Source: an uncultured virus (IMG/VR IMGVR_UViG_3300031884_000004)
Lineage: Duplodnaviria > Heunggongvirae > Uroviricota > Caudoviricetes
IMG/VR virus record: IMGVR_UViG_3300031884_000004
DNA: 61,305 bases
Reading direction: 5' to 3' (one strand)
Below the pieces are notes generated by a model. It did no database searches and was not told the origin of the DNA. It saw nothing but the letters and a program-made list of their open reading frames with translations. Positions within the stretch are counted from its first letter, which is position 1, and the number at the start of each line of letters is the position of its first letter. A program made the position numbers and the translations under genes. Below are positions 1-61,305 of this stretch, piece by piece.

Positions 1-381
1 ATCGGTATGCCTGTAGCCTCGTCTACTATCTTTCCATGCTTGTGTTCGTTTAAAAACTTTAGTATGCTTCATGCCCAGTCGTGCGCCGGCCGGCGCATAC
101 TTATCTGTGTTGTTGTAGTACGTTTCATCCGCGGGGACATTGTTCGGCTGCAAATATTCAATTGACTCGATTCTGCGAAGCTCTTTGTTATCAATGTCAC
201 CTAAATCGGCTAGTATTATCTTCTTGAAGTTTTCTGCACCTAACGCTGCTATGTCTTTTTTTAGGTCAATACTTGACCCTAAGTAGTTATCATTGTTGTA
301 TTGCTCACTTCCTATATACCGCCATGGCATAATACCGTGCGCTTTGTTGTATAAATTTTCTGTGATGTAGATAATACCCAC
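1..381 (-). CDS. GIY-YIG homing endonuclease (Seg-like), runs off the left edge
   Basis: Not in the ORF track. Manual translation from GTG at 381 gives MGIIYITENLYNKAHGIMPWRYIGSEQYNNDNYLGSSIDLKKDIAALGAENFKKIIL, with IIY...YIG and YLGS motifs. Open to base 1. Confidence 0.8.
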   Translation of the reverse strand, partial: MGIIYITENLYNKAHGIMPWRYIGSEQYNNDNYLGSSIDLKKDIAALGAENFKKIILADLGDIDNKELRRIESIEYLQPNNVPADETYYNNTDKYAPAGARLGMKHTKVFKRTQAWKDSRRGYRHTD

Positions 382-531
382 TTATATATCGCCTCTTTTA
401 TGTACTATTACTTCCTTCGAATTTGGATCAAAAATCTTTATGCTAGAGGAAAAATAGTAACCACTAACTTCATCAGGCTTGCGTTCAGGGCGGGCCTGAT
501 TCCCTTCACTATTTGACTTATATTCGTTCAT
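382..531 (-). CDS. small hypothetical protein (49 aa)
   Basis: MNEYKSNSEGNQARPERKPDEVSGYYFSSSIKIFDPNSKEVIVHKRGDI*. It follows a GATAAATA late-promoter motif (537-544) and its stop abuts the GTG of the next gene. Confidence 0.6.
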   Translation of the reverse strand: MNEYKSNSEGNQARPERKPDEVSGYYFSSSIKIFDPNSKEVIVHKRGDI

Positions 532-546
532 CTCATTATTTATCAT

Positions 547-3500
547 TTACGTGATGTCCGTTTGTAAGAATAATGCAGGTGTCGTAGTGCTGATTTGTAG
601 TGGATCCCCGTCTATTGTATTGAAGGTGTAGGAGTTCCAAGTTTGATTATAGTAAACATCGTCTAGCTTGTTGCTAGTCAATAATCCAAATACTTCAGTG
701 TACGCTGGTATATAAGATTGTTTAGCAGTACCGTTAACCCCGCGTTGAATACCAAGCAACGAATTACTTGCAATATCAACTGCATTAAATCTAATAGCTT
801 CTCCGTTAACGTAGATGATATCTCCTTCAAGTACATTAATAGTTAAGGTGTTGCCAGTTGAAATGTAGCTTCCTGGAGTGATCTTTAGTGTTGGTGCAGT
901 ATCTACTAGTACAACCTCATAATCATTGCTGCTGATAGTTTGATTTGGTGTAGTTGAAATATTTACAACAGATACAGCAGTGAGAATTCTCTTGTCCGCC
1001 GGCAATCCAATATAGTAGTAACCGTCGACGGATACAGTAGGTACCGTTGCAGTAAAGACTACATCCTGGATAACGCTGTTTACATCATTAACGTAAATCA
1101 CCGTAGTCAAGTCTTGAATAGATTCAGTTAACCAAGTTCTAGTTAACGTATTTGATCTATAAACCGATGCTACTCCATTCTTGTCTACGAAATTCATATA
1201 AGTCATTTCTTCTGGTGTCCAGTGTGCAATCATACTAGTAATAATTACTTTATCAGTTGATTGAATCTCAGCTAGAATACTGACCTCATTTGCAGGATTT
1301 ATTCTTAACTTAGATGATGGTACTCTCAATCCATTAACTGTTACCCAGATACGATCAGTGTATTGTTGTGACCATTGTGTTACGTTGATAGTGGCGGGAC
1401 CTGATGTCGTTAGCGTCTTAGATGGACCATCATATGTGTCAGACACCACAAATGTGGTGCCGTTAACTATTTCGCTAACATAGTATTCTGTTCCTGATAC
1501 TAGTCCACCGAAACTTAAGTCAGTGCCATTCAATGTGTAGTTTTCGCTAAAGTAAACTGGAGTGTTTACGATCAGATTTGCAGTAGAGGCAACCGTGATC
1601 GTATTGTTTGAGCTTGTTGTTGCAGTAGCAGTCGTAGTTGTGATGTTGAACGAGCCCGTTAACCAAGTATATCCACCAGAAATATAAGTAGATACGCCGA
1701 TTACTGGATAATTAGTTGCCCCCAACGTTGGATTATATCCAGTGTATCCCGAAACATCACTCTGATACAAGTCAAATACAGTATCAGTGATCACTCTAGC
1801 ATAGTAAATATTGTTGTTAAGCTGAATAGACCCAACTGTACCGTCAATTCTAACTAGAGAGTTTTCAGCGAATCCGTGTGGAATAGTAGTAGTCACCCTA
1901 GTAGTAGAAATTCCACCTACCTCAGCGAGCAACGTACCTGATGCATTCGACAGCGGTACTGCAACTCCGTATTGATCTTTTATAGTGAACGTATTACTGA
2001 TGATTGATCCAACCCAATACATTGTACCATCAACTTTAATTCCACCGAGCGGGGCGATGCCAAAGAACTGAATTTGTTGTCCTACAACAAAACCAGCGGT
2101 ACTAGTAGCTGTAATTAGATTTCCAGTAGACGATGTTGCGGTGACAGTAGTAGTTGCTAGTATCGGACTTAGTGTAGTATTAATCGATAGGATTGGTGCA
2201 ACTGTGGTTCCAGTTAATCCGTATTGACTAGTGAGATACTGTTGCTGAGTATCGTTGTATGTCAATACTGAGATAGACGAATTTGACACAGGAGCAGACG
2301 TGAATGTTATAACGTTGGTGTTAGGATTAATACTGTAATCAGTAGTTACTGTTTTTCTAACACCATTAACTTCAACAACTGCGTTATTAGGGTTATTTTC
2401 TCCTACATAGTTAGACAAGGTGAACGCGGTTTGTGATCCAGTACCAGTAAAGTATTGAATTTCTGGAACTGCATAACCGTACTGTGGTGTAGTTTCACCG
2501 AACAGCGAGTAGACGATGTAGTCAGTTTCAGTTGTATATGCGTCTGATGCAAATATAATTTTTGCAGCGATGCCATTTGGCTGAGTTCCAAACGCATAAT
2601 CATTAGTAACAAAGATCGCGCCTCCGGTTGTATCCGGCAACGGTAGAACAGGGCCACCATTAGTTGCAGAAATAGTGAATTCGTTATTGTTTATAACAGA
2701 CGAGACGTAATACGTTGTTTGAGGAGAAATTCCAGCAAACATTGTATTGGAGAAGGTGATGCGTGTGCCCGGTACGAAACCAAATGTTGAATTCGTAGTT
2801 AATGAATTATTAATAGATTGTGTTCTAATAACAATATTAGTCGCACCTAACACTAGTTTATTACCATTATGATACATGATAGGAGTAGTCCAAACTTGGC
2901 CATTACCAGATTGAATGCTTACATACATTGCATCGCCCGATGCAGTGACTAGATCAAATGCCGGGCCGGCTAAACCAGTCACTGGGTCAATTGACGCAGA
3001 TATAATTATAGAATCTGTAGCTGTACTAATCGACTTAACGTAGTATGTGGTCTCGGAAACTACTCCGCCGAACAGAACACCTAAGAAAGTTACAGGACCA
3101 TTAAGAATAAATTTGGAAATATCCGTGCAAGTCAATCTATTTGTCGTAGAATCAGTAGAAAGAACTTGTGATTCGATTGCGCTGGTACCTGGTCTAATTA
3201 CACCGCTACCTTGATAAACAGATGCGCTGTAATTACAGTCAACATATACTTCATTAAAGCCAGTAACATCATCGACTCTAATAGGATTTACATCCGTGCT
3301 AGATTGCACTAGTTGATCACCGTTGCCTACTTCATAAACGTCAATTCTTAATATTTTTTTAGGTGAAAATTGTAGTGGTGTCGAAAGTATAACTGTTTTA
3401 TTCAACCAATTAATAGTATAATCTATACCCTCTGTAATACCAGTACCTAAACCAGTTACCGGATCTATGATTTGCACGGTAAGCTGTGCCGGTACTTGTA

Positions 3501-6500
3501 CTGCACCTGCAAAAGTATAAACTGTTTGTGTACCGAAAGTTGGAGCTAATTCAAGAGATACAACATTAAATCCGGTATGTGAGTATTCAGTTACGTCCCA
3601 ATTGCTGCCGGGACGAGTAACTACTGTCAGCGCAAGATTATCAGTAACGACGCCTGGAACTAATTCTTCAGGGCCGTAACCATATGGGAAATCCGCGCCC
3701 TTAACATCGTATACAGTAGGTGGAACAGTGAACACTGAATTGTCGGTCCAAATAATTGTGTCAGTGCTAGTTAGAACTGTATTGTTGTCACCTACTACAG
3801 TAAAGGTAGTTATTCCGTCAGTATCATATGTTATGCCATTCAAGTTCTGTGTTGTTCCGGAAGAACGAAGTGTCCAAACATACCCATCTGTAGAAGTCTT
3901 GATCAGGCCATTGTCACCTACGCTCACAAACGTACCACCAACATAAACAGAGTCACGTACAGTACTTGGATTTGCGTCGTACTCATACATCAGTGTATTG
4001 ATTGGTACTGTATCTGCTGATAGTGTTTTAGTCGATCCACCCAAAGTATCTGATATAGTCACTAGAGTCGGTGATACTATGGACTTTACATAGTAAGTTG
4101 TCCCTGCATTGATACTTGAAAAAGAATTACTAAATTGTACTGCTGCATTTACTGTGAATGCATTTGGTGCAGTACTGATTATGTAGTTAGTACTACTAAA
4201 TGTAGTTACTAAAGCCTCATTTCCGAACCAATTAATTGCATCAGTGCTAGTATACTGAACATTATTTTCGCCCAGAGCCACTATAGTGGTTCCGTTACTT
4301 ACTACAGAATTTAAGCTCTTATTAGTAAGTGGTGCAACTTGAGTCCAAGTAATGCCATCCGCACTAGTTATGATGATGTCTGTAGGGACCAACTGAGTGA
4401 CACCTGTTGAATAATCATATCTTAATCCGTTACCTACTGCTACAAATCCAGTAAACGAGGCAGTTTGAACAAAACTTACTCCATAGAGTTCTACTTCAAA
4501 AATAGAATCAAACGTGTGTACTGTATTCCATGTTATTGCATCGGTACTACGAACGATATTGTCTCCTACTGATATCCAGCAACCATTACCGTATGCAGCC
4601 GCTTGCGAGGAATGTTCAGTAGTATTTGCTACTGTCCAAACTAGACCATCCACACTAGTAAGAATAGGAGTTGCATTGTTAGCGGCGGAAATTAAGTAAG
4701 TACCATTGTTGTATACAATATTAGTTACATTTATATCAGTATTTGCTAGTTGAGTTATAGCCCATGTTATACCATCGGCACTAGTAAGAAGTGCAGAATA
4801 TGTAGGTAAGTTGGCAACTGCATGGTATACATTGTTATGGTACTCTACCGCAGTAATGTTGACTTGTGATGGATAGAATGGCTGATCTTGTACAACCACA
4901 TCTAACGCAAATTGTTGATTAGGTTGGAATGCATTACCCAGGTATATTGAATTCGGATAAGTTACCCCATCGAATAGCTGAGTTAGATCCACACCAGGCA
5001 TATTGACAGTTGGTTTATAGTAACCCATAACTCTGTCCATCGCATTAAGTCTACGATCACCTGAATCCAATTCCTCCCACTTGCCTATAACAAATTCTTT
5101 ATCGTTGTTAGATATGACACAGATATAGACTTTATTGTTGAATTTCACAATCGATTGATTAAAGTAGAATGGTTCAGGTAAGAACGCATAACTACCTGAT
5201 TTGGCCATAGTATATGACAAACTAGATGCATTAGACAAGGTGATAGCTGTTCCGCCAGGGGTGCTGCTTATCTGTAAGGTGTTGGATGTGAAGTTTACAT
5301 TATTTACAATGTAATACGTTTGCCCTGCAACAATGCCGGCGGACACATTTCCAGTAAACACTACTGCATCATTCACATTGAATCCAGTTGTACTATTAAC
5401 TGTGATTATATTTGATGATACACTCTGAACTGTAGTAGTGGTATACCCATTGAATGGGAAGTTGATACCGCTTACTGGAACAGTTAACAGAGGATTGCTG
5501 TAGACTTCTAATTGATTTGATGAGATAACTTTTAGGTAGTACTTAGTAGATGTAGATGGTACATTACCCGATGCAATAACATTAATGATTCCACCTAATG
5601 CATCAACCGAATTGACTTCAAGAGTAATATCATTAGCCGGTGACGTTCCTCCGACTGCTGTACCCGGAATAGTAATTATATTATTGACTGCAAATCCGGA
5701 TCCTGCATTTGTTGGAACTGCACTGTACCCACCTAACTTGTATGACAAATCGAATGTAGTATAACCAGTTACATATTGTGTTGCAGTTGATACCGTAGTG
5801 TGATCAGATGACAGTGCAAACTCGCTGCCATTAACTGTAGTAGAAACCGTAAAGAATGGATCACCAGCGCCGGTCATGACTCCATTATCATTTGTCAACG
5901 TAATTGCCGGGCCGCTGACGGTCAGAGACAAGGTGAACGTTGTACTACTAGGAATATCCTGAATATAGTACGTCTCTGTTACAAAGATACCACCCAACGA
6001 TTGTCCCGAAAATACTATTGGCATTCCTATATACAGAGAAGCAGTTGAACCGCAACTTAGTACATTACCAGAACTTGATGTATTAGTTACAGTTACTTCA
6101 ATTACAGTGTTTGTGCCGTCGCCAGTGTACTCTCTAATATAGTATGTTGTACCCGCTACTAGGTTACCTATGTTAGTAGTAACTCTAATAGGCATATTCT
6201 TGTAGAAGAAATCTGTTCCACCCAGTGAAGCACTGACTGCAATTCTATTAACTGCTGAAATCGTTGCGTTAATGCTGCGAGATATAAGCGAAGAAACTTC
6301 ACCTGCGGATACAATATTATTAGGGTATTGGCCCGAAGTTTCATAAATGGTAAACAGTTGTCCGTTAATTTGTCCAGGGCTTATTGGTAAAGACACATTC
6401 ATAGTTGCTGAACCAACCGCAGTTGTTAGTGCAACCGTGTCCTTTTGATTTGTCATTATTGCACTGGTATCAGAAGCAGCAACAACTGTAGTAAGATTTA

Positions 6501-9500
6501 ATACTGCTCCGTTCTTTGTAGCAGAGAGAGTTATTTCTTTACTTGAGAGATAAACTCCACTGACATAATAGAATGTACCAGCTACTAAGCCACCGAAATT
6601 AGTAGTGCTTGTTCCTGCAATAACCATATCAGTAAAGACCACAATATCATTGATGTTAAAGTTAGTGCCATCATTTACTGCGACTCTATCGGTAGAACCA
6701 TCGACAGAATATGCAGTGGTAGATACTGGATTGGTAGTCGCAGACATAGTAAATGTTTGATTATCTATCACACTTGTAACGTAGTATGTTTTATTAGCTA
6801 CAATTCCACCGAATACATCTTCAGTGAAGAAGACCGGTAAGTTGGTATAGAAACCTAAAGTTCCACCGGTACCAACCAAACTAGTTGGAACAGTCAATGC
6901 ATTAGTTGTTGCTGTGGTGGCAGTAACTTGTAGAATGCCAGGATAATTAATAGACATTACCGCAGTATTAGTTACCTCACCAACAAAACATTCCATTGTG
7001 TAGACACCTACCACAGAGTCAGTTACACCAAATATTGGACCACCGACGGTAGTTGACACTGTAAATTCAGTTTCACTAAGAATAGTATTCACATAGTATA
7101 TTTGATTGGACACTAGTCCACCAAACGACAAGGTCGACTGGAATTTGACCGGCATACCAATATAGAAACCGATGGTAGTACCAGATGCGTTTGGTTGTCC
7201 TCCTCCGTTATCTTGTGGAATCAGAGTAATAGAATGATTGCTTGCTGTTGTTCCGGATACATATCTTATAAATGAAGACCAGGTAAGCTGCTGATCGTTG
7301 CTTATGTCGGTAATTTCAAATACTGCGCCTTGGGCACTAGCCAAAATACTGTCGATTGGTGGTTCAGTGCTTTCTAATCCAATGGATGAGCTTGAAGTTG
7401 TGCTACTGTTGTCTAGCGTACCAGCAAAGAACGATCCGTAATATGCGCCAGCCTCCCAATCTTGTACCTGAGAACCATATGTAGTTCTGTCAAAACGTAT
7501 TGTAGTATTGTTTTCTCTAATCGGCAATGCCGTCGTGATAGCGGATGCTCTCGCGCCTGAACTTAGAGTCATATCACTTCCAATTCCAATTGGGTAAATT
7601 TTAACTCTAGCTTTATCATTTATCGCATCACTATAGGTTGTGTAGAGAGCAATGATAGCTGTAGGAACTGTCTCTAATACATTAATGTAGTACCATTGAT
7701 TGTTTGCCAATGCACCCACTGATGCTGTTATTCCGGATTTATATAGAACGGCGTCACCAGTCTGTAGATTAGGAGCATAAAGTCTAATAGTGTGAAACGT
7801 TCCGTTAACTGCGGTATTGTCAAACGCAATTACTTCTGCCGGATCAATAACAATTTCAGGAAGAACTGCGTATCCTTCGCCAGGATCAATTACATTGATC
7901 TGTAACACAGAATCGAGGTTCATTACTGCTTCTAGAACTGCCGGAGTTTTCGGTGCAGGATATATACTTGTATCGATATATGCAGTAACCTTAGGTGGTT
8001 CAACGTAGCCGCGGCCTCCGAATAGTACCAATGCAGCTGGTAAATCAATATAAATTTGGGCGCCGGTTATATGATTTTCAATAGGAGTTCCGTTTACACC
8101 TCTAACCAATCCACTTAGTACATTCAATGCTCTATCTACAAATGAATATCCGATGATTTCATTTCCGATATTAATGGTACCGTTAATTGGGAAACCGTGT
8201 GCATTGTCAACTACGATGTAGGTTGAGCTTGTGCTCACATAGGAAGTAGTTACTGTGATGTTATAGTTTGGTTGACCTGTAATAGATACACCGTGATTTT
8301 GGAACCATTGTGTATACGGAGCCGTAGACCAAATGCTGTCAGTAGGAAGATATTCATACTGACTGTTAGGATTACTATACACTAACTGAGGTGAAATATA
8401 CTGCTGGTACGACGAATTGTAAGTTGCAGGCAGGTCAAAGTCTGTGATGTTACCTTGATATACGTCAGTTCCGGTATATTTAAACACGAAATCCTTGATT
8501 ACAACGTGATAAGGTTTTACTTCATTGATGTATCCTGACAGGAATGCAGTATTATCTGTTTGATAAACTTCATATGGTATTAGCTCACGAATAGTATGCG
8601 ATACATCAGCCAAGGACGTCTTATTCAACCAAGGCAAGAAATTTTGAGATTGAGTAGTCTCGCTCTGGATGTAGTCGAACAACAGAATTAGGCTCGTGTT
8701 TCGATATATTAGCAAGTCGCTGATATAAATTTGCTCAGTTAATGCGCGGACGATATATCGAGTTTCTTCGCTTGGATATTGATCATAAGGTGTTGTATCA
8801 AAGAAATTATCACCATAACCAATCTTAGCTGAGGAGTAATCCCAGAGGCTAGTATCGAATGCAATAGTACCGTTTTGAAGACCGATACGTGTCCAAACAC
8901 CGTAACCATCATATCGATATACTTCAAACTTACCTGCGCCGTTTTGTTCTACTGTTACGATAGTGTTGACTGCAACATTTAACGCTGCCAAATCTGCATA
9001 GTTTGGCACTTGAAGCGAAGATTTGGTGCTATCGCTATATCCTGTTGCCCACCAATTGACGTATGACCAATAATCAGCAGTATTGAAGTATGTACCGGAT
9101 TGGAACAAGAATGTTGCGTCTGGTCTAATTTCTGCAATAGGATATTGTGCTAGAACAGTATTTGCATACGTCAAGTAGTTGTTAATTGCAAGGTATCTAT
9201 CATAGAAGAAACTTTGGTTTGGGCGGCTTCGAATTCCCGACTGAACAGCTAGTGGTAACCATGGGTTAGGGACAACTGCTCCTGCGCCGTCGCAGCCTGC
9301 CAAAGAGTCTAGAAGTTTTGCGTACAATGAATACGGTACGTCTGTTTCAGAAATAGTATATCCGCCTTGAATTGCTAATGTGTGCGCCGAAGTTCCGCCG
9401 TGAGGTAGACCTGGCAAGAAGTCATCCTGATAATTCTCACGAATCAATGCGTACTCTTGGTGAGCAACGTCATCTGTTGTTCCATTTGCAAATCCAATAT

Positions 9501-12500
9501 GGAAAACACTGTCATTCGCATTAAAGTAATCTACTGAGTTATATAATGCAAATGTATTAGGTAGCAGCGGTGCCATATATGCAATACCGGATCCTTTTGG
9601 ATTTGAAATATAAGATGCAACAACCGAATCGGATAATGTTTTACCGGTCTGTTCAAATATTATATTAGTATTGCTAACCCAGAAGTAATATACAGGGACT
9701 GCATTATTTGATGCATTTAATACCGTGCTCACTACATATAGATTAGGGTTATAAACTGCGCCGGGGCCTGGATATGAATTGGGCGGAACAAAGCTTGCTA
9801 CCCAAGTGTAAACTGCAACATCTGAGCCCGGAAATACTGCACCCCAATATTTGCTATTATAAACATTATCATTCTGATGATAATTCATCCAACGAACATT
9901 GTTTGTGTTGAACCATAGTTGACCAACGTGCTCTGCACCCCAGACCGAACCGATGATGGTTGATAGATCACTGTTATATCGTGCCGGATCAGTTCCAGAA
10001 ACAAAGTCTAGGTTTTCTCTTGCTGCGCCCAGCAGTTTACCTTGTAAAGGATCCATATAATCCAAATTGATTAGCGTTTGATTAGTAGAAGCACTGAAAA
10101 TTTGAGTATTTTGAATTTTACTGATATCAACGATAGGTGCAGAATTTCTGTATACTGACCAGTCAGAAACACCAGTTGCATTGTTGTAAACTACTACTTG
10201 TCCGCCAACGGCTACTGGATAGAAATTAGGACTACCTACAACTACGACATTTTCATTAAAATCAATCGCTGTTCCATAAAGAGGCTGTTGACCATATGGA
10301 ATGTTTTTGCTGTTTACGCTCTGTGCATATACGTATGCGCCCGGATTTGCTAGACTCTCATTGTATAGACCAATATAGTCGAACATGTAAACTGCGCCTG
10401 CATTAACGTAGGAATCTACGAATTGAGTTGCATTGTTATCGAAGACCGTATCATTGTCTAAATTCTCGTCATCAGTAAAGTCAAAGAAGGTGCCTTCATA
10501 TCGTGTTCCTACCGGAGCCGAAATTATAACGCTATCGAATTCATTGATCTTGATTGCAGACCCGAATCTAGATGCACCTTGCTCGTGAGGAGACTGAATA
10601 ATCTGAGTTTTAGTGTACAGGTTTATACCGAGTTCAGAAAGCGTAGTACCACTATCATATGCATACACAGTTAACTTTTGATTAATCTGAGCGATATTTT
10701 GATTGATTACTTGAATAATCAATTTATTATCACTAGTCGCTGCTGCTTGTACATTGATAATCTTACTAGAATTGATCGTGTTCGCAACTGATTGTGCGTT
10801 TCCAGCAGAGAGATTTACTGCGAATCCATTGATCAACAACGTGCGGTTGGTAGTTACGTTACATTCATTCGTTCCGATCACTACGCCATATTCGGCGCCA
10901 CCGTTAACATAAGAGTATACTGCACCTTCGACATCATTTGCATCAACTTCGTACGGTGAACCAATTAGAAGTGTTGACCCGGTTTTGTACATATCAACCG
11001 CATAACCAAATTCAATATCTGTTCTGTCAATATAATCAGAATTGATTTGTTGCGCAGGGAAGTATTGATTGTCGCTCACAGTTAAAATGTCACCTGCAAT
11101 CAATGAACTGTAATAGATAAACGATGTACCAATTACTGCGTAATTGTCATCAGTAACCAATTTACCGTTGAGATACACATAAAGAGGATCAACTTGTACA
11201 TAAACAGAGAACGATAGACCAGCCGCAGTAGTTAGATTTACAGGAGTGGTGCTTGATCGTGATGTTTTTATTGATATTTCGCTACCCGAAATACCGTGAA
11301 TGTAGTAGACTTGATTAGGTGAAACATTGCTTGAACCAAAATTGCTACCTGCAAATACTACTGGTTGATTGATTTGGAATCCAGTCATTGATCCGCTGCA
11401 AGTAATTCTATTTGTTACCGAAGAGGTTGCACTTGCTGTTATAGTGGCGCCAGCAGCTGGAGTCCAAGACAATGAGAAAGAAGTTGTCTGCTCAGGGAGC
11501 GAATTTTGTTTTGCTTCAAAATTTTGCATCGTGCGTTGTAGCACAAATGTTGTACCCCAATTTGTTATCGTTGGGCTATAGTCGATAAACGGTGCGGTTA
11601 CCGCTAGAGTGCTACCGTCATATGATGTTGCAAGCGCAGTCCCGAATCCGTCACCGGCCCCTAGACTGAACAAAGATGACCCGCTTATGATAGTGGATTG
11701 CTTGTATGTAATCTGGGTCGCAGTACCGGTGCCGGCGCCGGCGCCAGTTGCAACAAAAGTAATACCTACTTTGTTGTCTACTGCACCGATAGCAGTGAAG
11801 TCTGTACTACCCAATGACGTGATAACATATGTTTCACCGGTCACAAAGTATCCTGCAATTAGAGGAATATTTTGCTTGCGATATACATATACATTGTTGT
11901 TTTGCGCATCAGAGATGTAAAGCCAATTAGTGTCACCCGAAATAGCTAATGCACTGCCCCAGTCGGTTACTCCTCCGGGCGCGGCTATGGTTTGGTATGT
12001 TAACATACGATCAGTAACAACCGTATGATTTAAGGTGTACAACGTTACTGCTGGCGATACGCCAGAAGGTTGAGATACTGCATATAGATTTTGGGCGTAC
12101 TTTATTGTTGAACCAAACGATGTTCCGCCGGTCTTGTTTTCCTTCAGAAGGTACGCTTGAGCTAAACTGTCGTATATGTATCTATACAAAATCCCTGTGC
12201 CGGAATCACCTATCAGGTAACCCATATCAGATGTATATGCGACAGCAGAACCAAATGTGCCGCCATCGGCCTGTTCAAATTGGTTCTGATAAGCATAATT
12301 TAAACTCTTGCGATAGACTGCCCAGTTGCCGTCAGTGTTTTCGTCTACCCAAACAGTGTTTTTGATAAATTCGTTTTCAGCAGATGCTAACGGAATTATT
12401 CCTGCAGGTGATGCTACTCGTTGCGACACGAACCCAAAGGCTAACCCTCTGCCTTGAATTGAATTTTGATTTGCATTTAGTGCAGATAGATTTATTACAA

Positions 12501-15500
12501 CTTCATAAAGATTTAGAACATCAGCGACTATATAATATCCATCAACATTCTGCGCGAAGTTAATGATGGCCATCGGATCTAGCTTATTGAGAGAATGCGG
12601 AGAACTGAACGTTATGGTTGCTGTTCCGTTAGTATTATTTCTAACTTGAATTACTTGACCAATATTGGTCCATCTAAATACGTCCCATTTATTTTTAAAG
12701 TTAGCTAACCAAAAATATTCACCTACGTAGAAATTATTAATAGGAACAACTGCACCGGTACTGTCAACCGCAGAAGGCAATCCAGAGAAGAAATATGATG
12801 ACATCTTAACATCATTTACGTTGATGTATCCGGCGGATGGGTACAGTTGTGAATTAACCGTAGTGTCTAGTGTTGACAATACATTCGGTGATGCTGGTGG
12901 TGTGTTATAATTGAATAAATTGTATAGTGGAACTTCTTGGTCTGAACCAACCGTGTATACTCCATTTGTCAAACTAACAATTGATGGATTACCCATAAGA
13001 TTTGTTTGGTTTATTCTGAAGTCAACGAAGTTTTCATTCAGCACTCCACCATATTGTTTAGTTAAAATAGACCAGTTTTCGTAGAAATCATAAGATATAC
13101 TACCTTGTGGGAAAGTAGCACCTTGGAATGCATCTACTGCATTGCGGGTTCCCTTGTTCTTGATCAAATTTTGATAGACTTGAACTTGAGTAGAATCTGT
13201 AAGGTCTACCAGAGCAAGATAGTCGCGTGGTCTATATCCAATAAGTGAGAACGCAAGCAAGTCGGCATCTTGTTCAAGATTTGCTTGGTAAACATCATAG
13301 TATAGTGTGCTTTCGTATGCACGAGTAGAAGCGTTTGATAACATTCCTTTTTGAATGTCATTGTAATTCACGAGCTTCCAATCTTGCTCGTTGAATGTCG
13401 CGGATGGTTCTATTACTTTAAGTGCAGTCCAATACTTATTCTTATATTGTACGATAACACCTTTAGTATACTTTAGATTACCATTCCATTCTAATACGTT
13501 GTCTTGATTTAAAATGAAGCCCCAGGCGTTTACGGTTCCGTTCCAATCAGCAGTCTTGACCCCGCGAGCGTAGATGCGGTTTTGTCTTAGTCCAGTAGTT
13601 AGATTATAGATAATATCATTAAACAAAGTGACATTATCGAATACGATACCATGCTCGAAATTACTTACGTTAAATTGAGCATAAGACATAGAATCACCCT
13701 GATTCAAGGTGTGCGCATGGAATAATGTATCGTCACGTTCAACGCAAAGATCATTTAGTTGTATCGGATAGAGATTTTGATTTAGTATAAAGTTAGTTTG
13801 CTGAACCGTAAGCGGCTGAACTATCGCGCTTGGTCTATCAATGTTTATTGCAGTAGCAGACGGATTTAGTGTTATCAGACTTCCTACTTCCCATCCGGAC
13901 ATTGACCAATACAAGAATTCTGCTGCCATCTGTGCCCAAGTGACTTCAATTCCTTGTTCAACTTCATTGAACAACATGCCCTGGCTTTCAAGTTCGGCAC
14001 CATAGCTCATTAGGAATTGAACTACTCCCTGAGTGCTGTAGAATTTGGTACCGTATGGAACAAGAACTACTTGATCAGTATAGTTTTTAGCATACTTAAC
14101 TGTAGTACCTAAAACGTCAACACTACCGTATGTACCGTTATTGATAGGTTTTAGTGTTTTAAAGTATGCAAATGTTTGTGAATTACCGTATACAGTCCAA
14201 TAGCCTTGATTTTTCTGAATGACCACGCCACTGAACATAATCTGATCGAAGGGCTGATTGTCATATAACAACACTGAATAACTTTCGTTAGGAATCAATA
14301 GTGTTGCGTTATTGCTATTAGGCGAACCCTTTTCCACATAGAATTGAAGCAATGTTTTGTCACTGTATCCAGCAAGACGATAAACCAGACGAACATCAAG
14401 GTTATTCAAAAGGGTTGTAATGTTAGTAGTTGCGTCAACCCCTTGTTGCTTTTCATAATCTACAATCCAGTTAATGTAGCTGGTTTTTGCAGTACCATTA
14501 CCATAAATTTCAATATTTGCAGGAACTAAATGGCTTCTGTCATTAACCAAATATTGATTAAATTCAGCATTGTATTTGTAATTGTCAAGGTCGACGGCCA
14601 AATTGAAAAATTCAGCTGGTCTAGTCAGTGCAAATAGTCTCATTAAATCAAATGGCCAAGTTGAACTACGTCGATAGCTCAACTCCACAGGTGCATCATC
14701 TCCTACTACCCAATCTTTTTGGAACGTACTTGGATTATAGTTGCCTACAATTGCGATTAGCGGAGACAACAAATCGCCGTTGGAGTCAACCGGAATAATT
14801 TTAGATAGTCCAGGACGTGCTAACTCAGGTACGGTGTAGGGATTACCGTTATTCCAAATATAACCAGCTTCTAAATCACCCCATAGAATACCGTTATCGC
14901 TCGTATAAGGAGTAGGTCCGTAACGATCAGCCCACCAGGTTGGTTCATTAGCAAATCCTAACATCTCCCATGGAGTTTCGTTTGGAGTAGTTGTGTCATA
15001 GAAATATTCATAGACCCCTCTCCAATAACCTTGCTGAATAGCAGCTTGGTCTAGTTTATTACCTGAATTTGTATAGTTATAACTGAACTCGTTGTTCTTT
15101 TGATAGTACTGGGACTTATAATCGAGACGATTTTGACCAATCCAGTTCAAGAACGTAGGTTCGTACATCTGTATAAATTCATTCCATGAATATGTTGATG
15201 TAGAACTTCTGAAGTAACCAGGTACAACTTCGTATCGCTCGATAGGAACAGTTGTGCTTAATTTTAAATTATTGTAAATTCTTAGTTCAAACTCAAGCAG
15301 AGCCTGGTCTCTGAAATCAATCAATACTCCTAATGTTTCGTCATAGTCACCGTATAACTTAGTGAACGATCCGTCATGTCCTTTGATGAAGTAAGTAGGA
15401 ACTGTGTAATCTGAATCCAAAACTACTTCTGGATAAAATGAAGGATATAGTCCCAACTTAGTTGGTGTATTAGGAATATATGAGCCGTATGTTTGGTTGT

Positions 15501-18500
15501 ATTCTTTAATGATGACCTTATCGCCATCACCAAGCGGGCTAATGATAGTGAGCGAAGGGGCATCCGGACTTATTATATAATCTATGCCACTAGTAAGTTG
15601 TCGTTCAACTACTACACCAGCGACTGTTCTCAACACATAAACAAGAACGCCGCTATAGTTAGCAGTTTCAAAATTATAAACATTGCTTAATGGATAAACA
15701 GAAGTATCCAGTTGATTATTGAACGTGTACGTGTTGGTGCGGTACGGAGCCTTTGACGGTAACATGTCCGACCAAAAGAATGCGTTGATTTCGCTCTTTG
15801 CAGCAGTAATCTGGTCTAGTGCGCTATCCAGAATTTGCGACGGAGTGTATCGCTGAACGTAATCTGTGTTTTGTACCGTATATACTAGTAATTGTTTATA
15901 CTTTATATATTCACGGCTGTTAAACATCAATGCGTCAAACAAGTTGTGCTGCGTGTTTCGGAAAAAGGTTCCCGGCAGTACTAATGACGCAGAGTTTTGA
16001 ATTATCTCTGTACCATATGGTACTAAGTTACCGCAATCTCTAAAATTATTTGCGCCGAAAATTTCACCTGTCGTGTTTGGTGAATTAATAAAAATGTCTC
16101 TATACTGTGCACGGATATCACCAACATTGGCTGTAGTTAAATCAGCATTTAATGGATTATTATTTAAATTAATAGGAATGTCGTAGTAACCGATTTGGCT
16201 TACTTGATCACTCAATACTAATACTTGAACTACCGTGCTAGTTGTTGGTAGTGAACTGCTACTGTTAAATGTAATTGTGGTAGTATTGGTACCAACTACC
16301 GTAGCATATGATGTTGGTGCTTGATATACATTGTTGATGTATACCTTAACTCTCGGCCAACCAGTTTCTCCCGTTGCTAAAGCAGGCAATGCTGCAACGT
16401 CACACTGGAAACTTAATGTTGGATTTGTAGGATCAAAGTCAAAACTGAATAATTGATATTGCGTGCTATCAGCAATTGCGGTTTGCCAACCAAGCTGTCT
16501 TACATATGATGTACCTGATGTATAATTATATACGTAGCCAGTATTTACCTTTTGATTAATAGGATTATATCCAGACACATAATTAAATGTATCCAAATTC
16601 AGTGATACGTCGAAACTAATATCCCCTACGTTATCTATACCAGAATATGCGATTGGAAAGCCTAATATAGGGTCATTGACTCCGCTACCAACACTGTATG
16701 CGAAAAGTTTACACCCCTTGAACGAAGTACTTTGATAGACCGAAGAATCCCCAAAAGAAATACCGTTGGCATCAAAAACGTCAAACAGCGGTGGTTGGTT
16801 AACCGTAACCTTTTGTTGTGCCTGTATCCACTTTATACCATCATAATAGTAACTAGTGCCTTGGTGATAATAACCACGCTTAATTGCTAATTGTTCATCA
16901 GGGACAATATTTCCGTCTTCTGCTACCGTGAGTGTAATTACAGGTCTAGTATTAGGATCAATTACCGAGAAGTTTACGACATAGATTTTGTTTCTTACAG
17001 TAGAGCTAGAGTCAGCAGCAAATACGATTCTTGCTTCCGGAAACAAAGCATAGTTATCTAAAGTAGTGTCTGAACCCACAATAGACAAGTTTGAAGCAGA
17101 GGATATGTTTTTTGCGCCGGGCCATGAAACTGTTACAGTTAGCGTAGTAGTACCAGTAATGTCGGTAATTTGTGTATTATTAGGAAGAATGCTTGAAGAA
17201 TCTGCAACATACATTCCAATTTGGAATGTACCCGAAACGTTAGCAGCGTCTACACTAAAGGTAGTTGATGTTGCGGCGGTTACTCCTACAACCGACGCCG
17301 ATGCTGTAGTAAGTACTTCTGTATCTGGGTAATAATTGTAAGATCCTGCTACTGTTGACAATGCATCAGTGTTATGGGTATCGATAAAATCGATTCCTGC
17401 GGCGCCTACAGAACCCGAATTGTATAATTTTAGATTAGGATAAAACTCGATTATAGGGCGGACTGCTTTGTTTGCTTGTGTCGCGTAAGTAGTTGCGATA
17501 TTAGGGTCGTTATTGTATTTTGCAGTTGCGTTGATGACATCGATGTGGAACCAACGATTGCTTCTGGACCAAGCATTTTTATTGATTGCGTTTCTAGCAA
17601 TAGTAATATAGTCTTTATCTGTTGGAATAAAAAGGTCCGAATCGTAATTGCTAATGTCATATGGTGTAGAATCATATGGAATGTAATTACCATGTGTAAA
17701 ATCTTCAGTACAGACTAGAGAGCTTACTGGAACTAACTCAATTGCAGTTCCTACACCCTGTACATAGTATTGTCCCTGTAAATAACTTGTAGGAATAATG
17801 TCACCTTGAAAGTTAACTTTCAATCCATTAGTAAATACTACTCCACTAGATGACGTATAATTAGGGTTACCCAAGATTTCAGTCACAACATTAATAGTAT
17901 TTGTAGTATTGCTGTCAATGATTTTAATCACGCCGACAGAATCAGCAGATGTACCGTCTTGATAATATAGAACATCTAACGGAGCAGTGATAACAGGAAT
18001 TGGATTAATTACTCCGGTAGGTGAACGATAAAATGGTATATTGTTCCATTGAGTACCATATAATGGAGTAATTGTTTGATTTACAGGAATAGTACCATCT
18101 GGAACTAAACGAATAGTTGGGTTCTTTGGATCACCGATGTATTCAATCAAGTAATAGTATTCAAACACCGTTGATGCGACACTTTCTTCATATAGACCCT
18201 GATTGATATTGGCAACCATAGTACCTGATCCAGGAACCAAAGTTAACGGAGACGAAGCATCTAGAGTCAACGCGATAGTAAATGTACCTGAAGTAGGAAT
18301 ACTATGAACATAATAGACTTCCCCTGCAGTAACTCCACCGAATGTTGGGTTGTTAAAGGTTACAGTTTGACCGACTACTAATTGAGAGGTACTATCTGTA
18401 GTAAACGCAGAAGCATCACAGCTAGTTACATTTATAACGATTGGTGCGACGAGAACATCACTATTGATGTCCAGCGGTGTCTCGCTCAAGAAGGTCTCTG

Positions 18501-19440
18501 TGTTTCCCTTCTCTGCCGGAATACCATCATAATAGAACATGATGCGTAACCCTTCAAGCGCAGTCACGCCATCAATGTCATTAAGTCCTTGATATGTTAC
18601 GCCATCCGTGTCAGTAAATGTCTTTAAAACTGCTCCATTTACTTGGTCAAACAATTTAGTGCTGACTAGATCGACAGTGTTGTTACCTGGAAAAATATAT
18701 TGATCTTGTGCATTTTTTTGCGGAACAGTAAACGTAACAACACCTTGACTTGCGCCATTGTTGTCTACTCCGTATACTTGTCTAGTAGTAAGATTCGATT
18801 GGAATGGCGAATATCCTGAGGTACCCGGATCCGTCTGAATCCAAAACTGAGACGATTGATTTACAGCAAAAGTATAGGTTCCTCCGCGGATCAATCCAAG
18901 TGTAGGATTGATGCTACCGATAGGTTGTCCGACTAGAGCAATTTCATATCCATTAGGTAGTGATGTGACTGCATAATTTTCAGTAGAGTACACGGTTGCT
19001 GCTGAGATAGTAACAGCCGGCGGCCCGACTGGCAACCAGTAATATTCATTAAAGTTAATGAGCTTGTCGAGGTTAGTGAAGGAGTCCCATGAATAAAACT
19101 GACTTTTGAATAGACGACTGTTGTTATCCGTAATACTATCTTGCATTGCAATAGAGTCGATGATGCCTGGATACGAGATAAAGTCGTTTGCTACAGATTC
19201 GTTTGGCTTAGTAAAAACTACACCCGGATCTAACTGATAGTTCACCCGAGTTTTTGTTGGTTCAACTACATAATTGTCAGTTGCATTTACACCATATCCA
19301 AACTTGCTACCTACATAGCCTTGAATCTTCATCGTATTCGGTGGATTTACGATCTGATCTAGGGTCGCTGACAAAAATTCCGCGTTAGTTGAGGTTTGAA
19401 AAATCTCAGGAAGAAAAGTTATTGTCCGAATTCGGGCCAT
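547..19440 (-). CDS. giant virion structural protein, probable baseplate wedge/adsorption protein (6297 aa)
   Basis: Directly downstream of gp6. Contains FG-GAP-like repeats, Asp-box/BNR (SxDGxxW) repeats and about 15 copies of a GxxVxF...GG...YYV...FTIS beta-rich module. Late promoter motif at 19498-19505. Confidence 0.75.
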   Translation of the reverse strand: MARIRTITFLPEIFQTSTNAEFLSATLDQIVNPPNTMKIQGYVGSKFGYGVNATDNYVVEPTKTRVNYQLDPGVVFTKPNESVANDFISYPGIIDSIAMQDSITDNNSRLFKSQFYSWDSFTNLDKLINFNEYYWLPVGPPAVTISAATVYSTENYAVTSLPNGYEIALVGQPIGSINPTLGLIRGGTYTFAVNQSSQFWIQTDPGTSGYSPFQSNLTTRQVYGVDNNGASQGVVTFTVPQKNAQDQYIFPGNNTVDLVSTKLFDQVNGAVLKTFTDTDGVTYQGLNDIDGVTALEGLRIMFYYDGIPAEKGNTETFLSETPLDINSDVLVAPIVINVTSCDASAFTTDSTSQLVVGQTVTFNNPTFGGVTAGEVYYVHSIPTSGTFTIALTLDASSPLTLVPGSGTMVANINQGLYEESVASTVFEYYYLIEYIGDPKNPTIRLVPDGTIPVNQTITPLYGTQWNNIPFYRSPTGVINPIPVITAPLDVLYYQDGTSADSVGVIKIIDSNTTNTINVVTEILGNPNYTSSSGVVFTNGLKVNFQGDIIPTSYLQGQYYVQGVGTAIELVPVSSLVCTEDFTHGNYIPYDSTPYDISNYDSDLFIPTDKDYITIARNAINKNAWSRSNRWFHIDVINATAKYNNDPNIATTYATQANKAVRPIIEFYPNLKLYNSGSVGAAGIDFIDTHNTDALSTVAGSYNYYPDTEVLTTASASVVGVTAATSTTFSVDAANVSGTFQIGMYVADSSSILPNNTQITDITGTTTLTVTVSWPGAKNISSASNLSIVGSDTTLDNYALFPEARIVFAADSSSTVRNKIYVVNFSVIDPNTRPVITLTVAEDGNIVPDEQLAIKRGYYHQGTSYYYDGIKWIQAQQKVTVNQPPLFDVFDANGISFGDSSVYQSTSFKGCKLFAYSVGSGVNDPILGFPIAYSGIDNVGDISFDVSLNLDTFNYVSGYNPINQKVNTGYVYNYTSGTSYVRQLGWQTAIADSTQYQLFSFDFDPTNPTLSFQCDVAALPALATGETGWPRVKVYINNVYQAPTSYATVVGTNTTTITFNSSSSLPTTSTVVQVLVLSDQVSQIGYYDIPINLNNNPLNADLTTANVGDIRAQYRDIFINSPNTTGEIFGANNFRDCGNLVPYGTEIIQNSASLVLPGTFFRNTQHNLFDALMFNSREYIKYKQLLVYTVQNTDYVQRYTPSQILDSALDQITAAKSEINAFFWSDMLPSKAPYRTNTYTFNNQLDTSVYPLSNVYNFETANYSGVLVYVLRTVAGVVVERQLTSGIDYIISPDAPSLTIISPLGDGDKVIIKEYNQTYGSYIPNTPTKLGLYPSFYPEVVLDSDYTVPTYFIKGHDGSFTKLYGDYDETLGVLIDFRDQALLEFELRIYNNLKLSTTVPIERYEVVPGYFRSSTSTYSWNEFIQMYEPTFLNWIGQNRLDYKSQYYQKNNEFSYNYTNSGNKLDQAAIQQGYWRGVYEYFYDTTTPNETPWEMLGFANEPTWWADRYGPTPYTSDNGILWGDLEAGYIWNNGNPYTVPELARPGLSKIIPVDSNGDLLSPLIAIVGNYNPSTFQKDWVVGDDAPVELSYRRSSTWPFDLMRLFALTRPAEFFNLAVDLDNYKYNAEFNQYLVNDRSHLVPANIEIYGNGTAKTSYINWIVDYEKQQGVDATTNITTLLNNLDVRLVYRLAGYSDKTLLQFYVEKGSPNSNNATLLIPNESYSVLLYDNQPFDQIMFSGVVIQKNQGYWTVYGNSQTFAYFKTLKPINNGTYGSVDVLGTTVKYAKNYTDQVVLVPYGTKFYSTQGVVQFLMSYGAELESQGMLFNEVEQGIEVTWAQMAAEFLYWSMSGWEVGSLITLNPSATAINIDRPSAIVQPLTVQQTNFILNQNLYPIQLNDLCVERDDTLFHAHTLNQGDSMSYAQFNVSNFEHGIVFDNVTLFNDIIYNLTTGLRQNRIYARGVKTADWNGTVNAWGFILNQDNVLEWNGNLKYTKGVIVQYKNKYWTALKVIEPSATFNEQDWKLVNYNDIQKGMLSNASTRAYESTLYYDVYQANLEQDADLLAFSLIGYRPRDYLALVDLTDSTQVQVYQNLIKNKGTRNAVDAFQGATFPQGSISYDFYENWSILTKQYGGVLNENFVDFRINQTNLMGNPSIVSLTNGVYTVGSDQEVPLYNLFNYNTPPASPNVLSTLDTTVNSQLYPSAGYINVNDVKMSSYFFSGLPSAVDSTGAVVPINNFYVGEYFWLANFKNKWDVFRWTNIGQVIQVRNNTNGTATITFSSPHSLNKLDPMAIINFAQNVDGYYIVADVLNLYEVVINLSALNANQNSIQGRGLAFGFVSQRVASPAGIIPLASAENEFIKNTVWVDENTDGNWAVYRKSLNYAYQNQFEQADGGTFGSAVAYTSDMGYLIGDSGTGILYRYIYDSLAQAYLLKENKTGGTSFGSTIKYAQNLYAVSQPSGVSPAVTLYTLNHTVVTDRMLTYQTIAAPGGVTDWGSALAISGDTNWLYISDAQNNNVYVYRKQNIPLIAGYFVTGETYVITSLGSTDFTAIGAVDNKVGITFVATGAGAGTGTATQITYKQSTIISGSSLFSLGAGDGFGTALATSYDGSTLAVTAPFIDYSPTITNWGTTFVLQRTMQNFEAKQNSLPEQTTSFSLSWTPAAGATITASATSSVTNRITCSGSMTGFQINQPVVFAGSNFGSSNVSPNQVYYIHGISGSEISIKTSRSSTTPVNLTTAAGLSFSVYVQVDPLYVYLNGKLVTDDNYAVIGTSFIYYSSLIAGDILTVSDNQYFPAQQINSDYIDRTDIEFGYAVDMYKTGSTLLIGSPYEVDANDVEGAVYSYVNGGAEYGVVIGTNECNVTTNRTLLINGFAVNLSAGNAQSVANTINSSKIINVQAAATSDNKLIIQVINQNIAQINQKLTVYAYDSGTTLSELGINLYTKTQIIQSPHEQGASRFGSAIKINEFDSVIISAPVGTRYEGTFFDFTDDENLDNDTVFDNNATQFVDSYVNAGAVYMFDYIGLYNESLANPGAYVYAQSVNSKNIPYGQQPLYGTAIDFNENVVVVGSPNFYPVAVGGQVVVYNNATGVSDWSVYRNSAPIVDISKIQNTQIFSASTNQTLINLDYMDPLQGKLLGAARENLDFVSGTDPARYNSDLSTIIGSVWGAEHVGQLWFNTNNVRWMNYHQNDNVYNSKYWGAVFPGSDVAVYTWVASFVPPNSYPGPGAVYNPNLYVVSTVLNASNNAVPVYYFWVSNTNIIFEQTGKTLSDSVVASYISNPKGSGIAYMAPLLPNTFALYNSVDYFNANDSVFHIGFANGTTDDVAHQEYALIRENYQDDFLPGLPHGGTSAHTLAIQGGYTISETDVPYSLYAKLLDSLAGCDGAGAVVPNPWLPLAVQSGIRSRPNQSFFYDRYLAINNYLTYANTVLAQYPIAEIRPDATFLFQSGTYFNTADYWSYVNWWATGYSDSTKSSLQVPNYADLAALNVAVNTIVTVEQNGAGKFEVYRYDGYGVWTRIGLQNGTIAFDTSLWDYSSAKIGYGDNFFDTTPYDQYPSEETRYIVRALTEQIYISDLLIYRNTSLILLFDYIQSETTQSQNFLPWLNKTSLADVSHTIRELIPYEVYQTDNTAFLSGYINEVKPYHVVIKDFVFKYTGTDVYQGNITDFDLPATYNSSYQQYISPQLVYSNPNSQYEYLPTDSIWSTAPYTQWFQNHGVSITGQPNYNITVTTSYVSTSSTYIVVDNAHGFPINGTINIGNEIIGYSFVDRALNVLSGLVRGVNGTPIENHITGAQIYIDLPAALVLFGGRGYVEPPKVTAYIDTSIYPAPKTPAVLEAVMNLDSVLQINVIDPGEGYAVLPEIVIDPAEVIAFDNTAVNGTFHTIRLYAPNLQTGDAVLYKSGITASVGALANNQWYYINVLETVPTAIIALYTTYSDAINDKARVKIYPIGIGSDMTLSSGARASAITTALPIRENNTTIRFDRTTYGSQVQDWEAGAYYGSFFAGTLDNSSTTSSSSIGLESTEPPIDSILASAQGAVFEITDISNDQQLTWSSFIRYVSGTTASNHSITLIPQDNGGGQPNASGTTIGFYIGMPVKFQSTLSFGGLVSNQIYYVNTILSETEFTVSTTVGGPIFGVTDSVVGVYTMECFVGEVTNTAVMSINYPGILQVTATTATTNALTVPTSLVGTGGTLGFYTNLPVFFTEDVFGGIVANKTYYVTSVIDNQTFTMSATTNPVSTTAYSVDGSTDRVAVNDGTNFNINDIVVFTDMVIAGTSTTNFGGLVAGTFYYVSGVYLSSKEITLSATKNGAVLNLTTVVAASDTSAIMTNQKDTVALTTAVGSATMNVSLPISPGQINGQLFTIYETSGQYPNNIVSAGEVSSLISRSINATISAVNRIAVSASLGGTDFFYKNMPIRVTTNIGNLVAGTTYYIREYTGDGTNTVIEVTVTNTSSSGNVLSCGSTASLYIGMPIVFSGQSLGGIFVTETYYIQDIPSSTTFTLSLTVSGPAITLTNDNGVMTGAGDPFFTVSTTVNGSEFALSSDHTTVSTATQYVTGYTTFDLSYKLGGYSAVPTNAGSGFAVNNIITIPGTAVGGTSPANDITLEVNSVDALGGIINVIASGNVPSTSTKYYLKVISSNQLEVYSNPLLTVPVSGINFPFNGYTTTTVQSVSSNIITVNSTTGFNVNDAVVFTGNVSAGIVAGQTYYIVNNVNFTSNTLQISSTPGGTAITLSNASSLSYTMAKSGSYAFLPEPFYFNQSIVKFNNKVYICVISNNDKEFVIGKWEELDSGDRRLNAMDRVMGYYKPTVNMPGVDLTQLFDGVTYPNSIYLGNAFQPNQQFALDVVVQDQPFYPSQVNITAVEYHNNVYHAVANLPTYSALLTSADGITWAITQLANTDINVTNIVYNNGTYLISAANNATPILTSVDGLVWTVANTTEHSSQAAAYGNGCWISVGDNIVRSTDAITWNTVHTFDSIFEVELYGVSFVQTASFTGFVAVGNGLRYDYSTGVTQLVPTDIIITSADGITWTQVAPLTNKSLNSVVSNGTTIVALGENNVQYTSTDAINWFGNEALVTTFSSTNYIISTAPNAFTVNAAVQFSNSFSSINAGTTYYVKSIVSPTLVTISDTLGGSTKTLSADTVPINTLMYEYDANPSTVRDSVYVGGTFVSVGDNGLIKTSTDGYVWTLRSSGTTQNLNGITYDTDGITTFTVVGDNNTVLTSTDTIIWTDNSVFTVPPTVYDVKGADFPYGYGPEELVPGVVTDNLALTVVTRPGSNWDVTEYSHTGFNVVSLELAPTFGTQTVYTFAGAVQVPAQLTVQIIDPVTGLGTGITEGIDYTINWLNKTVILSTPLQFSPKKILRIDVYEVGNGDQLVQSSTDVNPIRVDDVTGFNEVYVDCNYSASVYQGSGVIRPGTSAIESQVLSTDSTTNRLTCTDISKFILNGPVTFLGVLFGGVVSETTYYVKSISTATDSIIISASIDPVTGLAGPAFDLVTASGDAMYVSIQSGNGQVWTTPIMYHNGNKLVLGATNIVIRTQSINNSLTTNSTFGFVPGTRITFSNTMFAGISPQTTYYVSSVINNNEFTISATNGGPVLPLPDTTGGAIFVTNDYAFGTQPNGIAAKIIFASDAYTTETDYIVYSLFGETTPQYGYAVPEIQYFTGTGSQTAFTLSNYVGENNPNNAVVEVNGVRKTVTTDYSINPNTNVITFTSAPVSNSSISVLTYNDTQQQYLTSQYGLTGTTVAPILSINTTLSPILATTTVTATSSTGNLITATSTAGFVVGQQIQFFGIAPLGGIKVDGTMYWVGSIISNTFTIKDQYGVAVPLSNASGTLLAEVGGISTTRVTTTIPHGFAENSLVRIDGTVGSIQLNNNIYYARVITDTVFDLYQSDVSGYTGYNPTLGATNYPVIGVSTYISGGYTWLTGSFNITTTTATATTSSNNTITVASTANLIVNTPVYFSENYTLNGTDLSFGGLVSGTEYYVSEIVNGTTFVVSDTYDGPSKTLTTSGPATINVTQWSQQYTDRIWVTVNGLRVPSSKLRINPANEVSILAEIQSTDKVIITSMIAHWTPEEMTYMNFVDKNGVASVYRSNTLTRTWLTESIQDLTTVIYVNDVNSVIQDVVFTATVPTVSVDGYYYIGLPADKRILTAVSVVNISTTPNQTISSNDYEVVLVDTAPTLKITPGSYISTGNTLTINVLEGDIIYVNGEAIRFNAVDIASNSLLGIQRGVNGTAKQSYIPAYTEVFGLLTSNKLDDVYYNQTWNSYTFNTIDGDPLQISTTTPALFLQTDIT

Positions 19441-19503
19441 TATAATGGTTCTCTACTTTGTTTTTACTGCACATAGCAGACTACTGCTAGTCAAGTGTAT
19501 TTA

Positions 19504-22500
19504 TCAATACTGTAATTCGGCGGGTGTGAGGGCCGGAACTACTAGTACGTCATTTGCGGTGGCGGCGGATACGAAGATTTCATACGGTAGACACTTGATT
19601 TCATACAGTGTGCCGAACGGTTGTGTTGGGTCATTAGATACGAGTACCGCAGAACTAATTAAATCTCCGCATTGCGCATGAAGATACGCACTTAATTCTG
19701 AGAAATAGAAAGTATCTCCGAAATTCCAATTATTGATGCTAAAGTAATTATTCATAGCAGCTAGTACAGCACTTCTAATTTCACTGTCACTTGCATTGGT
19801 ATTACTTGTTTTAATAACCTTAATTGTTCCACGTAAGTTCTCATCTGCTTTAGGACCGAAGAGCGGTTTAAAGACAACACTATTTACAATCACAGAATCC
19901 GATAGCATTTTATAATCTTGAACTTTACCGTATTCTTGGGTAAGTTCAGTTATAGTAGGTACTGTGGGTTCAGGAACAGTATTTGTGGTATCAGTAATCC
20001 AATTGGTATATGCAGTATAGTATGCCTGAGGAACGACGTACAAATCAATAATATTGGTCGTGATAGGATCTATACGATTGGTATCATTTGAGTTGTGTCT
20101 ATATTGGAAGGACAGCCCTTGTCTACCAAACAACACAGAATATTGGTTCTGAACAACCAAAATATATGAGGGTGTGGTCACTGTTTGATCTTGAACACTA
20201 GTATAAAAGTTACCTTCTGAATACGCATAAAATAGTTGACCTAAAGGATAATCGTACTTTACTACTTCGATGTTAGTAACTGTTGGATACTGGTATACTA
20301 CAGAACTTGATGGTATAAGATATTGTCTTGTTAGATTGATTGGATCTTGTACCGTTTCAAAGAAAGCGTACACACCAGTGTTTGAAGATCCGTTAACATA
20401 TCCAGTAATTTCATTAAAGAAGTCTGGATTTAATATTAATTGTTTGTTGTTAACGTCAGTTGCAGCAACTTCTATTTGGAAATCGTTTACATAACCGTCA
20501 GTTTGAGTCGTTTGTCCCACAATGTTTATTTTGTAGTCTCTACCCAATGCGGTAGTAGAGTTAAATTGACTGTTTACTGACAGCACGTTTACAAAGTCTT
20601 GTATAAGTTTACCTGAATAAGGGTCATACACGATTCCGTCTTTTGAGAAAGTAAATCTAGTATCTGCAACTGAACCAAAATAGTATGTTAATGATTTGTA
20701 TGTAACTATGTATCTATTGCCACCTTGACTGGTGAATTTTACGAAATAATTTGGATCGCCGGCAGTGCTTACTGACCAACGATCTTGATTTATCTGTAGA
20801 GCGTTGTTAAACACCAGAGTAAAATCTTGCTGCAACTCCATTTTAAATATACATTCTTGAATGATTGCTGTGGACAGTGCATTACCAAATACCGGGATCA
20901 CTTCACTGACGGTAACGCCGTCTGGTACATAACCATTAATGCTAACCGGACCAACTCCGTTTGCAAACGTGCCAGCACCGTTATTTGACCCATCGCCTAC
21001 TACATTTAGTACAGTAGACCAAATATAAGTCGAGTCTGTCGCGCCCGGTATACCTGCAACCAAACGATTATTAATGTCAAAATAATAACCAGTCGGCGCT
21101 TGGAATTTACATATAGCGCCAGTAGTAATGTACATGATTCCATTAGTGCTTCCATAAGTACCAATGGATATAGGATTAAGTTGGCTACCGGCTTTGGTAT
21201 AAAAGTATCCAGTTTCCGATCCAGAATCGACTGAACTTGTATTCCAGTAAACTAAGTTATCACTAGTTGGAGTAGGAGCTACTACTGGATATCTAGTATA
21301 ATTTTGAATATAATACTGGTTAGCTCTGTTTAGTGATAATACCGAAGATAGTGTGTCACTAAAGAACGCAATAATATCATTCGTACTATTGATCGTTAAC
21401 GTCAGTACACCGTCCACTGTAGTTTGATATAGTCCACCGTCACTACCAAATGAATTGGTACTTGAATACTTTCCAGTAGGATCGAGTAAATCTAGATTTT
21501 TAGATACACCAACAGATGCTCTATTAATAGATTTTGATTTAATTATAGAACTGTAAAGCGTATATGGGAAGTTATTATAATCTTCACCATTAACCATTCT
21601 ATTTTGTGTATAGTAACGAGTTGGTGCACGTTGCTTAATGTCAGCCAGTGACTCACGAGCCTGTGCAGTAGAAACCGTCTGAGGAAGCGTCAACCCTATA
21701 GTCAGTGTTTGTGCCTTCCCTGTACTGTCAATATACGTGAACGAAACCGAAATACCATTCATTTCACTAGGAGAGATTGTGTAGGTCAGCGCATTACCTG
21801 CACGAACATATGATCTATACGTTCCTACTGGAATCTTAGAAAATACGCCGTCACCGAAAATGTAGGATACTTGATCGTTGAAGCCGGAGTTCACAGAAAA
21901 GATTGTTTTGTTTGATGTAGTCGTTTGTAGATATGCATCAGCATAGATGTTTTCCACTTGAATCCATGGTGTTGTAGTTCCATCAGAATTAATTTGGTAC
22001 AACCAAGTGTCGGTATTATTGACCCCTTGAATTGCGCCAATTGGAATTATTTGATTTGAAATCTGCTGCTGCAAAGTGAAGTCATAGTTCTGTAGCGTGC
22101 CTTGCTTGAAATAGAAGAAAAATCCAGTTGCAGGTGATCCGAAGCCCAGTGTATCATTTCGATATACCATATTGAATTTGCCGGACGGTGCAGGTGGAAT
22201 CTCATATATGTAATCCTCATTTAACGAAGTGACACTGCATAGTTCAAAATTCATAGTTACACCGTCAATAGTTGACGTGAATGGTACGATCGGTAGAACA
22301 GTAGGAGGAATTTGAATAGCGTACTCACTCGTAGTAACTCCTAGCAAGTCTGCAATATTACCTGGCTTACCGATACGTTGTGTTGAAACAAGTGCGGCGT
22401 TCCAGATTGTATTCATCTGTTCCAACCAATTCGGATTAGCTGGGTCATTCCATAGTATAGGAATATTACTTAGATTTGTTCCATTAATGTCGGTAATGTT

Positions 22501-22881
22501 TTGTGTAGTAGAAAGACTTGAGACTTTCAGCCAACCCTGACCTGCAATGTTGCGCTTTGGTGTGTAGCTTACTAGGTTAGCTAGTTTAATAACAGAGTCG
22601 CGGCGCTCGGCAGTATCAATGAAGTTTTCACGAGTGTTTAGATCATCACGGAAAGCAAGCCCTTGTCCCATAAACGCGATAACATCGAGTAATGCAATAT
22701 ATTCAGACGATTCAGTATAATCATTGAACGTTTCAGGGTAGTATAGTTGCAAGTAGTCAATGAAACTTTTGCGCAGAGTTTCATAGTCGTAACTGCGAAA
22801 GTCCGCTTGTTGGAAGGTTTGATAAATGGTTTTCCAATCATTTAATCCAAATAACGCTGACTGTCTTGAACTTGTTGCCAT
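19504..22881 (-). CDS. gp6: baseplate wedge subunit, T4 gp6-like
   Basis: N-terminus DFRSYDYETLRKSFIDYL...FNDYTESSEYIALLDVIAF...ENFIDTAERRDSVIKLANLVSYTPKR, plus ESLADIKQRAP...QNRMVNGEDY. Confidence 0.85.
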   Translation of the reverse strand: MATSSRQSALFGLNDWKTIYQTFQQADFRSYDYETLRKSFIDYLQLYYPETFNDYTESSEYIALLDVIAFMGQGLAFRDDLNTRENFIDTAERRDSVIKLANLVSYTPKRNIAGQGWLKVSSLSTTQNITDINGTNLSNIPILWNDPANPNWLEQMNTIWNAALVSTQRIGKPGNIADLLGVTTSEYAIQIPPTVLPIVPFTSTIDGVTMNFELCSVTSLNEDYIYEIPPAPSGKFNMVYRNDTLGFGSPATGFFFYFKQGTLQNYDFTLQQQISNQIIPIGAIQGVNNTDTWLYQINSDGTTTPWIQVENIYADAYLQTTTSNKTIFSVNSGFNDQVSYIFGDGVFSKIPVGTYRSYVRAGNALTYTISPSEMNGISVSFTYIDSTGKAQTLTIGLTLPQTVSTAQARESLADIKQRAPTRYYTQNRMVNGEDYNNFPYTLYSSIIKSKSINRASVGVSKNLDLLDPTGKYSSTNSFGSDGGLYQTTVDGVLTLTINSTNDIIAFFSDTLSSVLSLNRANQYYIQNYTRYPVVAPTPTSDNLVYWNTSSVDSGSETGYFYTKAGSQLNPISIGTYGSTNGIMYITTGAICKFQAPTGYYFDINNRLVAGIPGATDSTYIWSTVLNVVGDGSNNGAGTFANGVGPVSINGYVPDGVTVSEVIPVFGNALSTAIIQECIFKMELQQDFTLVFNNALQINQDRWSVSTAGDPNYFVKFTSQGGNRYIVTYKSLTYYFGSVADTRFTFSKDGIVYDPYSGKLIQDFVNVLSVNSQFNSTTALGRDYKINIVGQTTQTDGYVNDFQIEVAATDVNNKQLILNPDFFNEITGYVNGSSNTGVYAFFETVQDPINLTRQYLIPSSSVVYQYPTVTNIEVVKYDYPLGQLFYAYSEGNFYTSVQDQTVTTPSYILVVQNQYSVLFGRQGLSFQYRHNSNDTNRIDPITTNIIDLYVVPQAYYTAYTNWITDTTNTVPEPTVPTITELTQEYGKVQDYKMLSDSVIVNSVVFKPLFGPKADENLRGTIKVIKTSNTNASDSEIRSAVLAAMNNYFSINNWNFGDTFYFSELSAYLHAQCGDLISSAVLVSNDPTQPFGTLYEIKCLPYEIFVSAATANDVLVVPALTPAELQY

Positions 22882-22935
22882 GTGTACACTCTTTTTGATA
22901 TAGATATATTTATCATTACCAAAAAGGTGGATTTG

Positions 22936-23385
22936 TTATTGTATGGCAGCTATACCTGTCTGTGTATTAAAGAATACGTTCAACACCGACGGCTGATTGA
23001 ACGGCACGACTGCAATTTCAACTTCTACTAGAATACCATTTAATTGCGGGTATACGTTGACATACCCTAAGGAAAGTCTTGGATCCAATGATGCTATACG
23101 TCTGATTTCGTTTTGCAATTGAACTTGTGTGTCCGTCGTGTTAGGTTCAAAAACAAAATCCCAGAGAAAGGTACCGTACTGTGGCTGTCCTACTTTTTGA
23201 CCGTACGGTATGTTTAGTGCATTTATGAAATCTCTTATAACTAATTGAACATCTACCATACGGAACTTCTTGCCGATTACTAAAGAAGTTACTGTTCCGC
23301 CAGGACCACCATCAGGCCCATTTAGGACATTTGTGGTCTTTGGTAGACATGCATCAATCGTGCTAAATCCAATATACTGTGCCAT
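22936..23385 (-). CDS. gp25: baseplate wedge subunit, gp25/GPW family
   Basis: LNIPYGQKVGQPQYGTFLWDFVFEP...IRRIASLDPRL signature; lies between the gp5-like and gp6 genes. Confidence 0.85.
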   Translation of the reverse strand: MAQYIGFSTIDACLPKTTNVLNGPDGGPGGTVTSLVIGKKFRMVDVQLVIRDFINALNIPYGQKVGQPQYGTFLWDFVFEPNTTDTQVQLQNEIRRIASLDPRLSLGYVNVYPQLNGILVEVEIAVVPFNQPSVLNVFFNTQTGIAAIQ

Positions 23386-23405
23386 ACTTCTATTTAGCCC
23401 CTGTA

Positions 23406-26400
23406 TTATGCATTATTTGTTGGTCCCGTAATACCATCAAGTGAATTGTTCAGAGACGCAATGTTATTTGCAGTCGAGAGTTGCAATGCTTTGATTGCGG
23501 TAGCTGTTTGAGTTATAGGAGTAGTAGATACTGTTACAGGTGTTGTTTGTGCTAGATTAATTAATGACGTGCCAGCCCCTGTAATTGTAGATACTATGCC
23601 CTGAACTGTGCTTTTCAGTCCTGCAGTAGAAAGAGGAATTCCTGTGTTGATAGTAGAAGGTGGGTTAGGAAGACCAGTAGGTGCAGAAGCGGTGTTGCTT
23701 GTTTGGTCAGACACCGCTGCTGCTGTTCCATCACCCTCTTGTAGCAACGCCAAATATGTTGGATCATTAATTACACTATTCCACTGAGCAAGCAGAACCG
23801 CTAATTGTGGATCGCCGGCCGGAAGGGTTTGTCGAGCAGACTCGTATGCCTTTCTCGCAGCCTCTGCTTTTTTATTGTACGCATCCAATTGATCAATTAC
23901 GTCATATAACTTATTTCCTTGATCAACGAGTGACTGTGCGTCATTTACTGCACTACTAGGAATTCCACCAACTAAATTTGGCATCGGTATGCCAGGATCA
24001 CCTAATACGTTAGTAATTTGTGAGGTTATACTTGTTCTGTCTGTGGTGTTGAAACCTATAACAGGCAACTTGATGCCGCTTGGTCCTGACGACAACGCAG
24101 CGATTGCCGATTGTAGGTCCGCTGCTGCACCAACTGATAGCCCTGAAGATGCTAAGCTGGTTAAACTGTTTAGACTATTAGGTAAACTAATAGGAGAAAG
24201 ATTTAATCCTCCCATCACACTTGCCGTAGCAGCATTGATTGCACCAGTCAACTGTCCTACACCCGGAATTGCATTTACTGCATTTTTAGCATTATTGAAT
24301 ACCGATGACACTGCACTTATTCCTCCAGGTAAATTGCTTAACCCGCTAGCTATAGTAGATGAGGTCGATGCTGCTGAACCTTGCTGAACAATCGAGGCTG
24401 CTGTAGATAGTCCGCCTATGCCTCCGCTAGCTATAGTTGCTCCGGCGCCCGCAATTGCGCTTACTGAGTTTACGGCCGTTTGCACTCCGCTTGAAGTAGG
24501 ATTAAGAGGATTGCTAGTAACTGAAGATAGTGTAACTGTAGCCGTCGTACTAGATACACCGGTTACGCCGCCGATAGTAGTTGTGACAGAACCATATGAA
24601 CTAGTTGCAGCGTTAACGATATTTGTGGCTTTGCTTGCGAGAGTAGATACGGCCGCGATAGAACCAGTTATTCCGCCCACTGAATTGTTGATAGAGCCTA
24701 CTGCTCCGTTGACTGAACCTGCAATTTTAGTCAATGACGTTAGTGCGCCGGCCGCGCCTGCAAGCGATCCAGTCAACGTAGTAAAGTTTGCACTAATACC
24801 GTTTGAGCCAAAGATGCTAGAGGCATCCGAACTTACCGTAGTGCTTAGTTGACCAGTTTGCTCTGACAATCCAGCAGCAGTAGCAGCATTATCTTTTGCA
24901 ATTTGTGTGAGATTCTGTGGGACATTTGGTTTAAGAGGTTTAAATGAATTCTTGATCGCATCGAACGCTGAACCTGCAATACCTTTAGCTTGGTCTATTA
25001 AACCAGCCAAGGATGGAATTTTACCCATCGCAGTTAATGCATTTGAAATGCCGCCCAATCCACCTAAGGAAGTAGCCAAACCTGCTGCTGCTATACCAGA
25101 TCCAATAGACTGTAGTGCTCCCGTAATGTTGCCCAATGCTGCGCCTGCTACACCGCTCACTTGTTTTACAGCATCAGTTGTGGCCTCTACTCCGTTCGTT
25201 GTCGCGGACTGGACTAAACCAGCAACCGTTGCCGGAGATTCTGCTCCGGTTAGAACGCCGGCTGCTCCTAATGCAGTTTGTGACTTTTGCATGTTGGTAA
25301 TTACGGTATTTGTTTGTGCAGTAATATTTTGGGTTAGGTTTGTTAAATCTTTTGCTCCAGGTGCACCAGTAAAGAGAGAAGACGGCATCGCATTCGTCAA
25401 ATCAACACCGTTCTTAACTAGCCCATTTACAAGGGTATCTGCTCCGGGTTTAAGTACACCAGCACTAGCCAATGACGAAGGCGTGAGTGCAAATGAACCA
25501 ATTGCTCCTACTTTTCCGGTTGCAGTTTCTACAACGGCAGCGCCCTGCTTTGTCGCTGCTGCTAGCGGCCCGGTAGCTGCTGCTGTAGCTGTTGCACCAA
25601 GCATTGCATTGGTAGTACCTTTATCCAGTGCAGTTGAGATGTTAGGTGCGTTTGTAGGCGCTGACGCTACTGTTGCTACCGCAGGAGGCGTGGCGCCGGT
25701 CGCTGCGCCAGCAGAGCTTGCGGCTGTTGCAGCCGGAGTTGGTGCTGCGGGAAGATTATCTGAAGCGCTAAGGCTGGTTTTCACATCTACACCTTGACCT
25801 GCATTAGCCCATGGCGCATGTGCTGGTGCCCTTGAGGCAATCGTAAGTAGTTTACCGGGTGCAGCAAGGAATCCTTTTTCTTCATCGTATAAGGTGTCAG
25901 TTTGTGCATTTAGTGGAATATTGTCCACTGCCTCAGGTGTCGTGCTTGATTTTCCTGAATTAAGGTTTACTTTGGTGCCGTTAACGTATGCCTGACCTGA
26001 TGCTGCTAACGAAGCGTCGCCGCCCGCAGCAAATGCAATGGCGCCGGCTGCTAATCCAGTTATGTCACCGGTCGCAGAAGTTTTAAAGTCGCCGCCCGAA
26101 CGCATCATAGTGTCGTCTTCAGAATTGGTATGAATTTGTTTTGCTTGGATATTTAAATTTTCCATTGCATGAATGTTAACGTCACGATCCGCATGTAAGT
26201 TCAGGTCACCTTGTGTTCGAATGTTCACTGAATTGGTTGAGTACATGTCAATGGTACCCTCTTTTCCTAATTCAATATACGATTGACCATTAGAGTGCAG
26301 AATCATTAATGTCTGACCGTCGTCGCTCATAAGAATCTGATGACCCAAAGCTGTTCGAATTCGAACTAGCTGGTCGCGGCCGATAATGTCGCCGTCGTCC

Positions 26401-27197
26401 ATAACAATTGAGTGGCCGCCTCTGCGTGCTACAACCTGAAGTCCTTGCGGATTATCTTGTTGCAATGATGCAGGTAGTGTAGTATCATCGTATCCACCTG
26501 TATATATGGGTCTGCCCGGAGTAGATACTCCCCAACCAACACGAGATACAGTCTCGCGTGATGCAGAGGATGATATAGGTCCGCGAATAGGGTCACGAAT
26601 TATACCCTGTTGATTCATGATTGCTGCGGTATAGCTGTGAACCGGCCGGGCAGTATTTAAAAATTCTGCACTATCTGACTTCTTCTTGTCGTTAGTGTTC
26701 ATATTAGTTACAGGAAGACGAGTTGCGCCTCCATAACTGTTTGCTTCACCCTCGTTAGTGAGAATATTATCTGATGATCCGATTGCAGGAACCATCTGTA
26801 ATGATTCTGCTTCCGGAATAGCACCGATGTAGTACCCGTAGTTTTTATCACCATTAACAAATATGCAGATTACCTGAGTACCGATGTCAGGCGGAGCTTG
26901 CCATTGTCCGTATGAGCTAGAATTAGATTTGTAAGTACCGTAACCGTCACTATTCGCAGTTGCTTGCACCTTACCAAAAAAGCTACTTAGATAGCTTACA
27001 GTAATCCAATTTGTAGAGTCTTCTGGTTTGCTGGAGCTGTTAGGTTGTACCAAAGATACTCTAATACGACCAGATCGTGTCGGGTCAACATTATCTCTAA
27101 CTACGCCTATTAGTGGTACAGTTTGTACACCAGACCCACCTTTACCAGGTTTGTCTGCTGCTATCTGACCTCTTGGTTTAAATGTATCAATTGGCAT
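23406..27197 (-). CDS. gp5: baseplate central spike, gp5/VgrG-like, with long Ala/Gly/Ser/Thr-rich C-terminal region
   Basis: OB-fold start GVVRDNVDPTRSGRIRV...PPDIGTQVICIF; GHSIVMDD...RIRTALGHQILMSD; beta-helix VNIRTQGDLNLHADRDVNIHA. Confidence 0.75.
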   Translation of the reverse strand: MPIDTFKPRGQIAADKPGKGGSGVQTVPLIGVVRDNVDPTRSGRIRVSLVQPNSSSKPEDSTNWITVSYLSSFFGKVQATANSDGYGTYKSNSSSYGQWQAPPDIGTQVICIFVNGDKNYGYYIGAIPEAESLQMVPAIGSSDNILTNEGEANSYGGATRLPVTNMNTNDKKKSDSAEFLNTARPVHSYTAAIMNQQGIIRDPIRGPISSSASRETVSRVGWGVSTPGRPIYTGGYDDTTLPASLQQDNPQGLQVVARRGGHSIVMDDGDIIGRDQLVRIRTALGHQILMSDDGQTLMILHSNGQSYIELGKEGTIDMYSTNSVNIRTQGDLNLHADRDVNIHAMENLNIQAKQIHTNSEDDTMMRSGGDFKTSATGDITGLAAGAIAFAAGGDASLAASGQAYVNGTKVNLNSGKSSTTPEAVDNIPLNAQTDTLYDEEKGFLAAPGKLLTIASRAPAHAPWANAGQGVDVKTSLSASDNLPAAPTPAATAASSAGAATGATPPAVATVASAPTNAPNISTALDKGTTNAMLGATATAAATGPLAAATKQGAAVVETATGKVGAIGSFALTPSSLASAGVLKPGADTLVNGLVKNGVDLTNAMPSSLFTGAPGAKDLTNLTQNITAQTNTVITNMQKSQTALGAAGVLTGAESPATVAGLVQSATTNGVEATTDAVKQVSGVAGAALGNITGALQSIGSGIAAAGLATSLGGLGGISNALTAMGKIPSLAGLIDQAKGIAGSAFDAIKNSFKPLKPNVPQNLTQIAKDNAATAAGLSEQTGQLSTTVSSDASSIFGSNGISANFTTLTGSLAGAAGALTSLTKIAGSVNGAVGSINNSVGGITGSIAAVSTLASKATNIVNAATSSYGSVTTTIGGVTGVSSTTATVTLSSVTSNPLNPTSSGVQTAVNSVSAIAGAGATIASGGIGGLSTAASIVQQGSAASTSSTIASGLSNLPGGISAVSSVFNNAKNAVNAIPGVGQLTGAINAATASVMGGLNLSPISLPNSLNSLTSLASSGLSVGAAADLQSAIAALSSGPSGIKLPVIGFNTTDRTSITSQITNVLGDPGIPMPNLVGGIPSSAVNDAQSLVDQGNKLYDVIDQLDAYNKKAEAARKAYESARQTLPAGDPQLAVLLAQWNSVINDPTYLALLQEGDGTAAAVSDQTSNTASAPTGLPNPPSTINTGIPLSTAGLKSTVQGIVSTITGAGTSLINLAQTTPVTVSTTPITQTATAIKALQLSTANNIASLNNSLDGITGPTNNA

Positions 27198-27212
27198 ACT
27201 GGTTTCTCGTTA

Positions 27213-29876
27213 TTAAGTTGTAGCTTCGGCTGGTTTTTGTTGTGCTGGTTGAGGTTGGCTTACTGTGCCGTTTTGGGCATCAGTTTGCGGAGCAGGCTTT
27301 AATCCAGTAGTAGGCGCTTGTTTGCTCGCATTAGTCGGTGATGGACCTGGATTTGAAGACTGTGATGCAGATGACGCTGCGTTAGAATCTACTGGAACCC
27401 CGTTGAACGGATTCACTGTCATCTCAAATGATTGAGTAAATTTTCCGCCAGAAAAAGTATTTTTTACTGTGTTTACTTGGTAACTAACCCCTTGAACTAA
27501 AGGATTTCCGTTAGCATCTTTGAGAATATTCACCGAATTCGGATATGTTTGAAAATATACTTTGTCATTTAGATTCATTAGTCCAGTCCCGTTACTAGTA
27601 GTATCATAATCTATCGCTTCATTGAAATTTATTTCAACAAACACCTGACCACCATTGGGTGCAATACTATATCCATTCGGAGAATAGTGTGTATTAAAAT
27701 GATTGTCTTGATTAGCCGTATCTTGTATTAGGAAATCTGGATCACCCAAAACAGATACGTGAACGTCTGAATAGGCTACTGGATTGTATAAACTGTCTTT
27801 GTAGCTAGCTACTGCTTCTGCTCCGTTACCTTGAGTGTTGGTGCTGGATTGGGGCGTGCTTTGCGCGGGAGCAGTAGTAGCAGTATTAGGTGCACCCTTT
27901 AAAGGGTCTGGGCCAGGTTGATTTAGTGCAGCCAAAAAATATCCATTATTAATAGTATGTGAATATTCTGTAATCTCTGAATTTTTTCCTGTATACCAAT
28001 ACTGATATCTTTTATAAGGACCATAATATGGTTGAGTTGTACTAATAGCTGGACTGTTAACGAGAGGTGTTTGATATTCCCGGATAACATATACTATATC
28101 AAATATCCAATCATGAATAATATTATCCCATCTAGGATTTTCTACCCGGACACTACAGTTATACCAAACCGGATAAGTAGGGTTAGGGTTTGGTATAACT
28201 GTATTATCCCCGTTAGTTGAGTTGGTCGTATTAGAAGACAATGCGTCTGTTACATAAGTACTGGATGTTATTGTTTGGTCTATGCACTGTAAAATAGGCT
28301 GGGAAGCAAAAGTAATAGTCTTTATGTTGGGATTGTAAACTCCGGTAACCTCAGCCTTAGGATTAGATTGTGCGCTATTTGTTGCACCAGACATCGCTGC
28401 TTTTGCTTTGTTATTATCGGCTGGATTAATCATAGAAGCATTCGCAACAGTGGTTGCTGCGTTACCTTGATATTCAAATGTGTAGGCTATAGGATATTGT
28501 TGTGATGGTTTTTGACCATTACTGGTATTAGTTAGTTGTTGCTGTTTTGCGTTCAACTGACTAGCAAGGTCGCTCAAAACTTCACCAACGGTCGAACCTT
28601 TACATGTAAAATTGGGACTACCGTTTAGGTATCCGTATTTTGTACCGAATCCGGTAGAGCTTGCTAGGTAAGTTGCTTCTATGTCATACGTAGTGGTGCC
28701 TGCACCAAGCTTAAACCCGAATGTGTTTATATTAATATCATAATAAGTTTCAAAAAGGGCGCCGACGCCGCCAGCATTAGGATCTAGTGGAATACCATTA
28801 AATATTTCTTTGCCAGTTGCTAGTGTTCCATCTGGTAGATATCCAAAAAATCTAATACCCAAAATAAAAAGACTTTTTGTCGGATTGTCAGGTATATTAA
28901 TGGCCGAACTGTAGTTGTTTATAACAGTTTGTGCTGTTTTTATTTTATCAATAAGCGAGAAACCATATGGTTCTGTAATAGTAAATTTTATATCAGAGTT
29001 TACCGCGGCGGCGCCAGACCCATTAGTAGACACTACATGATCAAAGGATAGATTGTCAATACCATAATCAAAATCAATTCCGGGGGCGCGATTGGCAGGA
29101 TTACCGCTTCCCCCGCTCTGTGCTATTAGGTAGGCGCCGCCGATTATCGGTTGACCCGTATTGGAATTTATAAATGTATTTGTTTGCGCGGCGGTGTTTA
29201 TAGAAGGGCTGTTCGCCAGTGACTGAGGAATCACATTTATACTTTGTTTTCCGCTCGCTAAAAATGCACTGTATGCATCAGGTGTTATCATATATAAACT
29301 TAATTGATATGTATAACTAGAAAGCTGACTTAATGGATTGTACAGGCGTTTTCCAGGTAGGTCTCCGTTGGGTGGCGTCGGCGCTGCTGCTGCCGCAGCA
29401 GACACGCTTGCGGGAGTTGGATTTGTTACTGATCCGGACGGATTTGCCGGTGACGAAGGAGGTGCACCAGATGATCCTGCAGGATTTGACTGCGTGTTAC
29501 CGCTATCATCATCTGATATCGGAGGAAGAGGTTTATCATTTGTCGCTGTTGGGGTTAGTGCGGCGGAGTTATCTGTAGGCGTAGGTTCTGGTGGTGTAGG
29601 TTTATATTGAGCCATGGCCTGTGCGTCTATTGAGGGGGATTGCATAACAAGATTCATATTCAATGCTGATAGACTAGAAGCCAATGCACTATTACCGGCA
29701 TCTATTGCTTCATTCGCCAAACTCCTCACGCCCGACATGGCCGCTTGCGCATTCCCTGCACTTAATAAAAGAGACCCGTTTGGATTATTAATAACATAGG
29801 AAACCCTTTGATACTCAGGATTATATTGAGCGATAACAGTATACCCATTAATAGTAGTTGTCACACTATCGACCAT
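27213..29876 (-). CDS. virion structural protein, probable baseplate hub (gp27/GpD-like)
   Basis: Lies between gp53 and gp5. NPLSQLSSYTYQLSLY, FTITEPYGFSL, VLGDPDFL and YQVNTVKNTFSGGKFTQ are hub-like motifs. Pro-rich N-terminal extension. Confidence 0.55.
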   Translation of the reverse strand: MVDSVTTTINGYTVIAQYNPEYQRVSYVINNPNGSLLLSAGNAQAAMSGVRSLANEAIDAGNSALASSLSALNMNLVMQSPSIDAQAMAQYKPTPPEPTPTDNSAALTPTATNDKPLPPISDDDSGNTQSNPAGSSGAPPSSPANPSGSVTNPTPASVSAAAAAAPTPPNGDLPGKRLYNPLSQLSSYTYQLSLYMITPDAYSAFLASGKQSINVIPQSLANSPSINTAAQTNTFINSNTGQPIIGGAYLIAQSGGSGNPANRAPGIDFDYGIDNLSFDHVVSTNGSGAAAVNSDIKFTITEPYGFSLIDKIKTAQTVINNYSSAINIPDNPTKSLFILGIRFFGYLPDGTLATGKEIFNGIPLDPNAGGVGALFETYYDININTFGFKLGAGTTTYDIEATYLASSTGFGTKYGYLNGSPNFTCKGSTVGEVLSDLASQLNAKQQQLTNTSNGQKPSQQYPIAYTFEYQGNAATTVANASMINPADNNKAKAAMSGATNSAQSNPKAEVTGVYNPNIKTITFASQPILQCIDQTITSSTYVTDALSSNTTNSTNGDNTVIPNPNPTYPVWYNCSVRVENPRWDNIIHDWIFDIVYVIREYQTPLVNSPAISTTQPYYGPYKRYQYWYTGKNSEITEYSHTINNGYFLAALNQPGPDPLKGAPNTATTAPAQSTPQSSTNTQGNGAEAVASYKDSLYNPVAYSDVHVSVLGDPDFLIQDTANQDNHFNTHYSPNGYSIAPNGGQVFVEINFNEAIDYDTTSNGTGLMNLNDKVYFQTYPNSVNILKDANGNPLVQGVSYQVNTVKNTFSGGKFTQSFEMTVNPFNGVPVDSNAASSASQSSNPGPSPTNASKQAPTTGLKPAPQTDAQNGTVSQPQPAQQKPAEATT

Positions 29877-29877
29877 A

Positions 29878-30204
29878 TTAGATTCCCAGTACCGTCTTTA
29901 GAGTAGACAATGTTGGTACATAGATCCCAGTACCTGCCGTAAAGTTGAAGTACGGGTCCGGGCCGAGTAAATTAGGATTTCTAACTGCAAACACCCACCA
30001 AAGGCTTGCATTTTGATACAAGTCAAACGCTAATAAGTCGGGTCTATATTCGTACACTGCTGTAATTTGCATATAAACATCTGTAGGATTCATAGGAAGT
30101 GGTCTATATGCAAGAACATCCAAATAATTGTTATTCACTATATTTGTATTAAAATACGGACTCGATGCCGAATACAATCTTTGATTTTGCGTCGATGCGG
30201 CCAT
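29878..30204 (-). CDS. gp53: baseplate wedge protein, gp53/LysM-like
   Basis: YEYRPDLLAFDLYQNASLWWVFAVRN...IYVP. ATG at 30204 overlaps the upstream stop (TAATG). Confidence 0.75.
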   Translation of the reverse strand: MAASTQNQRLYSASSPYFNTNIVNNNYLDVLAYRPLPMNPTDVYMQITAVYEYRPDLLAFDLYQNASLWWVFAVRNPNLLGPDPYFNFTAGTGIYVPTLSTLKTVLGI

Positions 30205-31673
30205 TACCAAAATCCTCCATTTGAATTATTTGTTCCGTCATATATTTTACCAGACGCATAATCAGCAAGGCTGAAAATATTAGACACTTGGTTTCTACTG
30301 ACAATCGGAACACAGCTTACTGACAACTGAATCTTTGACGGTACCCAAGTCACTGTACTAGCTGATGTGGGTGTAGAGAATTGTGGTGGTGGGGTGGCTC
30401 CGCCCGGAGAAACTCCAGTAGTTGACAACCTAGCCGATGTAGGGCTTGACTTTAAATTAGTATTATTAGTAGGGGATGCCGGACGTGTTCCGGGTACAGA
30501 AGGTGCTGTAGTTTTAATATAGTCTACATCAGCTGGAAGAGCATAGTTAAATCCAGTAATAGCTAACGGATGATTTGAAAATTGGTAACTTCCCATACCG
30601 TATATAAAGCATAACGGAGGAGGAGTACCTGCTTTAGGGTTTTGATCTTGTCCATAAAACATTTTAGTCATCGATCTAAAGAAATGTATTACAGCCAGTA
30701 CATAGTTAGCTTCAGCAACATCCTGACAAGTAAATTCGCAGGTGAGTGTGATCGAATCAACTGAACTGCTAGTATACTGGAACATTTTATAGTTGGTGTG
30801 TACTAAGCTAGCCGCATCATAGCTAGCCGCATAATTTACCGAAATAGCAGGAGTATATGGAAATATAACACCATCAGTATCCACCAGTGGTGCTAAAATA
30901 CCAGGATCTGAGCTTGTTTTATACAGATATGTTGCTCCCGGAGCCAATGCAAGTCTTACTCGCCAGTCACCTTGGCCTGCGGCATTTGCAGCAATTGACT
31001 GTGTTGCCTGTGACTGTGTATTTGCGACCAAACCTTGCAATCCTTTAGAACTGCCTTGAGCAGAAGGATCAGTAGAAAAGTCTGCCGGAAGAACAGCCGG
31101 CTGATTTGGTGGAATTGATGGTCCATCCGTGATTACAGGTGGTGTATCTACAATAGTATTCTGTACTGAACTTACTACAGGTTGGTCAATTATTGGTGGT
31201 TGCGGAACTATAGTTACTTGCGGTTGATTTACTATCGGTTCATCAATTATTGGTGGTTGCGGAACTATAGTTACTGAACCTGGAGCAGGGGAACCGTTAA
31301 CCACTACTTCTGAAACAGGTGTGGGTGCATCTGCAATTGAACCTTGAGGTGCAGTGGCTGCGGCTGTTTCGGCCGTTACGGTCTGTGTTGTAGCCGGATC
31401 TGATGAAGGTTGCGTTGTGGTTGCACTAGATGATAGCTGTTGCTGCACTTCGGTAATTGCCTGACTCAATCCGGCGGTTGCAGTGGCGCCTTCTGCTGCC
31501 GATATTTTTCCGGTGTTGACCGCATTAGTAATTTCGTCTTGAAACTGTGTAGGGTTTCTCGTGCTAAGGTCACTGTCTCCGATAGTTAAAGTATACCAGA
31601 TAGGTGCGGTGCCGGGCCCTTCTGGGGTAATCGCCTCAATTTTAACATTAGGACTAAGTTGTACGGTTGCCAT
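30204..31673 (-). CDS. baseplate/tail-tube initiator-like protein (gp48/gp54-like) with Pro/Thr-rich N-terminus
   Basis: DWRVRL...GVIFPYTPAISVNYAASY...HFFRSMTKMFYG...GTPPPLC tube-fold motifs. Start reassigned to ATG 31673, downstream of the late promoter at 31715-31722. Confidence 0.6.
   Translation of the reverse strand: MATVQLSPNVKIEAITPEGPGTAPIWYTLTIGDSDLSTRNPTQFQDEITNAVNTGKISAAEGATATAGLSQAITEVQQQLSSSATTTQPSSDPATTQTVTAETAAATAPQGSIADAPTPVSEVVVNGSPAPGSVTIVPQPPIIDEPIVNQPQVTIVPQPPIIDQPVVSSVQNTIVDTPPVITDGPSIPPNQPAVLPADFSTDPSAQGSSKGLQGLVANTQSQATQSIAANAAGQGDWRVRLALAPGATYLYKTSSDPGILAPLVDTDGVIFPYTPAISVNYAASYDAASLVHTNYKMFQYTSSSVDSITLTCEFTCQDVAEANYVLAVIHFFRSMTKMFYGQDQNPKAGTPPPLCFIYGMGSYQFSNHPLAITGFNYALPADVDYIKTTAPSVPGTRPASPTNNTNLKSSPTSARLSTTGVSPGGATPPPQFSTPTSASTVTWVPSKIQLSVSCVPIVSRNQVSNIFSLADYASGKIYDGTNNSNGGFW
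31186..31275. repeat. 33-bp exact direct repeat inside CDS (VTIVPQPPIID x2)
   Basis: tcaattattggtggttgcggaactatagttact at 31186-31218 and 31243-31275. Confidence 0.9.
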
Positions 31674-31756
31674 GTAACAGAGATTCCTATGATAAATATA
31701 CAATACTCTGATTGTATTTATCGTTTCAAAAAATCGTCAAATTTACCCGTATACTG

Positions 31757-31785
31757 TTGCAATACTGCAACAGTAATAGTATAAT
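31757..31785 (+). promoter_or_regulatory. sigma70-type promoter for gp55
   Basis: TTGCAA-N17-TATAAT, followed by the SD-like GAGGA and GTG start at 31810. Confidence 0.75.
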
Positions 31786-31809
31786 ACCCTATAGTAAAGA
31801 GGATTACCA

Positions 31810-32706
31810 GTGGGATTAAAACCAAAGAAACCAATAAATTATCTAAACAACAAGGATATGCTTAAAGAGATTCATACGAGCAAAACTACCTATTGTTACT
31901 TCACTCAACCCGAATATCATCGATATGATCTTATCATTGATTTGGATCTAACGACCGAGCTAGCTAAGTGTCTCGAATATACTGCCCAACCAGAACAAAT
32001 TCAACTAGCCAAAGAAGCCAGAGCAGCCAGACTATCACAAGAAACTGGCGAAAAACTGAACCCTGAAGATATCCCAACACAAGATTTGATCTTTCGAATA
32101 ATGACATGGGATCACATTCCAGTTGCGCAAAAGCAACCAAGAAAGTCAGCAAAAAAGAAGACTGCTAAAGACATTCTCATCTTCGATGACGATGACGACT
32201 TAGATTTTTCTGATTTAGAAGACAAGACAACCAAAGATGATGTGGATGACATGGTTCATGTCAAAGTAAATTTTCCACCGTTCCAACATTTCAAACTAGA
32301 TGAAACTAATACGTTTAGATGTGTAGGAAAGTCACATTGGATTAATGGCATAGAAAACGGCGAGTTTTCTAAGGATCACGGCAAAATCACTAATAAGTTG
32401 GCTCGAATGTATATGATGCTTTGTGAGAAGTATGCCATGAAGTACAATTGGCGCGGCTATACTTATAATGATGAGATGCGCGGATCGGCTATTCTTCAGC
32501 TAACTTACGTTGGACTTCGATTTAACGAAGCCAAATCTGCTAATCCGTTTGCATACTATACAGCAGCCATTACTAATAGCTTCTGTAGAGTACTTAATAT
32601 CGAAAAACGCAACCAGAATATCAGAGATGATATATTGGAAATTAACGGGTTAACTCCGTCATTCTCTCGTCAAATGAAGGATATGAAAATACAGGCTCCT
32701 GAATAA
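31810..32706 (+). CDS. gp55: late transcription sigma factor, T4 gp55-like
   Basis: NYLNNKDML N-terminus; NWRGYTYNDEM...RFNEAKSANPFAYYT...NSFCRVLNIEKRNQ; adjacent to gp47/gp46. Confidence 0.85.
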   Translation: MGLKPKKPINYLNNKDMLKEIHTSKTTYCYFTQPEYHRYDLIIDLDLTTELAKCLEYTAQPEQIQLAKEARAARLSQETGEKLNPEDIPTQDLIFRIMTWDHIPVAQKQPRKSAKKKTAKDILIFDDDDDLDFSDLEDKTTKDDVDDMVHVKVNFPPFQHFKLDETNTFRCVGKSHWINGIENGEFSKDHGKITNKLARMYMMLCEKYAMKYNWRGYTYNDEMRGSAILQLTYVGLRFNEAKSANPFAYYTAAITNSFCRVLNIEKRNQNIRDDILEINGLTPSFSRQMKDMKIQAPE

Positions 32707-32720
32707 GGTAACCTATTTCA

Positions 32721-32749
32721 TTGATATTGTATTCATTAAGTAGTATAAC
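32721..32749 (+). promoter_or_regulatory. sigma70-type promoter for gp47-gp46
   Basis: TTGATA-N17-TATAAC; shares TAGTATAA with the gp55 promoter. Confidence 0.6.
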
Positions 32750-32755
32750 TTAACT

Positions 32756-33772
32756 ATGGCAAATCTATTCAAAAAAGCTGCGGTATTTACAGACCTGCAC
32801 TTCGGAGCTAAAAGCAATAGTTTACAGCACAACCAAGACTGTACTGATTTCGTTGATTGGTTCATTACTAAAGCTAAGACAGAGAACTGTGAGACTTGTT
32901 TCTTTTTAGGTGATTACAATCACCATAGAGCAAGCATCAACATGCATACTATGCAATTTGGACTGCGGGCATTAGAGAAGTTAAGCGCAGCGTTTGACGT
33001 TGTTTACTTTATTCCCGGCAATCATGATTTATATTATCGTGATCGTCGGGATATTCACTCAGTTGAATGGGCAAAACATTTACACAATGTAGTCATAGTA
33101 AATGATTGGTTCAAGCAAGATGATGTAGTCATAGCTCCGTGGTTAGTTGGTGATGATTATAAGAAACTACCTAAGCTTAGCGGCAAGTATCTTTTCTCGC
33201 ACATGGAGCTTCCTCATTTTTATATGAATGCAATGATCGAGATGCCGGATCATGGTGAACTAAACGAAGAACATGTTGCTGGATTTGAGAAGGTTTATTC
33301 TGGTCATTTTCATAAGCGACAGTCTAGGAAGAACATTTGGTATATGGGTAATGCTTTCCCTCACAACTACGCAGATGCAGGTGATGATGCTCGCGGTATG
33401 ATGGTTCTTGAGTGGGGCAAAGATCCAGAATTCTATTCTTGGCCAAAGCAACCTTTATTTAGGGTATACAAGTTGAGTCAAGTATTAGAGAACCCAACCG
33501 GCTTGCTTTTACCTAAATCTAATGTTAGAGTACATCTTGACATTGACATTTCATACGAAGAAGCAAACTTTATTCGAGAGACGCTTATACCAGCACACAG
33601 TCTTCGTGAAATGGCATTGATTCCGATCAAGCAAGATCAGCACTCACAGGATTTGGCGCCTGGCGAAATCAAGTTTGAAAGTGTTGATCAAATCGTTGTA
33701 GACCAAATCACTAATATCGAGAGTGATTTCTATGACGCAAAACTATTACTAGAGATTTATCGTAACCTATGA
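32756..33772 (+). CDS. gp47: recombination endonuclease subunit (Mre11/SbcD-like)
   Basis: Metallophosphoesterase motifs TDLHFG, LGD, PGNHD, SGHFH. Confidence 0.92.
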   Translation: MANLFKKAAVFTDLHFGAKSNSLQHNQDCTDFVDWFITKAKTENCETCFFLGDYNHHRASINMHTMQFGLRALEKLSAAFDVVYFIPGNHDLYYRDRRDIHSVEWAKHLHNVVIVNDWFKQDDVVIAPWLVGDDYKKLPKLSGKYLFSHMELPHFYMNAMIEMPDHGELNEEHVAGFEKVYSGHFHKRQSRKNIWYMGNAFPHNYADAGDDARGMMVLEWGKDPEFYSWPKQPLFRVYKLSQVLENPTGLLLPKSNVRVHLDIDISYEEANFIRETLIPAHSLREMALIPIKQDQHSQDLAPGEIKFESVDQIVVDQITNIESDFYDAKLLLEIYRNL

Positions 33773-35847
33773 GTACTGTACTAAAGAATATCACTCTCCG
33801 TAATTTTCTGTCTATTGGCGCAGTTTGTCAATCAGTAAACTTCGATAGCAAAGAACTTACACTGATCTTAGGTGAAAATCTAGATTTAGGTGGTGATGGC
33901 GCTCGTAATGGTACCGGAAAGACGACCCTTATTCAAGGTCTTAGTTACGTTCTGTTTGGTACTCCTATCAACAGTATTCGTAAAGACAATCTCATCAATC
34001 GAACCAATGCTAAGGGCATGATGGTCACTTTGGAATTCAGTTCTGGTGGAATTGAATACAAGATCGAAAGAGGTCGCAAACCAAACATTTTGCGTTTCTT
34101 TGTCAATAATGCGGCGGCCTCTACGGATGAAGACGCCGCCCAAGGCGAAAATAAAGAAACTCAGATTGCAATCGAGCGTGCCATCGGAATGTCCGCTGAC
34201 ATGTTCAAGCACATCGTTGCTCTTAACACCTACTCTGAGCCGTTTTTGGCATTAGGTTCTAACGAACAACGAAAGATCATTGAACAACTATTGGGCATAA
34301 CTCTGCTTTCCGAAAAAGCGGAGATAATCAAAGAAAAGCTCAAGGGCAACAAAGAACTCATTCAATTGGAAGAGTATAAGGTCAAAGCTATTGAGGAAGC
34401 TAACAAGCGTGTTCAGGAACAGCTTGACGGTCTTAAGCGCAGACAGCGCCTGTGGCAAGCCAAACATGACGACGATTTGGCTAGGTTAGCGCTTGATTAT
34501 GATGAACTCAGCAAAATTGATATCGAGGCTGAACTCCAAGCACACAAAGAGCTAACAACATACAATAGCAACAAGAAAAAGCAAGAGCAGTATGAAGCTG
34601 TATTGGCTCGGCAGATCGCCTGGAAGCAAAAGCGCGACAAAGATATTGCTGATTTACAAATTACCTATGACAAGTTGAGCCACATCGATATTGAAGCTGA
34701 GCTACAGGCTCATATTGATTTGGTAGAATACAATCGTAGAAAAATCGAACTAGACTCTGTAAATAAAACGATTGCCTCTTTAGAATCTACACTCAAAAAA
34801 GAACGTTTATCGGTTGAAAAACTGATAAGCGAGGTTAAGACTCTTGAGGAAAACAGATGTTATGCGTGTGGACAAGATTTCCATGATGACGGTCATGTTG
34901 AGGTCCTATCTAGCAAGCGTGCCTTATTGTCTACTGCACAATCTGATCTTGCCCAAACCCAAACTGAGTTAGAAAAAAATAAAAATTCTTTGTTTGTTTT
35001 GGGCGCGGTTCCTACTACTTATTACAAAACACAAACTGAGGCTATCAAGCATAGTTCAGAACTTGAGAACATTCAGAATCAAATTAACTCAAAGCAGGCA
35101 GAAACTGATCCATATGCTGAACAATTAGTGGAGCATTCTGGTGTGATTGTTGGTCCTGCGCCTATCACACACTATGATACTGAAGCCGAAGCGATTGAAC
35201 ATCGTAGCACAGTTGCCAACTTACTTCAGCAAATCGAAAACAAAGTAGCTGAAGCTGATCCATACAGTGAGCAAATTGATGATATGGAAAAGAAGGCTCT
35301 GCAAGTTATAAGTTTTGACAAAATAAATGAGCTTTCAAAATTAGGAGATCACTACAAGTTTCTAGTAGACCTTCTAACTAGTAAAGACTCGTTTGTTAGA
35401 AAGAAGATTATAGATCAAAATCTATCATATCTTAATGCTAGACTTACGAACTATCTAGACAAGATTGGCTTGCCGCATACAGTAGTGTTTAAGAATGATC
35501 TTTCGGTTGAAATTACTGAACTCGGACGTGAACTAGATTTTGATAATTTGTCACGTGGCGAGCGGAACCGATTGATATTAGGACTGTCGTTTGCGTTCAG
35601 AGACGTTTGGGAAAATCTATATCATCCCATCAATACCGTGTTCATTGACGAATTGATAGATTCTGGACTTGATACTATAGGTGTCGAGAACGCAATGGCA
35701 ATTCTTAAGGACCTGTCTAGAAGACGCGGCAAGTCAATCTGGTTAGTCTCTCACCGCGAAGAACTTGCGGGTCGAGTACCTAGCGTACTTAAGGTTGTGA
35801 AAGAGAATGGTTTTACAACCTATCGAAATGATGCTGAACAAGAATGA
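33769..35847 (+). CDS. gp46: recombination ATPase (Rad50/SbcC-like)
   Basis: Walker A NGTGKTT, zinc hook CYAC, signature LSRGE, Walker B VFIDELIDSGLD, SH switch. Confidence 0.93.
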   Translation: MSTVLKNITLRNFLSIGAVCQSVNFDSKELTLILGENLDLGGDGARNGTGKTTLIQGLSYVLFGTPINSIRKDNLINRTNAKGMMVTLEFSSGGIEYKIERGRKPNILRFFVNNAAASTDEDAAQGENKETQIAIERAIGMSADMFKHIVALNTYSEPFLALGSNEQRKIIEQLLGITLLSEKAEIIKEKLKGNKELIQLEEYKVKAIEEANKRVQEQLDGLKRRQRLWQAKHDDDLARLALDYDELSKIDIEAELQAHKELTTYNSNKKKQEQYEAVLARQIAWKQKRDKDIADLQITYDKLSHIDIEAELQAHIDLVEYNRRKIELDSVNKTIASLESTLKKERLSVEKLISEVKTLEENRCYACGQDFHDDGHVEVLSSKRALLSTAQSDLAQTQTELEKNKNSLFVLGAVPTTYYKTQTEAIKHSSELENIQNQINSKQAETDPYAEQLVEHSGVIVGPAPITHYDTEAEAIEHRSTVANLLQQIENKVAEADPYSEQIDDMEKKALQVISFDKINELSKLGDHYKFLVDLLTSKDSFVRKKIIDQNLSYLNARLTNYLDKIGLPHTVVFKNDLSVEITELGRELDFDNLSRGERNRLILGLSFAFRDVWENLYHPINTVFIDELIDSGLDTIGVENAMAILKDLSRRRGKSIWLVSHREELAGRVPSVLKVVKENGFTTYRNDAEQE

Positions 35848-35916
35848 TAAATAGATGTGAGTCGCGGGAGTACGAATCCCCACTCACTCTAATGCTAGAA
35901 GGAGCAATCAGCAATG
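35846..35916 (+). promoter_or_regulatory. late promoter plus conserved structured HEG leader, copy A
   Basis: GATAAATA-gat-GTGAGT-cgc-GGGA-gtacgaa-TCCC-c-ACTCAC-tctaatgcta-gaaggagcaatcagca-ATG. Confidence 0.8.
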
Positions 35917-36621
35917 AATATTTATCTATATAAAAAGACCCACAACATAACCGGTCTTAAATACCTAGGTAAAACAACAGCCAAAGACCCGCACAAATAT
36001 AAAGGCTCAGGTGACTATTGGAAAGATCATATTAAAACTCACGGATATGATGTTACGACTGAGATACTAGCAGAATGCAAAACAACTAAAGAATTAAAAG
36101 AGCGGGGATTGTATTATAGTAATTTATGGAACGTGGTTGAAGAAAAAGATGCCAACGGAAAGAAAACATGGGCTAATTTAAGACCAGAAACCAGTGACGG
36201 AGGAGGTAGATTACCGGGATTTAAGTTAACAGATTCTCACAAAGAAAACATAAGCATTGCCAAAACCGATGTTACTAACCCAAAGTTGAGTGAGCAGAGG
36301 AAAGGTTTCGGAAATCACATGTTTGGACAGAAGCGAGATGATATATCCGGAGATAACAATCCGATGAAAGACCCTGCAATAGCGGACCGTGTTAGAAGAT
36401 CCCATCTCGGTAAAAAACACACTGACGAGTCTAAACGAAAACGATCAGAAAAGCTTTCAGGCCACAACAATCCTATGTTCGGCAAAATCGGAGAACATAG
36501 TCCAAGGTATGGCAAAACATCTCCGCCCATGACGTGTGAACATTGCAGTAAAACCTGCGCTAGACACAACTTTGTGAAATATCACGGAGATAAGTGTAAA
36601 AATAAAAACAACCGTATATAG
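35914..36621 (+). CDS. GIY-YIG homing endonuclease with NUMOD3-like repeats and C-terminal zinc finger
   Basis: IYLYKKTHNITGLKYLGKT...YKGSG...WANL; HTDESKRKRSEKLSGHNNPMFGK; CEHC...HGDKC. Confidence 0.85.
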   Translation: MNIYLYKKTHNITGLKYLGKTTAKDPHKYKGSGDYWKDHIKTHGYDVTTEILAECKTTKELKERGLYYSNLWNVVEEKDANGKKTWANLRPETSDGGGRLPGFKLTDSHKENISIAKTDVTNPKLSEQRKGFGNHMFGQKRDDISGDNNPMKDPAIADRVRRSHLGKKHTDESKRKRSEKLSGHNNPMFGKIGEHSPRYGKTSPPMTCEHCSKTCARHNFVKYHGDKCKNKNNRI

Positions 36622-36635
36622 ACAATAAATATCAT

Positions 36636-37208
36636 ATGCCTTCTAAATCTAAAGCAAAAGGAAGTTCATTTGAGCGGGAGGTCGCGGCCTTCTTGTCAGC
36701 GTTGTATTCCGCTTCATTTGTGCGTGTTCCCAATTCAGGCGCGTATATCGGACGATCTAATTCTCATCGCAAAAACATACTTGATGCAAATCAAACTAAG
36801 TCTTTCAAAGGAGACATAATTGCGCCTGATGATTGGGTAAATTTTAACTCTGAATGCAAGAGCTATGCTACTTTCCCTTTTCATCTTTTGCTCTCAGGTG
36901 ATTGCAAAGTGGTCGAGTCTTGGTTAGATCAGTTAATGGAAGTATCTGACCCTGACAATCTAAACATATTGATGTTTAAGATTAATAGAAAAGGACGCTT
37001 TGTCGCCGTTCAAACAAAGTACACGTGGGTTACTGACAACTTCATTCTTTACACCTCAGCTAAACACGGCGATTGGGTGTTCATAGAATTCGATAACTTT
37101 TTTAAACTCAACAAAGACCTTCTTAAAGCATATTCAGGCTCATCTACAAATAATTCTTCTGGCTCACCCGACACCACGTCCGACAACATTATCTCCATTC
37201 AAATCTAA
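36636..37208 (+). CDS. Holliday junction resolvase-like PD-(D/E)xK nuclease
   Basis: SKSKAKGSSFEREVA...RVPNSGA...GDII...SECK. Confidence 0.75.
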   Translation: MPSKSKAKGSSFEREVAAFLSALYSASFVRVPNSGAYIGRSNSHRKNILDANQTKSFKGDIIAPDDWVNFNSECKSYATFPFHLLLSGDCKVVESWLDQLMEVSDPDNLNILMFKINRKGRFVAVQTKYTWVTDNFILYTSAKHGDWVFIEFDNFFKLNKDLLKAYSGSSTNNSSGSPDTTSDNIISIQI

Positions 37209-37235
37209 AAAATCACAGAACCCTATATTGGCGTT

Positions 37236-37760
37236 TGGTCGGGGTACCTCGACTCTCCTTGAGCGACATGCGAGATATCATGGCGCGGATCTGGAGTCTG
37301 CTGAGCATCATGGAATCCATGATGTTCGGGAATACCGACAGGGCTCTCGCTTGGTAGAATGCGAACCCTGAATGAGTCTACACGTCTATTCTGTCTTGAA
37401 GGTGTAGAACATGCGTTGCAGAAGAACTTCCCCTAAGGGGTGGTCAGCTTCACTACAGCCCTAGCAAACTTTACAGTGCAACCGGTAGCGTCAATCAGCA
37501 ACAAACGCTAGATTGACGGGGGATAGACAGCAACGGTGGAAGGTCCATGGCATGGCCCCTAATACCATTGGTAGTGCTGAATAGCACTACCATGGCTTCC
37601 AATCCGGCATGTATAACTCCTAGAGAGTATTCTTTAAGACAATTAAAAAGAATATATCGAACGTAGTGAGATATAAGTTGTCCGTAAGGACAACTCTAAA
37701 AGATACTCTAACCTAAGTAGATATGGAAATAGAGAGAATTAAATGAATAGTTCTCTCTAT
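37236..37760 (+). ncRNA. candidate large structured non-coding RNA (or structured DNA element), family unassigned
   Basis: No ORF of 60 aa or more; lies between convergent genes; about 10 helices, a GNRA-capped stem and a long-range pseudoknot (see findings). Confidence 0.55.
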
Positions 37761-37765
37761 GTCGG

Positions 37766-38002
37766 TTAGAAGAATGGTAGCTGGGATTTCTTTGTAGTTT
37801 CTAGGTTGCTATCAATTATATCGTTGATAGCCTTTCTTTCCTCTATAGACATGTTGAGGATGTCCTCATATGAAGCGCCACCGCGCATGTACCATGCCAT
37901 AGTAAGTGCAGATTTGCGTATACCCGCTACGTCTTTTTCATACTCATCTAGTAGCTTCTGAATCTCTTCGGGTTTAGAGCGTAGAAGCTTTAGCCGAAAA
38001 AA
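37766..38002 (-). CDS. gp51-like ORF, probably the -1 frameshift extension of the gp26-like gene
   Basis: FFRLKLLRSKPEEIQKLLDEYEKDVAGIRKSALTMAWYMRGGASYEDILNMSIEERKAINDIIDSNLETTKKSQLPFF*. The frame opens exactly at T TTT TTC (38002-37996). Confidence 0.7.
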   Translation of the reverse strand, partial: FFRLKLLRSKPEEIQKLLDEYEKDVAGIRKSALTMAWYMRGGASYEDILNMSIEERKAINDIIDSNLETTKKSQLPFF

Positions 38003-38811
38003 TCAGAAGGGTTCAATGAGAAATCTTGCTCGTATTCGTGTCCGCAGCTATCACATTTTATCTTTAATGGCTGTGGTGTGGAACTTTTCTTAAGTTCTGT
38101 AGCGTAGTCTCTAATAGAAGTAAAAGTATTTCGATCACAGTTCTTGAGAAAATCTAGAATAAACTCATTTTCTTGTACCTTGATTTCTGGTGTTTCTATA
38201 TATTCAATACCTAAACTTAATAATTTCATAGTCAACAACGTTACCCGTTCAAGTGCATCACCACCTATTTTATTTTTTTCCTCTTCTGACATATTTTCCA
38301 TAGAGGCAAACAGTTTTTGCATTTCAAACTGAGCTATAGAAGCTTCATTCATTTCTTTATAAACCAACGGTCTAAACTTAATTTTTAGATCACCTACTTC
38401 AAATTCCTTATTGTAATCCCCTGCCTTAAGGGTAGACAATATACCAACTAAGCTGATGCCGTACGGAGAAAGTTCGTTACATTTTGGACAGATCGAATCT
38501 ATGTCCAATTGATCACCGTTGGAAGCAGACTTAATTGCGATGAGGATAGCATCTAAATCACTGCTACTAATAGCCCATGGATCTTTGATGTCAGGTACAC
38601 AGCTTTTTATTAATTCAGCAATTGCAGTACCGTTAAACAACGAATCCGGAGTTCTGGCTGTAATTTCATCAATAGCAGTCATCGGATAGATTGGTAATTC
38701 GCCGGTTACTGGAATGTTTATCACGTCCTCTGAGTAGCTTGTGGTTCCTGAGGGGAGTTTTAGGTAAACAGCAGGTCTTCTGAAGTACTGTCTTAGCGGG
38801 TTATTGTTCAT
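37990..38811 (-). CDS. gp26: baseplate hub/tail assembly chaperone, T4 gp26-like
   Basis: NPLRQYFRRPAVYLKLPS...PMTAIDEI...DLDAILIAIKSAS...CPKC...CDSCGHE...NPSDFFG. Confidence 0.75.
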   Translation of the reverse strand: MNNNPLRQYFRRPAVYLKLPSGTTSYSEDVINIPVTGELPIYPMTAIDEITARTPDSLFNGTAIAELIKSCVPDIKDPWAISSSDLDAILIAIKSASNGDQLDIDSICPKCNELSPYGISLVGILSTLKAGDYNKEFEVGDLKIKFRPLVYKEMNEASIAQFEMQKLFASMENMSEEEKNKIGGDALERVTLLTMKLLSLGIEYIETPEIKVQENEFILDFLKNCDRNTFTSIRDYATELKKSSTPQPLKIKCDSCGHEYEQDFSLNPSDFFG

Positions 38812-38842
38812 AATTTCCTCATAATTTTCGGTTTTTAGTTAA

Positions 38843-38868
38843 CACTAAATACATACGTATATTTAGTG
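38843..38868. promoter_or_regulatory. palindromic pair of late promoters for the divergent gp26 and tape measure genes
   Basis: CACTAAATA-catacgta-TATTTAGTG inverted repeat, giving CTAAATA on both strands. Confidence 0.7.
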
Positions 38869-38906
38869 GTCAAAAAACCCAATTATTTAATTTAACGGAA
38901 TCGACT

Positions 38907-41900
38907 ATGGATCCAGAAATCGCAGCAGAGCTAAGCGCACAGCTTAAAGAGTTATCAGATATTATTAGCCGGGACGCCTCTCCTGCAATAAAAAATCTCA
39001 GCGAATCTTCTGATAACGCTTCAACTCGCGTAGGTAGCGTCAACAAAGCATTCAGATCGTTAGACGATGCTGCCGGTAGCTTCGCTAAAGCATTACTTAA
39101 CGGTACAGGTGAGTTAAACAAATATACATCAGCTTTAGATAGCATGGGAACCGCCGCAATACAAGTAGGAAAAGCTTTGGGGCCCGTTGGGGTTGCTGCA
39201 GGTTTAGTAGCTGCTGCATTTACTAAAGTAGTGAGTGCAGCGACCGCCCAAACTGATAATTTACTAAAATTTTCTGATGGTATCAGTAGGTTAGGTGCTG
39301 TTAACACTTTCACCACTAACGAACTTCAAAAGATGGCTAATAATGCTGGTTTAGCCTCAGGTGATTTTCAAAAAATGCTCAAACCTATGCAAAGCATGGG
39401 TAATTCCTTCAATGCATTAGGTAATGGAGCCGCCGATTCTACTAAGAAGTTTGCAGAACAGGTTCATGTAACCGAAAAGGTTAGAAATCAATTTCAAAGA
39501 TTGGGATATGGCGTAGACGAACTAATGCAGGCTCAGGCTGACTACAACACCTTAATGTCTGAAGGTGGTGTTTCGTTGCGAGATTTGAGTAAGACTACCG
39601 GTGGTCTGCAAGGTGCATCCCTTGCATACATCAAAAATTTAAATGAGATGTCCGCAGCTACCGGAGAATCTGTAGAACAAGAGAAGAAAACTCAAGCCGC
39701 GTCGATGGCTAATATACAATTCCAGCTATTTCTTGCTAAAAAACACAAAGAAATGGACGCAGCAAAGACTCAAGCTGAAAAGGACGCTATAAAAAAGCAA
39801 ATAGATAGTGCGCAAAACGCAGTTCAAGTTGCACAAAGAACAGGCGGCGCCGACTCCGCCGCCGCCATGGCTCAACAGATAACACAAGGTTTTGTTTCCG
39901 GGCCTTTCCAAAAAGCTCTAGCACTTCAAGGTACTGGTCAGGATTATGCAAAAACGGCGTCAGCCGTCAACGCAGGAACGTTTGGTACTAAAGAGGCCGG
40001 TGACTTCCAAAAAGATTTGGTTGATAAAACATTAGACTTTGCAACTAAAAATAGTACAGCATTGTCTGTTAATTCAGGATTAGCTTCTGCGGCTAATATT
40101 AATACAGGAACACTCACTACAGCAAACCAATTAGCTGGATATGAACCAGCTAGTGTAGCTGAAAATGGACCAGAAGATCCAGCACAAGATGCGAGAAATG
40201 CGTTAACTAATGCAGAAATCAAAGCTAAAGTTGGAATGGATGAGTTAATTAATAGTATGAATCCATTCCAACATGGTTTAACTCTGGCAACCTTAGCCGG
40301 TGTAGCACTTGCAGGAGCTCTTGGGCTAGTTACATTTAACTTAGGAAAAGCAGCATTAGGAAAAGCAGGTGGACTTGCGGGTCTATTAGGAGGCGGTGCT
40401 CCGAAAGGAGCAGCCGGCGCCGCTGAGGCAGTAGGTGGTATGAGTAAAGCCGCCGGCGGCGGAATGCTTATGGGTCTAGTAGAAGCACTAGCAGCAGCAG
40501 GTAAGGCCGGGCCGGCGGTTATGGAGGGCGGCGTGGCATTAGGGGTTGCTCTTGCTGCGATCATCACCGGTATCGGTGCTGGTTTGGCCATAGGCGGCGG
40601 CTTAATAAGCGTAATGCTTCCAAGCTTGGGAAAGAGTTTAAAAGCGTTTAATGACATTAACGGCGAAAATCTTAAAAAAGCCGGTTTAGGTATGGCGGCA
40701 TTAGGCGTTGGCATCGTTGCTATAGGCGCTGGACAAGTTGCTGGAGCAATGGGTAGAATGGCCAACTTCTTTACTGGAGGAGGTAAAGAAGATCCGCTAA
40801 AGATTGCTGCTAAGCAACTAATGTATTTCCAATCATTCCCTATCGACGGTGCCAAAGTAAAAACCAACGCCGATGCATTAATAGCATTTTCGGAAGCGAT
40901 GTCTAAGTATAAAGGCGGACCAAGCTTGGGAACAGCAATAAAAGATATAGCAGTTTCCGGATTAAGCAAGTTATTCGGTCAAGACAGCCCGACTGAAGCA
41001 TTCCTTAAGTTCACTAAGATGGATTTTGGTCCTAATGCAGACAAGAACACTGATGCATTCTTGAAGTTCGCTACTGCTATGGGTAGCTTCCGAGGCGGTG
41101 GAGCATCCGGCGGCGGCGGCGGAGCTATGGCAGCAGGCGCCGCTTTAGGGGCAGGAGCAGTGGGTGCAGTAGGAGGCGCGTTGGGCGCAGCTGGTCATGC
41201 AGCAGGAGGCGCGTTGGGCGCAGCTGGTCATGCAGCAGGAGGCGCGTTGGGCGCAGCTGGTCATGCAGCAGGCGGCGCGTTGGGCGCAGCTGGAAGTTTC
41301 TTAGGAAAAGCCGGTGGCGCCGCCGCAGGTGCAATTGGGTCATTTGGAAATTGGGTAATGGATCTAATTGCAGGACATGAAGGAGTGCGTACTAAACCAT
41401 ATAAAGACTCCTTAGGTAAATGGACAATTGGGGTGGGTCATTTGATCGGTGACGGTAGTACTTTACCACCTGAATGGAATCGTGAGTTCTCTAAGGATGA
41501 AGTCATGAAACTTTACCAGCAGGATTTCGGCAAGCATAAACAAGCTGCTAGCAATATTCCGGGATTCAACAAATTAAATGAAAAAGGCCAAGCTGCGCTA
41601 ACAGACTTGACATTTAATATGGGCCCGTCTTGGTACAAAAAGTGGCCACATTTAACTGCTGCACTTTCGGCTGGTGATGTTGAAGGCGCGGCCGCACAAT
41701 TATCTTCTAGTAAGTGGGCAGGACAAGTAGGGCGTCGGGCGCAAGAGGATATTTCACTACTTAGACAAGGAAAATTACAAGCTAGAAACGGTGGAATGTT
41801 TGATGGGCCATTGTCTGGATATCCGGCTACATTGCACGGCGGCGAACTGGTTGCACCTTTAGGACCAGATTCTTTGCTTATGAAATTAGCTAAAACACCT

Positions 41901-42089
41901 GCAACTGACGCGGCCGCAATAGAAACTATAGTTAAAGGTAAAACCGCACACCCTCATTCTTCTGGTAATTCAGGAGAAATTACAGCGGAAATGTTTGGAA
42001 TGATGGCAAATAAATTAGATAAAGTAATCTCCGTCCTTGAAAGTAGTCACGGTACACAGACTAAGTTATTACGTAATTCAATGGCATAG
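38907..42089 (+). CDS. tape measure-like protein with C-terminal T4-type (GH24) lysozyme domain
   Basis: Long Ala/Gly-rich helical protein with hydrophobic segments; HEGVRTKPYKDSLGKWTIGVGHLI (E-x8-D-x5-T), ALTDLTFNMG, SKWAGQVGRRA. Confidence 0.8.
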   Translation: MDPEIAAELSAQLKELSDIISRDASPAIKNLSESSDNASTRVGSVNKAFRSLDDAAGSFAKALLNGTGELNKYTSALDSMGTAAIQVGKALGPVGVAAGLVAAAFTKVVSAATAQTDNLLKFSDGISRLGAVNTFTTNELQKMANNAGLASGDFQKMLKPMQSMGNSFNALGNGAADSTKKFAEQVHVTEKVRNQFQRLGYGVDELMQAQADYNTLMSEGGVSLRDLSKTTGGLQGASLAYIKNLNEMSAATGESVEQEKKTQAASMANIQFQLFLAKKHKEMDAAKTQAEKDAIKKQIDSAQNAVQVAQRTGGADSAAAMAQQITQGFVSGPFQKALALQGTGQDYAKTASAVNAGTFGTKEAGDFQKDLVDKTLDFATKNSTALSVNSGLASAANINTGTLTTANQLAGYEPASVAENGPEDPAQDARNALTNAEIKAKVGMDELINSMNPFQHGLTLATLAGVALAGALGLVTFNLGKAALGKAGGLAGLLGGGAPKGAAGAAEAVGGMSKAAGGGMLMGLVEALAAAGKAGPAVMEGGVALGVALAAIITGIGAGLAIGGGLISVMLPSLGKSLKAFNDINGENLKKAGLGMAALGVGIVAIGAGQVAGAMGRMANFFTGGGKEDPLKIAAKQLMYFQSFPIDGAKVKTNADALIAFSEAMSKYKGGPSLGTAIKDIAVSGLSKLFGQDSPTEAFLKFTKMDFGPNADKNTDAFLKFATAMGSFRGGGASGGGGGAMAAGAALGAGAVGAVGGALGAAGHAAGGALGAAGHAAGGALGAAGHAAGGALGAAGSFLGKAGGAAAGAIGSFGNWVMDLIAGHEGVRTKPYKDSLGKWTIGVGHLIGDGSTLPPEWNREFSKDEVMKLYQQDFGKHKQAASNIPGFNKLNEKGQAALTDLTFNMGPSWYKKWPHLTAALSAGDVEGAAAQLSSSKWAGQVGRRAQEDISLLRQGKLQARNGGMFDGPLSGYPATLHGGELVAPLGPDSLLMKLAKTPATDAAAIETIVKGKTAHPHSSGNSGEITAEMFGMMANKLDKVISVLESSHGTQTKLLRNSMA
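41171..41293 (+). repeat. 33-bp coding tandem repeat, about 3.7 copies (GGALGAAGHAA)
   Basis: aggaggcgcgttgggcgcagctggtcatgcagc x3 exact, plus a partial fourth copy. Confidence 0.95.
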
Positions 42090-42121
42090 CACTAAATATT
42101 AGATTAAGAGAACTGGTTCAT

Positions 42122-45100
42122 ATGTCTGGATACAAGAAGAAATTTCTAAACAAGAGTGGTGTTTCGAGTCCTATCTCTGGTGCGAGCAGTAATGCCGGAG
42201 CATGGAATGGGTCGCCTGGACAAAACGGTATGCCAACTGGTGGTTGGAACAATACTGAATTTGGATACAAAAACTATCAAAGTAGACTACCGGAAGTCTA
42301 CACTGGTCACCCCAACAGAATCGAACGATACAATCAATACGAAATGATGGACGTTGATGCTGAAATCAACGCTTGTTTGGACATCATAGCAGAGTTCTCT
42401 ACACAGCGAAATGAACATAACAAGACACCGTTTGCGTTTGAATTCAAAGGAGAACCTACGCCACGTGAAGTAGAATTGCTAGGTAAGCAGCTACAACAGT
42501 GGTGCAAGCTAAATGAATTCGACGTGAGAATGTTTAAGATTTTCAGAAACGTTGTCAAGTATGGTGACCAAGTATTTGTTCGTGACCCAGAAAACTTTAA
42601 GCTATACTGGGTTGATATGGTTAAGGTCATTAAGGTTATCGTCAACGAATCTGAGGGCAAGAAGCCGGAACAGTATGTCATCAAAGACATCAATATCAAT
42701 CTACAAAACTTATCAGTAGCACAGAAAACCAATACTGACTTTGCTGCGAACCCAGCAACTGGTTTAGGTGGTAGTGGCGGCGGAACTAACACCCCGTACA
42801 CTGTTCCGGCAATGCCATATAATACGACTGGAAGTCGTTTTACATTAGGTCAGAGTGAATCAGCAGTAGACAGTAAGCATATTGTACACTTGTCCTTAAC
42901 TGAAGGATTAGATAGATTTTGGCCTTTTGGTCAATCTATACTGGAAAACATCTTTAAGGTCTATAAGCAAAAAGAACTACTAGAAGATGCGGTTCTTATC
43001 TATCGTGTGCAGCGTGCACCTGAACGTAGAATGTTTAAGATCGATGTTGGTAACATGCCAAGTCACTTAGCAATGGCATTTGTTGAGCGAGTAAAGAACG
43101 AAATTCACCAGCGTAGAATTCCCTCACCGTACGGTGGACAGTCGATTGTGGACGCCTCTTATAACCCTTTATGTTTGGATTTAGAAACTAAAATTCCACT
43201 TTTAGATGGAAGAACCTTGTCTTTACAAGAAATAATCACTGAATTTGAAGCTGGAAAAGAAAATTGGGCGTATAGCTGCGATCCAGTAACCGGTAGAGTA
43301 GTACCTGGAGTAATTAATTGGGCTGGCATTACTAGAAAAAACACAGAAGTAATTAAACTTACTTTTGATAACGGCAAAACATTAGTTTGTACACCAGACC
43401 ATAAAATACCTGTGTTTGATAAAGGCTTTGTAGAAGCACAACATTTAACTGAAAATGATAGTCTAATTGCGTTCAATACTCAAAATAAAAATATTTCAGG
43501 CGGAAAAACCAATGATTACCAGCAGGTATGGGACCATGAGAGTAAAAAATGGATTTGGACTCATCGGATGGTCGGGGATTTCTTTAGAAATTTAGGAAAG
43601 CACCAAGAATTTAATTATCTAACTGAATACGCAATGGCACCTAGAACAGTTATTCATCATAAAGATAACAATAGATTTAATAACGAACCCAAAAACCTAG
43701 TATTCATGAACAAAACAGATCATGTTTTATATCATGCTGCACAGAAAAAAGAATTTTGGGAAACGATGTCAGATGAATATAGAAAGCAGATAACGTCTAA
43801 AACTTCGGCCACTCTAAAAGAAAATTGGGAAAATATGACCGAAGAAGAACGTCTAATCGGTCTTTGGAACATTAGAGCAGCGCAACAAAAAGCTGTATGG
43901 GCTAGAAAGAACGATCCTATAACTGCGGCTAAATATAAATCTAGTATGCAACAAGTGCGCAAAGAGTACTTTGATCGTAATCCAGTTGGTTTGGAAAAAG
44001 TTCGTGCAAATTGTGAAAAGAGAGTTAAAATTAAAAATCAACCACTGATCTTGACATTTGATATGGTACAACGAGTAGCAGAACAGGTTAAGCAAGGTAA
44101 TAAAAATAAAAATAAGGTACTGGAGTGGTGTGATAATGATAGCACCTTATTGAGTTTGGTTAAGAATGCTAATTCATCACCATTGGATTATAAAAATGCA
44201 CAATGTAAAATAGACTTTAATAAGTTTGGGTACAGTAAGTTAGACAGACTTCTTTCTAAATTTGGATATAAAAATTGGAAACATTTTGTAAAAGAAATTG
44301 ACAATTTTAACCATAGAATTGTAAAGATTGAAAAGGTAAGTAACAGAGACACTGGAACTATAACTATTGATGGGCGTCATCAATGGCATGATTATCATAC
44401 GTTTGCTATCGACGCTGGTATATTTGTAAAGAACTCAATGAACGAAGACTATTTCTTCCCTGTAACAGCAGAAGGACGTGGATCATCTGTTGAAGTTCTG
44501 CCGGGCGGACAAAATCTAGGTGAAATCGATGACTTGAAGTACTTCAATAATCGTCTTGCCCGTGGACTTCGTGTTCCGTCTTCATACTTACCAACTGGTC
44601 CCGACGACAATACTACACCCATGAACGATGGTCGTGTCGGCACAGCGATGATTCAAGAATTTAGATTCAATCAATACTGTGAAAGACTTCAGAATTATAT
44701 CTGCTTGAAGCTGGATGAAGAGTTTAAGTTATTCTTGCGTTGGAGAGGCTTCAATATTGATACTAGTCTTTTCCAACTAACTTTTAATCCTCCGCAAAAC
44801 TTTGCAGCCTACCGTCAGAGTGAGTTAGATAATGCACGAGTATCAGTGTTCTCTGCTATGGATGCTATTCCATACATGTCAAAGCGCTTCAACCTTGAAA
44901 GATTCTTAGGTCTTTCAGAAGAAGAAATCAAGAAGAACGAAAAGCTCTGGGAAGAAGAAAACAGAGAAGAAGTCACTAGCGAACCACAGGGTGCTGATCT
45001 TAGAAACATAGGTGTATCCAGCGGAGACTTTGATGCTGATATGAATACTGCGGATCAGATTGAGAATTCCGAACAGGAAGGTGAAGCACCGGAAACTGCT

Positions 45101-45181
45101 GGGCCAGTTTCAGGCGGCGATGTAGCAGCAGAACCATCAGCAATGGGCGGACCTGGAGCAACTCCGGGCGGCGGCTTCTAA
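42122..45181 (+). CDS. gp20: portal protein, T4 gp20-like, intein-containing (about 598 aa after splicing)
   Basis: LEDAVLIYRVQRAPERRMFKIDVGNMP and SMNEDYFFP...GRGSSVEVLPGGQNLGEIDDLKYF. Confidence 0.93.
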   Translation: MSGYKKKFLNKSGVSSPISGASSNAGAWNGSPGQNGMPTGGWNNTEFGYKNYQSRLPEVYTGHPNRIERYNQYEMMDVDAEINACLDIIAEFSTQRNEHNKTPFAFEFKGEPTPREVELLGKQLQQWCKLNEFDVRMFKIFRNVVKYGDQVFVRDPENFKLYWVDMVKVIKVIVNESEGKKPEQYVIKDININLQNLSVAQKTNTDFAANPATGLGGSGGGTNTPYTVPAMPYNTTGSRFTLGQSESAVDSKHIVHLSLTEGLDRFWPFGQSILENIFKVYKQKELLEDAVLIYRVQRAPERRMFKIDVGNMPSHLAMAFVERVKNEIHQRRIPSPYGGQSIVDASYNPLCLDLETKIPLLDGRTLSLQEIITEFEAGKENWAYSCDPVTGRVVPGVINWAGITRKNTEVIKLTFDNGKTLVCTPDHKIPVFDKGFVEAQHLTENDSLIAFNTQNKNISGGKTNDYQQVWDHESKKWIWTHRMVGDFFRNLGKHQEFNYLTEYAMAPRTVIHHKDNNRFNNEPKNLVFMNKTDHVLYHAAQKKEFWETMSDEYRKQITSKTSATLKENWENMTEEERLIGLWNIRAAQQKAVWARKNDPITAAKYKSSMQQVRKEYFDRNPVGLEKVRANCEKRVKIKNQPLILTFDMVQRVAEQVKQGNKNKNKVLEWCDNDSTLLSLVKNANSSPLDYKNAQCKIDFNKFGYSKLDRLLSKFGYKNWKHFVKEIDNFNHRIVKIEKVSNRDTGTITIDGRHQWHDYHTFAIDAGIFVKNSMNEDYFFPVTAEGRGSSVEVLPGGQNLGEIDDLKYFNNRLARGLRVPSSYLPTGPDDNTTPMNDGRVGTAMIQEFRFNQYCERLQNYICLKLDEEFKLFLRWRGFNIDTSLFQLTFNPPQNFAAYRQSELDNARVSVFSAMDAIPYMSKRFNLERFLGLSEEEIKKNEKLWEEENREEVTSEPQGADLRNIGVSSGDFDADMNTADQIENSEQEGEAPETAGPVSGGDVAAEPSAMGGPGATPGGGF
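43172..44434 (+). mobile_element. intein (421 aa) with HNH endonuclease in the portal
   Basis: YNPL|CLDLETKIPLLDG...CTPDH (block B)...VIHHKDNNRFNNEPKNL (HNH)...TFAIDAGIFVKN|SMNEDY. Excision restores YNPLSMNEDYFFP. Confidence 0.92.
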
Positions 45182-46018
45182 GATAACATCCACCCGCGTA
45201 CAGATTTTCTTTTTCCAGACATTAATAAACTTACATTTCCTTGATGTAGGTTGTATGTTTTTATAAAATCAAACACTGTCATTCTAACTTCTTCTAGTGT
45301 ATTTTTATTTTTAAATGAGTATACATTGGGGTTATAATTAGGGTGCCCCTTTCCAAATTGAGTTGATTTGTAATTAGGGTTGTTTCTGTAATGATTAATT
45401 CCAGAATTTTTACTGATTACATATTCTCGAAAGGAGTCATTCCAGTTTGATTTACTTTCTGCTATCTTTTCTATTACTTCTTTAGATTTTGAAGGATTGT
45501 TTTCCCTAACATTCTATCAGATAAGTCTTTCCTCCAATCTGGGTTATTTTTAGTTCTAGTGTCGATTGCTTTTTTTCTTATATGTTTTTTGTCTTCAGTA
45601 GACATGTGCGAAAATCGTGATCGAGACAGATCACCTTGTTTTTTTCTTTTTTCGGGAGTCCATGCGTGATCAATTCTATTTTTAAATTCAATAGTTTTAG
45701 AATGATGGCTGTCACCAAAAACAGTTGCACCTCCGTCGCCCTCTTCAAACTTTAGATTAGCCCACGTTTTCTTCCCATTCTTATCCCGCTCGTCTACTAT
45801 ATTCCACAGTTTAGAGTAGTATAACCCCATTCTGCTACCTCTTCTTTAGAGTGACACTCTCGTAATATTTCAGTAGTAACATCATACCCATGTGTTTTTA
45901 TATGCGACCTCTACATTTTTCCGGATCCTGGATACTTATATGGATTAGATTGTGCGGTTTTACCTAAGTATTTTAATCCAGTTATGTTATGGGTTTTCTT
46001 GTATAGATAAATAGTCAT
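45178..46018 (-). pseudogene. degenerate GIY-YIG homing endonuclease
   Basis: MTIYLYKKTHNITGLKYLGKT...GSGKM*RSHIKTHGYDV, with TAG at 45911-45913 where the paralog has Trp. Frameshifts near 45826 and 45505; the tail reads ...QGNVSLLMSGKRKSVRGWMLS*. Confidence 0.85.
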
Positions 46019-46088
46019 GCTGATGTTTCCTAAGATAGCATTAGAGTAGTTGGGGTTTGCTGACCCGCGAACTACGTTTATATTTATC
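46016..46088 (-). promoter_or_regulatory. late promoter plus conserved structured HEG leader, copy B
   Basis: GATAAATA-taaac-GTAGTT-cgc-GGGT-cagcaa-ACCC-c-AACTAC-tctaatgcta-tcttaggaaacatcagc-ATG. Confidence 0.8.
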
Positions 46089-46102
46089 ATAATGATAAAT
46101 AT
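46080..46102. promoter_or_regulatory. back-to-back divergent late promoters
   Basis: ATATTTATCAT-a-ATGATAAATAT perfect inverted repeat. Confidence 0.7.
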
Positions 46103-46117
46103 ATTGATGAGGGTGTC

Positions 46118-46351
46118 ATGCTTTTAGAAGATATTTTTAGTCCGCCGGTCAATGGTCTACAGGATGTAAATTCTGACAACAGCAGACCTGTGTATAGAAC
46201 GTCACGCAAGACTAAGTTGACGCTTAGACAGATTCGAAAGCTTCGTAGAATGCTGGATGTAAGAACATTCGAGAAGCAACAGTACCTAGAAAAGTTACGT
46301 AAACAGTATGGTGCTAAACCTGACGCTGCGGCCGGGGCACCTAGCATCTAG
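46118..46351 (+). CDS. small basic hypothetical protein of the head module
   Basis: 77 aa, with GAGG SD and late promoter; SRKTKLTLRQIRKLRRM...KQYG. Confidence 0.7.
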   Translation: MLLEDIFSPPVNGLQDVNSDNSRPVYRTSRKTKLTLRQIRKLRRMLDVRTFEKQQYLEKLRKQYGAKPDAAAGAPSI

Positions 46352-46409
46352 TTATCGTAAAACCTGAATATGAAGGAGACGTTTGTCCTATTTATATAGG
46401 AGAAACTCG

Positions 46410-47045
46410 TCAATCTCGTATTACTATCCAACCTTTAACCGATTTATGTTTACCACTTATTAACCAACTTATGTTCCCTTGATACTTTGATAAATCATGT
46501 TTGATCATGAAATCTTTTGCTGTTAAAATTTCTATTTCACCAGTTTTTACGTGTTTCCATTTATATACAGGTTGATTAACTTTATCTACAAAAGCAAGTG
46601 ACCTGTTTTGTTTCAAGAAATGATGAGTTCCGTTTTCTACTCGTTTTTTTCCTCTGAGACTTGCGGCTTCTTTGTCTAAGAAATGATGAGTTCCGTTTTT
46701 TACCCTGTCCGACGCATGTGAACTACCATCTGCCCTTTTGATCAAGTTGTGGGTATTATTCTGTATTCTGGTTAAGTTCTGTAGCCTATTCAAATCGGAT
46801 AGTTTTTCAGGTGAAACTTTTTGTTTTTTACCTAGTAAAAAACAAGCACCGTAGTCACCTTGAGAATAATGAATATCATAATGTTCTTGAATAGTTACAC
46901 ACTTCAAGTTTATCGGGTCATTATTTGAATGATCACCGTCTATGTGATGGATTTCATATGATCGATCATTCTCTTCTTTTGGAATAGGTCCGTTGTGTTG
47001 TTCGTAGATTCTACGGTATTTGGTAGTGCCGCAATAAATACACAT
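46410..47045 (-). CDS. HNH homing endonuclease
   Basis: YRRIYEQHNGPIP...YEIHHIDGDHSNNDPINLKCVTIQEHYDIH; RVxNGTHHFL repeats; C-terminal HTH-like domain. Confidence 0.88.
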   Translation of the reverse strand: MCIYCGTTKYRRIYEQHNGPIPKEENDRSYEIHHIDGDHSNNDPINLKCVTIQEHYDIHYSQGDYGACFLLGKKQKVSPEKLSDLNRLQNLTRIQNNTHNLIKRADGSSHASDRVKNGTHHFLDKEAASLRGKKRVENGTHHFLKQNRSLAFVDKVNQPVYKWKHVKTGEIEILTAKDFMIKHDLSKYQGNISWLISGKHKSVKGWIVIRD

Positions 47046-47113
47046 GCTGATTGCTCCTTATAGCATTAGAGTAGTTGGGTGTTAGCGCACCGTGAACTAC
47101 ATCTTTATTTATC
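47043..47113 (-). promoter_or_regulatory. late promoter plus conserved structured HEG leader, copy C
   Basis: GATAAATA-aagat-GTAGTT-cac-GGTG-cgctaa-CACC-c-AACTAC-tctaatgcta-taaggagcaatcagc-ATG. Confidence 0.8.
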
Positions 47114-47235
47114 TTTCTCCATATTTATTTTGTATAGCACCGCCAAAAACGCAAAAAAGACTACTTAATACGGTGTTTTTTGTCTCACTGCATAAGTATA
47201 ATATACAAAGCCATTTCTATTCAGGAGACAATTTA

Positions 47236-48066
47236 ATGGATATCAGAAAATACGAACAAATGATCAACCTCGTAATCAATGAAGATCACGAGCAAGCATC
47301 AGAACTCTTTCACGAAATCGTAGTAGAAAAGTCACGCGAAATCTTTGAGTCAATTATGGCCGAAGAAGATGACGATGATATGGACGAAGGTATGGGCGGA
47401 CAAGTAGGTGATCTACTTGACGAAATCAACGCCGAAGAAGAAGGTGTTACCGAAGAAGACGAAAGCGACATCGAATTTGATGATGAAGCTGAAGAAGACG
47501 GTGAAGACTTCACTCACGACCTAGAAGCAGAACACGACGAAAGCGAAGAACACGAAGAAATTGAAGATGCAGTAATTCGCATCGAAGACAAGCTCGACCA
47601 ATTGATGGCAGAGTTTGAAGAAATCATGGGTTCAGGCGAAGAAGAAGACTTCGGCGACGAAGAAGATTTCGGCGACGAAGACGAAGAAGATTTCGGCGAC
47701 GAAGAAGATTTCGGCGACGAAGACGAAGAAGATGCAGAAGACATGATGGAAGCAGTTCAGCTTCAGAAGGTTTCTGTAACTCACGGTGACAATGGTCAGA
47801 ACACTAAGAGCCCAACTACTTTCAATTCAGGACAAGCTGGAATGGACAGCAAGCCAGTAAAGTTTGCTGACGGTAATGAAAAGGGTCGTACTGCTCCTCC
47901 TACTAAGGATCTTAAGGGCGCAGGACAGTTCAAGAACGTACCAGGAAAGAAGTCACAAGATTTGAGCGCAGCACCTAAGCCAAAGCACGGTGATGACGGT
48001 CAAAACACCAAGAGCCCAGTAGCAGAATCACGCAAGCGTGCTCCTGCTCGTAGACCAACACGATAA
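47236..48066 (+). CDS. highly acidic prohead core-like protein
   Basis: AGGAG SD before ATG 47236; ASELFHEIVVEKSREIFES; EEDFGD tandem repeats at about 47641-47730; lies between portal and protease. Confidence 0.65.
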   Translation: MDIRKYEQMINLVINEDHEQASELFHEIVVEKSREIFESIMAEEDDDDMDEGMGGQVGDLLDEINAEEEGVTEEDESDIEFDDEAEEDGEDFTHDLEAEHDESEEHEEIEDAVIRIEDKLDQLMAEFEEIMGSGEEEDFGDEEDFGDEDEEDFGDEEDFGDEDEEDAEDMMEAVQLQKVSVTHGDNGQNTKSPTTFNSGQAGMDSKPVKFADGNEKGRTAPPTKDLKGAGQFKNVPGKKSQDLSAAPKPKHGDDGQNTKSPVAESRKRAPARRPTR

Positions 48067-48081
48067 GTAATCTGAGAGCAA

Positions 48082-48222
48082 ATGGCTTTGTACATCAGAA
48101 GTGAGAATCGGGCAAACGTAAAATCAGTCCCGAATCTCTATGGTTGGACTCACGTGCCACTTTACGGTAGGTATGTGAGTCCACAACCCGCTTCTGAATG
48201 CAAACCAAAAGAGGTGTTATAA
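48082..48222 (+). other. structured 140-nt insert and 46-codon uORF duplicating the protease start
   Basis: ATGGCTTTGTACATCAGA (MALYIR) versus ATGGCTCTATATTTAAGA (MALYLR). The uORF ends in a TAATG overlap and the insert folds as a three-way junction. Confidence 0.6.
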
Positions 48223-48860
48223 TGGCTCTATATTTAAGAGAAAATTTGACCTTTGATCGCGCTAGTATGGTGGTCGAATCAGTCAAGGATGAGGGCACCG
48301 ATCTTAAGACGCTCTACATGAAAGGTATTTTCATCATGGGCGGAATTAAGAACGCAAATGAGCGTATTTACCCCGTCAACGAAATTGAAAATGCGGTAGA
48401 TACTCTCAACAAGCAAATACACGAGGGTTACTCGGTGCTTGGTGAAGTCGATCACCCAGACGATCTAAAAATAAACCTAGACCGTGTCTCTCATATGATC
48501 ACTCATATGTATATGGACGGACCAAACGGTTATGGTAAACTAAAGATTCTTCCTACTCCAATGGGTCAACTCGTAAGAACAATGTTGGAATCAGGAGTGA
48601 AGCTCGGTGTGTCCAGTAGAGGTAGCGGCAACGTTAACGATATGGATGGTCGAGTCAGTGACTTTGAAATAATCACTGTAGATATCGTTGCTCAACCGAG
48701 TGCTCCGAATGCATATCCTAAGGCAATTTATGAAGGTCTTCAGAACATGAAGTACGGACATAAAGTATTAGAGATTGCTAAAGACGCTCAAGGCAACAAA
48801 CAAGTCCAAAGATACTTGGCTGAGGAAGTAAAACGCCTCATCAATGATCTAAAGTTATAA
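48222..48860 (+). CDS. gp21: prohead protease, T4 gp21-like
   Basis: KGIFI...NANERIYP...LGEVDHP...INLDRVSH...GVKLGVSSRGSG...DIVAQPSAPNAY; SD GAGGTG before ATG 48222. Confidence 0.93.
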   Translation: MALYLRENLTFDRASMVVESVKDEGTDLKTLYMKGIFIMGGIKNANERIYPVNEIENAVDTLNKQIHEGYSVLGEVDHPDDLKINLDRVSHMITHMYMDGPNGYGKLKILPTPMGQLVRTMLESGVKLGVSSRGSGNVNDMDGRVSDFEIITVDIVAQPSAPNAYPKAIYEGLQNMKYGHKVLEIAKDAQGNKQVQRYLAEEVKRLINDLKL

Positions 48861-48876
48861 TAAAGGGATCACAGAT

Positions 48877-49968
48877 ATGCTAGATGCTATCAAACCATTA
48901 CTTGAAAGTGGACTCATTAACGAAGACGTAGGCAGAGAACTTAACGAAGCCTGGGAATCTAAGTTAACTGAGGCTCGCGCTCAGGTTCGTGCAGAACTTC
49001 ATGAAGAATTTGCACAACGTTACGAGCATGATCGTAACGTCATGGTAGAAGCCCTAGATAAGATGATGACAGAAAATCTTTCAGAAGAAATTGCAGAATT
49101 TAACGCTGAAAGACAAGCAATGAACGAAGACCGCGTAAAGTCTCAATTGAAACTACGTGAAAACGCAACCAAGTTCAACGATTTCATGGTTACTAAGCTA
49201 GCCGAAGAAATCCGCGAACTACGTGCTGATCGCAAGGTTCAAATGGAAAACCAAAAGAAGCTAGAACAATTCATTGTTCACGCCCTATCAAGAGAAATCA
49301 AAGAATTCGCTGTTGATAGACAAGCAGTAGTAGAAGCTAAGGTCAAGCTCGTTGCAGAAGGTCGCAAGCAACTTGAAGCACTCAAGGCAAAGTTTATTGC
49401 CGAAAGCGCTAAGAAGGTTAGCGGTCTTGTTGGAAATCAACTTAAGGGTGAACTATCACAACTTAAAGAAGACATCAAATCTGCTAGAGAAAACAGCTTC
49501 GGCCGCAAGATTTTCGAATCATTCGCTAGCGAATTCTCAGTAACTTATCTCAATGATAAGGCTGAAAATCGTAAAGTAATGAAGGCACTTGCAGCCAAAG
49601 ACCGTCAACTCTCAGAAGCTACAGCTAAGCTTGCACAAGCAACTAAGTTAGTAGAATCAAAGGATCGTGAAGTCCGTATCATTAAAGAATCAAATCAACG
49701 TGAGAAGGTAATGGGTAATCTATTGTCAAGTCTCAACGCTGAAAAGGCTCAAGTGATGAAGACTTTACTAGAAAGCGTTCAAACAGCAAAGCTACAGAAC
49801 GCATTCGATAAGTATTTGCCAGCCGTTCTTAATACAGGTTCAGAAGCTAAGCCTTCTAAGTCTGTTATTGTAGAAGCAACTGGTAATAAAACTGCCAATA
49901 CAGTACAAGAAGTCGATATGTCTGAAACAGACAATGTAATCGACATCAAGCGTCTGGCAGGGCTTTAA
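48877..49968 (+). CDS. gp22: prohead scaffold protein, gp22-like
   Basis: Glu/Lys-rich coiled coil between protease and capsid; many LxE sites; ends KRLAGL. Confidence 0.8.
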   Translation: MLDAIKPLLESGLINEDVGRELNEAWESKLTEARAQVRAELHEEFAQRYEHDRNVMVEALDKMMTENLSEEIAEFNAERQAMNEDRVKSQLKLRENATKFNDFMVTKLAEEIRELRADRKVQMENQKKLEQFIVHALSREIKEFAVDRQAVVEAKVKLVAEGRKQLEALKAKFIAESAKKVSGLVGNQLKGELSQLKEDIKSARENSFGRKIFESFASEFSVTYLNDKAENRKVMKALAAKDRQLSEATAKLAQATKLVESKDREVRIIKESNQREKVMGNLLSSLNAEKAQVMKTLLESVQTAKLQNAFDKYLPAVLNTGSEAKPSKSVIVEATGNKTANTVQEVDMSETDNVIDIKRLAGL

Positions 49969-49996
49969 TTAGACATAGTTTAGGAGAATATACATA

Positions 49997-51193
49997 ATGT
50001 CAAAAGTACTCTTAGAAAGCCGTTGGGACGAAACTAAAAGCGCCCTGCTTGAAGGCTTAAAAGGCAATCGTCGTTCAACTATGAACGTATTGTTTGAAAA
50101 TACGAAGAAGCAGCTTCTTGCTGAATCTTCAGCTGGCACTACAACTGCTGGTAATATCGCAACTCTAAATCGCGTTATTCTTCCAGTAATTCGACGTGTT
50201 ATGCCTACTGTTATTGCTAACGAACTTGTTGGCGTGCAACCAATGACCGGCCCAGTCGGTCAGATTCACACCCTTCGTGTTCGCTATGCAAATAGCTTGA
50301 CTGACAACTCAGCAGCAGCAACTTCTGTAACTGCTGGTGAAGAAGCACTTTCACCATTCAAGATCGCGCAAGCCTATTCTCGCGTTCCTAATGATGCAAC
50401 CTCCACTAGCTACTACACTGGTGCCGACACTGCTTCTCTAGAAGGTAATGGCGGAAAGCAAATCTCAGTACAAATCTTGAGACAAGCTGTTGAAGCAAAG
50501 TCACGTAAGCTACAAGCTCGCTGGACTTTCGAAGCTGCACAAGACGCACAATCACAACACGGGATTGACGTTGAAGCAGAAATCATGGCAGCACTTGCAC
50601 AAGAAATCACTGCTGAAATCGACCAAGAAATCTTGCTCTCACTCGCAACTCTTGCGTCAACTGAATATACTTACAACCAAGCAACTGTATCAGGTACAGC
50701 TACTTACGTTGGTGACGAACACGCTGCTCTTGCAGTACTCATCAACCGTGTTGCTAACTTGATCGCACAACGCACTCGTCGTGGTGCAGGTAACTGGGCT
50801 GTTGTATCTCCAGCTTCCTTGACTGTTCTTCAGTCAGCAACTACTTCAGCTTTCGCACGTACTACTGAAGGTACTTTCGAAGCCCCAACTAACACTAAGT
50901 TCGTTGGTACTTTGAACGGTGCAATGCGCGTTTTCGTTAACAGCTATGCTCCAGACACTCAGCCAGTACTCGTAGGCTACAAGGGTTCTTCGGAAACTGA
51001 CGCAGCAGCATTCTACTGCCCATACATTCCGTTGATGTCATCTGGCGTCGTTCTTGATCCGACTACTTTCGAGCCAGTCGTTTCATTCATGACCAGATAT
51101 GGCTACATCGAATTGACGAATACCGCGAGTTCGTTTGGTAATGCGGCTGACTACGTTGGCGAAATTGCGGTCCAAAATTTAACATTCCAATAG
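49997..51193 (+). CDS. gp23: major capsid protein, T4 gp23-like
   Basis: PVIRRVMPTVIANELVGVQPMTGPVGQI; AKSRKLQARWTFEAAQD; EITAEIDQEI; FYCPYIPL; MTRYG. Confidence 0.96.
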   Translation: MSKVLLESRWDETKSALLEGLKGNRRSTMNVLFENTKKQLLAESSAGTTTAGNIATLNRVILPVIRRVMPTVIANELVGVQPMTGPVGQIHTLRVRYANSLTDNSAAATSVTAGEEALSPFKIAQAYSRVPNDATSTSYYTGADTASLEGNGGKQISVQILRQAVEAKSRKLQARWTFEAAQDAQSQHGIDVEAEIMAALAQEITAEIDQEILLSLATLASTEYTYNQATVSGTATYVGDEHAALAVLINRVANLIAQRTRRGAGNWAVVSPASLTVLQSATTSAFARTTEGTFEAPTNTKFVGTLNGAMRVFVNSYAPDTQPVLVGYKGSSETDAAAFYCPYIPLMSSGVVLDPTTFEPVVSFMTRYGYIELTNTASSFGNAADYVGEIAVQNLTFQ

Positions 51194-51234
51194 ATCACGT
51201 TACAGTGATAACTGTTAGAAAGTTATACAAGGTG

Positions 51235-51262
51235 GAAAAGGGGACAGAAATGTCCCCTTTTC
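51235..51262 (+). terminator. intrinsic terminator after capsid gene
   Basis: GAAAAGGGGACA-GAAA-TGTCCCCTTTTC, followed by T-rich sequence. Confidence 0.85.
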
Positions 51263-51312
51263 TATTGCTTTTTATTCCGTTATGATAAATAATATTACTG
51301 AAAGGTGATATT

Positions 51313-52092
51313 ATGTTCAAAGAAAATAAATATACTAAACACTACATGCTCCTTATTGAGAAAGCAAAAAATCGTACATTGCCAAAAGGGCAATACAAAG
51401 AACGACATCATATTATTCCTAGTTCAATGGGAGGCAATGATGATAAAGATAATAAGGTGTGGCTAACAGGAAGAGAACACGCACTTTGTCATTGGGCATT
51501 GTTAAAGATGACTGAAGGAGAAGACCGCGTCAAGATGTCATATGCGTTTAATGGGATGAACGCTGAAAATGAGTTTCAGCAAAGATACCACTCACGTATC
51601 ATAACTAGAGCATATGAAAAACATCGGATAGCACACGCAAAAACTCATTCAGAAAGAATGAAAGGTAAACCAGCTTGGAACAAAGGTCAAAAACTTGAAG
51701 GTGAAGAGTTAGAAAAACATAGAGAAAGAACACGCAACAGAAAGATAGATCCTGTTAAACAGGCTGAAGGACAGTTAAAAAGAATCGCTAAAGTAACTGG
51801 ACAAAAACGCTCTGAAGAAACCAAATTGAAACAAAGTTTAGCACTCAAGGGAAAACCTAAGGGACCAATGAGCGAAGAACAAAAGATAAAACGTTCAATA
51901 AAGCAAAAAGGTGTATCTAAACCAGAAGGATTCGGTGATAAAGTTGCTGTTAGGATGAAAGAAGAGTTCTCAAAAAATAATCCTAATAACAGAGAAGACT
52001 TAAAGAAAATTTGCCCACATTGTCATAAAACTTTTGGTCCCAGTAACTATTCTCGTTGGCACGGTGATAACTGTAAACAGAAAGACGTGTAA
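51313..52092 (+). CDS. HNH homing endonuclease with NUMOD3-like repeats and C-terminal zinc finger
   Basis: ERHHIIPSSMGGNDDKDNKVWLTGREHALCH; PAWNKG; RSEETKLKQS; CPHC...HGDNC. Confidence 0.87.
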   Translation: MFKENKYTKHYMLLIEKAKNRTLPKGQYKERHHIIPSSMGGNDDKDNKVWLTGREHALCHWALLKMTEGEDRVKMSYAFNGMNAENEFQQRYHSRIITRAYEKHRIAHAKTHSERMKGKPAWNKGQKLEGEELEKHRERTRNRKIDPVKQAEGQLKRIAKVTGQKRSEETKLKQSLALKGKPKGPMSEEQKIKRSIKQKGVSKPEGFGDKVAVRMKEEFSKNNPNNREDLKKICPHCHKTFGPSNYSRWHGDNCKQKDV

Positions 52093-52138
52093 ACTGAATA
52101 ACGAAGAAGAACCAATAACCGAATACTGGAAACCTCTA

Positions 52139-52696
52139 ATGAAAATTTCTGAAATGACCATGAAAGGTCCGGATCTTTCGCTACAAGCAGAACAATTTGC
52201 AAACAAGAACAAAGATCATTGGTATAAACACGGAAAGCATATAGCCGACATAGAAAACTATAAGGTTTTACAAGACGGAATTTATTATTCTATGTGGAAT
52301 GATACAACCCTAATTGCTTGTTGCTCACTATCTGATAATGATAACATCATCGATGATGTTTATGTCAGTCCTGAACACAGGGGTAATAAACTTTTATCCA
52401 TGATGTTATGGTTTTTTAAAACTAGGCTGAACCGTTCACCGTTAATGATAGGGCAAGTACATTCTAAAATGATGCAGGAAGTAGTTAAAGGATTGAGTAG
52501 ATTTGACAAGTATTGGTATAATGTCAAAACTAATAAGAAAGAACCGTTCTCGTTAGATACATTAGATGATTATTATAGTTATTTTAATCCAACAGATTGG
52601 CGCCTCATACTAGAGAATACCGGAGACTTCTCAGCTTGGCCAATGTTTAGTGGAAATGGTTTTGTGATGGAATCATATTTACCGTATGTTGATTAA
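52139..52696 (+). CDS. GNAT-fold-like protein with MKIxE N-terminus
   Basis: Start reassigned to ATG 52139 (MKISEMT); IDDVYVSPEHRGNKL resembles GNAT motif A. Confidence 0.5.
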   Translation: MKISEMTMKGPDLSLQAEQFANKNKDHWYKHGKHIADIENYKVLQDGIYYSMWNDTTLIACCSLSDNDNIIDDVYVSPEHRGNKLLSMMLWFFKTRLNRSPLMIGQVHSKMMQEVVKGLSRFDKYWYNVKTNKKEPFSLDTLDDYYSYFNPTDWRLILENTGDFSAWPMFSGNGFVMESYLPYVD

Positions 52697-52747
52697 TTGT
52701 ACGGTGATAACTGCAAACACCGATAAATAACTAAAACGGGGTTATTC

Positions 52748-53260
52748 ATGAGCGCAGACCTTTTCAGAACATACATTGACATAATCAATGAGAACAACAA
52801 TCCTGACGATGACAGCAAGCTTGGTCCCACAAACTTTCAACGGTCTTTTTTCTCTGGTAAGGGACCGCAACTACCAGAACCAATGGAAATAGTAGACGAT
52901 CCACAAGAGATTACTACGCTAATACACAAAGCTTATAATACTCCAGATTCTGAAGAAGATCCTAACGCAGCCATCCAAGCTGCTGATGTTCGTAAAATAG
53001 TCAATTCTATTTTGCTTGATCTAGATCCATTGGAAGAACGCCTAGCTAGAATGGCTTTTGGTATCGGAGTCCCTGAAATGTCTCTAGAGCAGATAGGAGA
53101 AAAGCTTGGTATAAACCGCGAAGGAATACGCCAACGACTGGATAGAGCATTGAGAAAAATTAGGTACCGAATATCAAAGAAATCAAATATAAAAAGTCCG
53201 TCTCGAAACAATAAACCGATATATGGCGCCGCCCGTGATCCTAGAATCACAGGGTTATGA
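52748..53260 (+). CDS. protein with stand-alone sigma70 region 4-like HTH
   Basis: LDPLEERLARMAFGIGVPEMSLEQIGEKLGINREGIRQRLDRALRKIR resembles RpoD region 4; late promoter at 52722-52729. Confidence 0.7.
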   Translation: MSADLFRTYIDIINENNNPDDDSKLGPTNFQRSFFSGKGPQLPEPMEIVDDPQEITTLIHKAYNTPDSEEDPNAAIQAADVRKIVNSILLDLDPLEERLARMAFGIGVPEMSLEQIGEKLGINREGIRQRLDRALRKIRYRISKKSNIKSPSRNNKPIYGAARDPRITGL

Positions 53261-53275
53261 TGTAAACGGTTATAC

Positions 53276-53857
53276 ATGAAAATCCAAGAACTATTTGAAT
53301 CGGTAGAAGATTTTGAATTTCCAGATCCTGAGAAATCACAAAAAACTCAGATTAGTGGAACCGCTCCTACCTATACAAAAGCTAAGGCACATTTAGATAC
53401 TCACTCTGCGCATGGTAAAGTTTTGGATTTCGGTGCAGGGTTAGGACACGGTAGTCACATTCTTGGTGCAGATACTTACGAACCATTTCCTAAAGGTAAG
53501 TTCACGCCTACGTATGATCATGCAGCAGACATTCCTAATGACAGCTATGAAAAGGTAACGAACTTCAATGTACTGAATGTGGTTCCACCTAAGACCAGAA
53601 AAGAAATCGTAAAACATATTGGTAGAGTGTTGAAGTCTGGTGGCATAGCTCTGATTACAACGCGCGGAAGAGATGTTCTTGACGCTAAAGGTAAACCGGG
53701 TCCTGAGCCAATGAGCATTGTTACAAGTACCGGCACTTACCAAAAAGGATTTACTACAAAAGAACTACAGCAGTATGTAGAATCTGTGTTGGGTGATAAA
53801 TTTGAGGTTTCTCCGTTTAAGCTGGGACCGGCCGGCGTTCTGATCAAGAAGTTATAG
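53276..53857 (+). CDS. class I SAM-dependent methyltransferase
   Basis: VLDFGAGLG motif I; NVLNVV; IGRVLKSGG; TYQKGF. Confidence 0.8.
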   Translation: MKIQELFESVEDFEFPDPEKSQKTQISGTAPTYTKAKAHLDTHSAHGKVLDFGAGLGHGSHILGADTYEPFPKGKFTPTYDHAADIPNDSYEKVTNFNVLNVVPPKTRKEIVKHIGRVLKSGGIALITTRGRDVLDAKGKPGPEPMSIVTSTGTYQKGFTTKELQQYVESVLGDKFEVSPFKLGPAGVLIKKL

Positions 53858-53859
53858 TC

Positions 53860-54438
53860 ATGAAGATTCAAGAACTCCTAAATGAATCAGAGTTAACAGA
53901 AGTAACACGTCCCGATCAGCGGACGGCTGAGGATATTCTAGAAAAAGCAGGATATCAAAAATTAGGTCATGGGTTGTATGCTAACGTTTGGTGGAGAAAA
54001 GACAAATCCTACGTATTAAAGTTGGTTAGCTCAGATGATAGAGCGTATGCGAGATATGTTAGAATGTGCATGTCCAATCCTAATCCGCATTTTCCGAAGT
54101 TTCGTGGGTCATTCATGAGAGTCAATGATAACTATAACGCAATTCGAATGGAAAAGCTCAGTCCTGTAGTTAGAACTAGAGACATGTACGATATGGTGAG
54201 TGTGCTAGAGAGTTATATATGGCATAGTGCTAAGCTGCTAAGCTGGCCGGCCAATCTGGAGCGTGATATTCAAGCTATGTATGTCTTAGAACAGACGCAG
54301 CCTGGTATAACTGAAGCGTGTGATCTTATCGCTACGTTACCTAAGGTAAATATGGATATGCATTTAGGTAATATCATGATGCGTGGGAAAACTATTGTTA
54401 TAACTGATCCAGTGACTGGTTATGAGCGCACTAGGTAA
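53860..54438 (+). CDS. protein kinase-like fold protein
   Basis: LGHGLYANV (Gly loop), VLKL, MEKL, DMHLGNIM (catalytic loop), ITDP. Confidence 0.75.
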   Translation: MKIQELLNESELTEVTRPDQRTAEDILEKAGYQKLGHGLYANVWWRKDKSYVLKLVSSDDRAYARYVRMCMSNPNPHFPKFRGSFMRVNDNYNAIRMEKLSPVVRTRDMYDMVSVLESYIWHSAKLLSWPANLERDIQAMYVLEQTQPGITEACDLIATLPKVNMDMHLGNIMMRGKTIVITDPVTGYERTR

Positions 54439-54460
54439 TTTTAGCTAAGAAAGCATTAAA

Positions 54461-54730
54461 ATGAAAGACAATGAAGTGATTGAAATTCTAGATGATGGTA
54501 CGGTATACTACTTTGATTTAGCAGTATGCGATCAGCAGGCAAATGCAGTAATCGAAGAACTTCTTGAAAAACAAAACACTGTTCCAAACTATGATTTTAC
54601 TGCTACTATGTTTAGTCTGTTTGTAAAGTCAGTAGATTTTCTCAGAGAGGCTGGATGGCTGACCGAAGAATTAATTGATGAGATTGTAGATGCTAGTGAG
54701 TCGGGTGAGGAAGACGAAGCCGACGACTGA
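54461..54730 (+). CDS. small acidic hypothetical protein
   Basis: 89-aa ORF co-oriented with the cassette. Confidence 0.6.
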   Translation: MKDNEVIEILDDGTVYYFDLAVCDQQANAVIEELLEKQNTVPNYDFTATMFSLFVKSVDFLREAGWLTEELIDEIVDASESGEEDEADD

Positions 54731-54758
54731 TTTTTCTAGTGAACTATAGTTCACTAGT

Positions 54759-55127
54759 TCACGCTATTCTAGTATCAGAATCCACTGACACGTTTAGAAT
54801 AGATTTTCTTCCTGTTCTAGCTTTTTTGTTGTATAGTCTGGCGCAATTAGCACATAACGTCAGTAGATTCTTTTTGTTTTTGTTGGCTTTATTGCCGTCA
54901 GCAAAAACCAAATCTATCTGACATAAATCTTCAGGCAAGAATCCACATTGCATACATGAGGTTTTCTTGTGTTGCAGATGTTTGAATCTATCATCATAAA
55001 TTGCTTTTGCGCAGTCAACGCAATATCTATGCCATTTTTGAAATCCGTGCTTACTCTTGCCATTGGGTTTAGCAAGAGCGAATTTGCAGTGAGCACAGAT
55101 AGGCCGTGTTGGTTGCTGCGTAATCAT
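54759..55127 (-). CDS. zinc-binding degenerate HNH-like protein
   Basis: Four CxxC pairs; QIDLVFADGNKANKNKKNLLTLCANC mirrors DHIDGN..NN...NL..LC.NCH but lacks the His residues; TATAAATA upstream. Confidence 0.6.
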   Translation of the reverse strand: MITQQPTRPICAHCKFALAKPNGKSKHGFQKWHRYCVDCAKAIYDDRFKHLQHKKTSCMQCGFLPEDLCQIDLVFADGNKANKNKKNLLTLCANCARLYNKKARTGRKSILNVSVDSDTRIA

Positions 55128-55236
55128 ACGTTGTATTTATAGATATGATGAAAATAAAGCACTCCTGCGATCTTTGATCCGGCTAGCCAAAATCTGACTA
55201 TGCGATAAATACTATATCAGATACTGGGTTTGCGCT

Positions 55237-56730
55237 ATGACAGTAGAACTTTTTAATTCATATGGTGGCTTTTCAGTAGGCGTTCCACCTGTACAGGTGA
55301 TCGATGCCAACGGTAATGTAGTAACCAATGTCTTTACGCCAGGTAACGTAGCAGCTAATGTGTTCTACGCAAACACTTATCGTTACGCTAATGGTCAATC
55401 ACTTACAATTAGTGCTGCTGGTAGTAATACGCAGGTTCAGTTCAACAATAACGGATCATTCGGTGCAGATCCATATTTCACATATGACAACTATTCACAA
55501 TTGCTTTCCGTTCCTAAGCTTAGTGTAGCATATAACACCACGCTAGGTGACGTATCAAATGTTAGCATCGGCGGAGGAAATAACGGTTATTTCTTACAGA
55601 CTGATGGCGCCGGAAATCTGTCATGGGCAGTTGGTGGAGGCGGCGGCGGAAACGGTAATCCAGGCGGATCAAATACTGAGATTCAGTTCAATAACTCAGG
55701 ATACTTCGACGGTTCATCTGTATTTACATTTGATACTACTACAAGCACCCTAGCAGCACCTAATGCTAATATTTCTAATGTGCATACAAGCAATGCTACT
55801 ATTGCGAATCTAACGGTCACTGGAAATACCACGAGTACGTATTATTTTGGTAATGCACACTATCTTGTTGGTGTTATTTCTGATACTGCAAATACCGTAA
55901 CTGACAACGCTCAGCCTAATATCACTTCCGTTGGCAATCTCACAACATTGGTTGTCACTGGAAATATAGTTTCAGGGGATCAGATCAGTGGAGCAGGAGT
56001 ACAAACATCAGGAAATGTTAATGCAGGTAATGTGAATGTTACCGGAACATCATTTGTAGGTGGAACACTTAGCGCTACTGGTCTTGTCAATCTGATAGAT
56101 TCTCCTAGCGTAAATCTAGGATCAATATCAAATCTTCATATCTCCGGCGGACTTAGCGGTTATGTTATGACTACCGATGGATTAGGTAACTTGAGTTGGC
56201 AAGCTGGCGGAGGTGGCGGCGGAGGCAACGGCGAACCAGGCGGATCAAATACTGAGATTCAATATAATTTAAATGGACTGTTTGGTGCAAGTCCGTATTT
56301 CACATACGATGACTACAGCAAAACGGTAACAATTGCTGGAAACTTAGTCGCTAACACATTGCAATTGGGCTCAGGTGTATATCAGTATTGCACTTCTGCT
56401 GTGTACTTCGCTTCGACTGCAAGCACTGTTCCTAATCAAGTTTTATACAGTATTCCTGCAGGCAACATTTCAGGAGTAGAATTTAATATTATTGCTACAG
56501 ACCAAAGTACACTAACTAGGCAGTCATCAAAAATTACATCTATCGTTTATAATGGACAGGTGCAGTTCAACGAATATGCAGGGTTGCAGATCAATGGTGG
56601 TATAGGGTCATTTGAAATACAATATAATCCCGGAGACATCAGTAGTCCGCCGGCAGTGCAACTCAACGTTAGTCCAAATTCATCTTCGTCAATTATATAC
56701 GGAATGTTGATTACAGTGTATTCGGATTAA
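55237..56730 (+). CDS. virion fibre/structural protein
   Basis: Asn/Gly/Thr-rich; repeated LxTDGxGNLSW and GSNTxIQxN motifs; late promoter at 55204-55211. Confidence 0.65.
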   Translation: MTVELFNSYGGFSVGVPPVQVIDANGNVVTNVFTPGNVAANVFYANTYRYANGQSLTISAAGSNTQVQFNNNGSFGADPYFTYDNYSQLLSVPKLSVAYNTTLGDVSNVSIGGGNNGYFLQTDGAGNLSWAVGGGGGGNGNPGGSNTEIQFNNSGYFDGSSVFTFDTTTSTLAAPNANISNVHTSNATIANLTVTGNTTSTYYFGNAHYLVGVISDTANTVTDNAQPNITSVGNLTTLVVTGNIVSGDQISGAGVQTSGNVNAGNVNVTGTSFVGGTLSATGLVNLIDSPSVNLGSISNLHISGGLSGYVMTTDGLGNLSWQAGGGGGGGNGEPGGSNTEIQYNLNGLFGASPYFTYDDYSKTVTIAGNLVANTLQLGSGVYQYCTSAVYFASTASTVPNQVLYSIPAGNISGVEFNIIATDQSTLTRQSSKITSIVYNGQVQFNEYAGLQINGGIGSFEIQYNPGDISSPPAVQLNVSPNSSSSIIYGMLITVYSD

Positions 56731-56789
56731 CACAAAATAGATAAATAATATAAAATAGGAAAAACATAGGAAAAACAAAGGAAAAACAA

Positions 56790-59700
56790 ATGGCCATTAA
56801 ATCTTTAAATTCAGTAGCAGGTTTCTCGGTAGGAGAAACACCTTCCAATATTATATTGGCTAACGGAGACATCACCACGACGAACATAACTACTACTGGT
56901 GTAGCCAATCTCAACTCGATCGGTAACGTCAAAATTACTGGTGGGATGTCTGGGCAGGTCATCTCCACTGATGGTACTGGAAACTTATCATTCACTACAG
57001 TAGGTACTGCATCGCTGTCCAATGGTACTAGTAATATACAGGTAATTAATAATGGTAATATCAACTTCAGTAGTGCAGGAAATGCCAACGTAGTTGTAAT
57101 TACTGATACCGGAATAAATGTATCCGGTACATCTGATGTAACTGGAACGTCAAATACTGCTAATCTAAATGTTTCTGGATTAAGCAATTTAGGCGCAGTA
57201 GGCAATTTAACTATTACCGGTGGTTCATCAGGTTACTATTTGCAAACAGACGGGTCAGGCGGCCTATCTTGGGAAGCAGTAGCAACCGGAAACGCTATTA
57301 GTAACGGTTCCTCTAACATCACTGCAGGCACAACTGACGGTAACATTACCGTTTCTATTGGCGGCACTGCTAATACTGTGACATTTACTAGTACTGGTGT
57401 TAATATTGCAGGTTATGCAGATCTAGGTTCTGGTGCACTAACTACTACAGGAAATGCAAATCTAGGTAATATTGGTACAGGTTTTGTTGGCGCGACAGCG
57501 AACGTAACTGCACCGCAATTTATATCAAACGCTGCAACTGGTACTGCACCGTTTACAGTGGTGTCAGTAACTCGCGTTGCTAATTTAAACGTAGCAAATG
57601 CCGGATTCGCCGATGCTGCAACTAACGCAGCCGCAGTACAGACAAATGCTTCAACTGCAACTACGGTATACCCTACATTCGTAACTGCGTCGACCAATGC
57701 AAACTATTCATTGAATACAGTTTCTGGTATCAGTGCTAACTTATCAAATAACTCGATCACGGCAACTACTTTTGTCGGATCGCTTTCAGGTACTGCAACA
57801 GCAGCAACTAATGCCGCAGCAGTGCAAACCAACACTTCTACTAGCTCAACTGTGTATCTGACTGGTACTACGTCAAGCTCAAATGGTAACAGCGCACTTA
57901 ATATTGTAACTGGTATTACTGCAAACTACGCCAACAACGCAATTACATCTACAACATTTGTTGGTAATTTAAGCGGCAACGTGATCGGAAACATTCAAGG
58001 TATTCTTGCAAATGGTACGTCAAACGTTGCAATTCCTACTGCAAGCGATAATGTGAACATCTCTGCTGCTGGTACTGCAAATGTTCTTGTTGTTACGGGT
58101 ACTGGTGCAAACATCACAGGTACAGCAAACGTATCTGGAAACGCAAACGTTGGTAACTTAGGTACTGCACAGGTACTCGCAACCGCAAACGTCACTGCAC
58201 CTCAGTTAATATCTAATGTTGCGACTGGTACTGCTCCATTAGTTGTATCATCCACAACTCAGGTACCTAACTTATTTGTTGAACGAGCAAACGTTAGTAT
58301 GTATTCAAACGTTACTGCGGTCACTGGTGGTACTTATTATCCGCAGTTTACTAGCGCAACTTCAGGTAATACTCAAACTGCTGCAAATTCGGCGTATACT
58401 GCTAACGTAGCAAACGGATCGTTCTCCGCAACTACGTTTGTAGGTAATCTAACTGGCGCACTTGCAAATGGTAATTCAAATGTTAACATTCCAAGTGCTA
58501 ATGGCAACGTTAATATCTCTGCTACCGGCACTGCCAACGTACTTGTTGTAACTGGCACAGGTGCAAACATCACAGGTACTGCAAACGTATCTGGAAATGC
58601 CAATGTCGGAAACATTGGTGCAACTAATGCTGTTGTATCTAACGCAAACGCATCAGTCGGTGTCAACACACCAAACGTAACAAGTTCAACATCACTAACA
58701 TTAACTGCAACAAGTGGCAATGTTAATCTTTCTGCTACTAGCGGAAATGTTGTTCTTAATAATGTTCAGATTAAGGAAGTTTCTAACCCAACTGCTGCAC
58801 AGGACGCCGCTACAAAATACTACGTTGATAACGCAGTTGCAGCAGGAATTGATATTCACCCAGCAGTAGTTGATGCCTCAGACACTAACCTATCTGCAAC
58901 ATATGCCAATGGCGGTACAACTCCTACTTGGACAAGCATCACCGGCGGCAACACACTTAATACAGGTTCTGCTCACGGCTTGTCTGTAAACGATGTCATC
59001 GTATTCAATACAGGCACAACGGGAACAGGATTGACTGCTGGTACACCATATTTCGTCCAGTCAATTGTTTCGTCAACTGCGATTACGGTATCGTTAAATT
59101 GGAGCGGTGATGCAGTAGCATTAACAAATGGTACAGGTCTAACGATTACATCACTTGCAAATGCGGGTGTTGGCGCAACACTAACATCAACTGGTACAGG
59201 CCCACTTGTAATTGCAGGATATACTGCTGCACTCAATGACAGAATTCTTGTTGTTGGACAGTCAACTGCTTCACAAAACGGTGTGTATTATATCTCACAG
59301 GTTGGTGTTGTAAGTTCTACTCCATGGATTCTAACTCGCGCAACTGACGGCAACACATATATTCTAGATAGCGCAGCAGGACTTGACACTGGTGCATATT
59401 TCTTAGTAACAAGCGCCAGTGATGGAGGTGCAGCATATGTTCTAAGTACTACCGGAACAATTGTGTTTGGTACTACTAATTTAACATTTGCTCTGTTCTC
59501 ACAGACTCAGGTATACACCGCTGGTACTGGATTAACACTTGCATCCAACTTACAGTTCAGCATCACTAATACTACAGTACCTTCTGGTAGTTATGGTAAT
59601 GGAGACGCAGTTGCAACATTTACTGTTAACGGTCAAGGACAATTAACTGCCGCCTCTAATGTTTCAATCACCGCAAATGCTGCCAATCTGACAGGTAATA

Positions 59701-61037
59701 CTCTTGCATCGTCTATTATTAACTCAAGCTTAACGAGCGTAGGTACTCTTGGATCACTATCTGTAACCGGAAATGCGACCGCTGGTAACTTTGTAGGGCG
59801 TCTAGCAAACGGAAACTCAAACGTCAATATTGCTGCTGCAAATGGTAACGTAACCATCGCCGCAGTAGGTACTAACATCGTAACTGTAACTGGCACTGGT
59901 GTTAATATTGCAGGCTATGCAAACTTAGGCAGCGGAGCATTTACTACTACTGGTAACGCGAACGTTGGTAACTTAGGTACCGCACAAGTACTTGCAACTG
60001 CAAACGTAACTGCTCCGCAATTAATCTCAAACATTTCAACTGGTACTGCTCCGTTCGTCGTGACCTCAACTACTCAGGTAGCAAATCTAAACGTTGCTAC
60101 TGCAGGAAGTGCTACTAACGCAGCAGCAGTACAGACCAACACTTCTACTAGCTCTACTGTATATCTTGCTGGTGTAACCTCTTCTTCAAACGGTAATAGC
60201 GCACTTAACATTGTGACAGGTATTACCGCTAATTTTGCATCAAATACTATATCTGCTACTACATTTACTGGTACATTAGCAAACGGCAACTCAAACGTAA
60301 ATATTCCTGCTGCTAACGGCAATGTCAATATAGCTGCTGTCGGTAATACAACATTAGTTGTTACTGGTACTGGTGCGAATATAACAGGTACTGCAAACGT
60401 ATCTGGTAACGCAAACGTAGGTAATTTAGGTACAACTACTGCAATTATCACTACTGGTAATATTACTACTATAAACAGTGGACTATTGCAAAACGGAACA
60501 ACCAACGTAACAATTGCATCCGGCGGCAATGTTTCTACGTACACAGGTGGCAACTCTACTGCTCAGTTTGTAATTGCATCTACTGGAGTCAATGTTGCAG
60601 GTTATGCGAACGTTGCAGGAAACGTATCTGCTGGTAATATAAGCTCAGCCGGTTCTGCAAACATAAGCACCACCGCAAACGTAGGTACTAGTGTCGTCTT
60701 AGGCAACACTTCGGTTACTACTACTATAACCTGGGGCTCTGTTACTACAACCTCAGTTACAGCAAACCAAACAATTGCAAGCTTCTCAGTAACTGGTGTA
60801 ACTGGTGTAGAATTCCTAGTTAAAGGAATCGATTCTGTTGGTGGCAAGTACAGCATGTCAACTGTACATGCAGTAACAGATGGTGCTAACGTTGACTGGG
60901 TGGTATACGGCGGAGCATACTTAGTAAGTACTACTGGTTCTCTATCAGTTAATATATCAGGTTCTACGATTCGTTTGGCTGTTACACCAGCCAGCAGCAA
61001 CTCAACTGTTTGGACAACACAGTATAGATTAGTTTAA
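56790..61037 (+). CDS. long repetitive tail-fibre-like protein
   Basis: Repeats GNANVGNLGT...TAPQLISN and LANGNSNVNI; DAATKYYVD; DRILVVGQSTASQNGVY...WILTRATD; late promoter at 56740-56747. Confidence 0.7.
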   Translation: MAIKSLNSVAGFSVGETPSNIILANGDITTTNITTTGVANLNSIGNVKITGGMSGQVISTDGTGNLSFTTVGTASLSNGTSNIQVINNGNINFSSAGNANVVVITDTGINVSGTSDVTGTSNTANLNVSGLSNLGAVGNLTITGGSSGYYLQTDGSGGLSWEAVATGNAISNGSSNITAGTTDGNITVSIGGTANTVTFTSTGVNIAGYADLGSGALTTTGNANLGNIGTGFVGATANVTAPQFISNAATGTAPFTVVSVTRVANLNVANAGFADAATNAAAVQTNASTATTVYPTFVTASTNANYSLNTVSGISANLSNNSITATTFVGSLSGTATAATNAAAVQTNTSTSSTVYLTGTTSSSNGNSALNIVTGITANYANNAITSTTFVGNLSGNVIGNIQGILANGTSNVAIPTASDNVNISAAGTANVLVVTGTGANITGTANVSGNANVGNLGTAQVLATANVTAPQLISNVATGTAPLVVSSTTQVPNLFVERANVSMYSNVTAVTGGTYYPQFTSATSGNTQTAANSAYTANVANGSFSATTFVGNLTGALANGNSNVNIPSANGNVNISATGTANVLVVTGTGANITGTANVSGNANVGNIGATNAVVSNANASVGVNTPNVTSSTSLTLTATSGNVNLSATSGNVVLNNVQIKEVSNPTAAQDAATKYYVDNAVAAGIDIHPAVVDASDTNLSATYANGGTTPTWTSITGGNTLNTGSAHGLSVNDVIVFNTGTTGTGLTAGTPYFVQSIVSSTAITVSLNWSGDAVALTNGTGLTITSLANAGVGATLTSTGTGPLVIAGYTAALNDRILVVGQSTASQNGVYYISQVGVVSSTPWILTRATDGNTYILDSAAGLDTGAYFLVTSASDGGAAYVLSTTGTIVFGTTNLTFALFSQTQVYTAGTGLTLASNLQFSITNTTVPSGSYGNGDAVATFTVNGQGQLTAASNVSITANAANLTGNTLASSIINSSLTSVGTLGSLSVTGNATAGNFVGRLANGNSNVNIAAANGNVTIAAVGTNIVTVTGTGVNIAGYANLGSGAFTTTGNANVGNLGTAQVLATANVTAPQLISNISTGTAPFVVTSTTQVANLNVATAGSATNAAAVQTNTSTSSTVYLAGVTSSSNGNSALNIVTGITANFASNTISATTFTGTLANGNSNVNIPAANGNVNIAAVGNTTLVVTGTGANITGTANVSGNANVGNLGTTTAIITTGNITTINSGLLQNGTTNVTIASGGNVSTYTGGNSTAQFVIASTGVNVAGYANVAGNVSAGNISSAGSANISTTANVGTSVVLGNTSVTTTITWGSVTTTSVTANQTIASFSVTGVTGVEFLVKGIDSVGGKYSMSTVHAVTDGANVDWVVYGGAYLVSTTGSLSVNISGSTIRLAVTPASSNSTVWTTQYRLV

Positions 61038-61074
61038 TGATTTGTTTCTCCGAATAAATACCTGAGAATAAATT

Positions 61075-61305
61075 ATGGCAAGCAAACAGTTTAACGCAAT
61101 ACAGGGATTCACAGTAGGAGATGCTACTATAGTTAGCGTAATAGACGCTAACGCCAATGTTACGGCTAATGCGTTAACTGCTACAGGTAATGCTAACGTT
61201 GGTAATTTGGGCTTTGGTTCGGGTGTTATAACTGGCACTGGTAACATCACTGCTGGTAATATCATAGGTATTATTGCAGCAGGTAGTAATACTATTACTA
61301 CGACT
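61075..61305 (+). CDS. fibre-like paralog, partial (runs off the right edge)
   Basis: MASKQFNAIQGFTVGDATIVSVIDANANV... shares its N-terminal motif with the two previous genes; AATAAATA upstream. Confidence 0.7.
   Translation, partial: MASKQFNAIQGFTVGDATIVSVIDANANVTANALTATGNANVGNLGFGSGVITGTGNITAGNIIGIIAAGSNTITTT

Follow-up and report, generated by a model that had tools for sequence, protein, structure and literature searches.

In the window, the 61,305-nt stretch of uncultured phage DNA analyzed here, three copies of a ~70-nt element were found, one on the plus strand and two on the minus strand, at the positions given by an earlier sequence-only reading (Table 1). Each copy consists of GATAAATA, then an outer stem of 6 bp and an inner stem of 4 bp with a CRC/C internal loop between them, followed in its 3' part by TCTAATGCTA, an SD, ATCAGC and then ATG; these parts, and the stem differences between copies, are exactly as that reading had described. 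The G of GATAAATA in copy 1 falls in the TGA stop codon of a gp46/Rad50-like gene (33769-35847). Also in copy 1, the SD AAGGAG (35899-35904) lies inside hairpin P2, which places an anti-SD in the P2 loop on the minus strand.

Two GIY-YIG genes and one HNH gene had been assigned to the three copies. Intact GIY-YIG/NUMOD3 and HNH_3 genes indeed follow copies 1 and 3, but what remains behind copy 2 is a decayed GIY-YIG gene. The homing endonuclease gene (HEG) after copy 1 also matches SegE_GIY-YIG with an E value of 0.01 and 16.5 bits, under the 25-bit cut-off. When the 181-kb record was searched with a covariance model, exactly six matches were obtained, every one with E ≤ 1e-10, so that three further copies lie beyond the window.

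Table 1. Positions of the cassette copies and their downstream genes in the window
Feature	Position	Strand	Basis or detail
Copy 1 whole cassette	35842..35927	-	antisense-strand covariance model R1, E 1.1e-11; in record coordinates G000:C1:96689-96774, - strand
Copy 1 sense late-type promoter	35846..35853	+	GATAAATA; sequence
Copy 1 hairpin P1	35857..35887		fold; family covariation
Copy 1 P1 outer stem	35857-35862/35882-35887		internal loop CGC/C
Copy 1 P1 inner stem	35866-35869/35877-35880		
Copy 1 hairpin P2	35889..35911		CTAATGCT 35889-35896 + AGCAATCAG 35903-35911; family covariation
Copy 1 backward late-promoter motif	35919..35926	-	GATAAATA (= TATTTATC), HEG codons 2-5
HEG 1, 235-aa GIY-YIG-type/NUMOD3 endonuclease	35914..36621	+	NUMOD3 4.3e-12
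Decayed GIY-YIG gene after copy 2	45400..46018	-	stop after 35 codons, more stops, frame changes
Copy 2 whole cassette	46005..46092	+	covariance model, E 3.3e-16
Copy 2 backward promoter motif	46006-46013	+	
Copy 2 ATG	46016-46018	-	
Copy 2 hairpin P2	46020-46044		
Copy 2 hairpin P1	46046-46075		
Copy 2 sense promoter	46081-46088	-	
HEG 3, 211-aa HNH_3 endonuclease	46410..47045	-	HNH_3 5.5e-13
Copy 3 whole cassette	47032..47117	+	covariance model, E 1.9e-16
Copy 3 backward promoter motif	47033-47040	+	
Copy 3 ATG	47043-47045	-	
Copy 3 hairpin P2	47047-47069		
Copy 3 hairpin P1	47071-47100		
Copy 3 sense promoter	47106-47113	-	

The cassette is a portable block heading endonuclease genes

Portable and ~85-95 bp long, the cassette heads free-standing HEGs in a single clade of uncultured T4-like jumbo phages. 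Related uncultured jumbo phages carry hundreds of copies, nearly always preceding HNH or GIY-YIG homing-endonuclease genes. A pattern of 20 specified bases from the cassette 3' part retrieved at least 121 loci from IMG/VR, and a second, independent anchor gave at least 126, both search patterns holding parts of the cassette fixed. The covariance model matched 8, 2, 13, 13 and 2 times in five other records. The major capsid protein is 94-100% identical in four of five checked records, indicating close kin, so that many copies are of recent common ancestry and the counts do not represent independent events.

In two near-complete genomes (G003 and G004), all 26 model matches stand before an ORF; 24 of the 25 cassette-headed ORFs of at least 40 aa match homing, HNH or intron-like endonuclease PHROGs, and the 26th cassette precedes a 30-aa GIY-YIG-like stub. 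In a first scan, endonuclease-type Pfam matches (E ≤ 0.01) were found for 28 of 46 downstream ORFs. These data agree with the earlier suggestion that the module travels with HEGs whatever their nuclease family. Since unrelated nuclease families share the cassette, a nuclease-bound RNA, proposed in the same reading, is unlikely. The cassette, which the earlier reading did not recognize as a named family, had no match in Rfam and none among 50,697 GenBank phage records.

Two covarying hairpins fit the strand opposite the gene

The structure comprises two hairpins, P1 and P2, designated P1' and P2' on the opposite strand. Among 79 copies for which P1 lay outside the search pattern, 95.7% of P1 cells were paired, versus 30-54% in slid controls, with double-sided changes in nine of ten pairs. 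Likewise, P2' was paired in 97.4% of cells in 110 copies with P2 outside the pattern (33-47% when the whole structure was slid), and six of its eight pairs changed on both sides. Eight of 117 copies, unreadable to the parser, and one hairpin-less match (L063) were left out. RNAalifold returned the same two hairpins unprompted. The covariation claimed from three copies is thus present in both helices of the larger set. Other details of that reading apply in part: its 'loop ending in AA' and its 'invariant TCTAATGCTA' are true of the three window copies but not of the whole family, and a second stem does exist around the SD, but TGCT/AGCA around the start codon is not the covarying helix. P2 is formed by CTAATGCT and AGC(A)ATCAG, encloses the SD alone and ends 2-3 nt short of the ATG.

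An A·C mismatch on the gene strand is a G·U wobble on the opposite strand, and the non-Watson-Crick cells of P1, read on the gene strand, comprise 26 A·C versus 3 G·T (15 versus 1 in the outer stem alone, over at least nine stem types). On the opposite strand, P2' has 172 G·U versus 2 A·C among 880 cells, and 22 versus 2 when each of its 32 helix types is counted once and the invariant pair, G·U in all 110 copies, is omitted. The core minimum free energy is lower on the opposite strand in 144 of 174 copies (mean -15.6 versus -12.7 kcal/mol). Fold z-scores of the window copies are modest on both strands (-2.33, -1.90 and -1.00 opposite the gene; -1.47, -1.81 and -1.08 on the gene strand). By its wobble pairs and folding energy, the conserved fold suits the strand opposite the HEG, suggesting that the cassette probably makes a small antisense RNA rather than being a plain mRNA leader. 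However, G·T wobbles are tolerated in DNA hairpins too, so that the strand asymmetry alone is no proof of RNA. On the gene strand, too, P1 is well paired, with Watson-Crick pairs in 747 of 784 cells, and may thus play a role in the mRNA as well.

A second late-promoter motif faces the first

NATAAATA is described as the late promoter of T4-like cyanophages in a published account (PMC2984593). By its placement it behaves as a putative promoter in this genome too, since 34 of its 55 occurrences are followed, no more than 120 nt away, by an ORF of at least 80 aa. Of 191 copies, 182 have its reverse complement, TATTTA, at most 16 nt past the start codon, at offsets of +5 (135 copies), +4 (23), +3 (22) and +8 (2), so that the motif is found in all three reading frames. 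The conserved block continues into the ORF as ATG-NNT-ATT-TAT; isoleucine codon 3 is ATT in 134 of 134 cases, versus 614 of 1528 isoleucine codons elsewhere in the same ORFs. The first position of the backward motif varies as it does in the sense promoter, and independently of it. The distance from promoter to nearest helix is 5 nt on the sense side in 144 of 166 copies and 6 nt on the antisense side in 146 of 166.

ORF exchange at the cassette

Since its copies are nearly identical, the block offers a homologous-recombination junction for the exchange of endonuclease ORFs. One clear example, L055 versus L120, demonstrates that the cassette can serve as an ORF-swap junction, in accordance with the recombination handle envisaged earlier. 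The flanks of these two loci are ~75% identical and enclose a ~115-nt block of 100% identity that ends at ATGTGTATTTATT, past which one locus has a GIY-YIG-like ORF (N-terminal motifs; no Pfam match) and the other an HNH_3-like ORF, assigned by its N-terminal motif alone. In addition, P1 of L100 is chimeric, combining the 5' arm of one type with the 3' arm of another.

A proposed antisense RNA and its alternatives

We propose, with a probability of about 0.5, that a ~75-nt antisense RNA of two hairpins, encoded between two late promoters that face each other, restrains the HEG, the cassette being an ORF-swap junction as well. The two predicted late-type promoters (NATAAATA), with ~65 bp between them, would both fire. 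The left one would produce the HEG mRNA, probably starting at the first base of P1, so that the mRNA would have a hairpin at its 5' terminus, then a strong SD and a mostly open ribosome site. The right one, located in HEG codons 2-4 on the other strand, would produce an antisense RNA consisting of P2' (8 bp), a single linker A, P1' and a U-rich tail complementary to the left promoter, with the anti-SD CUCCUU predicted within the 6-7-nt loop of P2'; CCT or CTC is found in this loop in 103 of 110 copies. P1' would act as a terminator-like hairpin ending the transcript. The U-rich tail has interruptions, its consensus being ACTTTTATTTAT with a mean T fraction of 0.59 across 12 nt, and among the three window copies a simple terminator scan flagged only copy 2 (+ strand, 46054-46073). 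Fully complementary to the HEG 5'UTR, SD and start codon, the RNA would mask the ribosome-binding site and so limit HEG translation or mRNA life in cis; it may also act in trans on other copies with the same leader, as in the multicopy inhibition of IS10 RNA-OUT/RNA-IN. Across copies, CUG...UAG-A-G and the G/GCG loop are almost invariant. A cis-antisense RNA needs no sequence conservation, so these bases must have another reader, for example a protein, an RNase or trans action.

The structure had previously been taken for an mRNA leader. On the gene strand, P1 would be a 5'-terminal stabilizing hairpin and P2 would modulate the ribosome-binding site, in cis only, with TATTTA as an A/U-rich translation-start context. 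The pairing of P1 on that strand is consistent with this, as is its spacing from the promoter, which under the T4 rule would let the mRNA begin at the base of the P1 stem. P2 contains the SD, and for T4 and Aeh1, hairpins that control the translation of HEGs are described in PMC3014915. However, gene-strand P2 has an A·C mismatch in 110 of 110 copies and a second in 43 of 110, the wobble asymmetry and the better fold both point to the other strand, and an A/U-rich context explains neither why TATTTA recurs exactly, in three frames and at constant spacing, nor the uniform ATT codons. A backward late-promoter motif also lies in the first codons. We thus consider a sense-strand leader unlikely. 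A temporal mask of the T4 gene e or I-TevI type is decidedly unlikely. Here the promoter sequence ATAAATA would pair with TATTTAT just past the start codon in early or read-through RNA, and the resulting three-way junction would conceal the initiation region; late transcripts would begin inside the structure and be translated. The same account (PMC3014915) documents such masking for e, soc, 49 and I-TevI; the two 7-mers, separated by ~65 nt, are exact reverse complements, and short ATAAATAC...GTATTTAT hairpins over an SD occur elsewhere in the genome (G000 319-347, 138267). Yet of the 47 cases in which either motif is off-consensus at its first position, just 6 can still pair; one position further out, pairing occurs in 91 of 166 copies versus 88 expected from shuffles; and the predicted unpaired probability with versus without the upstream arm is 0.58 versus 0.55 for the SD and 0.43 versus 0.40 for the AUG. 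The mask also leaves the opposite-strand-only wobble tolerance of P1 and P2 unexplained. Neither covariation nor predicted accessibility therefore supports the translational switch by I-TevI-style sequestering that had been suggested.

The inverted repeats may instead work as DNA, forming hairpins in single-stranded DNA of the template strand or a recombination hotspot. Either would mark the cassette as a site of homologous exchange or as a target of a protein of replication or repair, with no small RNA. The wobble tolerance of DNA hairpins, the L055/L120 block, the chimeric P1 of L100 and the description of PeSL cassettes of T4-like phages as recombination points (PMC4122927) are in line with this. 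We regard it as very unlikely, since recombination requires identity, not compensatory pairing, and since helices placed precisely, and at constant distances, between the two promoter motifs, an anti-SD in the loop and a U-rich tail after P1' make sense for a transcript. Least probable, in our view, is that the backward promoter serves a neighboring phage gene, replacing one displaced by HEG insertion, with the fold as that gene's leader. Copy 3 does face a plus-strand gene (47092/47236-48066) adjoining the prohead protease, and an opposite-strand ORF lies upstream in 22 of 50 cassettes with enough flank. However, the upstream ORF is on the same strand in 20 of 50, including copy 1 (the gp46-like gene) and copy 2, where the backward transcript would be antisense to a gene. 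Moreover, a hairpin resembling a terminator right after the start would be counter-productive, and several divergent neighbors have their own NATAAATA just beyond the cassette.

Comparison with known systems

In IS10/Tn10, two facing promoters surround the 5' end of the transposase gene, and the short antisense RNA-OUT, a stable stem-loop, is complementary to the ribosome-binding site and start codon of the transposase mRNA (RNA-IN). Because this RNA can work in trans on all copies, expression drops as copy number rises. The cassette likewise places the 5' end of a mobile element's enzyme gene between facing promoters, with a predicted antisense RNA against the ribosome-binding site and start codon. 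Different from IS10, the enzymes are homing endonucleases of several families rather than a transposase, the promoters are of the T4 late type, and the predicted RNA comprises two hairpins, one of which has the anti-SD in its loop. The cassette has no sequence or Rfam relation to RNA-OUT.

In the T4-like cyanophage S-PM2, the antisense RNA CfrI overlaps an HEG and is co-expressed with it; as described, it is ~225 nt long, joins the HEG to psbA and belongs to a single locus (PMC2984593). Compared with that description, the cassette RNA would be ~75-85 nt, multi-copy, confined to the 5' end and associated with many unrelated HEGs. Late-promoter/RBS-sequestering hairpins are described for T4 e, soc, 49, I-TevI-III and segB and for Aeh1 mobE (PMC3014915). 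By that account, they resemble the cassette in having a late promoter directly before an HEG, RNA structure at the initiation region and late-only expression, the last predicted for the cassette. Those hairpins are, as described, single mRNA structures with the promoter in the 5' arm, whereas the covarying helices of the cassette exclude the promoter and fit the opposite strand, and its promoter-TATTTAT pairing comes without covariation or predicted masking. PeSL elements are described as small promoter/stem-loop (terminator) blocks repeated through T4-like genomes (PMC4122927), and are similar in being repeated composite blocks at which ORFs that are otherwise unrelated undergo homologous exchange. 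In that description, PeSL has an early promoter and flanks hyperplastic-region ORFs of many kinds, whereas the cassette has two late-type promoters, reaches into the ORF, is bound to endonuclease genes and contains two covarying helices with specific invariant bases.

Cassette copies in the phage record

The window corresponds to bases 60848-122152 of a 181,278-base IMG/VR virus record that is estimated to be about half complete, and identifies the phage as a T4-like myovirus. In addition to the capsid and portal genes, it encodes a prohead protease, baseplate proteins and Rad50/Mre11-like gp46/47. The capsid protein shares at most 66.5% identity with those of cultured phages, the nearest being from Pseudomonas PA5oct-type phages, a Vibrio jumbo phage and Asteriusvirus-type jumbo phages. 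Beside the baseplate genes lies a single 6297-aa ORF (547-19440, -), the intein in the portal gene represents a further mobile element within a core structural gene, and a gene near those for the capsid (52748-53260, +) encodes 170 aa that include a sigma-70 region 4 domain (7.5e-10), so that its product may be a phage-encoded sigma or late-transcription factor.

Three copies of the cassette, a block of promoter motifs and two hairpins (P1 and P2) heading homing-endonuclease genes (HEGs), were found in the window, with the positions and sequence features that the sequence-only reading had given them, and three more elsewhere in the record. A covariance model searched against the whole 181-kb record returned exactly these six copies, every one at E≤1e-10.

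Cassette copies and selected genes (window coordinates)
Feature	Position	Strand	Description
Copy 1	35846-35926	+	heads 235-aa NUMOD3/GIY-YIG-type gene
HEG of copy 1	35914-36621		NUMOD3 and weak SegE_GIY-YIG
Portal gp20 with intein	42122-45181	+	Intein_splicing 5e-9; HNH_3-like endonuclease segment 1.5e-4
Copy 2	46006-46088	-	heads ruined GIY-YIG gene; stop after 35 codons, further stops beyond
HEG of copy 3	46410-47045		HNH_3
Copy 3	47033-47113	-	heads 211-aa HNH_3 gene
Major capsid gp23	49997-51193
Three extra copies (4-6)	in the record, outside the window		heading a 220-aa HNH gene, a 214-aa HNH gene and a frameshifted GIY-YIG gene

The GIY-YIG gene behind copy 6 (353-1047 of locus L253; about 142250-142950 of the whole record, G000:C1) is split by the frameshift into ORFs of 75 and 182 aa. 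Two of the six cassettes in the record, copies 2 and 6, therefore head broken endonuclease genes, yet the cassettes themselves are intact. Directly after gp23, a 259-aa HNH gene (51313-52092, +) has GATAAATA 21 nt before its ATG and no cassette, indicating that not every HEG of the phage uses one.

Family size and linkage to endonuclease genes

Two search patterns were used to collect relatives from IMG/VR. The first, covering the 3' part of the cassette with 20 specified bases, matched at least 121 loci, and the matches listed comprised 80 distinct leader windows, including the four copies of this record that fit the pattern; 79 of these leaders form alignment A3, from which one locus (L063) with the pattern but neither hairpin nor promoter was left out. 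The second, specifying only the commonest P1 hairpin, matched at least 126 loci, with 118 distinct copies among the matches listed. Among these matches, only 8 of the 118 copies also contain the first pattern, so the two samples are largely independent, with one hairpin left free in each; all such counts include many copies that are recent relatives of one another. Searches of five other large records with R1, a covariance model of the antisense strand, gave 8, 2, 13, 13 and 2 matches. The capsid proteins of four of these records are 94-100% identical to that of the window, and that of the fifth is 85% identical over a fragment, indicating that the cassette carriers, whose genomes measure 259-525 kb, are closely related and form a single clade.

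In the two records with 13 matches each, an ORF begins at the ATG of the cassette in all 26 cases. PHROGs annotated as homing, HNH or intron-like endonucleases were matched by 24 of the 25 ORFs of at least 40 aa; of the remaining two ORFs, one has no PHROG match and the other is a 30-aa GIY-YIG-like stub. Pfam scanning of 46 longer ORFs from the first search (those with long flanks among 72 of at least 60 aa in the matches listed) revealed endonuclease-type domains at E≤0.01 in 28 and none in 18. In the window and its relatives, the cargo thus looks like HEGs by its sequence features, that is, HNH or GIY-YIG domains, NUMOD-type modules and a location between phage genes. The proposal that the cassette is a portable module linked to HEGs is borne out by the 26 ORFs and their PHROG matches.

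The cassette had also not been recognised as a named family. Consistent with this, comparison of the whole window with Rfam 15 gave no match at the gathering score, and at E≤10 three loci holding four copies gave just three weak matches; one of them, a mir-287 match of 19.7 bits (gathering score 80, E 2.5), reaches the promoter end of copy 2 and was put down to chance. Neither a 13-kb megablast nor a blastn search with copy 3 (106 nt, E≤0.01) matched any GenBank phage (50,697 records). Among 185,579 species genomes, the cassette pattern was found on only four short contigs of metagenome bins (L280-L283; about 1.9-2.1 kb in three and 43 kb in one), which are filed under unrelated bacterial phyla with the labels proteobacterium, Bacteroidetes, Legionella and Haliscomenobacter. 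These contigs are probably phage DNA mis-binned into MAGs, and hence no host was deduced from them. Searches of the literature outside subscription papers on homing endonucleases with antisense RNA or late promoters, PeSL (promoter early stem-loop) elements and jumbo phages turned up no account of the cassette. With about 190 distinct copies among the matches listed and no Rfam match, it is a candidate new RNA family.

Two covarying hairpins

In alignment A3, where P1 lies outside the search pattern, 95.7% of the 784 P1 cells are standard pairs, and double-sided changes occur at 9 of the 10 pairs (170 cells). None of 500 shuffles equalled the observed pairing, number of double-changed cells or covariation score, and slid controls were only 30-54% paired. 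P2 was analyzed in alignment A4, whose 110 copies are oriented opposite to the gene. Of the 117 copies with sufficient flank, 8 could not be parsed, so that 109 were expected, one fewer than A4 contains. Here, 97.4% of the P2 cells are paired, with double-sided changes at 6 of the 8 pairs, against 33-47% paired for slid controls of the whole structure. Without a supplied structure, RNAalifold returned the same two hairpins plus one additional G-C pair in the internal loop.

The covariation that the sequence-only reading saw in three copies thus extends to both helices. The element it called invariant, TCTAATGCTA, is really the 5' arm of a covarying helix: relatives have TCTAAYNNN, and the partner co-varies. 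By itself, this 10-mer with one mismatch allowed is not enriched (7 occurrences versus 6.2 expected). A tRNA or tRNA-like origin of the hairpins was also considered and rejected, as ARAGORN found none in the window.

The strand on which pairing is selected

An A·C mismatch on one strand is a G·U pair on the other, and the cells that depart from Watson-Crick pairing differ sharply between the strands. Read on the gene strand, P1 in A3 has 26 A·C or C·A cells versus 3 G·T, and its well-aligned outer stem has 15 versus 1 over at least nine stem sequences. On the opposite strand, the 880 cells of P2 comprise 681 Watson-Crick pairs, 172 G·U, 2 A·C, 21 others and 4 gapped cells; when the 32 distinct helices are counted once and the invariant pair is omitted, G·U still outnumbers A·C by 22 to 2. 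All 110 copies have G·U at one P2 pair, and another pair switches between U·G (43) and U-A (43); if folded on the gene strand, P2 of most copies would thus bear one or two A·C mismatches. The predicted energy is lower for the opposite-strand core in 144 of 174 cases (mean -15.6 versus -12.7 kcal/mol); of the three window copies, two follow this pattern and one shows no difference.

The wobble asymmetry and the lower energy together indicate that selection for pairing acts on the strand opposite the endonuclease gene. P1 is well paired on both strands, and single-sequence fold z-scores are modest. The wobble pattern favours an antisense RNA over a leader, and the strand and mode of action first assigned to the fold, a structured leader of the endonuclease mRNA, are probably wrong.

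A backward late-promoter motif inside the endonuclease gene

The conserved block extends beyond the ATG. In 182 of the 191 distinct copies listed, TATTTA occurs no more than 16 nt from the start codon, at offset +5 in 135, +4 in 23, +3 in 22 and +8 in 2, and six of the nine copies without it are one base off. Depending on the offset, it is translated as M-x-I-Y, M-I-F-I or M-Y-L. At codon 3, Ile is encoded by ATT in 134 of 134 cases, while ATT accounts for 614 of the 1528 Ile codons downstream in the same ORFs. The persistence of the motif across offsets and this codon bias show that it is conserved at the nucleotide, not the protein, level.

The (A)TAAATA promoter core reads TATTTA(T) on the complementary strand. 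The full motif, NATAAATA, is given as the late promoter of T4-like cyanophages in PMC2984593. In this record, it behaves as a promoter would, with 34 of its 55 occurrences lying at most 120 nt upstream of an ORF of at least 80 aa. The sense NTAAATA is present in 166 of 166 parsed copies, but its presence was demanded by the parser; the backward TATTTA was demanded by neither search pattern. The first position of the backward motif is A in 130, G in 23, C in 8 and T in 5 copies, that of the forward motif A in 146, C in 16 and G in 4; the two vary in a similar way but independently of each other. The spacing is also constrained, with 5 nt between the forward motif and P1 in 144 of 166 copies and 6 nt between the backward motif and P2' (P2 on the strand opposite the gene) in 146 of 166. 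In T4, late transcripts begin about six bases after TATAAATA. By this rule, the 5' end of the mRNA would coincide with the first base of P1, and that of the backward RNA would lie one base ahead of P2'.

A predicted antisense RNA and its alternatives

Read on the opposite strand, the proposed transcription unit would consist of NATAAATA, 5 nt, G, P2', a linker A, P1' (the opposite-strand form of P1) and ACTTTTATTTAT. P2' has 8 bp, and its loop, 6-7 nt long in 102 of the 110 copies, contains the anti-SD triplet CCT or CTC in 103 of 110; P1' consists of 6 bp, a G/GCG internal loop and a further 4-5 bp. The product would be a small cis-antisense RNA of about 75 nt over the 5'UTR, SD and start codon of the endonuclease, and its terminator tail would be complementary to the forward promoter. 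The SD and ATG of each window copy lie between the backward promoter and P1', so that complementarity to both follows from the layout. The predicted 3' end is a terminator-like hairpin whose U tract is interrupted (mean T fraction 0.59), and a simple terminator scan was passed by copy 2 alone of the three window copies.

Mobile elements that control their enzyme by antisense RNA are already known, as are mobile promoter/stem-loop cassettes in T4-like phages. The closest known working analogue of the predicted RNA is RNA-OUT of IS10, which acts against RNA-IN. PMC2984593 provides a precedent for antisense RNA over a HEG in a T4-like phage, CfrI of S-PM2. PeSL elements combine an early, sigma-70-type promoter with a stem-loop terminator, whereas the conserved promoters of the cassette are NATAAATA, of late type. 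A sigma-70 scan found one 10-of-12 site just upstream of copy 2 (46119-46092, -) and none ahead of copies 1 and 3 on the HEG strand.

An attractive alternative is a mask like that of I-TevI and gene e, in which the promoter arm of read-through RNA would pair with TATTTAT. Such masking has been well documented (PMC3014915), and short hairpins of the gene e/I-TevI layout exist elsewhere in this genome; at 319-347 and 138267-138300 of the whole record, outside the window, ATAAATAC pairs with GTATTTAT over the SD just before an ATG. However, in T4 e, I-TevI and mobE the 5' arm carrying the late promoter pairs with the SD and/or AUG, whereas ATAAATA of the cassette is complementary to TATTTAT in codons 2-4 and to neither of these. 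Moreover, only 6 of 47 non-consensus cases can still pair, the next outward position pairs at chance level, and the predicted accessibility of the SD and AUG is unchanged with or without the upstream arm. We therefore rejected the mask as the main constraint.

A pure mRNA-leader role for the fold does not fit either, being at odds with the wobble asymmetry. That the backward promoter serves the neighbouring gene would suit only about half of the contexts, the upstream neighbour lying on the opposite strand in 22 of 50 and on the same strand in 20. A role in DNA recombination alone would leave the compensatory pairing unneeded. The antisense RNA, if real, would carry the RNA-OUT logic known from insertion sequences over to homing endonucleases and T4-type late transcription.

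The pairing region is nearly identical letter for letter among the 2-13 copies of a genome, so the predicted RNA could target every one of them in trans, and that would account for unrelated nucleases keeping the same leader. The invariant bases CUG/UAG-A-G and G/GCG are not accounted for by cis-antisense pairing alone. A further, rather improbable reading is that the cassette is a copy-number-sensing and cross-immunity system. Every copy would emit the same antisense RNA, silencing the mRNA of any nuclease family with the common leader, and a phage with 6-13 HEGs would thereby cap their total activity. In a mixed infection, endonucleases brought in by a relative would likewise be weakened by the antisense RNA of the resident phage, an RNA-based anti-homing immunity. 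A conserved RNA-binding protein or RNase would recognise the RNA by its invariant G·U pair and G/GCG loop.

According to PMC2790892, how T4 regulates its twelve free-standing homing endonucleases was unknown at the time. Here, one easily recognised cassette heads hundreds of HEGs from unrelated nuclease families, which makes their control directly testable.

A junction for exchange of reading frames

Loci L055 and L120 are syntenic, and their upstream genes are about 75% identical. From the terminator of the upstream gene to ATGTGTATTTATT, the two loci are 100% identical over about 115 nt; past ATGTGTATTTATT they diverge, with a GIY-YIG-like ORF in one and an HNH_3-like ORF in the other (types assigned by N-terminal motifs, the GIY-YIG-like ORF having no Pfam match). 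In L100, P1 is chimeric, with arms from different stem types, and near-identical leaders stand on the HNH gene of copy 4 and the GIY-YIG gene of copy 1 in the phage's own record. These few examples support the earlier suggestion that the cassette serves as a handle for ORF swapping. A junction for homologous exchange between unrelated ORFs is a trait of PeSL elements that the cassette shares, as seen in one example. The cassette would be both a compact natural bidirectional late-promoter unit, as predicted from its motifs, and a defined ORF-swap junction, which makes it useful in annotating the HEGs of metagenomic jumbo phages and in understanding their shuffling.

Other arrangements of late-promoter motifs

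In many copies, TGTCAA(G/T), the reverse complement of TTGACA, lies 7-8 nt upstream of the forward GATAAATA of the cassette, and in other copies TATTTATC, an outward-facing late-promoter motif, lies about 10 nt upstream of it (loci with one or the other include L254, L255, L261, L264, L267, L268 and L272). A face-to-face layout without a cassette was found at 31692-31721 in the window, where two GATAAATA motifs 29 nt apart, with a short inverted repeat between them, point towards each other between the divergent genes 30204-31703 (-) and 31810-32706 (+). Several genes have NATAAATA just 3-8 nt before the ATG (window 36625-36638 and several sites in the whole record); one of these is the PD-(D/E)XK gene at 36636, with AATAAATA 4 nt upstream. 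If transcription starts about six nt after the motif there as well, these late mRNAs would be leaderless or nearly so.

Follow-up and report, generated by a model that had tools for sequence, protein, structure and literature searches.

A conserved single-copy structured RNA element of about 460 nt behind a resolvase-like gene in an uncultured phage

What occupies the space between two convergent genes of an uncultured member of the Caudoviricetes (IMG/VR record IMGVR_UViG_3300031884_000004), and is it RNA, DNA or protein-coding sequence that selection has maintained there? In the stretch of 61,305 nt analyzed here (the window), a first-pass annotation had proposed at this place an unassigned large phage ncRNA, favored to lie on the plus strand and in the size class of ROOL and GOLLD. 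Our results agree with this assignment, since the region covaries in relatives, folds better than shuffled sequences and matches no known family, and we conclude that positions 37237-37695 constitute a real, single-copy structured RNA element of about 460 nt that represents a new family.

The gap, its flanking genes and the spread of the element

The locus comprises the following features:

36636 to 37208, + strand: gene for a PD-(D/E)XK resolvase-like nuclease of 190 aa, directly 5' of the RNA and on the same strand
37237 to 37695, + strand: the conserved structured RNA in full (P1 to P13; about 459 nt), delimited by nhmmer, boundaries in relatives and covariation
37729 to 37760, strand not assigned: hairpin ATAGAGAGAATT/AGTTCTCTCTAT, just behind the stop codon of the ext ORF
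37766 to 38002, - strand: ext ORF of 78 codons in the -1 frame of the hub gene, with entry at the slippery run T_TTT_TTC (38002-37996)
37990 to 38811, - strand: baseplate hub gene of T4 gp26/51 type (Pfam T4_baseplate, 3e-18; PHROG 150), convergent with the RNA

The gap had been described as lying between two convergent stop codons, and it is indeed bounded on one side by the end of the nuclease gene at 37208. The other boundary, however, is not the stop codon of the hub gene (37990) but position 37766, since the hub gene is followed by a conserved ORF of 78 codons in the -1 frame; this ext ORF was kept in 15/15 relatives and is also present in Atu_ph07 and PA5oct. The nuclease encoded upstream of the RNA matched Pfam PDDEXK_15 (4.6e-25) and PHROG 244, a RusA-like resolvase, and its tblastn matches, in PA5oct, Phosso and Campylobacter phages, carry the annotation Holliday junction resolvase or D14. 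A GIY-YIG gene is inserted upstream in the window and an SGNH-like gene downstream in two relatives (L020 and L021). The genome is rich in homing endonucleases and also contains an intein, and ARAGORN detected 0 tRNA or tmRNA genes in the window. The hairpin at 37729-37760, which had been counted as part of the element, appears in the minimum free energy structure of both strands, but it had no counterpart in 13 relatives and was consequently removed as a phage-specific feature outside the conserved RNA; it is a possible candidate for the terminator of the hub operon.

Searches with nhmmer located the element in 116 of 120 IMG/VR loci that had been fetched with one conserved 20-mer, and these 116 loci provided 96 full-length copies, 84 of them distinct, which formed 51 clusters below 93% identity. 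Nucleotide identity in the gap was 65-76% in relatives in which the flanking hub protein was only 51-64% identical. The surroundings of the RNA were equally constant: a PDDEXK match lay on the 5' side in 74/78 loci, the remaining 4 ending at a contig edge, and ext/hub lay on the 3' side in 73/78. The record of the window contained a single copy, as did each of 10 related records. With respect to the ends of the element, the PDDEXK stop codon lies 3-50 nt ahead of P1 in relatives, and the gene inserted in L020 and L021 ends directly after P13. The 20 public runs that contain this phage were all lake or freshwater DNA metagenomes, with no RNA run among them.

Outside these loci, matches to the gap were not obtained in cultured phages (blastn, distant mode), and the nhmmer profile of the family did not match the hub loci of Atu_ph07 and PA5oct. 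Likewise, a covariance model of the P5-P9 part (R1, 93 positions) gave no significant match in the hub loci of Atu_ph07, PA5oct, Phosso, Ecwhy_1 and XbC2, the best score being 12.5 bits (E 0.07) in the Phosso gap, and two exact-pattern scans of bacterial and archaeal species-representative genomes returned 0 matches. The RNA family is found in a single clade of uncultured T4-like jumbo phages from freshwater. A description of the RNA was not found in the literature. The IMG/VR RNA candidates reported by Fremin et al. (2023; PMC10690425) average 67 nt, and four strings of the RNA were absent from the supplements of that paper other than files 1, 2 and 4; sub-motifs may be listed there. The novelty lies at the level of the RNA family.

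Short ORFs of 35-47 aa do exist in the gap, which would be compatible with a missed protein-coding gene that uses an unusual code, or with a low-complexity intergenic artefact. However, the longest stop-free stretch had a median length of only 62 aa in the 42 diverse homologues used for structure testing and reached at least 75 aa in only 8/42 copies, in differing frames and strands. A conserved frame was absent, indels were not multiples of three, the helices covary, and all large neighboring genes, including an ORF of 6297 aa, read through under table 11. The element does not encode a protein, and we assign these two explanations together a negligible probability.

Fold of the element, its pseudoknots and the twin units

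Folding of the 557-nt gap was compared with dinucleotide shuffles, as the first-pass annotation had suggested, and was far more stable on both strands (z = -6.4 on the plus and -6.1 on the minus strand), with 0/100 shuffles as good. The covariation in relatives that the same annotation had called for was present as well: in the 42 homologues, 94.2% of cells paired compared with 81.1% in shuffles (0/500 shuffles reached 94.2%), 60/99 pairs had compensatory changes on both sides, and the covariation score was 0.399 compared with at most 0.071 when partners were slid by 1-3 columns. Compensatory pairs above controls, which we took as the criterion for a conserved structured RNA, were thus found for 37237-37695. 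These values are to be read with regard to the sample: the permutation and shuffle tests take no account of kinship among the sequences, which inflates their significance, the alignment that yielded the nested helices was also the one in which they were counted, and the 42 sequences were ascertained via one conserved block, the invariance of which is by construction. G-U pairs had been put forward as an argument for the plus strand, and this reasoning held, since 189 cells were G-U and only 32 A-C, an excess that places the RNA on the plus strand; the alifold energy was -162.8 on this strand and -152.0 on the reverse complement. The fold derived from the alignment is as follows (all features on the + strand):

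37237 to 37329, +: 5' domain, P1-P4 (81-99.6% of cells paired; 13/19 pairs with double changes)
37237 to 37254, +: hairpin P1
37255 to 37262 with 37290 to 37296, +: P2, CUCC..GA / UC.GGAG, enclosing P3
37263 to 37269 with 37280 to 37286, +: hairpin P3
37301 to 37329, +: variable hairpin P4
37333 to 37487, +: core multi-helix junction, P5-P8 plus P9 (94-100% of cells paired)
37333 to 37337 with 37483 to 37487, +: P5
37339 to 37343 with 37366 to 37370, +: P6
37347 to 37349 with 37362 to 37364, +: P7
37372 to 37385 with 37401 to 37412, +: P8
37391 to 37396, +: 5' strand of pseudoknot PK1, CTGTCT in the P8 loop, partner AGACAG at 37525-37530
37415 to 37420 with 37477 to 37482, +: P9, enclosing the variable hairpin P9a and the invariant strand CACUACAG..UUACAG
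37459 to 37462, +: 5' strand of pseudoknot PK2, CCCT, partner GGGG at 37519-37522
37489 to 37530, +: hairpin P10 (37489-37499 with 37507-37518), then the 3' strands of PK2 and PK1
37549 to 37554, +: twin unit A (GGCATG in this phage), within the loop of a small hairpin on the 5' side of P11
37565 to 37595, +: P11, a hairpin of 13 bp with a nearly invariant stem (GGUAGUGC/GCACUACC) and a variable loop
37606 to 37611, +: twin unit B (GGCATG in this phage), single-stranded and placed 57 nt 3' of unit A
37612 to 37652, +: A-rich linker, variable in length and sequence in alignments
37653 to 37695, +: 3' hairpins P12 and P13, with covariation
37653 to 37675, +: P12, with a tandem G.A motif (C-GA-AC..GU-GA-G) and an inner pair that is AU in 27 and GC in 15 sequences
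37676 to 37695, +: P13, a terminal terminator-like hairpin (97.6% paired; 7/8 pairs with double changes), followed by a U-rich run

Most of the helices that had been drawn from the single sequence recurred in the 42 homologues, namely GCGACATG/CATGGCGC as P3, CAGGG..TCGC/GCGA.CCCTG as P6 and P7, TCTACAC/GTGTAGA as P8, CGTCAATC/GATTGACG as P10, GGTAGTGCT/AGCACTACC as P11 and AGTTGTCC/GGACAACT as P13. The proposed hairpin at 37301-37329 corresponds to P4, which varies in length and folds at -3 kcal/mol or better in 36/42 sequences. Double changes affected 10/11 pairs of P10, while P11 was 95.4% paired with changes mostly to G-U. In contrast, three of the proposed pairings were not supported. The long-range helix GTCGG/CCGAC was paired in only 52% of cells; GGTCG forms a local hairpin instead, and the partner of UACCG is CGGUA at 37483-37487. 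The pairing of CGTTGC with GCAACG at 37530 was present in 71% of cells and had double changes in 0/6 pairs, whereas the partner of the CGTTGC strand, GCAAC at 37478-37482, was paired in 100%. Finally, the outer GGAAG/CTTCC was paired in 61% of cells. The proposed outer pairing CCATGG/CCATGG, with 84% of cells paired but 0 double changes, was neither confirmed nor rejected. A pairing of GGUAGUG with an upstream CACUACA was rejected, as the two sequences with a varied GGUAGUG had no compensating change. The alignment also contains many invariant unpaired nucleotides, which number in the dozens.

A pseudoknot between the P8 loop and a downstream segment had been predicted, and the same loop and segment do pair, but in a different register: the proposed GTCTATTC/GGATAGAC was only 61% paired, while PK1 was 99.2% paired, had double changes in 5/6 pairs and emerged from a covariation scan that was blind to structure. 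For PK2, 92.9% of cells were paired, and its outermost pair was UA in 21, CG in 13, AU in 5 and UG in 2 sequences. As read from these covariations, the two pseudoknots lock the core, the 12-nt strand 37519-37530 having two partners, the P8 loop and the junction strand of P9.

An unusual part of the RNA is the pair of units of 6-9 nt on either side of P11, which are identical to each other within each phage and vary together between phages. By reading segments about 10 unit variants were distinguished, while a count of the strings common to both units gave 14 distinct ones, some nested within others. The string shared by A and B within a phage had a mean length of 5.21, compared with 4.50 +/- 0.11 when B was permuted among phages (0/2000 permutations reached the observed value), and the spacing of the two units across the family was 50-67 nt (median 56). 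Unit A was mostly unpaired and located in a hairpin loop of the local fold in 30/34 sequences. A sequence complementary to the units was found neither inside the RNA nor consistently placed in the 0.9-kb flanks, and a search of six phage records, four of which are fragments, for a co-varying partner site with exact 6-7-mers returned nothing beyond the RNA locus and two chance matches within conserved coding sequence. A role of the units as templates for a reverse transcriptase (of the retron, DRT or DGR type) was rejected, given that RVT_1 (PF00078) occurred in 0/6 records, three of them rated 100% complete.

Two identical sites at a fixed spacing of 50-67 nt, together with invariant unpaired junction nucleotides and a compact pseudoknotted fold, could be expected if the double-pseudoknotted core were a ribozyme that cleaves or processes itself, for example at both units, and thereby frees a P11 piece of about 56 nt. 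However, the RNA did not match any ribozyme family in Rfam, known self-cleaving classes are much smaller than this element, and sequence data have no bearing on catalysis; we consider this role very unlikely.

Transcription and possible function

A late-promoter motif of the GATAAATA type (CAATAAATA) ends 5 nt ahead of the ATG of the PDDEXK gene, and GATAAATA is among the motifs enriched upstream of ORFs. A canonical late promoter was not present directly before P1, and a sigma-70 scan gave nothing within the RNA. The motif ATAAAAAT, which precedes P1 in some relatives, was rejected as a promoter of the RNA itself, as, unlike GATAAATA, it did not belong to the enriched motifs. At the other end, a simple terminator scan did not call P13; compared with an intrinsic terminator, which we defined as a hairpin rich in G+C with at least 5 consecutive U behind it, P13 has an A/U-rich, conserved and covarying stem, with UCU/UUU-rich sequence after it.

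The explanation that we favor on balance, if by no wide measure of confidence, is that the element is a new ncRNA gene of about 460 nt, whose product would be made as the late 3' part of the resolvase transcript and act in trans with a docking site. The RNA would be made late in infection from a start at the GATAAATA-type promoter to an end at P13, the ends, the timing and transcription itself all being predicted from sequence, and it would probably act in trans as a folded particle. P11 and the two co-evolving single-stranded units may form a docking site for one common partner, which would be either a dimeric protein or one complementary sequence present in two copies. Since no complementary partner was found, it is the parallel covariation of the units that suggests such docking.

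A role purely in cis, with nothing done in trans, is another reading: as a 3'-UTR element, the fold would keep 3' exonucleases off the late resolvase mRNA, stop transcription and shield the two convergent late operons from read-through and antisense RNA. Such a role would be in line with the start of the RNA 3-50 nt past the resolvase stop codon in relatives, its position exactly between convergent genes, the terminal hairpin with its U-rich run and the finding that no promoter of its own could be shown. Protection or termination, however, needs one hairpin and not approximately 18 helices, let alone two covarying pseudoknots, dozens of invariant unpaired nucleotides and twin co-evolving units, and cultured relatives with the same gene pair do without the RNA. 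We therefore regard a purely cis-acting element as unlikely.

Another possibility arises from the neighboring gene, as the RNA might be a cofactor, guide or decoy of the PD-(D/E)XK nuclease, made from one transcript with it much as HEARO/omega RNA serves IscB, its four-way core or its identical units engaging the dimeric, junction-resolving enzyme. The two are adjacent in 74/78 loci, while a contig edge truncates the other 4, and this adjacency survives gene insertions upstream in the window (GIY-YIG) and downstream in L020 and L021 (SGNH-like). In addition, Holliday junction resolvases cut two like strands of identical sequence, and the two identical units would fit the symmetry of a family annotated as such. 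On the other hand, PA5oct, Phosso and Campylobacter phages encode homologues of the nuclease but lack such an RNA behind the gene, a stretch of 6-9 nt is not long enough to confer guide specificity, and synteny within one clade is weak evidence that may reflect a lack of rearrangement. A partnership with the nuclease thus seems quite improbable to us. The same low expectation applies to its more specific form, in which the core would bind the dimeric enzyme while the identical, fast-evolving units would either address or gate its paired cuts on two identical strands, or mimic a junction and so restrain the enzyme until late infection; if true, this would amount to a novel type of pairing between a nuclease and an RNA.

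Finally, a role in replication or packaging had been offered as the alternative to an ncRNA. The element could be an origin or primer RNA of the type of ColE1 RNA II or of the T4 origin R-loops, with the A-rich linker as the site of unwinding and the units as iteron-like sequences, or a DNA site for recombination or packaging centered on the P11 palindrome. In size and multi-hairpin build the element resembles ColE1 RNA II, a structured transcript of about 500 nt for which folding is important; in addition, the core is followed by a variable, AT-rich stretch, and direct repeats flank a conserved inverted repeat. However, 189 G-U compared with 32 A-C cells indicate selection at the RNA level on one strand, P11 itself tolerates G-U, and cumulative GC skew had no turning point peculiar to 37 kb. 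Moreover, the sole nearby promoter is of the late type, while T4-type origins fire early. The alternative consequently found no support in our analysis, the covarying helices with their G-U pairs arguing for RNA, and its probability is very low indeed.

The identical co-evolving units on either side of an invariant hairpin are an unusual signature that points to a specific interaction. With more than 100 natural variants, very strong covariation, two pseudoknots and a fixed genomic slot, the family is well suited for follow-up.

Comparison with known RNAs and systems

To our knowledge, very few bacterial or phage RNA classes longer than 400 nt have a conserved intricate fold, among them the rRNAs, RNase P, tmRNA, group I and II introns, OLE, GOLLD, ROOL and HEARO, and each such class that has been solved revealed unexpected biology. 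The statement that the region has no tRNA, tmRNA, RNase P or group I/II consensus, and the expectation that it would match no known family, were borne out. Rfam gave no match at gathering score for the whole window, no intron or ROOL match for 37100-37900 at E <= 10 and no match for 12 other family members at E <= 5. RNase P RNA, tmRNA and tRNA were rejected on the basis of Rfam and of ARAGORN (0 genes). A likeness of the strands GGAAUACCG and ACAGAGCAACCGGUA to the P4 region of RNase P found no backing in the model scores, and the topology is nested, not crossed. A fragment or mimic of 16S rRNA was also rejected: the alignment with E. coli rrsH (L150) scored 27 compared with 21.6 +/- 2.25 for shuffles (maximum 31), the local alignment for the relative L083 scored 19, and Rfam gave no SSU match. 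The CCUCC that resembles an anti-Shine-Dalgarno sequence is paired and covaries (CUCU/AGAG, CUUC/GAAG).

Like the group I introns of T4-like phages, the RNA described here is several hundred nt long and pseudoknotted, and its genome is rich in homing endonucleases. In contrast to them, it lies between convergent stop codons (73-74/78 loci) and not inside a gene, and its helix order departs from the P3-P7 plan of group I introns; group I and group II introns were rejected, with no Rfam match and no insertion within a host gene. With regard to ColE1 RNA II and the T4 origin R-loop transcripts, RNA II shares with it the size and the multi-hairpin build, and an AT-rich stretch lies downstream. They have no counterpart of the pseudoknotted core or of P11, and our element stands in a context of predicted late transcription with no skew signal of an origin and no homology shown.

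Type III toxin-antitoxin RNAs (ToxI) consist of whole 36-nt tandem units that form a pseudoknotted, protein-binding RNA upstream of the gene. Similar to ToxI, the RNA is found beside a nuclease gene and has short direct repeats at a fixed period as well as pseudoknots. However, only 6-9 nt are repeated here, and only twice, the RNA lies downstream of the gene, the nuclease belongs to another family, and the locus is a block of phage structural and recombination genes rather than a defence island. HEARO, also known as omega RNA and included in Rfam, was for a long time an orphan large structured RNA beside a nuclease gene and was later shown to be the partner of IscB. The likeness consists in a large structured RNA that is encoded next to a nuclease gene at the same locus. 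An assignment to HEARO/omega RNA with IscB or TnpB was nevertheless rejected, as there is no Rfam match and the neighboring gene encodes a small resolvase-type PDDEXK_15 protein and not IscB or TnpB; moreover, a long variable guide is replaced here by only two identical units of 6-9 nt, and there is no transposon context.

GOLLD and ROOL are likewise large (>400 nt), ornate, multi-helix ncRNAs, often found on phages and prophages and with no known biochemical job. Both are linked to tRNAs, whereas this RNA occupies a fixed slot behind a resolvase gene and not beside tRNAs, and no match in sequence or structure was found: GOLLD (RF02032) reached 14.6 bits (E 0.2), only over 37569-37792 and far from its gathering score of 150 bits, and ROOL (RF03087) had no match in the window, in 37100-37900 (E <= 10) or in 12 members (E <= 5). 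A paper whose title speaks of naturally ornate RNA-only complexes (10.1101/2024.12.08.627333) presents cryo-EM structures of GOLLD and of a second, Rumen-named RNA, and the name ROOL occurs 56 times in it. The RNA described here strengthens the case that jumbo phages have their own repertoire of large RNAs.

Genomic setting and conservation of the RNA

The gene content of the window is that of a T4-like jumbo myovirus, including genes for a late sigma factor, gp47/gp46-type SbcCD and a resolvase-like PDDEXK_15 nuclease as well as for a baseplate hub and a lysozyme-domain protein of 1060 aa. Its parent IMG/VR virus record comprises 181 kb with a completeness rated at 52%, and the public runs containing DNA of this phage are lake-water and freshwater metagenomes. 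The hub is just 31-34% identical to that of the closest cultured phages (Atu_ph07, Phosso, PA5oct and Rak2-like phages), and in PA5oct, Phosso and Campylobacter phages the annotation given to the nuclease is Holliday junction resolvase or D14-like protein.

Genes and reading frames in the window
547-19440, minus strand: one ORF of 6297 aa with no interruption under table 11
35914-36621, plus strand: GIY-YIG/NUMOD3 homing endonuclease gene
End at 37208, plus strand: PD-(D/E)XK nuclease gene, from the ORF map
37766-38002, minus strand: 78-codon ORF in the -1 frame after the hub gene; slippery run 38002-37996
37990-38811, minus strand: baseplate-hub gene, the next long ORF past the RNA
42122-45181, plus strand: T4-type portal protein of 1019 aa (Pfam Portal_T4), split by an intein that contains an HNH endonuclease domain (Intein_splicing, HNH_3)
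46410-47045, minus strand: HNH homing endonuclease gene

The gap between the nuclease stop and the ORF following the hub gene measures 557 nt (37209-37765), its hub-side boundary being set at 37766 because the conserved 78-codon ORF comes after the hub gene, in the -1 frame. A search of IMG/VR guided by the hub protein yielded 26 loci, five from the same phage and the rest with 51-75% hub identity; in relatives with enough sequence the order hub-gap-nuclease was kept and nucleotide identity of the gap was 65-76%. When one invariant 20-mer of the gap was used as a scan query, at least 120 loci matched, and a gap profile detected the RNA in 116 of the 120 loci among the matches listed, from which 96 full-length copies, 84 of them distinct, fell into 51 clusters below 93% identity. 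The main alignment (A2, n=42) holds the window and 41 of the 51 cluster representatives, omitting nine with shortened loci and L043, which comes from the same phage as the window. Across its core columns, pairwise identity averaged 68.7%, and the flanking proteins were approximately 40-66% identical in amino acid sequence. A single copy of the RNA was present in the window's record and in each of 10 related records (three rated complete). The nuclease gene lies 5' of the RNA in 74 of 78 flanked loci, the other four stopping at a contig edge, and in 73 the hub gene with its extension lies 3'; of the five exceptions, three are cut, and the others are L084, a contig with an inserted SGNH-like gene, and L078.

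In two loci (L020:4047-4781 and L021:4055-4801) a further gene (244-248 aa, GDS(H) motif), SGNH/GDSL hydrolase-like by eye only, is placed on the hub strand and separates the hub extension from the RNA, which thus keeps its place beside the nuclease gene despite the insertion. That the RNA acts as a partner of this neighbouring nuclease is among the rival explanations.

The hub gene itself ends in GAT TTT TTC GGC TAA. The opening of the -1 frame falls precisely on TTT TTT, with no ATG, GTG or TTG found in that frame before 37900. Among 15 relatives, both the 10-mer GATTTTTTCG and the length of 78 codons were invariant (15/15 each). The arrangement is likewise present in Atu_ph07 and PA5oct, and in Phosso, Ecwhy_1 and XbC2 the annotation treats the hub extension as a small gene of its own, overlapping or abutting the hub stop. 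This is a candidate for a programmed -1 frameshift yielding a long form of a hub or chaperone.

Folding, covariation and strand

The plus strand of the gap folded at -190.2 kcal/mol compared to -151.7 +/- 6.0 for 100 dinucleotide shuffles (z = -6.4). Since the minus strand also folded well against such shuffles (z = -6.1), energy alone reveals structure, not strand. RNAalifold predicted 89 pairs from 14 sequences, with compensatory changes in 35, and a curated model on 42 sequences comprised 99 pairs in 18 helices. Standard pairs occupied 94.2% of its cells compared to 81.1% in column shuffles, none of 500 being as high in this control, which ignores relatedness. Both sides had changed in 60 of the 99 pairs, the nested helices being counted on the same alignment from which they were derived and one block of that alignment being invariant by ascertainment. 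The covariation score was 0.399 and fell to 0.048-0.071 when the 3' partners were slid by 1-3 columns.

A structure-blind scan of all column pairs recovered a helix of six pairs that joins the P8 loop to a strand lying 130 nt downstream, in the window CTGTCT (37391-96) with AGACAG (37525-30), which was 99.2% paired with double changes in five of six pairs. Adjoining this pseudoknot is a second one, GGGG (37519-22) with CCCT (37459-62), whose outer pair occurred as UA in 21, CG in 13, AU in 5 and UG in 2 sequences. Because both 3' strands fall within one 12-nt strand, the P8 loop and the P9 junction strand are tied to the 3' side of P10, and the double pseudoknot surrounds a multi-helix junction formed by P5, P6/P7, P8 and P9. 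Length and sequence both vary in hairpins P4 and P9a, which fold in 36/42 and 32/42 sequences, respectively. Seven of the helices proposed in the first-pass annotation hold in the homologues, but four do not, and the final hairpin that it had counted as part of the element (37729-37760) was found to be peculiar to the window phage.

An origin or another DNA site has been listed as a rival reading of the region. In the curated pairs G-U cells outnumbered A-C cells (189 vs 32), and the alifold energy was better for the plus strand (-162.8) than for the other strand (-152.0), which together indicate an RNA read from the window's plus strand, as is the nuclease gene. The nuclease stop codon precedes P1 by 3-50 nt in relatives, and the inserted opposite-strand gene of L020 and L021 ends immediately past P13, so that the RNA spans P1-P13 (37237-37695). 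No conserved reading frame was found in it: the longest stop-free stretch had a median of 62 aa and reached at least 75 aa in just 8 of 42 copies, with differing frames and strands, and indels in the A2 alignment were not multiples of three. The giant neighbour genes read through under table 11.

Transcription, P11 and the twin units

The most enriched motif upstream of ORFs was GATAAATA, which is of the T4 late-promoter type (29/155 in the window's record vs 1.4 expected; 52/305 ORF upstreams in a complete relative vs 2.9 expected). One motif of this type stands ahead of the nuclease gene and none was found before P1, suggesting that the RNA forms the 3' portion of a transcript made late from the nuclease gene. 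Its production late, together with the nuclease message, would be the best supported step of the mechanism proposed here. Within 36622-36638, a late-promoter-like motif (GATAAGTA or CAATAAATA) stands only about 5-7 nt before the nuclease ATG, a close spacing that was also read by eye in at least 8 of 19 relatives and would mean a leaderless or nearly leaderless nuclease message, or a true start elsewhere. Very similar leaders precede the two unrelated homing endonuclease genes (35843-35913, plus strand; 47046-47116, minus strand), with the GATAAATA motif, a hairpin and then CTCTAATGCTA.AAGGAGCAATCAGCA before the ATG as a common promoter-hairpin-RBS order.

A cis-acting 3'-UTR or insulator is among the rival explanations, as is a ribozyme. 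Numerous unpaired but invariant nucleotides, the presence of two pseudoknots and the sequence invariance of P11 argue that the RNA may work as a folded particle and not just as a transcript end, and this step comes next in support. P11 is a 13-bp hairpin with an almost invariant stem sequence, while the other stems covary freely, and it is flanked by two copies of one short sequence at a spacing of 50-67 nt (median 56). This unit varies between phages and is identical at both sites within one phage.

Twin-unit sequences and the phages carrying them
GGCAAU: most phages
GGCAUG: window, L069
GGUAAU: L076
GAUAAU: L107
AGUAAU: L037
GCAAGUA: L048
CUGCAUGU: L070
CAGCAU: L074
AGCAG: L063
GGCAG: L034

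A few bases upstream of the units, a G/U position likewise changes in parallel. The string common to both sites within a phage averaged 5.21 nt compared to 4.50 +/- 0.11 when downstream segments were permuted among phages (0/2000 as high). Unit A lies in a small hairpin loop in 30/34 sequences and unit B is mostly unstructured. As their covariation is parallel and not complementary, the units do not pair with each other; no complementary strand was found in the RNA or its flanks, and no co-varying complementary site turned up among six phage records. The units are unlikely to be the terminal repeats of a reverse-transcriptase template, no such enzyme having been found in six records, three of them rated complete. 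In the least supported step, P11 and the twin units would form a docking site for one partner co-evolving with the phage, either a protein dimer or a sequence present in two copies, a mechanism that we put forward tentatively and consider less likely than not.

Comparison with known RNAs

The element is very probably a genuine structured RNA representing a new family, conserved, single-copy, plus-strand, non-coding, doubly pseudoknotted and kept in a fixed slot. Rfam 15 gave no match at gathering scores for the whole window and noise only at E <= 10 for 37100-37900 (GOLLD, 14.6 bits vs 150); 12 diverse members of the RNA family gave scattered noise only, and ARAGORN detected no tRNA or tmRNA. 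The family was not found in the cultured phages searched, nor with two exact patterns in bacterial and archaeal representative genomes. A likeness of some strands to the P4 region of RNase P is unsupported by any model, and for a likeness to parts of 16S rRNA, direct alignment to E. coli rrsH was not above shuffles.

In PA5oct (L149:5026-6538) and Phosso (L151:6233-7246), stretches of 1-1.5 kb with tiny or no annotated ORFs lie immediately upstream of the resolvase gene; the best score of a covariance model of the P5-P9 part, an insignificant 12.5 bits, is located in the Phosso gap. In cultured Rak2-like jumbo phages, a gap of some 800 nt from the hub extension to an endonuclease VII or resolvase gene carries no annotation (L152:3547-4386, Escherichia phage Ecwhy_1; L153:3541-4308, XbC2). 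This gap matches no Rfam family, has no likeness to the window RNA and folds modestly (z = -2.8). A stretch of about 480 nt within it shows 68-76% conservation in phages of eight other host genera (Klebsiella, Salmonella, Erwinia, Serratia, Cronobacter, Pectobacterium, Yersinia and Xanthomonas), with 4-5 occurrences per genome.

No description of the RNA was found in the literature searched; the IMG/VR survey PMC10690425 reports candidates that are short, with a mean of 67 nt.

Follow-up and report, generated by a model that had tools for sequence, protein, structure and literature searches.

A structured remnant of a GIY-YIG homing endonuclease gene as a candidate translated leader of a phage prohead protease gene

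The window analysed here, a stretch of 61,305 nucleotides from an uncultured virus of the Caudoviricetes, is part of a genome record of 181 kb (~52% complete), and its ORFs and Pfam matches show that it contains the head module of a large T4-like phage. In this module an intein-bearing portal gene is followed by an acidic core-like gene, a gp21-like protease gene and two further ORFs, which from the gene order we read as scaffold and major capsid genes. The core-like gene has a weak PHROG match to 'virion structural protein' (E 9e-4), contains tandem E-E-D-F-G-D repeats at 47640-47730 (+) and stops 15 nt upstream of the first of two protease starts. The closest proteases with a name belong to Sinorhizobium phage Phosso (60%) and the PA5oct/Paride group (54%), and near-identical DNA (at least 90% of words) was found in 17 of the 23 runs listed (14 studies, mostly lake or fresh water). 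The portal gene, which is T4-like and located at 42122-45181 (+), is split by an intein with an HNH motif. Endonuclease-like genes lie near the head module at 45474-46090 (-), 46410-47045 (-) and 51313-52092 (+); they comprise two HNH ORFs and a pair of 59 and 118 aa that by its motif resembles a broken GIY-YIG gene and has no informative Pfam or PHROG match. A 6297-codon ORF occupies 547-19440 (-). The features around the protease start are collected in Table 1.

Table 1. Features at the start of the prohead protease gene (window positions)
Feature	Position	Strand	Basis or remark
Acidic prohead-core-like gene	47236..48066	+	ORF 47092-48066; probable start MDIRK at 47236
Original gp21 initiation region and first codons, taken over by the HEG; in the window they begin the uORF	48064..48096	+	Context as in empty alleles
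46-codon uORF	48082..48222	+	~41 N-terminal HEG codons fused in frame to the HEG's last 5-6 codons
P0 closing stem, 5' strand (uORF codons 1-7)	48083..48103	+	Predicted fold
Hairpin H1, 16-nt loop with CGTAAA 48117-48122	48103..48138	+	Inherited from HEG leader codons
Hairpin H2, from GIY-YIG beta-hairpin codons (WTH...WYVGS), loop 48159-48169	48142..48188	+	Pairing in 20 alleles; synonymous-shuffle test
P0 3' strand and deletion junction	48189..48207	+	Comparison with L216, L217 and L224
HEG C-terminal codons with new SD GAGGTG and TAATG overlap	48208..48224	+	L092 and L224 tails
gp21-like prohead protease	48222..48860	+	Pfam Peptidase_S77 E 7e-26; start recoded GCT CTA, not GCT TTG

As the initial annotation had pointed out, the start of the protease is present twice, with ATG codons at 48082 (MALYIR) and 48222 (MALYLR) that lie 140 nt apart. 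The sequence between them is an open uORF whose TAA (48220-48222) overlaps the second ATG as TAATG, and the SD (GAGGTG, 48211-48216) lies beyond the fold. The three-way junction described in that annotation is also the fold that we predict (-60.9 kcal/mol, z -5.95, none of 200 shuffles as stable), with the hexamers CGTAAA and TTTACG (48161-48166) at their claimed sites in the loops of the two hairpins, with five G-U pairs among 48, and with the sense strand better by 6 kcal/mol. Among the 2588 140-nt segments of the 181-kb record this fold ranks fifth, and the four segments above it are richer in GC (56-70% vs 46%). The comparison with empty sites that the annotation had called for confirms a true insertion: in 75 of the 80 closest gp21 loci just 11-34 nt separate the upstream stop from the gp21 match, the other five being the window allele, two other inserts and two loci without a visible upstream ORF. 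Since the empty alleles share the context of the first start of the window, it is this ATG that is original, and the one at 48222 has replaced it. At 48068 the window has T where all 10 fetched loci with the window allele have G, which removes an AGGA upstream of the uORF start; the single DNA run mapped agrees with the window.

Sequence comparison identifies the insert, almost certainly, as what an in-frame internal deletion has left of a GIY-YIG homing endonuclease gene (HEG) of the free-standing kind. Its blastn match (E 2e-6) is the locus L008, where a 266-codon ORF begins with MALYL at the gp21 start and overlaps a new gp21 start with its end; the uORF matches this HEG in BLASTP (E 4e-6) and is matched by the family profile (E 3e-17). 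Full-length HEGs at the gp21 start have 190-270 codons and begin MALY. The uORF is colinear for 41 codons with the closest of them (L092/L216, L217 and L224), and it ends in KPKEVL with TAATG, where L092 has QPKEMV and L224 has LKEVA, each likewise followed by TAATG; the colinear codons together with the matching tail mark it as an in-frame internal deletion. At the junction there is a short likeness, CAA(T)CC/CAACC, between the CNP codons of the parent and its C-terminal FQP codons. GIY-YIG activity needs the YIG motif, the catalytic Arg, Glu and Asn and a DNA-binding tail, as the residue roles in I-TevI show; the uORF reads RYVSPQ for the parental WYxGSR and lacks ~160 parental codons, so that we reject it as an active endonuclease and treat it as a remnant rather than a member of the family. 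Relative to L224 it has 20 nonsynonymous and three synonymous codon differences, a ratio that indicates loss of protein constraint.

The four parents tested all match phrog_314, 'homing endonuclease' (E 6e-17 to 2e-24). L008 matches Pfam SegE_GIY-YIG at E 2e-4 and 21.9 bits, below the cut-off of 25, and, as the one allele scanned for it, has a NUMOD3 C-terminal module (38 bits); a PDB profile search with the parent HEGs gave no significant match. The last 35 HEG codons, used as a test for intron context, have no excess structure (mean z 0.2), and by this test the intact parents appear to be free-standing and not within an intron. Scans with the family profile gave 131 loci in 75 distinct contexts, eight of the loci lacking the motif, and 27 HEG alleles stand at the gp21 start when the window's own is excluded and the partly deleted L339 is counted. 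The HEG is optional at a fixed site: a census of distinct loci, in which 56 loci were skipped and HEG loci were over-sampled on purpose, found 141 empty sites, 25 long inserts and four short ones. None of 167 candidate relatives in bacterial genome contigs was confirmed, and isolated phage records gave just one distant match. A repeated origin of the gp21-start HEGs is not borne out by a tree of 71 nuclease domains, in which the gp21-start alleles need five changes and well-supported branches force one; the structured alleles could have a single origin.

The family also occurs away from the gp21 start. Thirteen alleles, mostly without strong 5' structure, lie one gene downstream, between gp21 and gp22 (L236, L247, L256, L257, L259, L287, L292, L333 and L337 among them), and at L273:1429-2250 a member of the family is joined to a longer copy (~26 codons) of a gp21 N-terminus of another type. 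A 79-codon allele at another site (L346:1501-1740) seems to be internally deleted, and L291:1444-1590 and L289:1492-1630 are structured (z -6.1 and -3.1) at an unrelated site. The genome record itself holds two distant relatives, at 35914-36621 (+) of the window and at G000:C1:138470-138748.

The proposal that an insertion had rebuilt the gene start it disrupted is borne out by the HEGs, which re-supply gp21 with a recoded start. Native gp21 starts read GCT TTG in 110 of 113 cases, a reading found in none of the 11 re-supplied starts that still encode MALY. This recoding, which bears indirectly on cleavage or homing of the HEG at the empty allele, could reflect immunity to cleavage, avoidance of direct repeats or release from the native start hairpin. 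Many native gp21 starts (for example L002:2989-3030) have the potential for a hairpin whose loop holds the AUG, a possible reason why the native start is so strongly conserved at the DNA level. Native gp21 has additional hairpins at codons 10-19 and ~28-37.

Any ORF behind the gp21 start, whether native gp21, HEG or remnant, is strongly structured on the sense strand over codons 6-40. When these codons are shuffled synonymously, z is -3.95 for the gp21-start HEGs (26/27 below -2), -7.3 for the window allele and -3.21 for native gp21 (54/65), as against -0.52 for the same family at other sites (9/43) and -0.03 for the gp21 interior (0/65); the gp22 start gives -1.88 (29/62) and the re-supplied gp21, displaced from the captured start, -2.1 (10/22). 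The first 140 nt behave likewise, with a mean z of -4.9 at the gp21 start (22 of 27 below -3, in a set that includes the window allele and L339) and of -1.4 elsewhere (6 of 47 below -3, one of the six being a misfiled gp21-start allele). H2 relies on synonymous choice (p<=0.05) in 27 of 28 gp21-start alleles vs 14 of 47 elsewhere.

From these comparisons both window hairpins are inherited from the HEG. With the window-derived structure imposed on 20 alleles, which biases the counts towards the window, 73.5% of cells are paired and 16 of 36 pairs have changes on both sides (0/500 shuffles; slid controls 31-48%), pairing reaching 90.5% of cells in H2, 72.5% in H1 and 57-65% in P0. H2 is a long hairpin (~14-20 bp) in all alleles, and H1 has both-side changes in eight of its 10 pairs and an expected pairing of 7.9-16.8 bp across all 27 HEG alleles. 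A de novo RNAalifold consensus of the 20 alleles recovered H2 and neither H1 nor P0; H1 seems to be missed owing to a one-base shift of its register from one sub-group to another. Oppositions of G-T and A-C in the stems number 29:4 at the gp21 start and 16:13 elsewhere, counted over related alleles, and the excess of G-T argues that the structure is one of sense-strand RNA. Under a covariance model, 13 gp21-start loci (that of the window among them) reached 78-116 bits, HEGs at other sites 24-70 and the remnant L348 27; the model missed the remnant L066 and matched none of nine empty loci. P0 differs from the hairpins: in the window register it averages 2.6 bp and at most 10.3 in the 27 HEG alleles, none of which reaches 12, vs 16.8 expected pairs in the window remnant and 13.1 in a further remnant, L427. 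If the downstream region searched is widened, several HEG alleles pair the start region with later codons, by up to 15.9 bp. The H2 loop has also changed in the window, where it is the parental loop inverted, probably by template switching: up to 9 of its 11 positions agree with parental loops read as the reverse complement, and one of 11 with the forward sequence. In the sections of PMC8794818 drawn on here, a single template-switching event produces several compensatory changes and inverts loops, and a loop that is inverted beside a perfected arm is its signature.

The window remnant is one of several deleted HEGs at this site. L066 and L348 form a second remnant lineage, with open frames of 42 and 66 codons that overlap the gp21 start and with hairpins that covary between the two. 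A third, L427, came from a pattern scan (161 nt, eight contigs, two alleles) and is closest to an L230-type HEG; its 53-codon frame is open and has the TAATG overlap, and P0, H1 and H2 form as in the window (z -8.7), with equal stability on both strands (-58.7 sense, -58.8 antisense). L339 is another in-frame deletion. Shorter remnants (~46-106 nt from the start motif to downstream gp21 codons) gave no match in viral contigs for one gp21 type. All three deletions with a traceable parent (window, L427 and L339) keep the parent's C-terminal frame, and under a parent-based null of random substitution at the observed load the probability of finding no stop is 0.22 and 0.18; the kept open frames are our best evidence that the uORF would still be translated. 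The window and L427 deletions both start directly past the P0 3' strand. We suggest, tentatively and as the less probable view of this history, that three or more deletions were independently domesticated after the death of the HEG as translated cis-regulatory leaders setting protease dose, two of them converging on a closed three-way junction. The HEG fold, lying in catalytic-motif codons, would then substitute for the native 5' structure of gp21, and the window lineage may have gained a loop-loop kiss by inversion of its loop.

Taken as a whole, the locus is probably best explained by a dead HEG that has persisted as a leader, both structured and translated, and throttles gp21; the throttling role itself we favour only slightly, and it is the part of the earlier suggestion of a protease-dose leader that is still plausible once the riboswitch or ribozyme device is set aside. 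As the sequence comparison shows, a free-standing GIY-YIG HEG inserted a few codons into gp21 and took over its start, giving gp21 a new SD and a recoded start that overlaps the HEG's own stop, and in this phage an in-frame deletion has left the first 41 codons and the SD-bearing tail. Ribosomes would load at the captured start, probably by coupling to the core-gene stop, would be limited by the structure over the first 40 codons, and would read the uORF and re-initiate at TAATG. The remnant would in this way keep the protease low relative to the core and scaffold proteins, as the 5' structure of gp21 may do in empty alleles, and in intact HEGs the same fold may also limit nuclease output. In T4 the prohead protease is needed in small amounts; the literature searched held no account of translational control of T4 gene 21. 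The window leader folds at -56 vs -37 +/- 5 for random mutants, under a null that ignores template switching and counts the loop inversion as ~10 substitutions. Simple occlusion of the SD is not supported as the mode of action: opening energies over the ribosome footprint are alike for HEG starts, native gp21 and gp22 (8.5, 8.2 and 8.0 kcal/mol; 6.6 for re-supplied starts), and both hairpins, H1 and H2, come after the AUG. With GAGGTG, a strong SD, placed beyond the fold, initiation at gp21 could also be independent of the uORF. Of three RNA runs with small shares none covers the insert, and they speak neither for nor against its transcription or splicing.

The throttle has to be weighed against a mostly neutral scar, a less probable reading that nonetheless carries appreciable weight, in which the SD, and perhaps an open coupling frame, matter while hairpins left over from the HEG were perfected by template switching once protein constraint had ended. 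The inverted H2 loop with its perfected 3' arm and the perfect-complement P0 runs of the window and L427 remnants are expected from template switching without selection (the single-event outcome described in the sections of PMC8794818 used here) and so weigh against the throttle, and the stems of L427 and L066 are near-perfect and strand-neutral. The window fold, however, retains its G-U pairs and its sense-strand advantage, its deletion and that of L427 share a starting point just past P0, and structure in this position is needed by native gp21 as well. It is improbable, but would suit the length of H2 in all alleles and an effect tied to position and not seen as SD occlusion, that the fold is instead a signal for mRNA processing, stability or protein binding (such as a site for RNase III, for RNase E or for a phage translational repressor) that separates the core-gene mRNA from that of gp21-gp23 and is no brake on initiation. 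RNase E does process the segB, segG and mobE transcripts in the part of PMC2988022 consulted. Against such a signal, loop sequences vary across alleles, no sigma-70 promoter or intrinsic terminator was found in 47900-48400 (the phage's own late promoter may differ), and the open frames are left unexplained.

The kissing-loop device of the initial annotation fares worse. Purine riboswitches, the hammerhead ribozyme and phi29 pRNA are kissing-loop three-way junctions, and the insert is like them a predicted three-way junction with two hairpin loops; that it should be a riboswitch, ribozyme or ligand-responsive leader new in the window lineage is very unlikely. The six Watson-Crick pairs between CGTAAA and TTTACG exist, although they go only modestly beyond chance (P 0.025, loop letters shuffled, post hoc), and both differences from the inverted parental loop fall inside TTTACG, so a lineage-specific kiss may have formed. 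Unlike those RNAs, the insert has no Rfam match (none at the gathering score in the window, and none of four weak matches at E<=10 overlaps it), and neither the loop sequences nor their complementarity are conserved: the latter is confined to the window allele, with at most 4 bp in the 27 HEG alleles and 3, 4 and 2 bp in L427, L066 and L348, and the window and the independent L427 remnant do not share loop sequences. The 10 fetched loci with the window allele are invariant in the loops, leaving no covariation visible. Least credible of all, to the point of near-certain error, is a miniature non-autonomous insertion element, a self-excising intron or a ribosome-hop element, for which the short, structured insert and the duplicated gene start had spoken. 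Searches with blastn, a protein profile and a covariance model in the ~52%-complete genome record found no second copy beyond the two distant GIY-YIG relatives, and a full-length GIY-YIG HEG at the same site is the parent and accounts for both ends. A MITE-like element is rejected because the insert is single-copy in the genome record and the second start is synonymously recoded, as in all 11 cases, and so forms no exact target duplication; the one DNA run that spans the insert crosses it without a joint. Translational bypass of the T4 gene 60 type involves a stop after the take-off codon and a matched landing codon; there is no such stop here, the frame being open for 46 codons and gp21 having its own SD and ATG, and we reject it. 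Of the annotation's interpretation, then, insertion and start rebuilding hold, and the miniature element, riboswitch, ribozyme and kissing-loop device do not.

Seg endonucleases encoded by free-standing genes, overlaps of stop and start codons and hairpins associated with HEGs are already known (PMC2988022), as are lasting scars of HEG insertion of the gene 60 type (PMC5009743). Like the Seg HEGs of T4-like phages (PMC2988022), the family is free-standing, patchy among relatives and, in the allele scanned, equipped with a NUMOD3 tail, and it overlaps neighbouring genes in a manner suggestive of translational coupling. Unlike them as described there, the parent HEG captures the start of its host gene and rebuilds a recoded one, and the window keeps 46 codons without the catalytic motif. 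Upstream hairpins that sequester the RBS hide the SD of I-TevI, I-TevII, I-TevIII, segB and Aeh1 mobE, and a late promoter bypasses them (PMC2988022); these too are HEG-associated RNA structures thought to limit HEG translation, whereas the gp21-start hairpins lie inside the coding sequence, one of them in GIY-YIG codons, do not evidently occlude the SD and, in the window, outlive the nuclease. As with T4 gene 60/mobA, Aeh1 nrdA/mobE and the gene 43 IC-UTS (PMC5009743, PMC2988022, in the sections consulted), HEG insertion into an essential gene has left a lasting change at the level of translation; in contrast to these cases, the window shows neither a hop nor a split enzyme: a second start gives the full protease, and what is left over is an open uORF. 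The literature searched, in which subscription papers are thinly covered, yielded no report of a HEG at a prohead-protease start, and none of site-specific control of a HEG by structure in the nuclease's own coding sequence.

Should the stems be no more than products of template switching, they would still warn that, in dead phage genes, changes that look compensatory can give the impression of a riboswitch. Should the leader have a function, the gp21 start would be a repeated natural experiment in which a selfish gene decays into regulatory RNA. With empty alleles, intact HEGs and three kinds of remnant at one site, the step from parasite to control element is testable by simple reporters.
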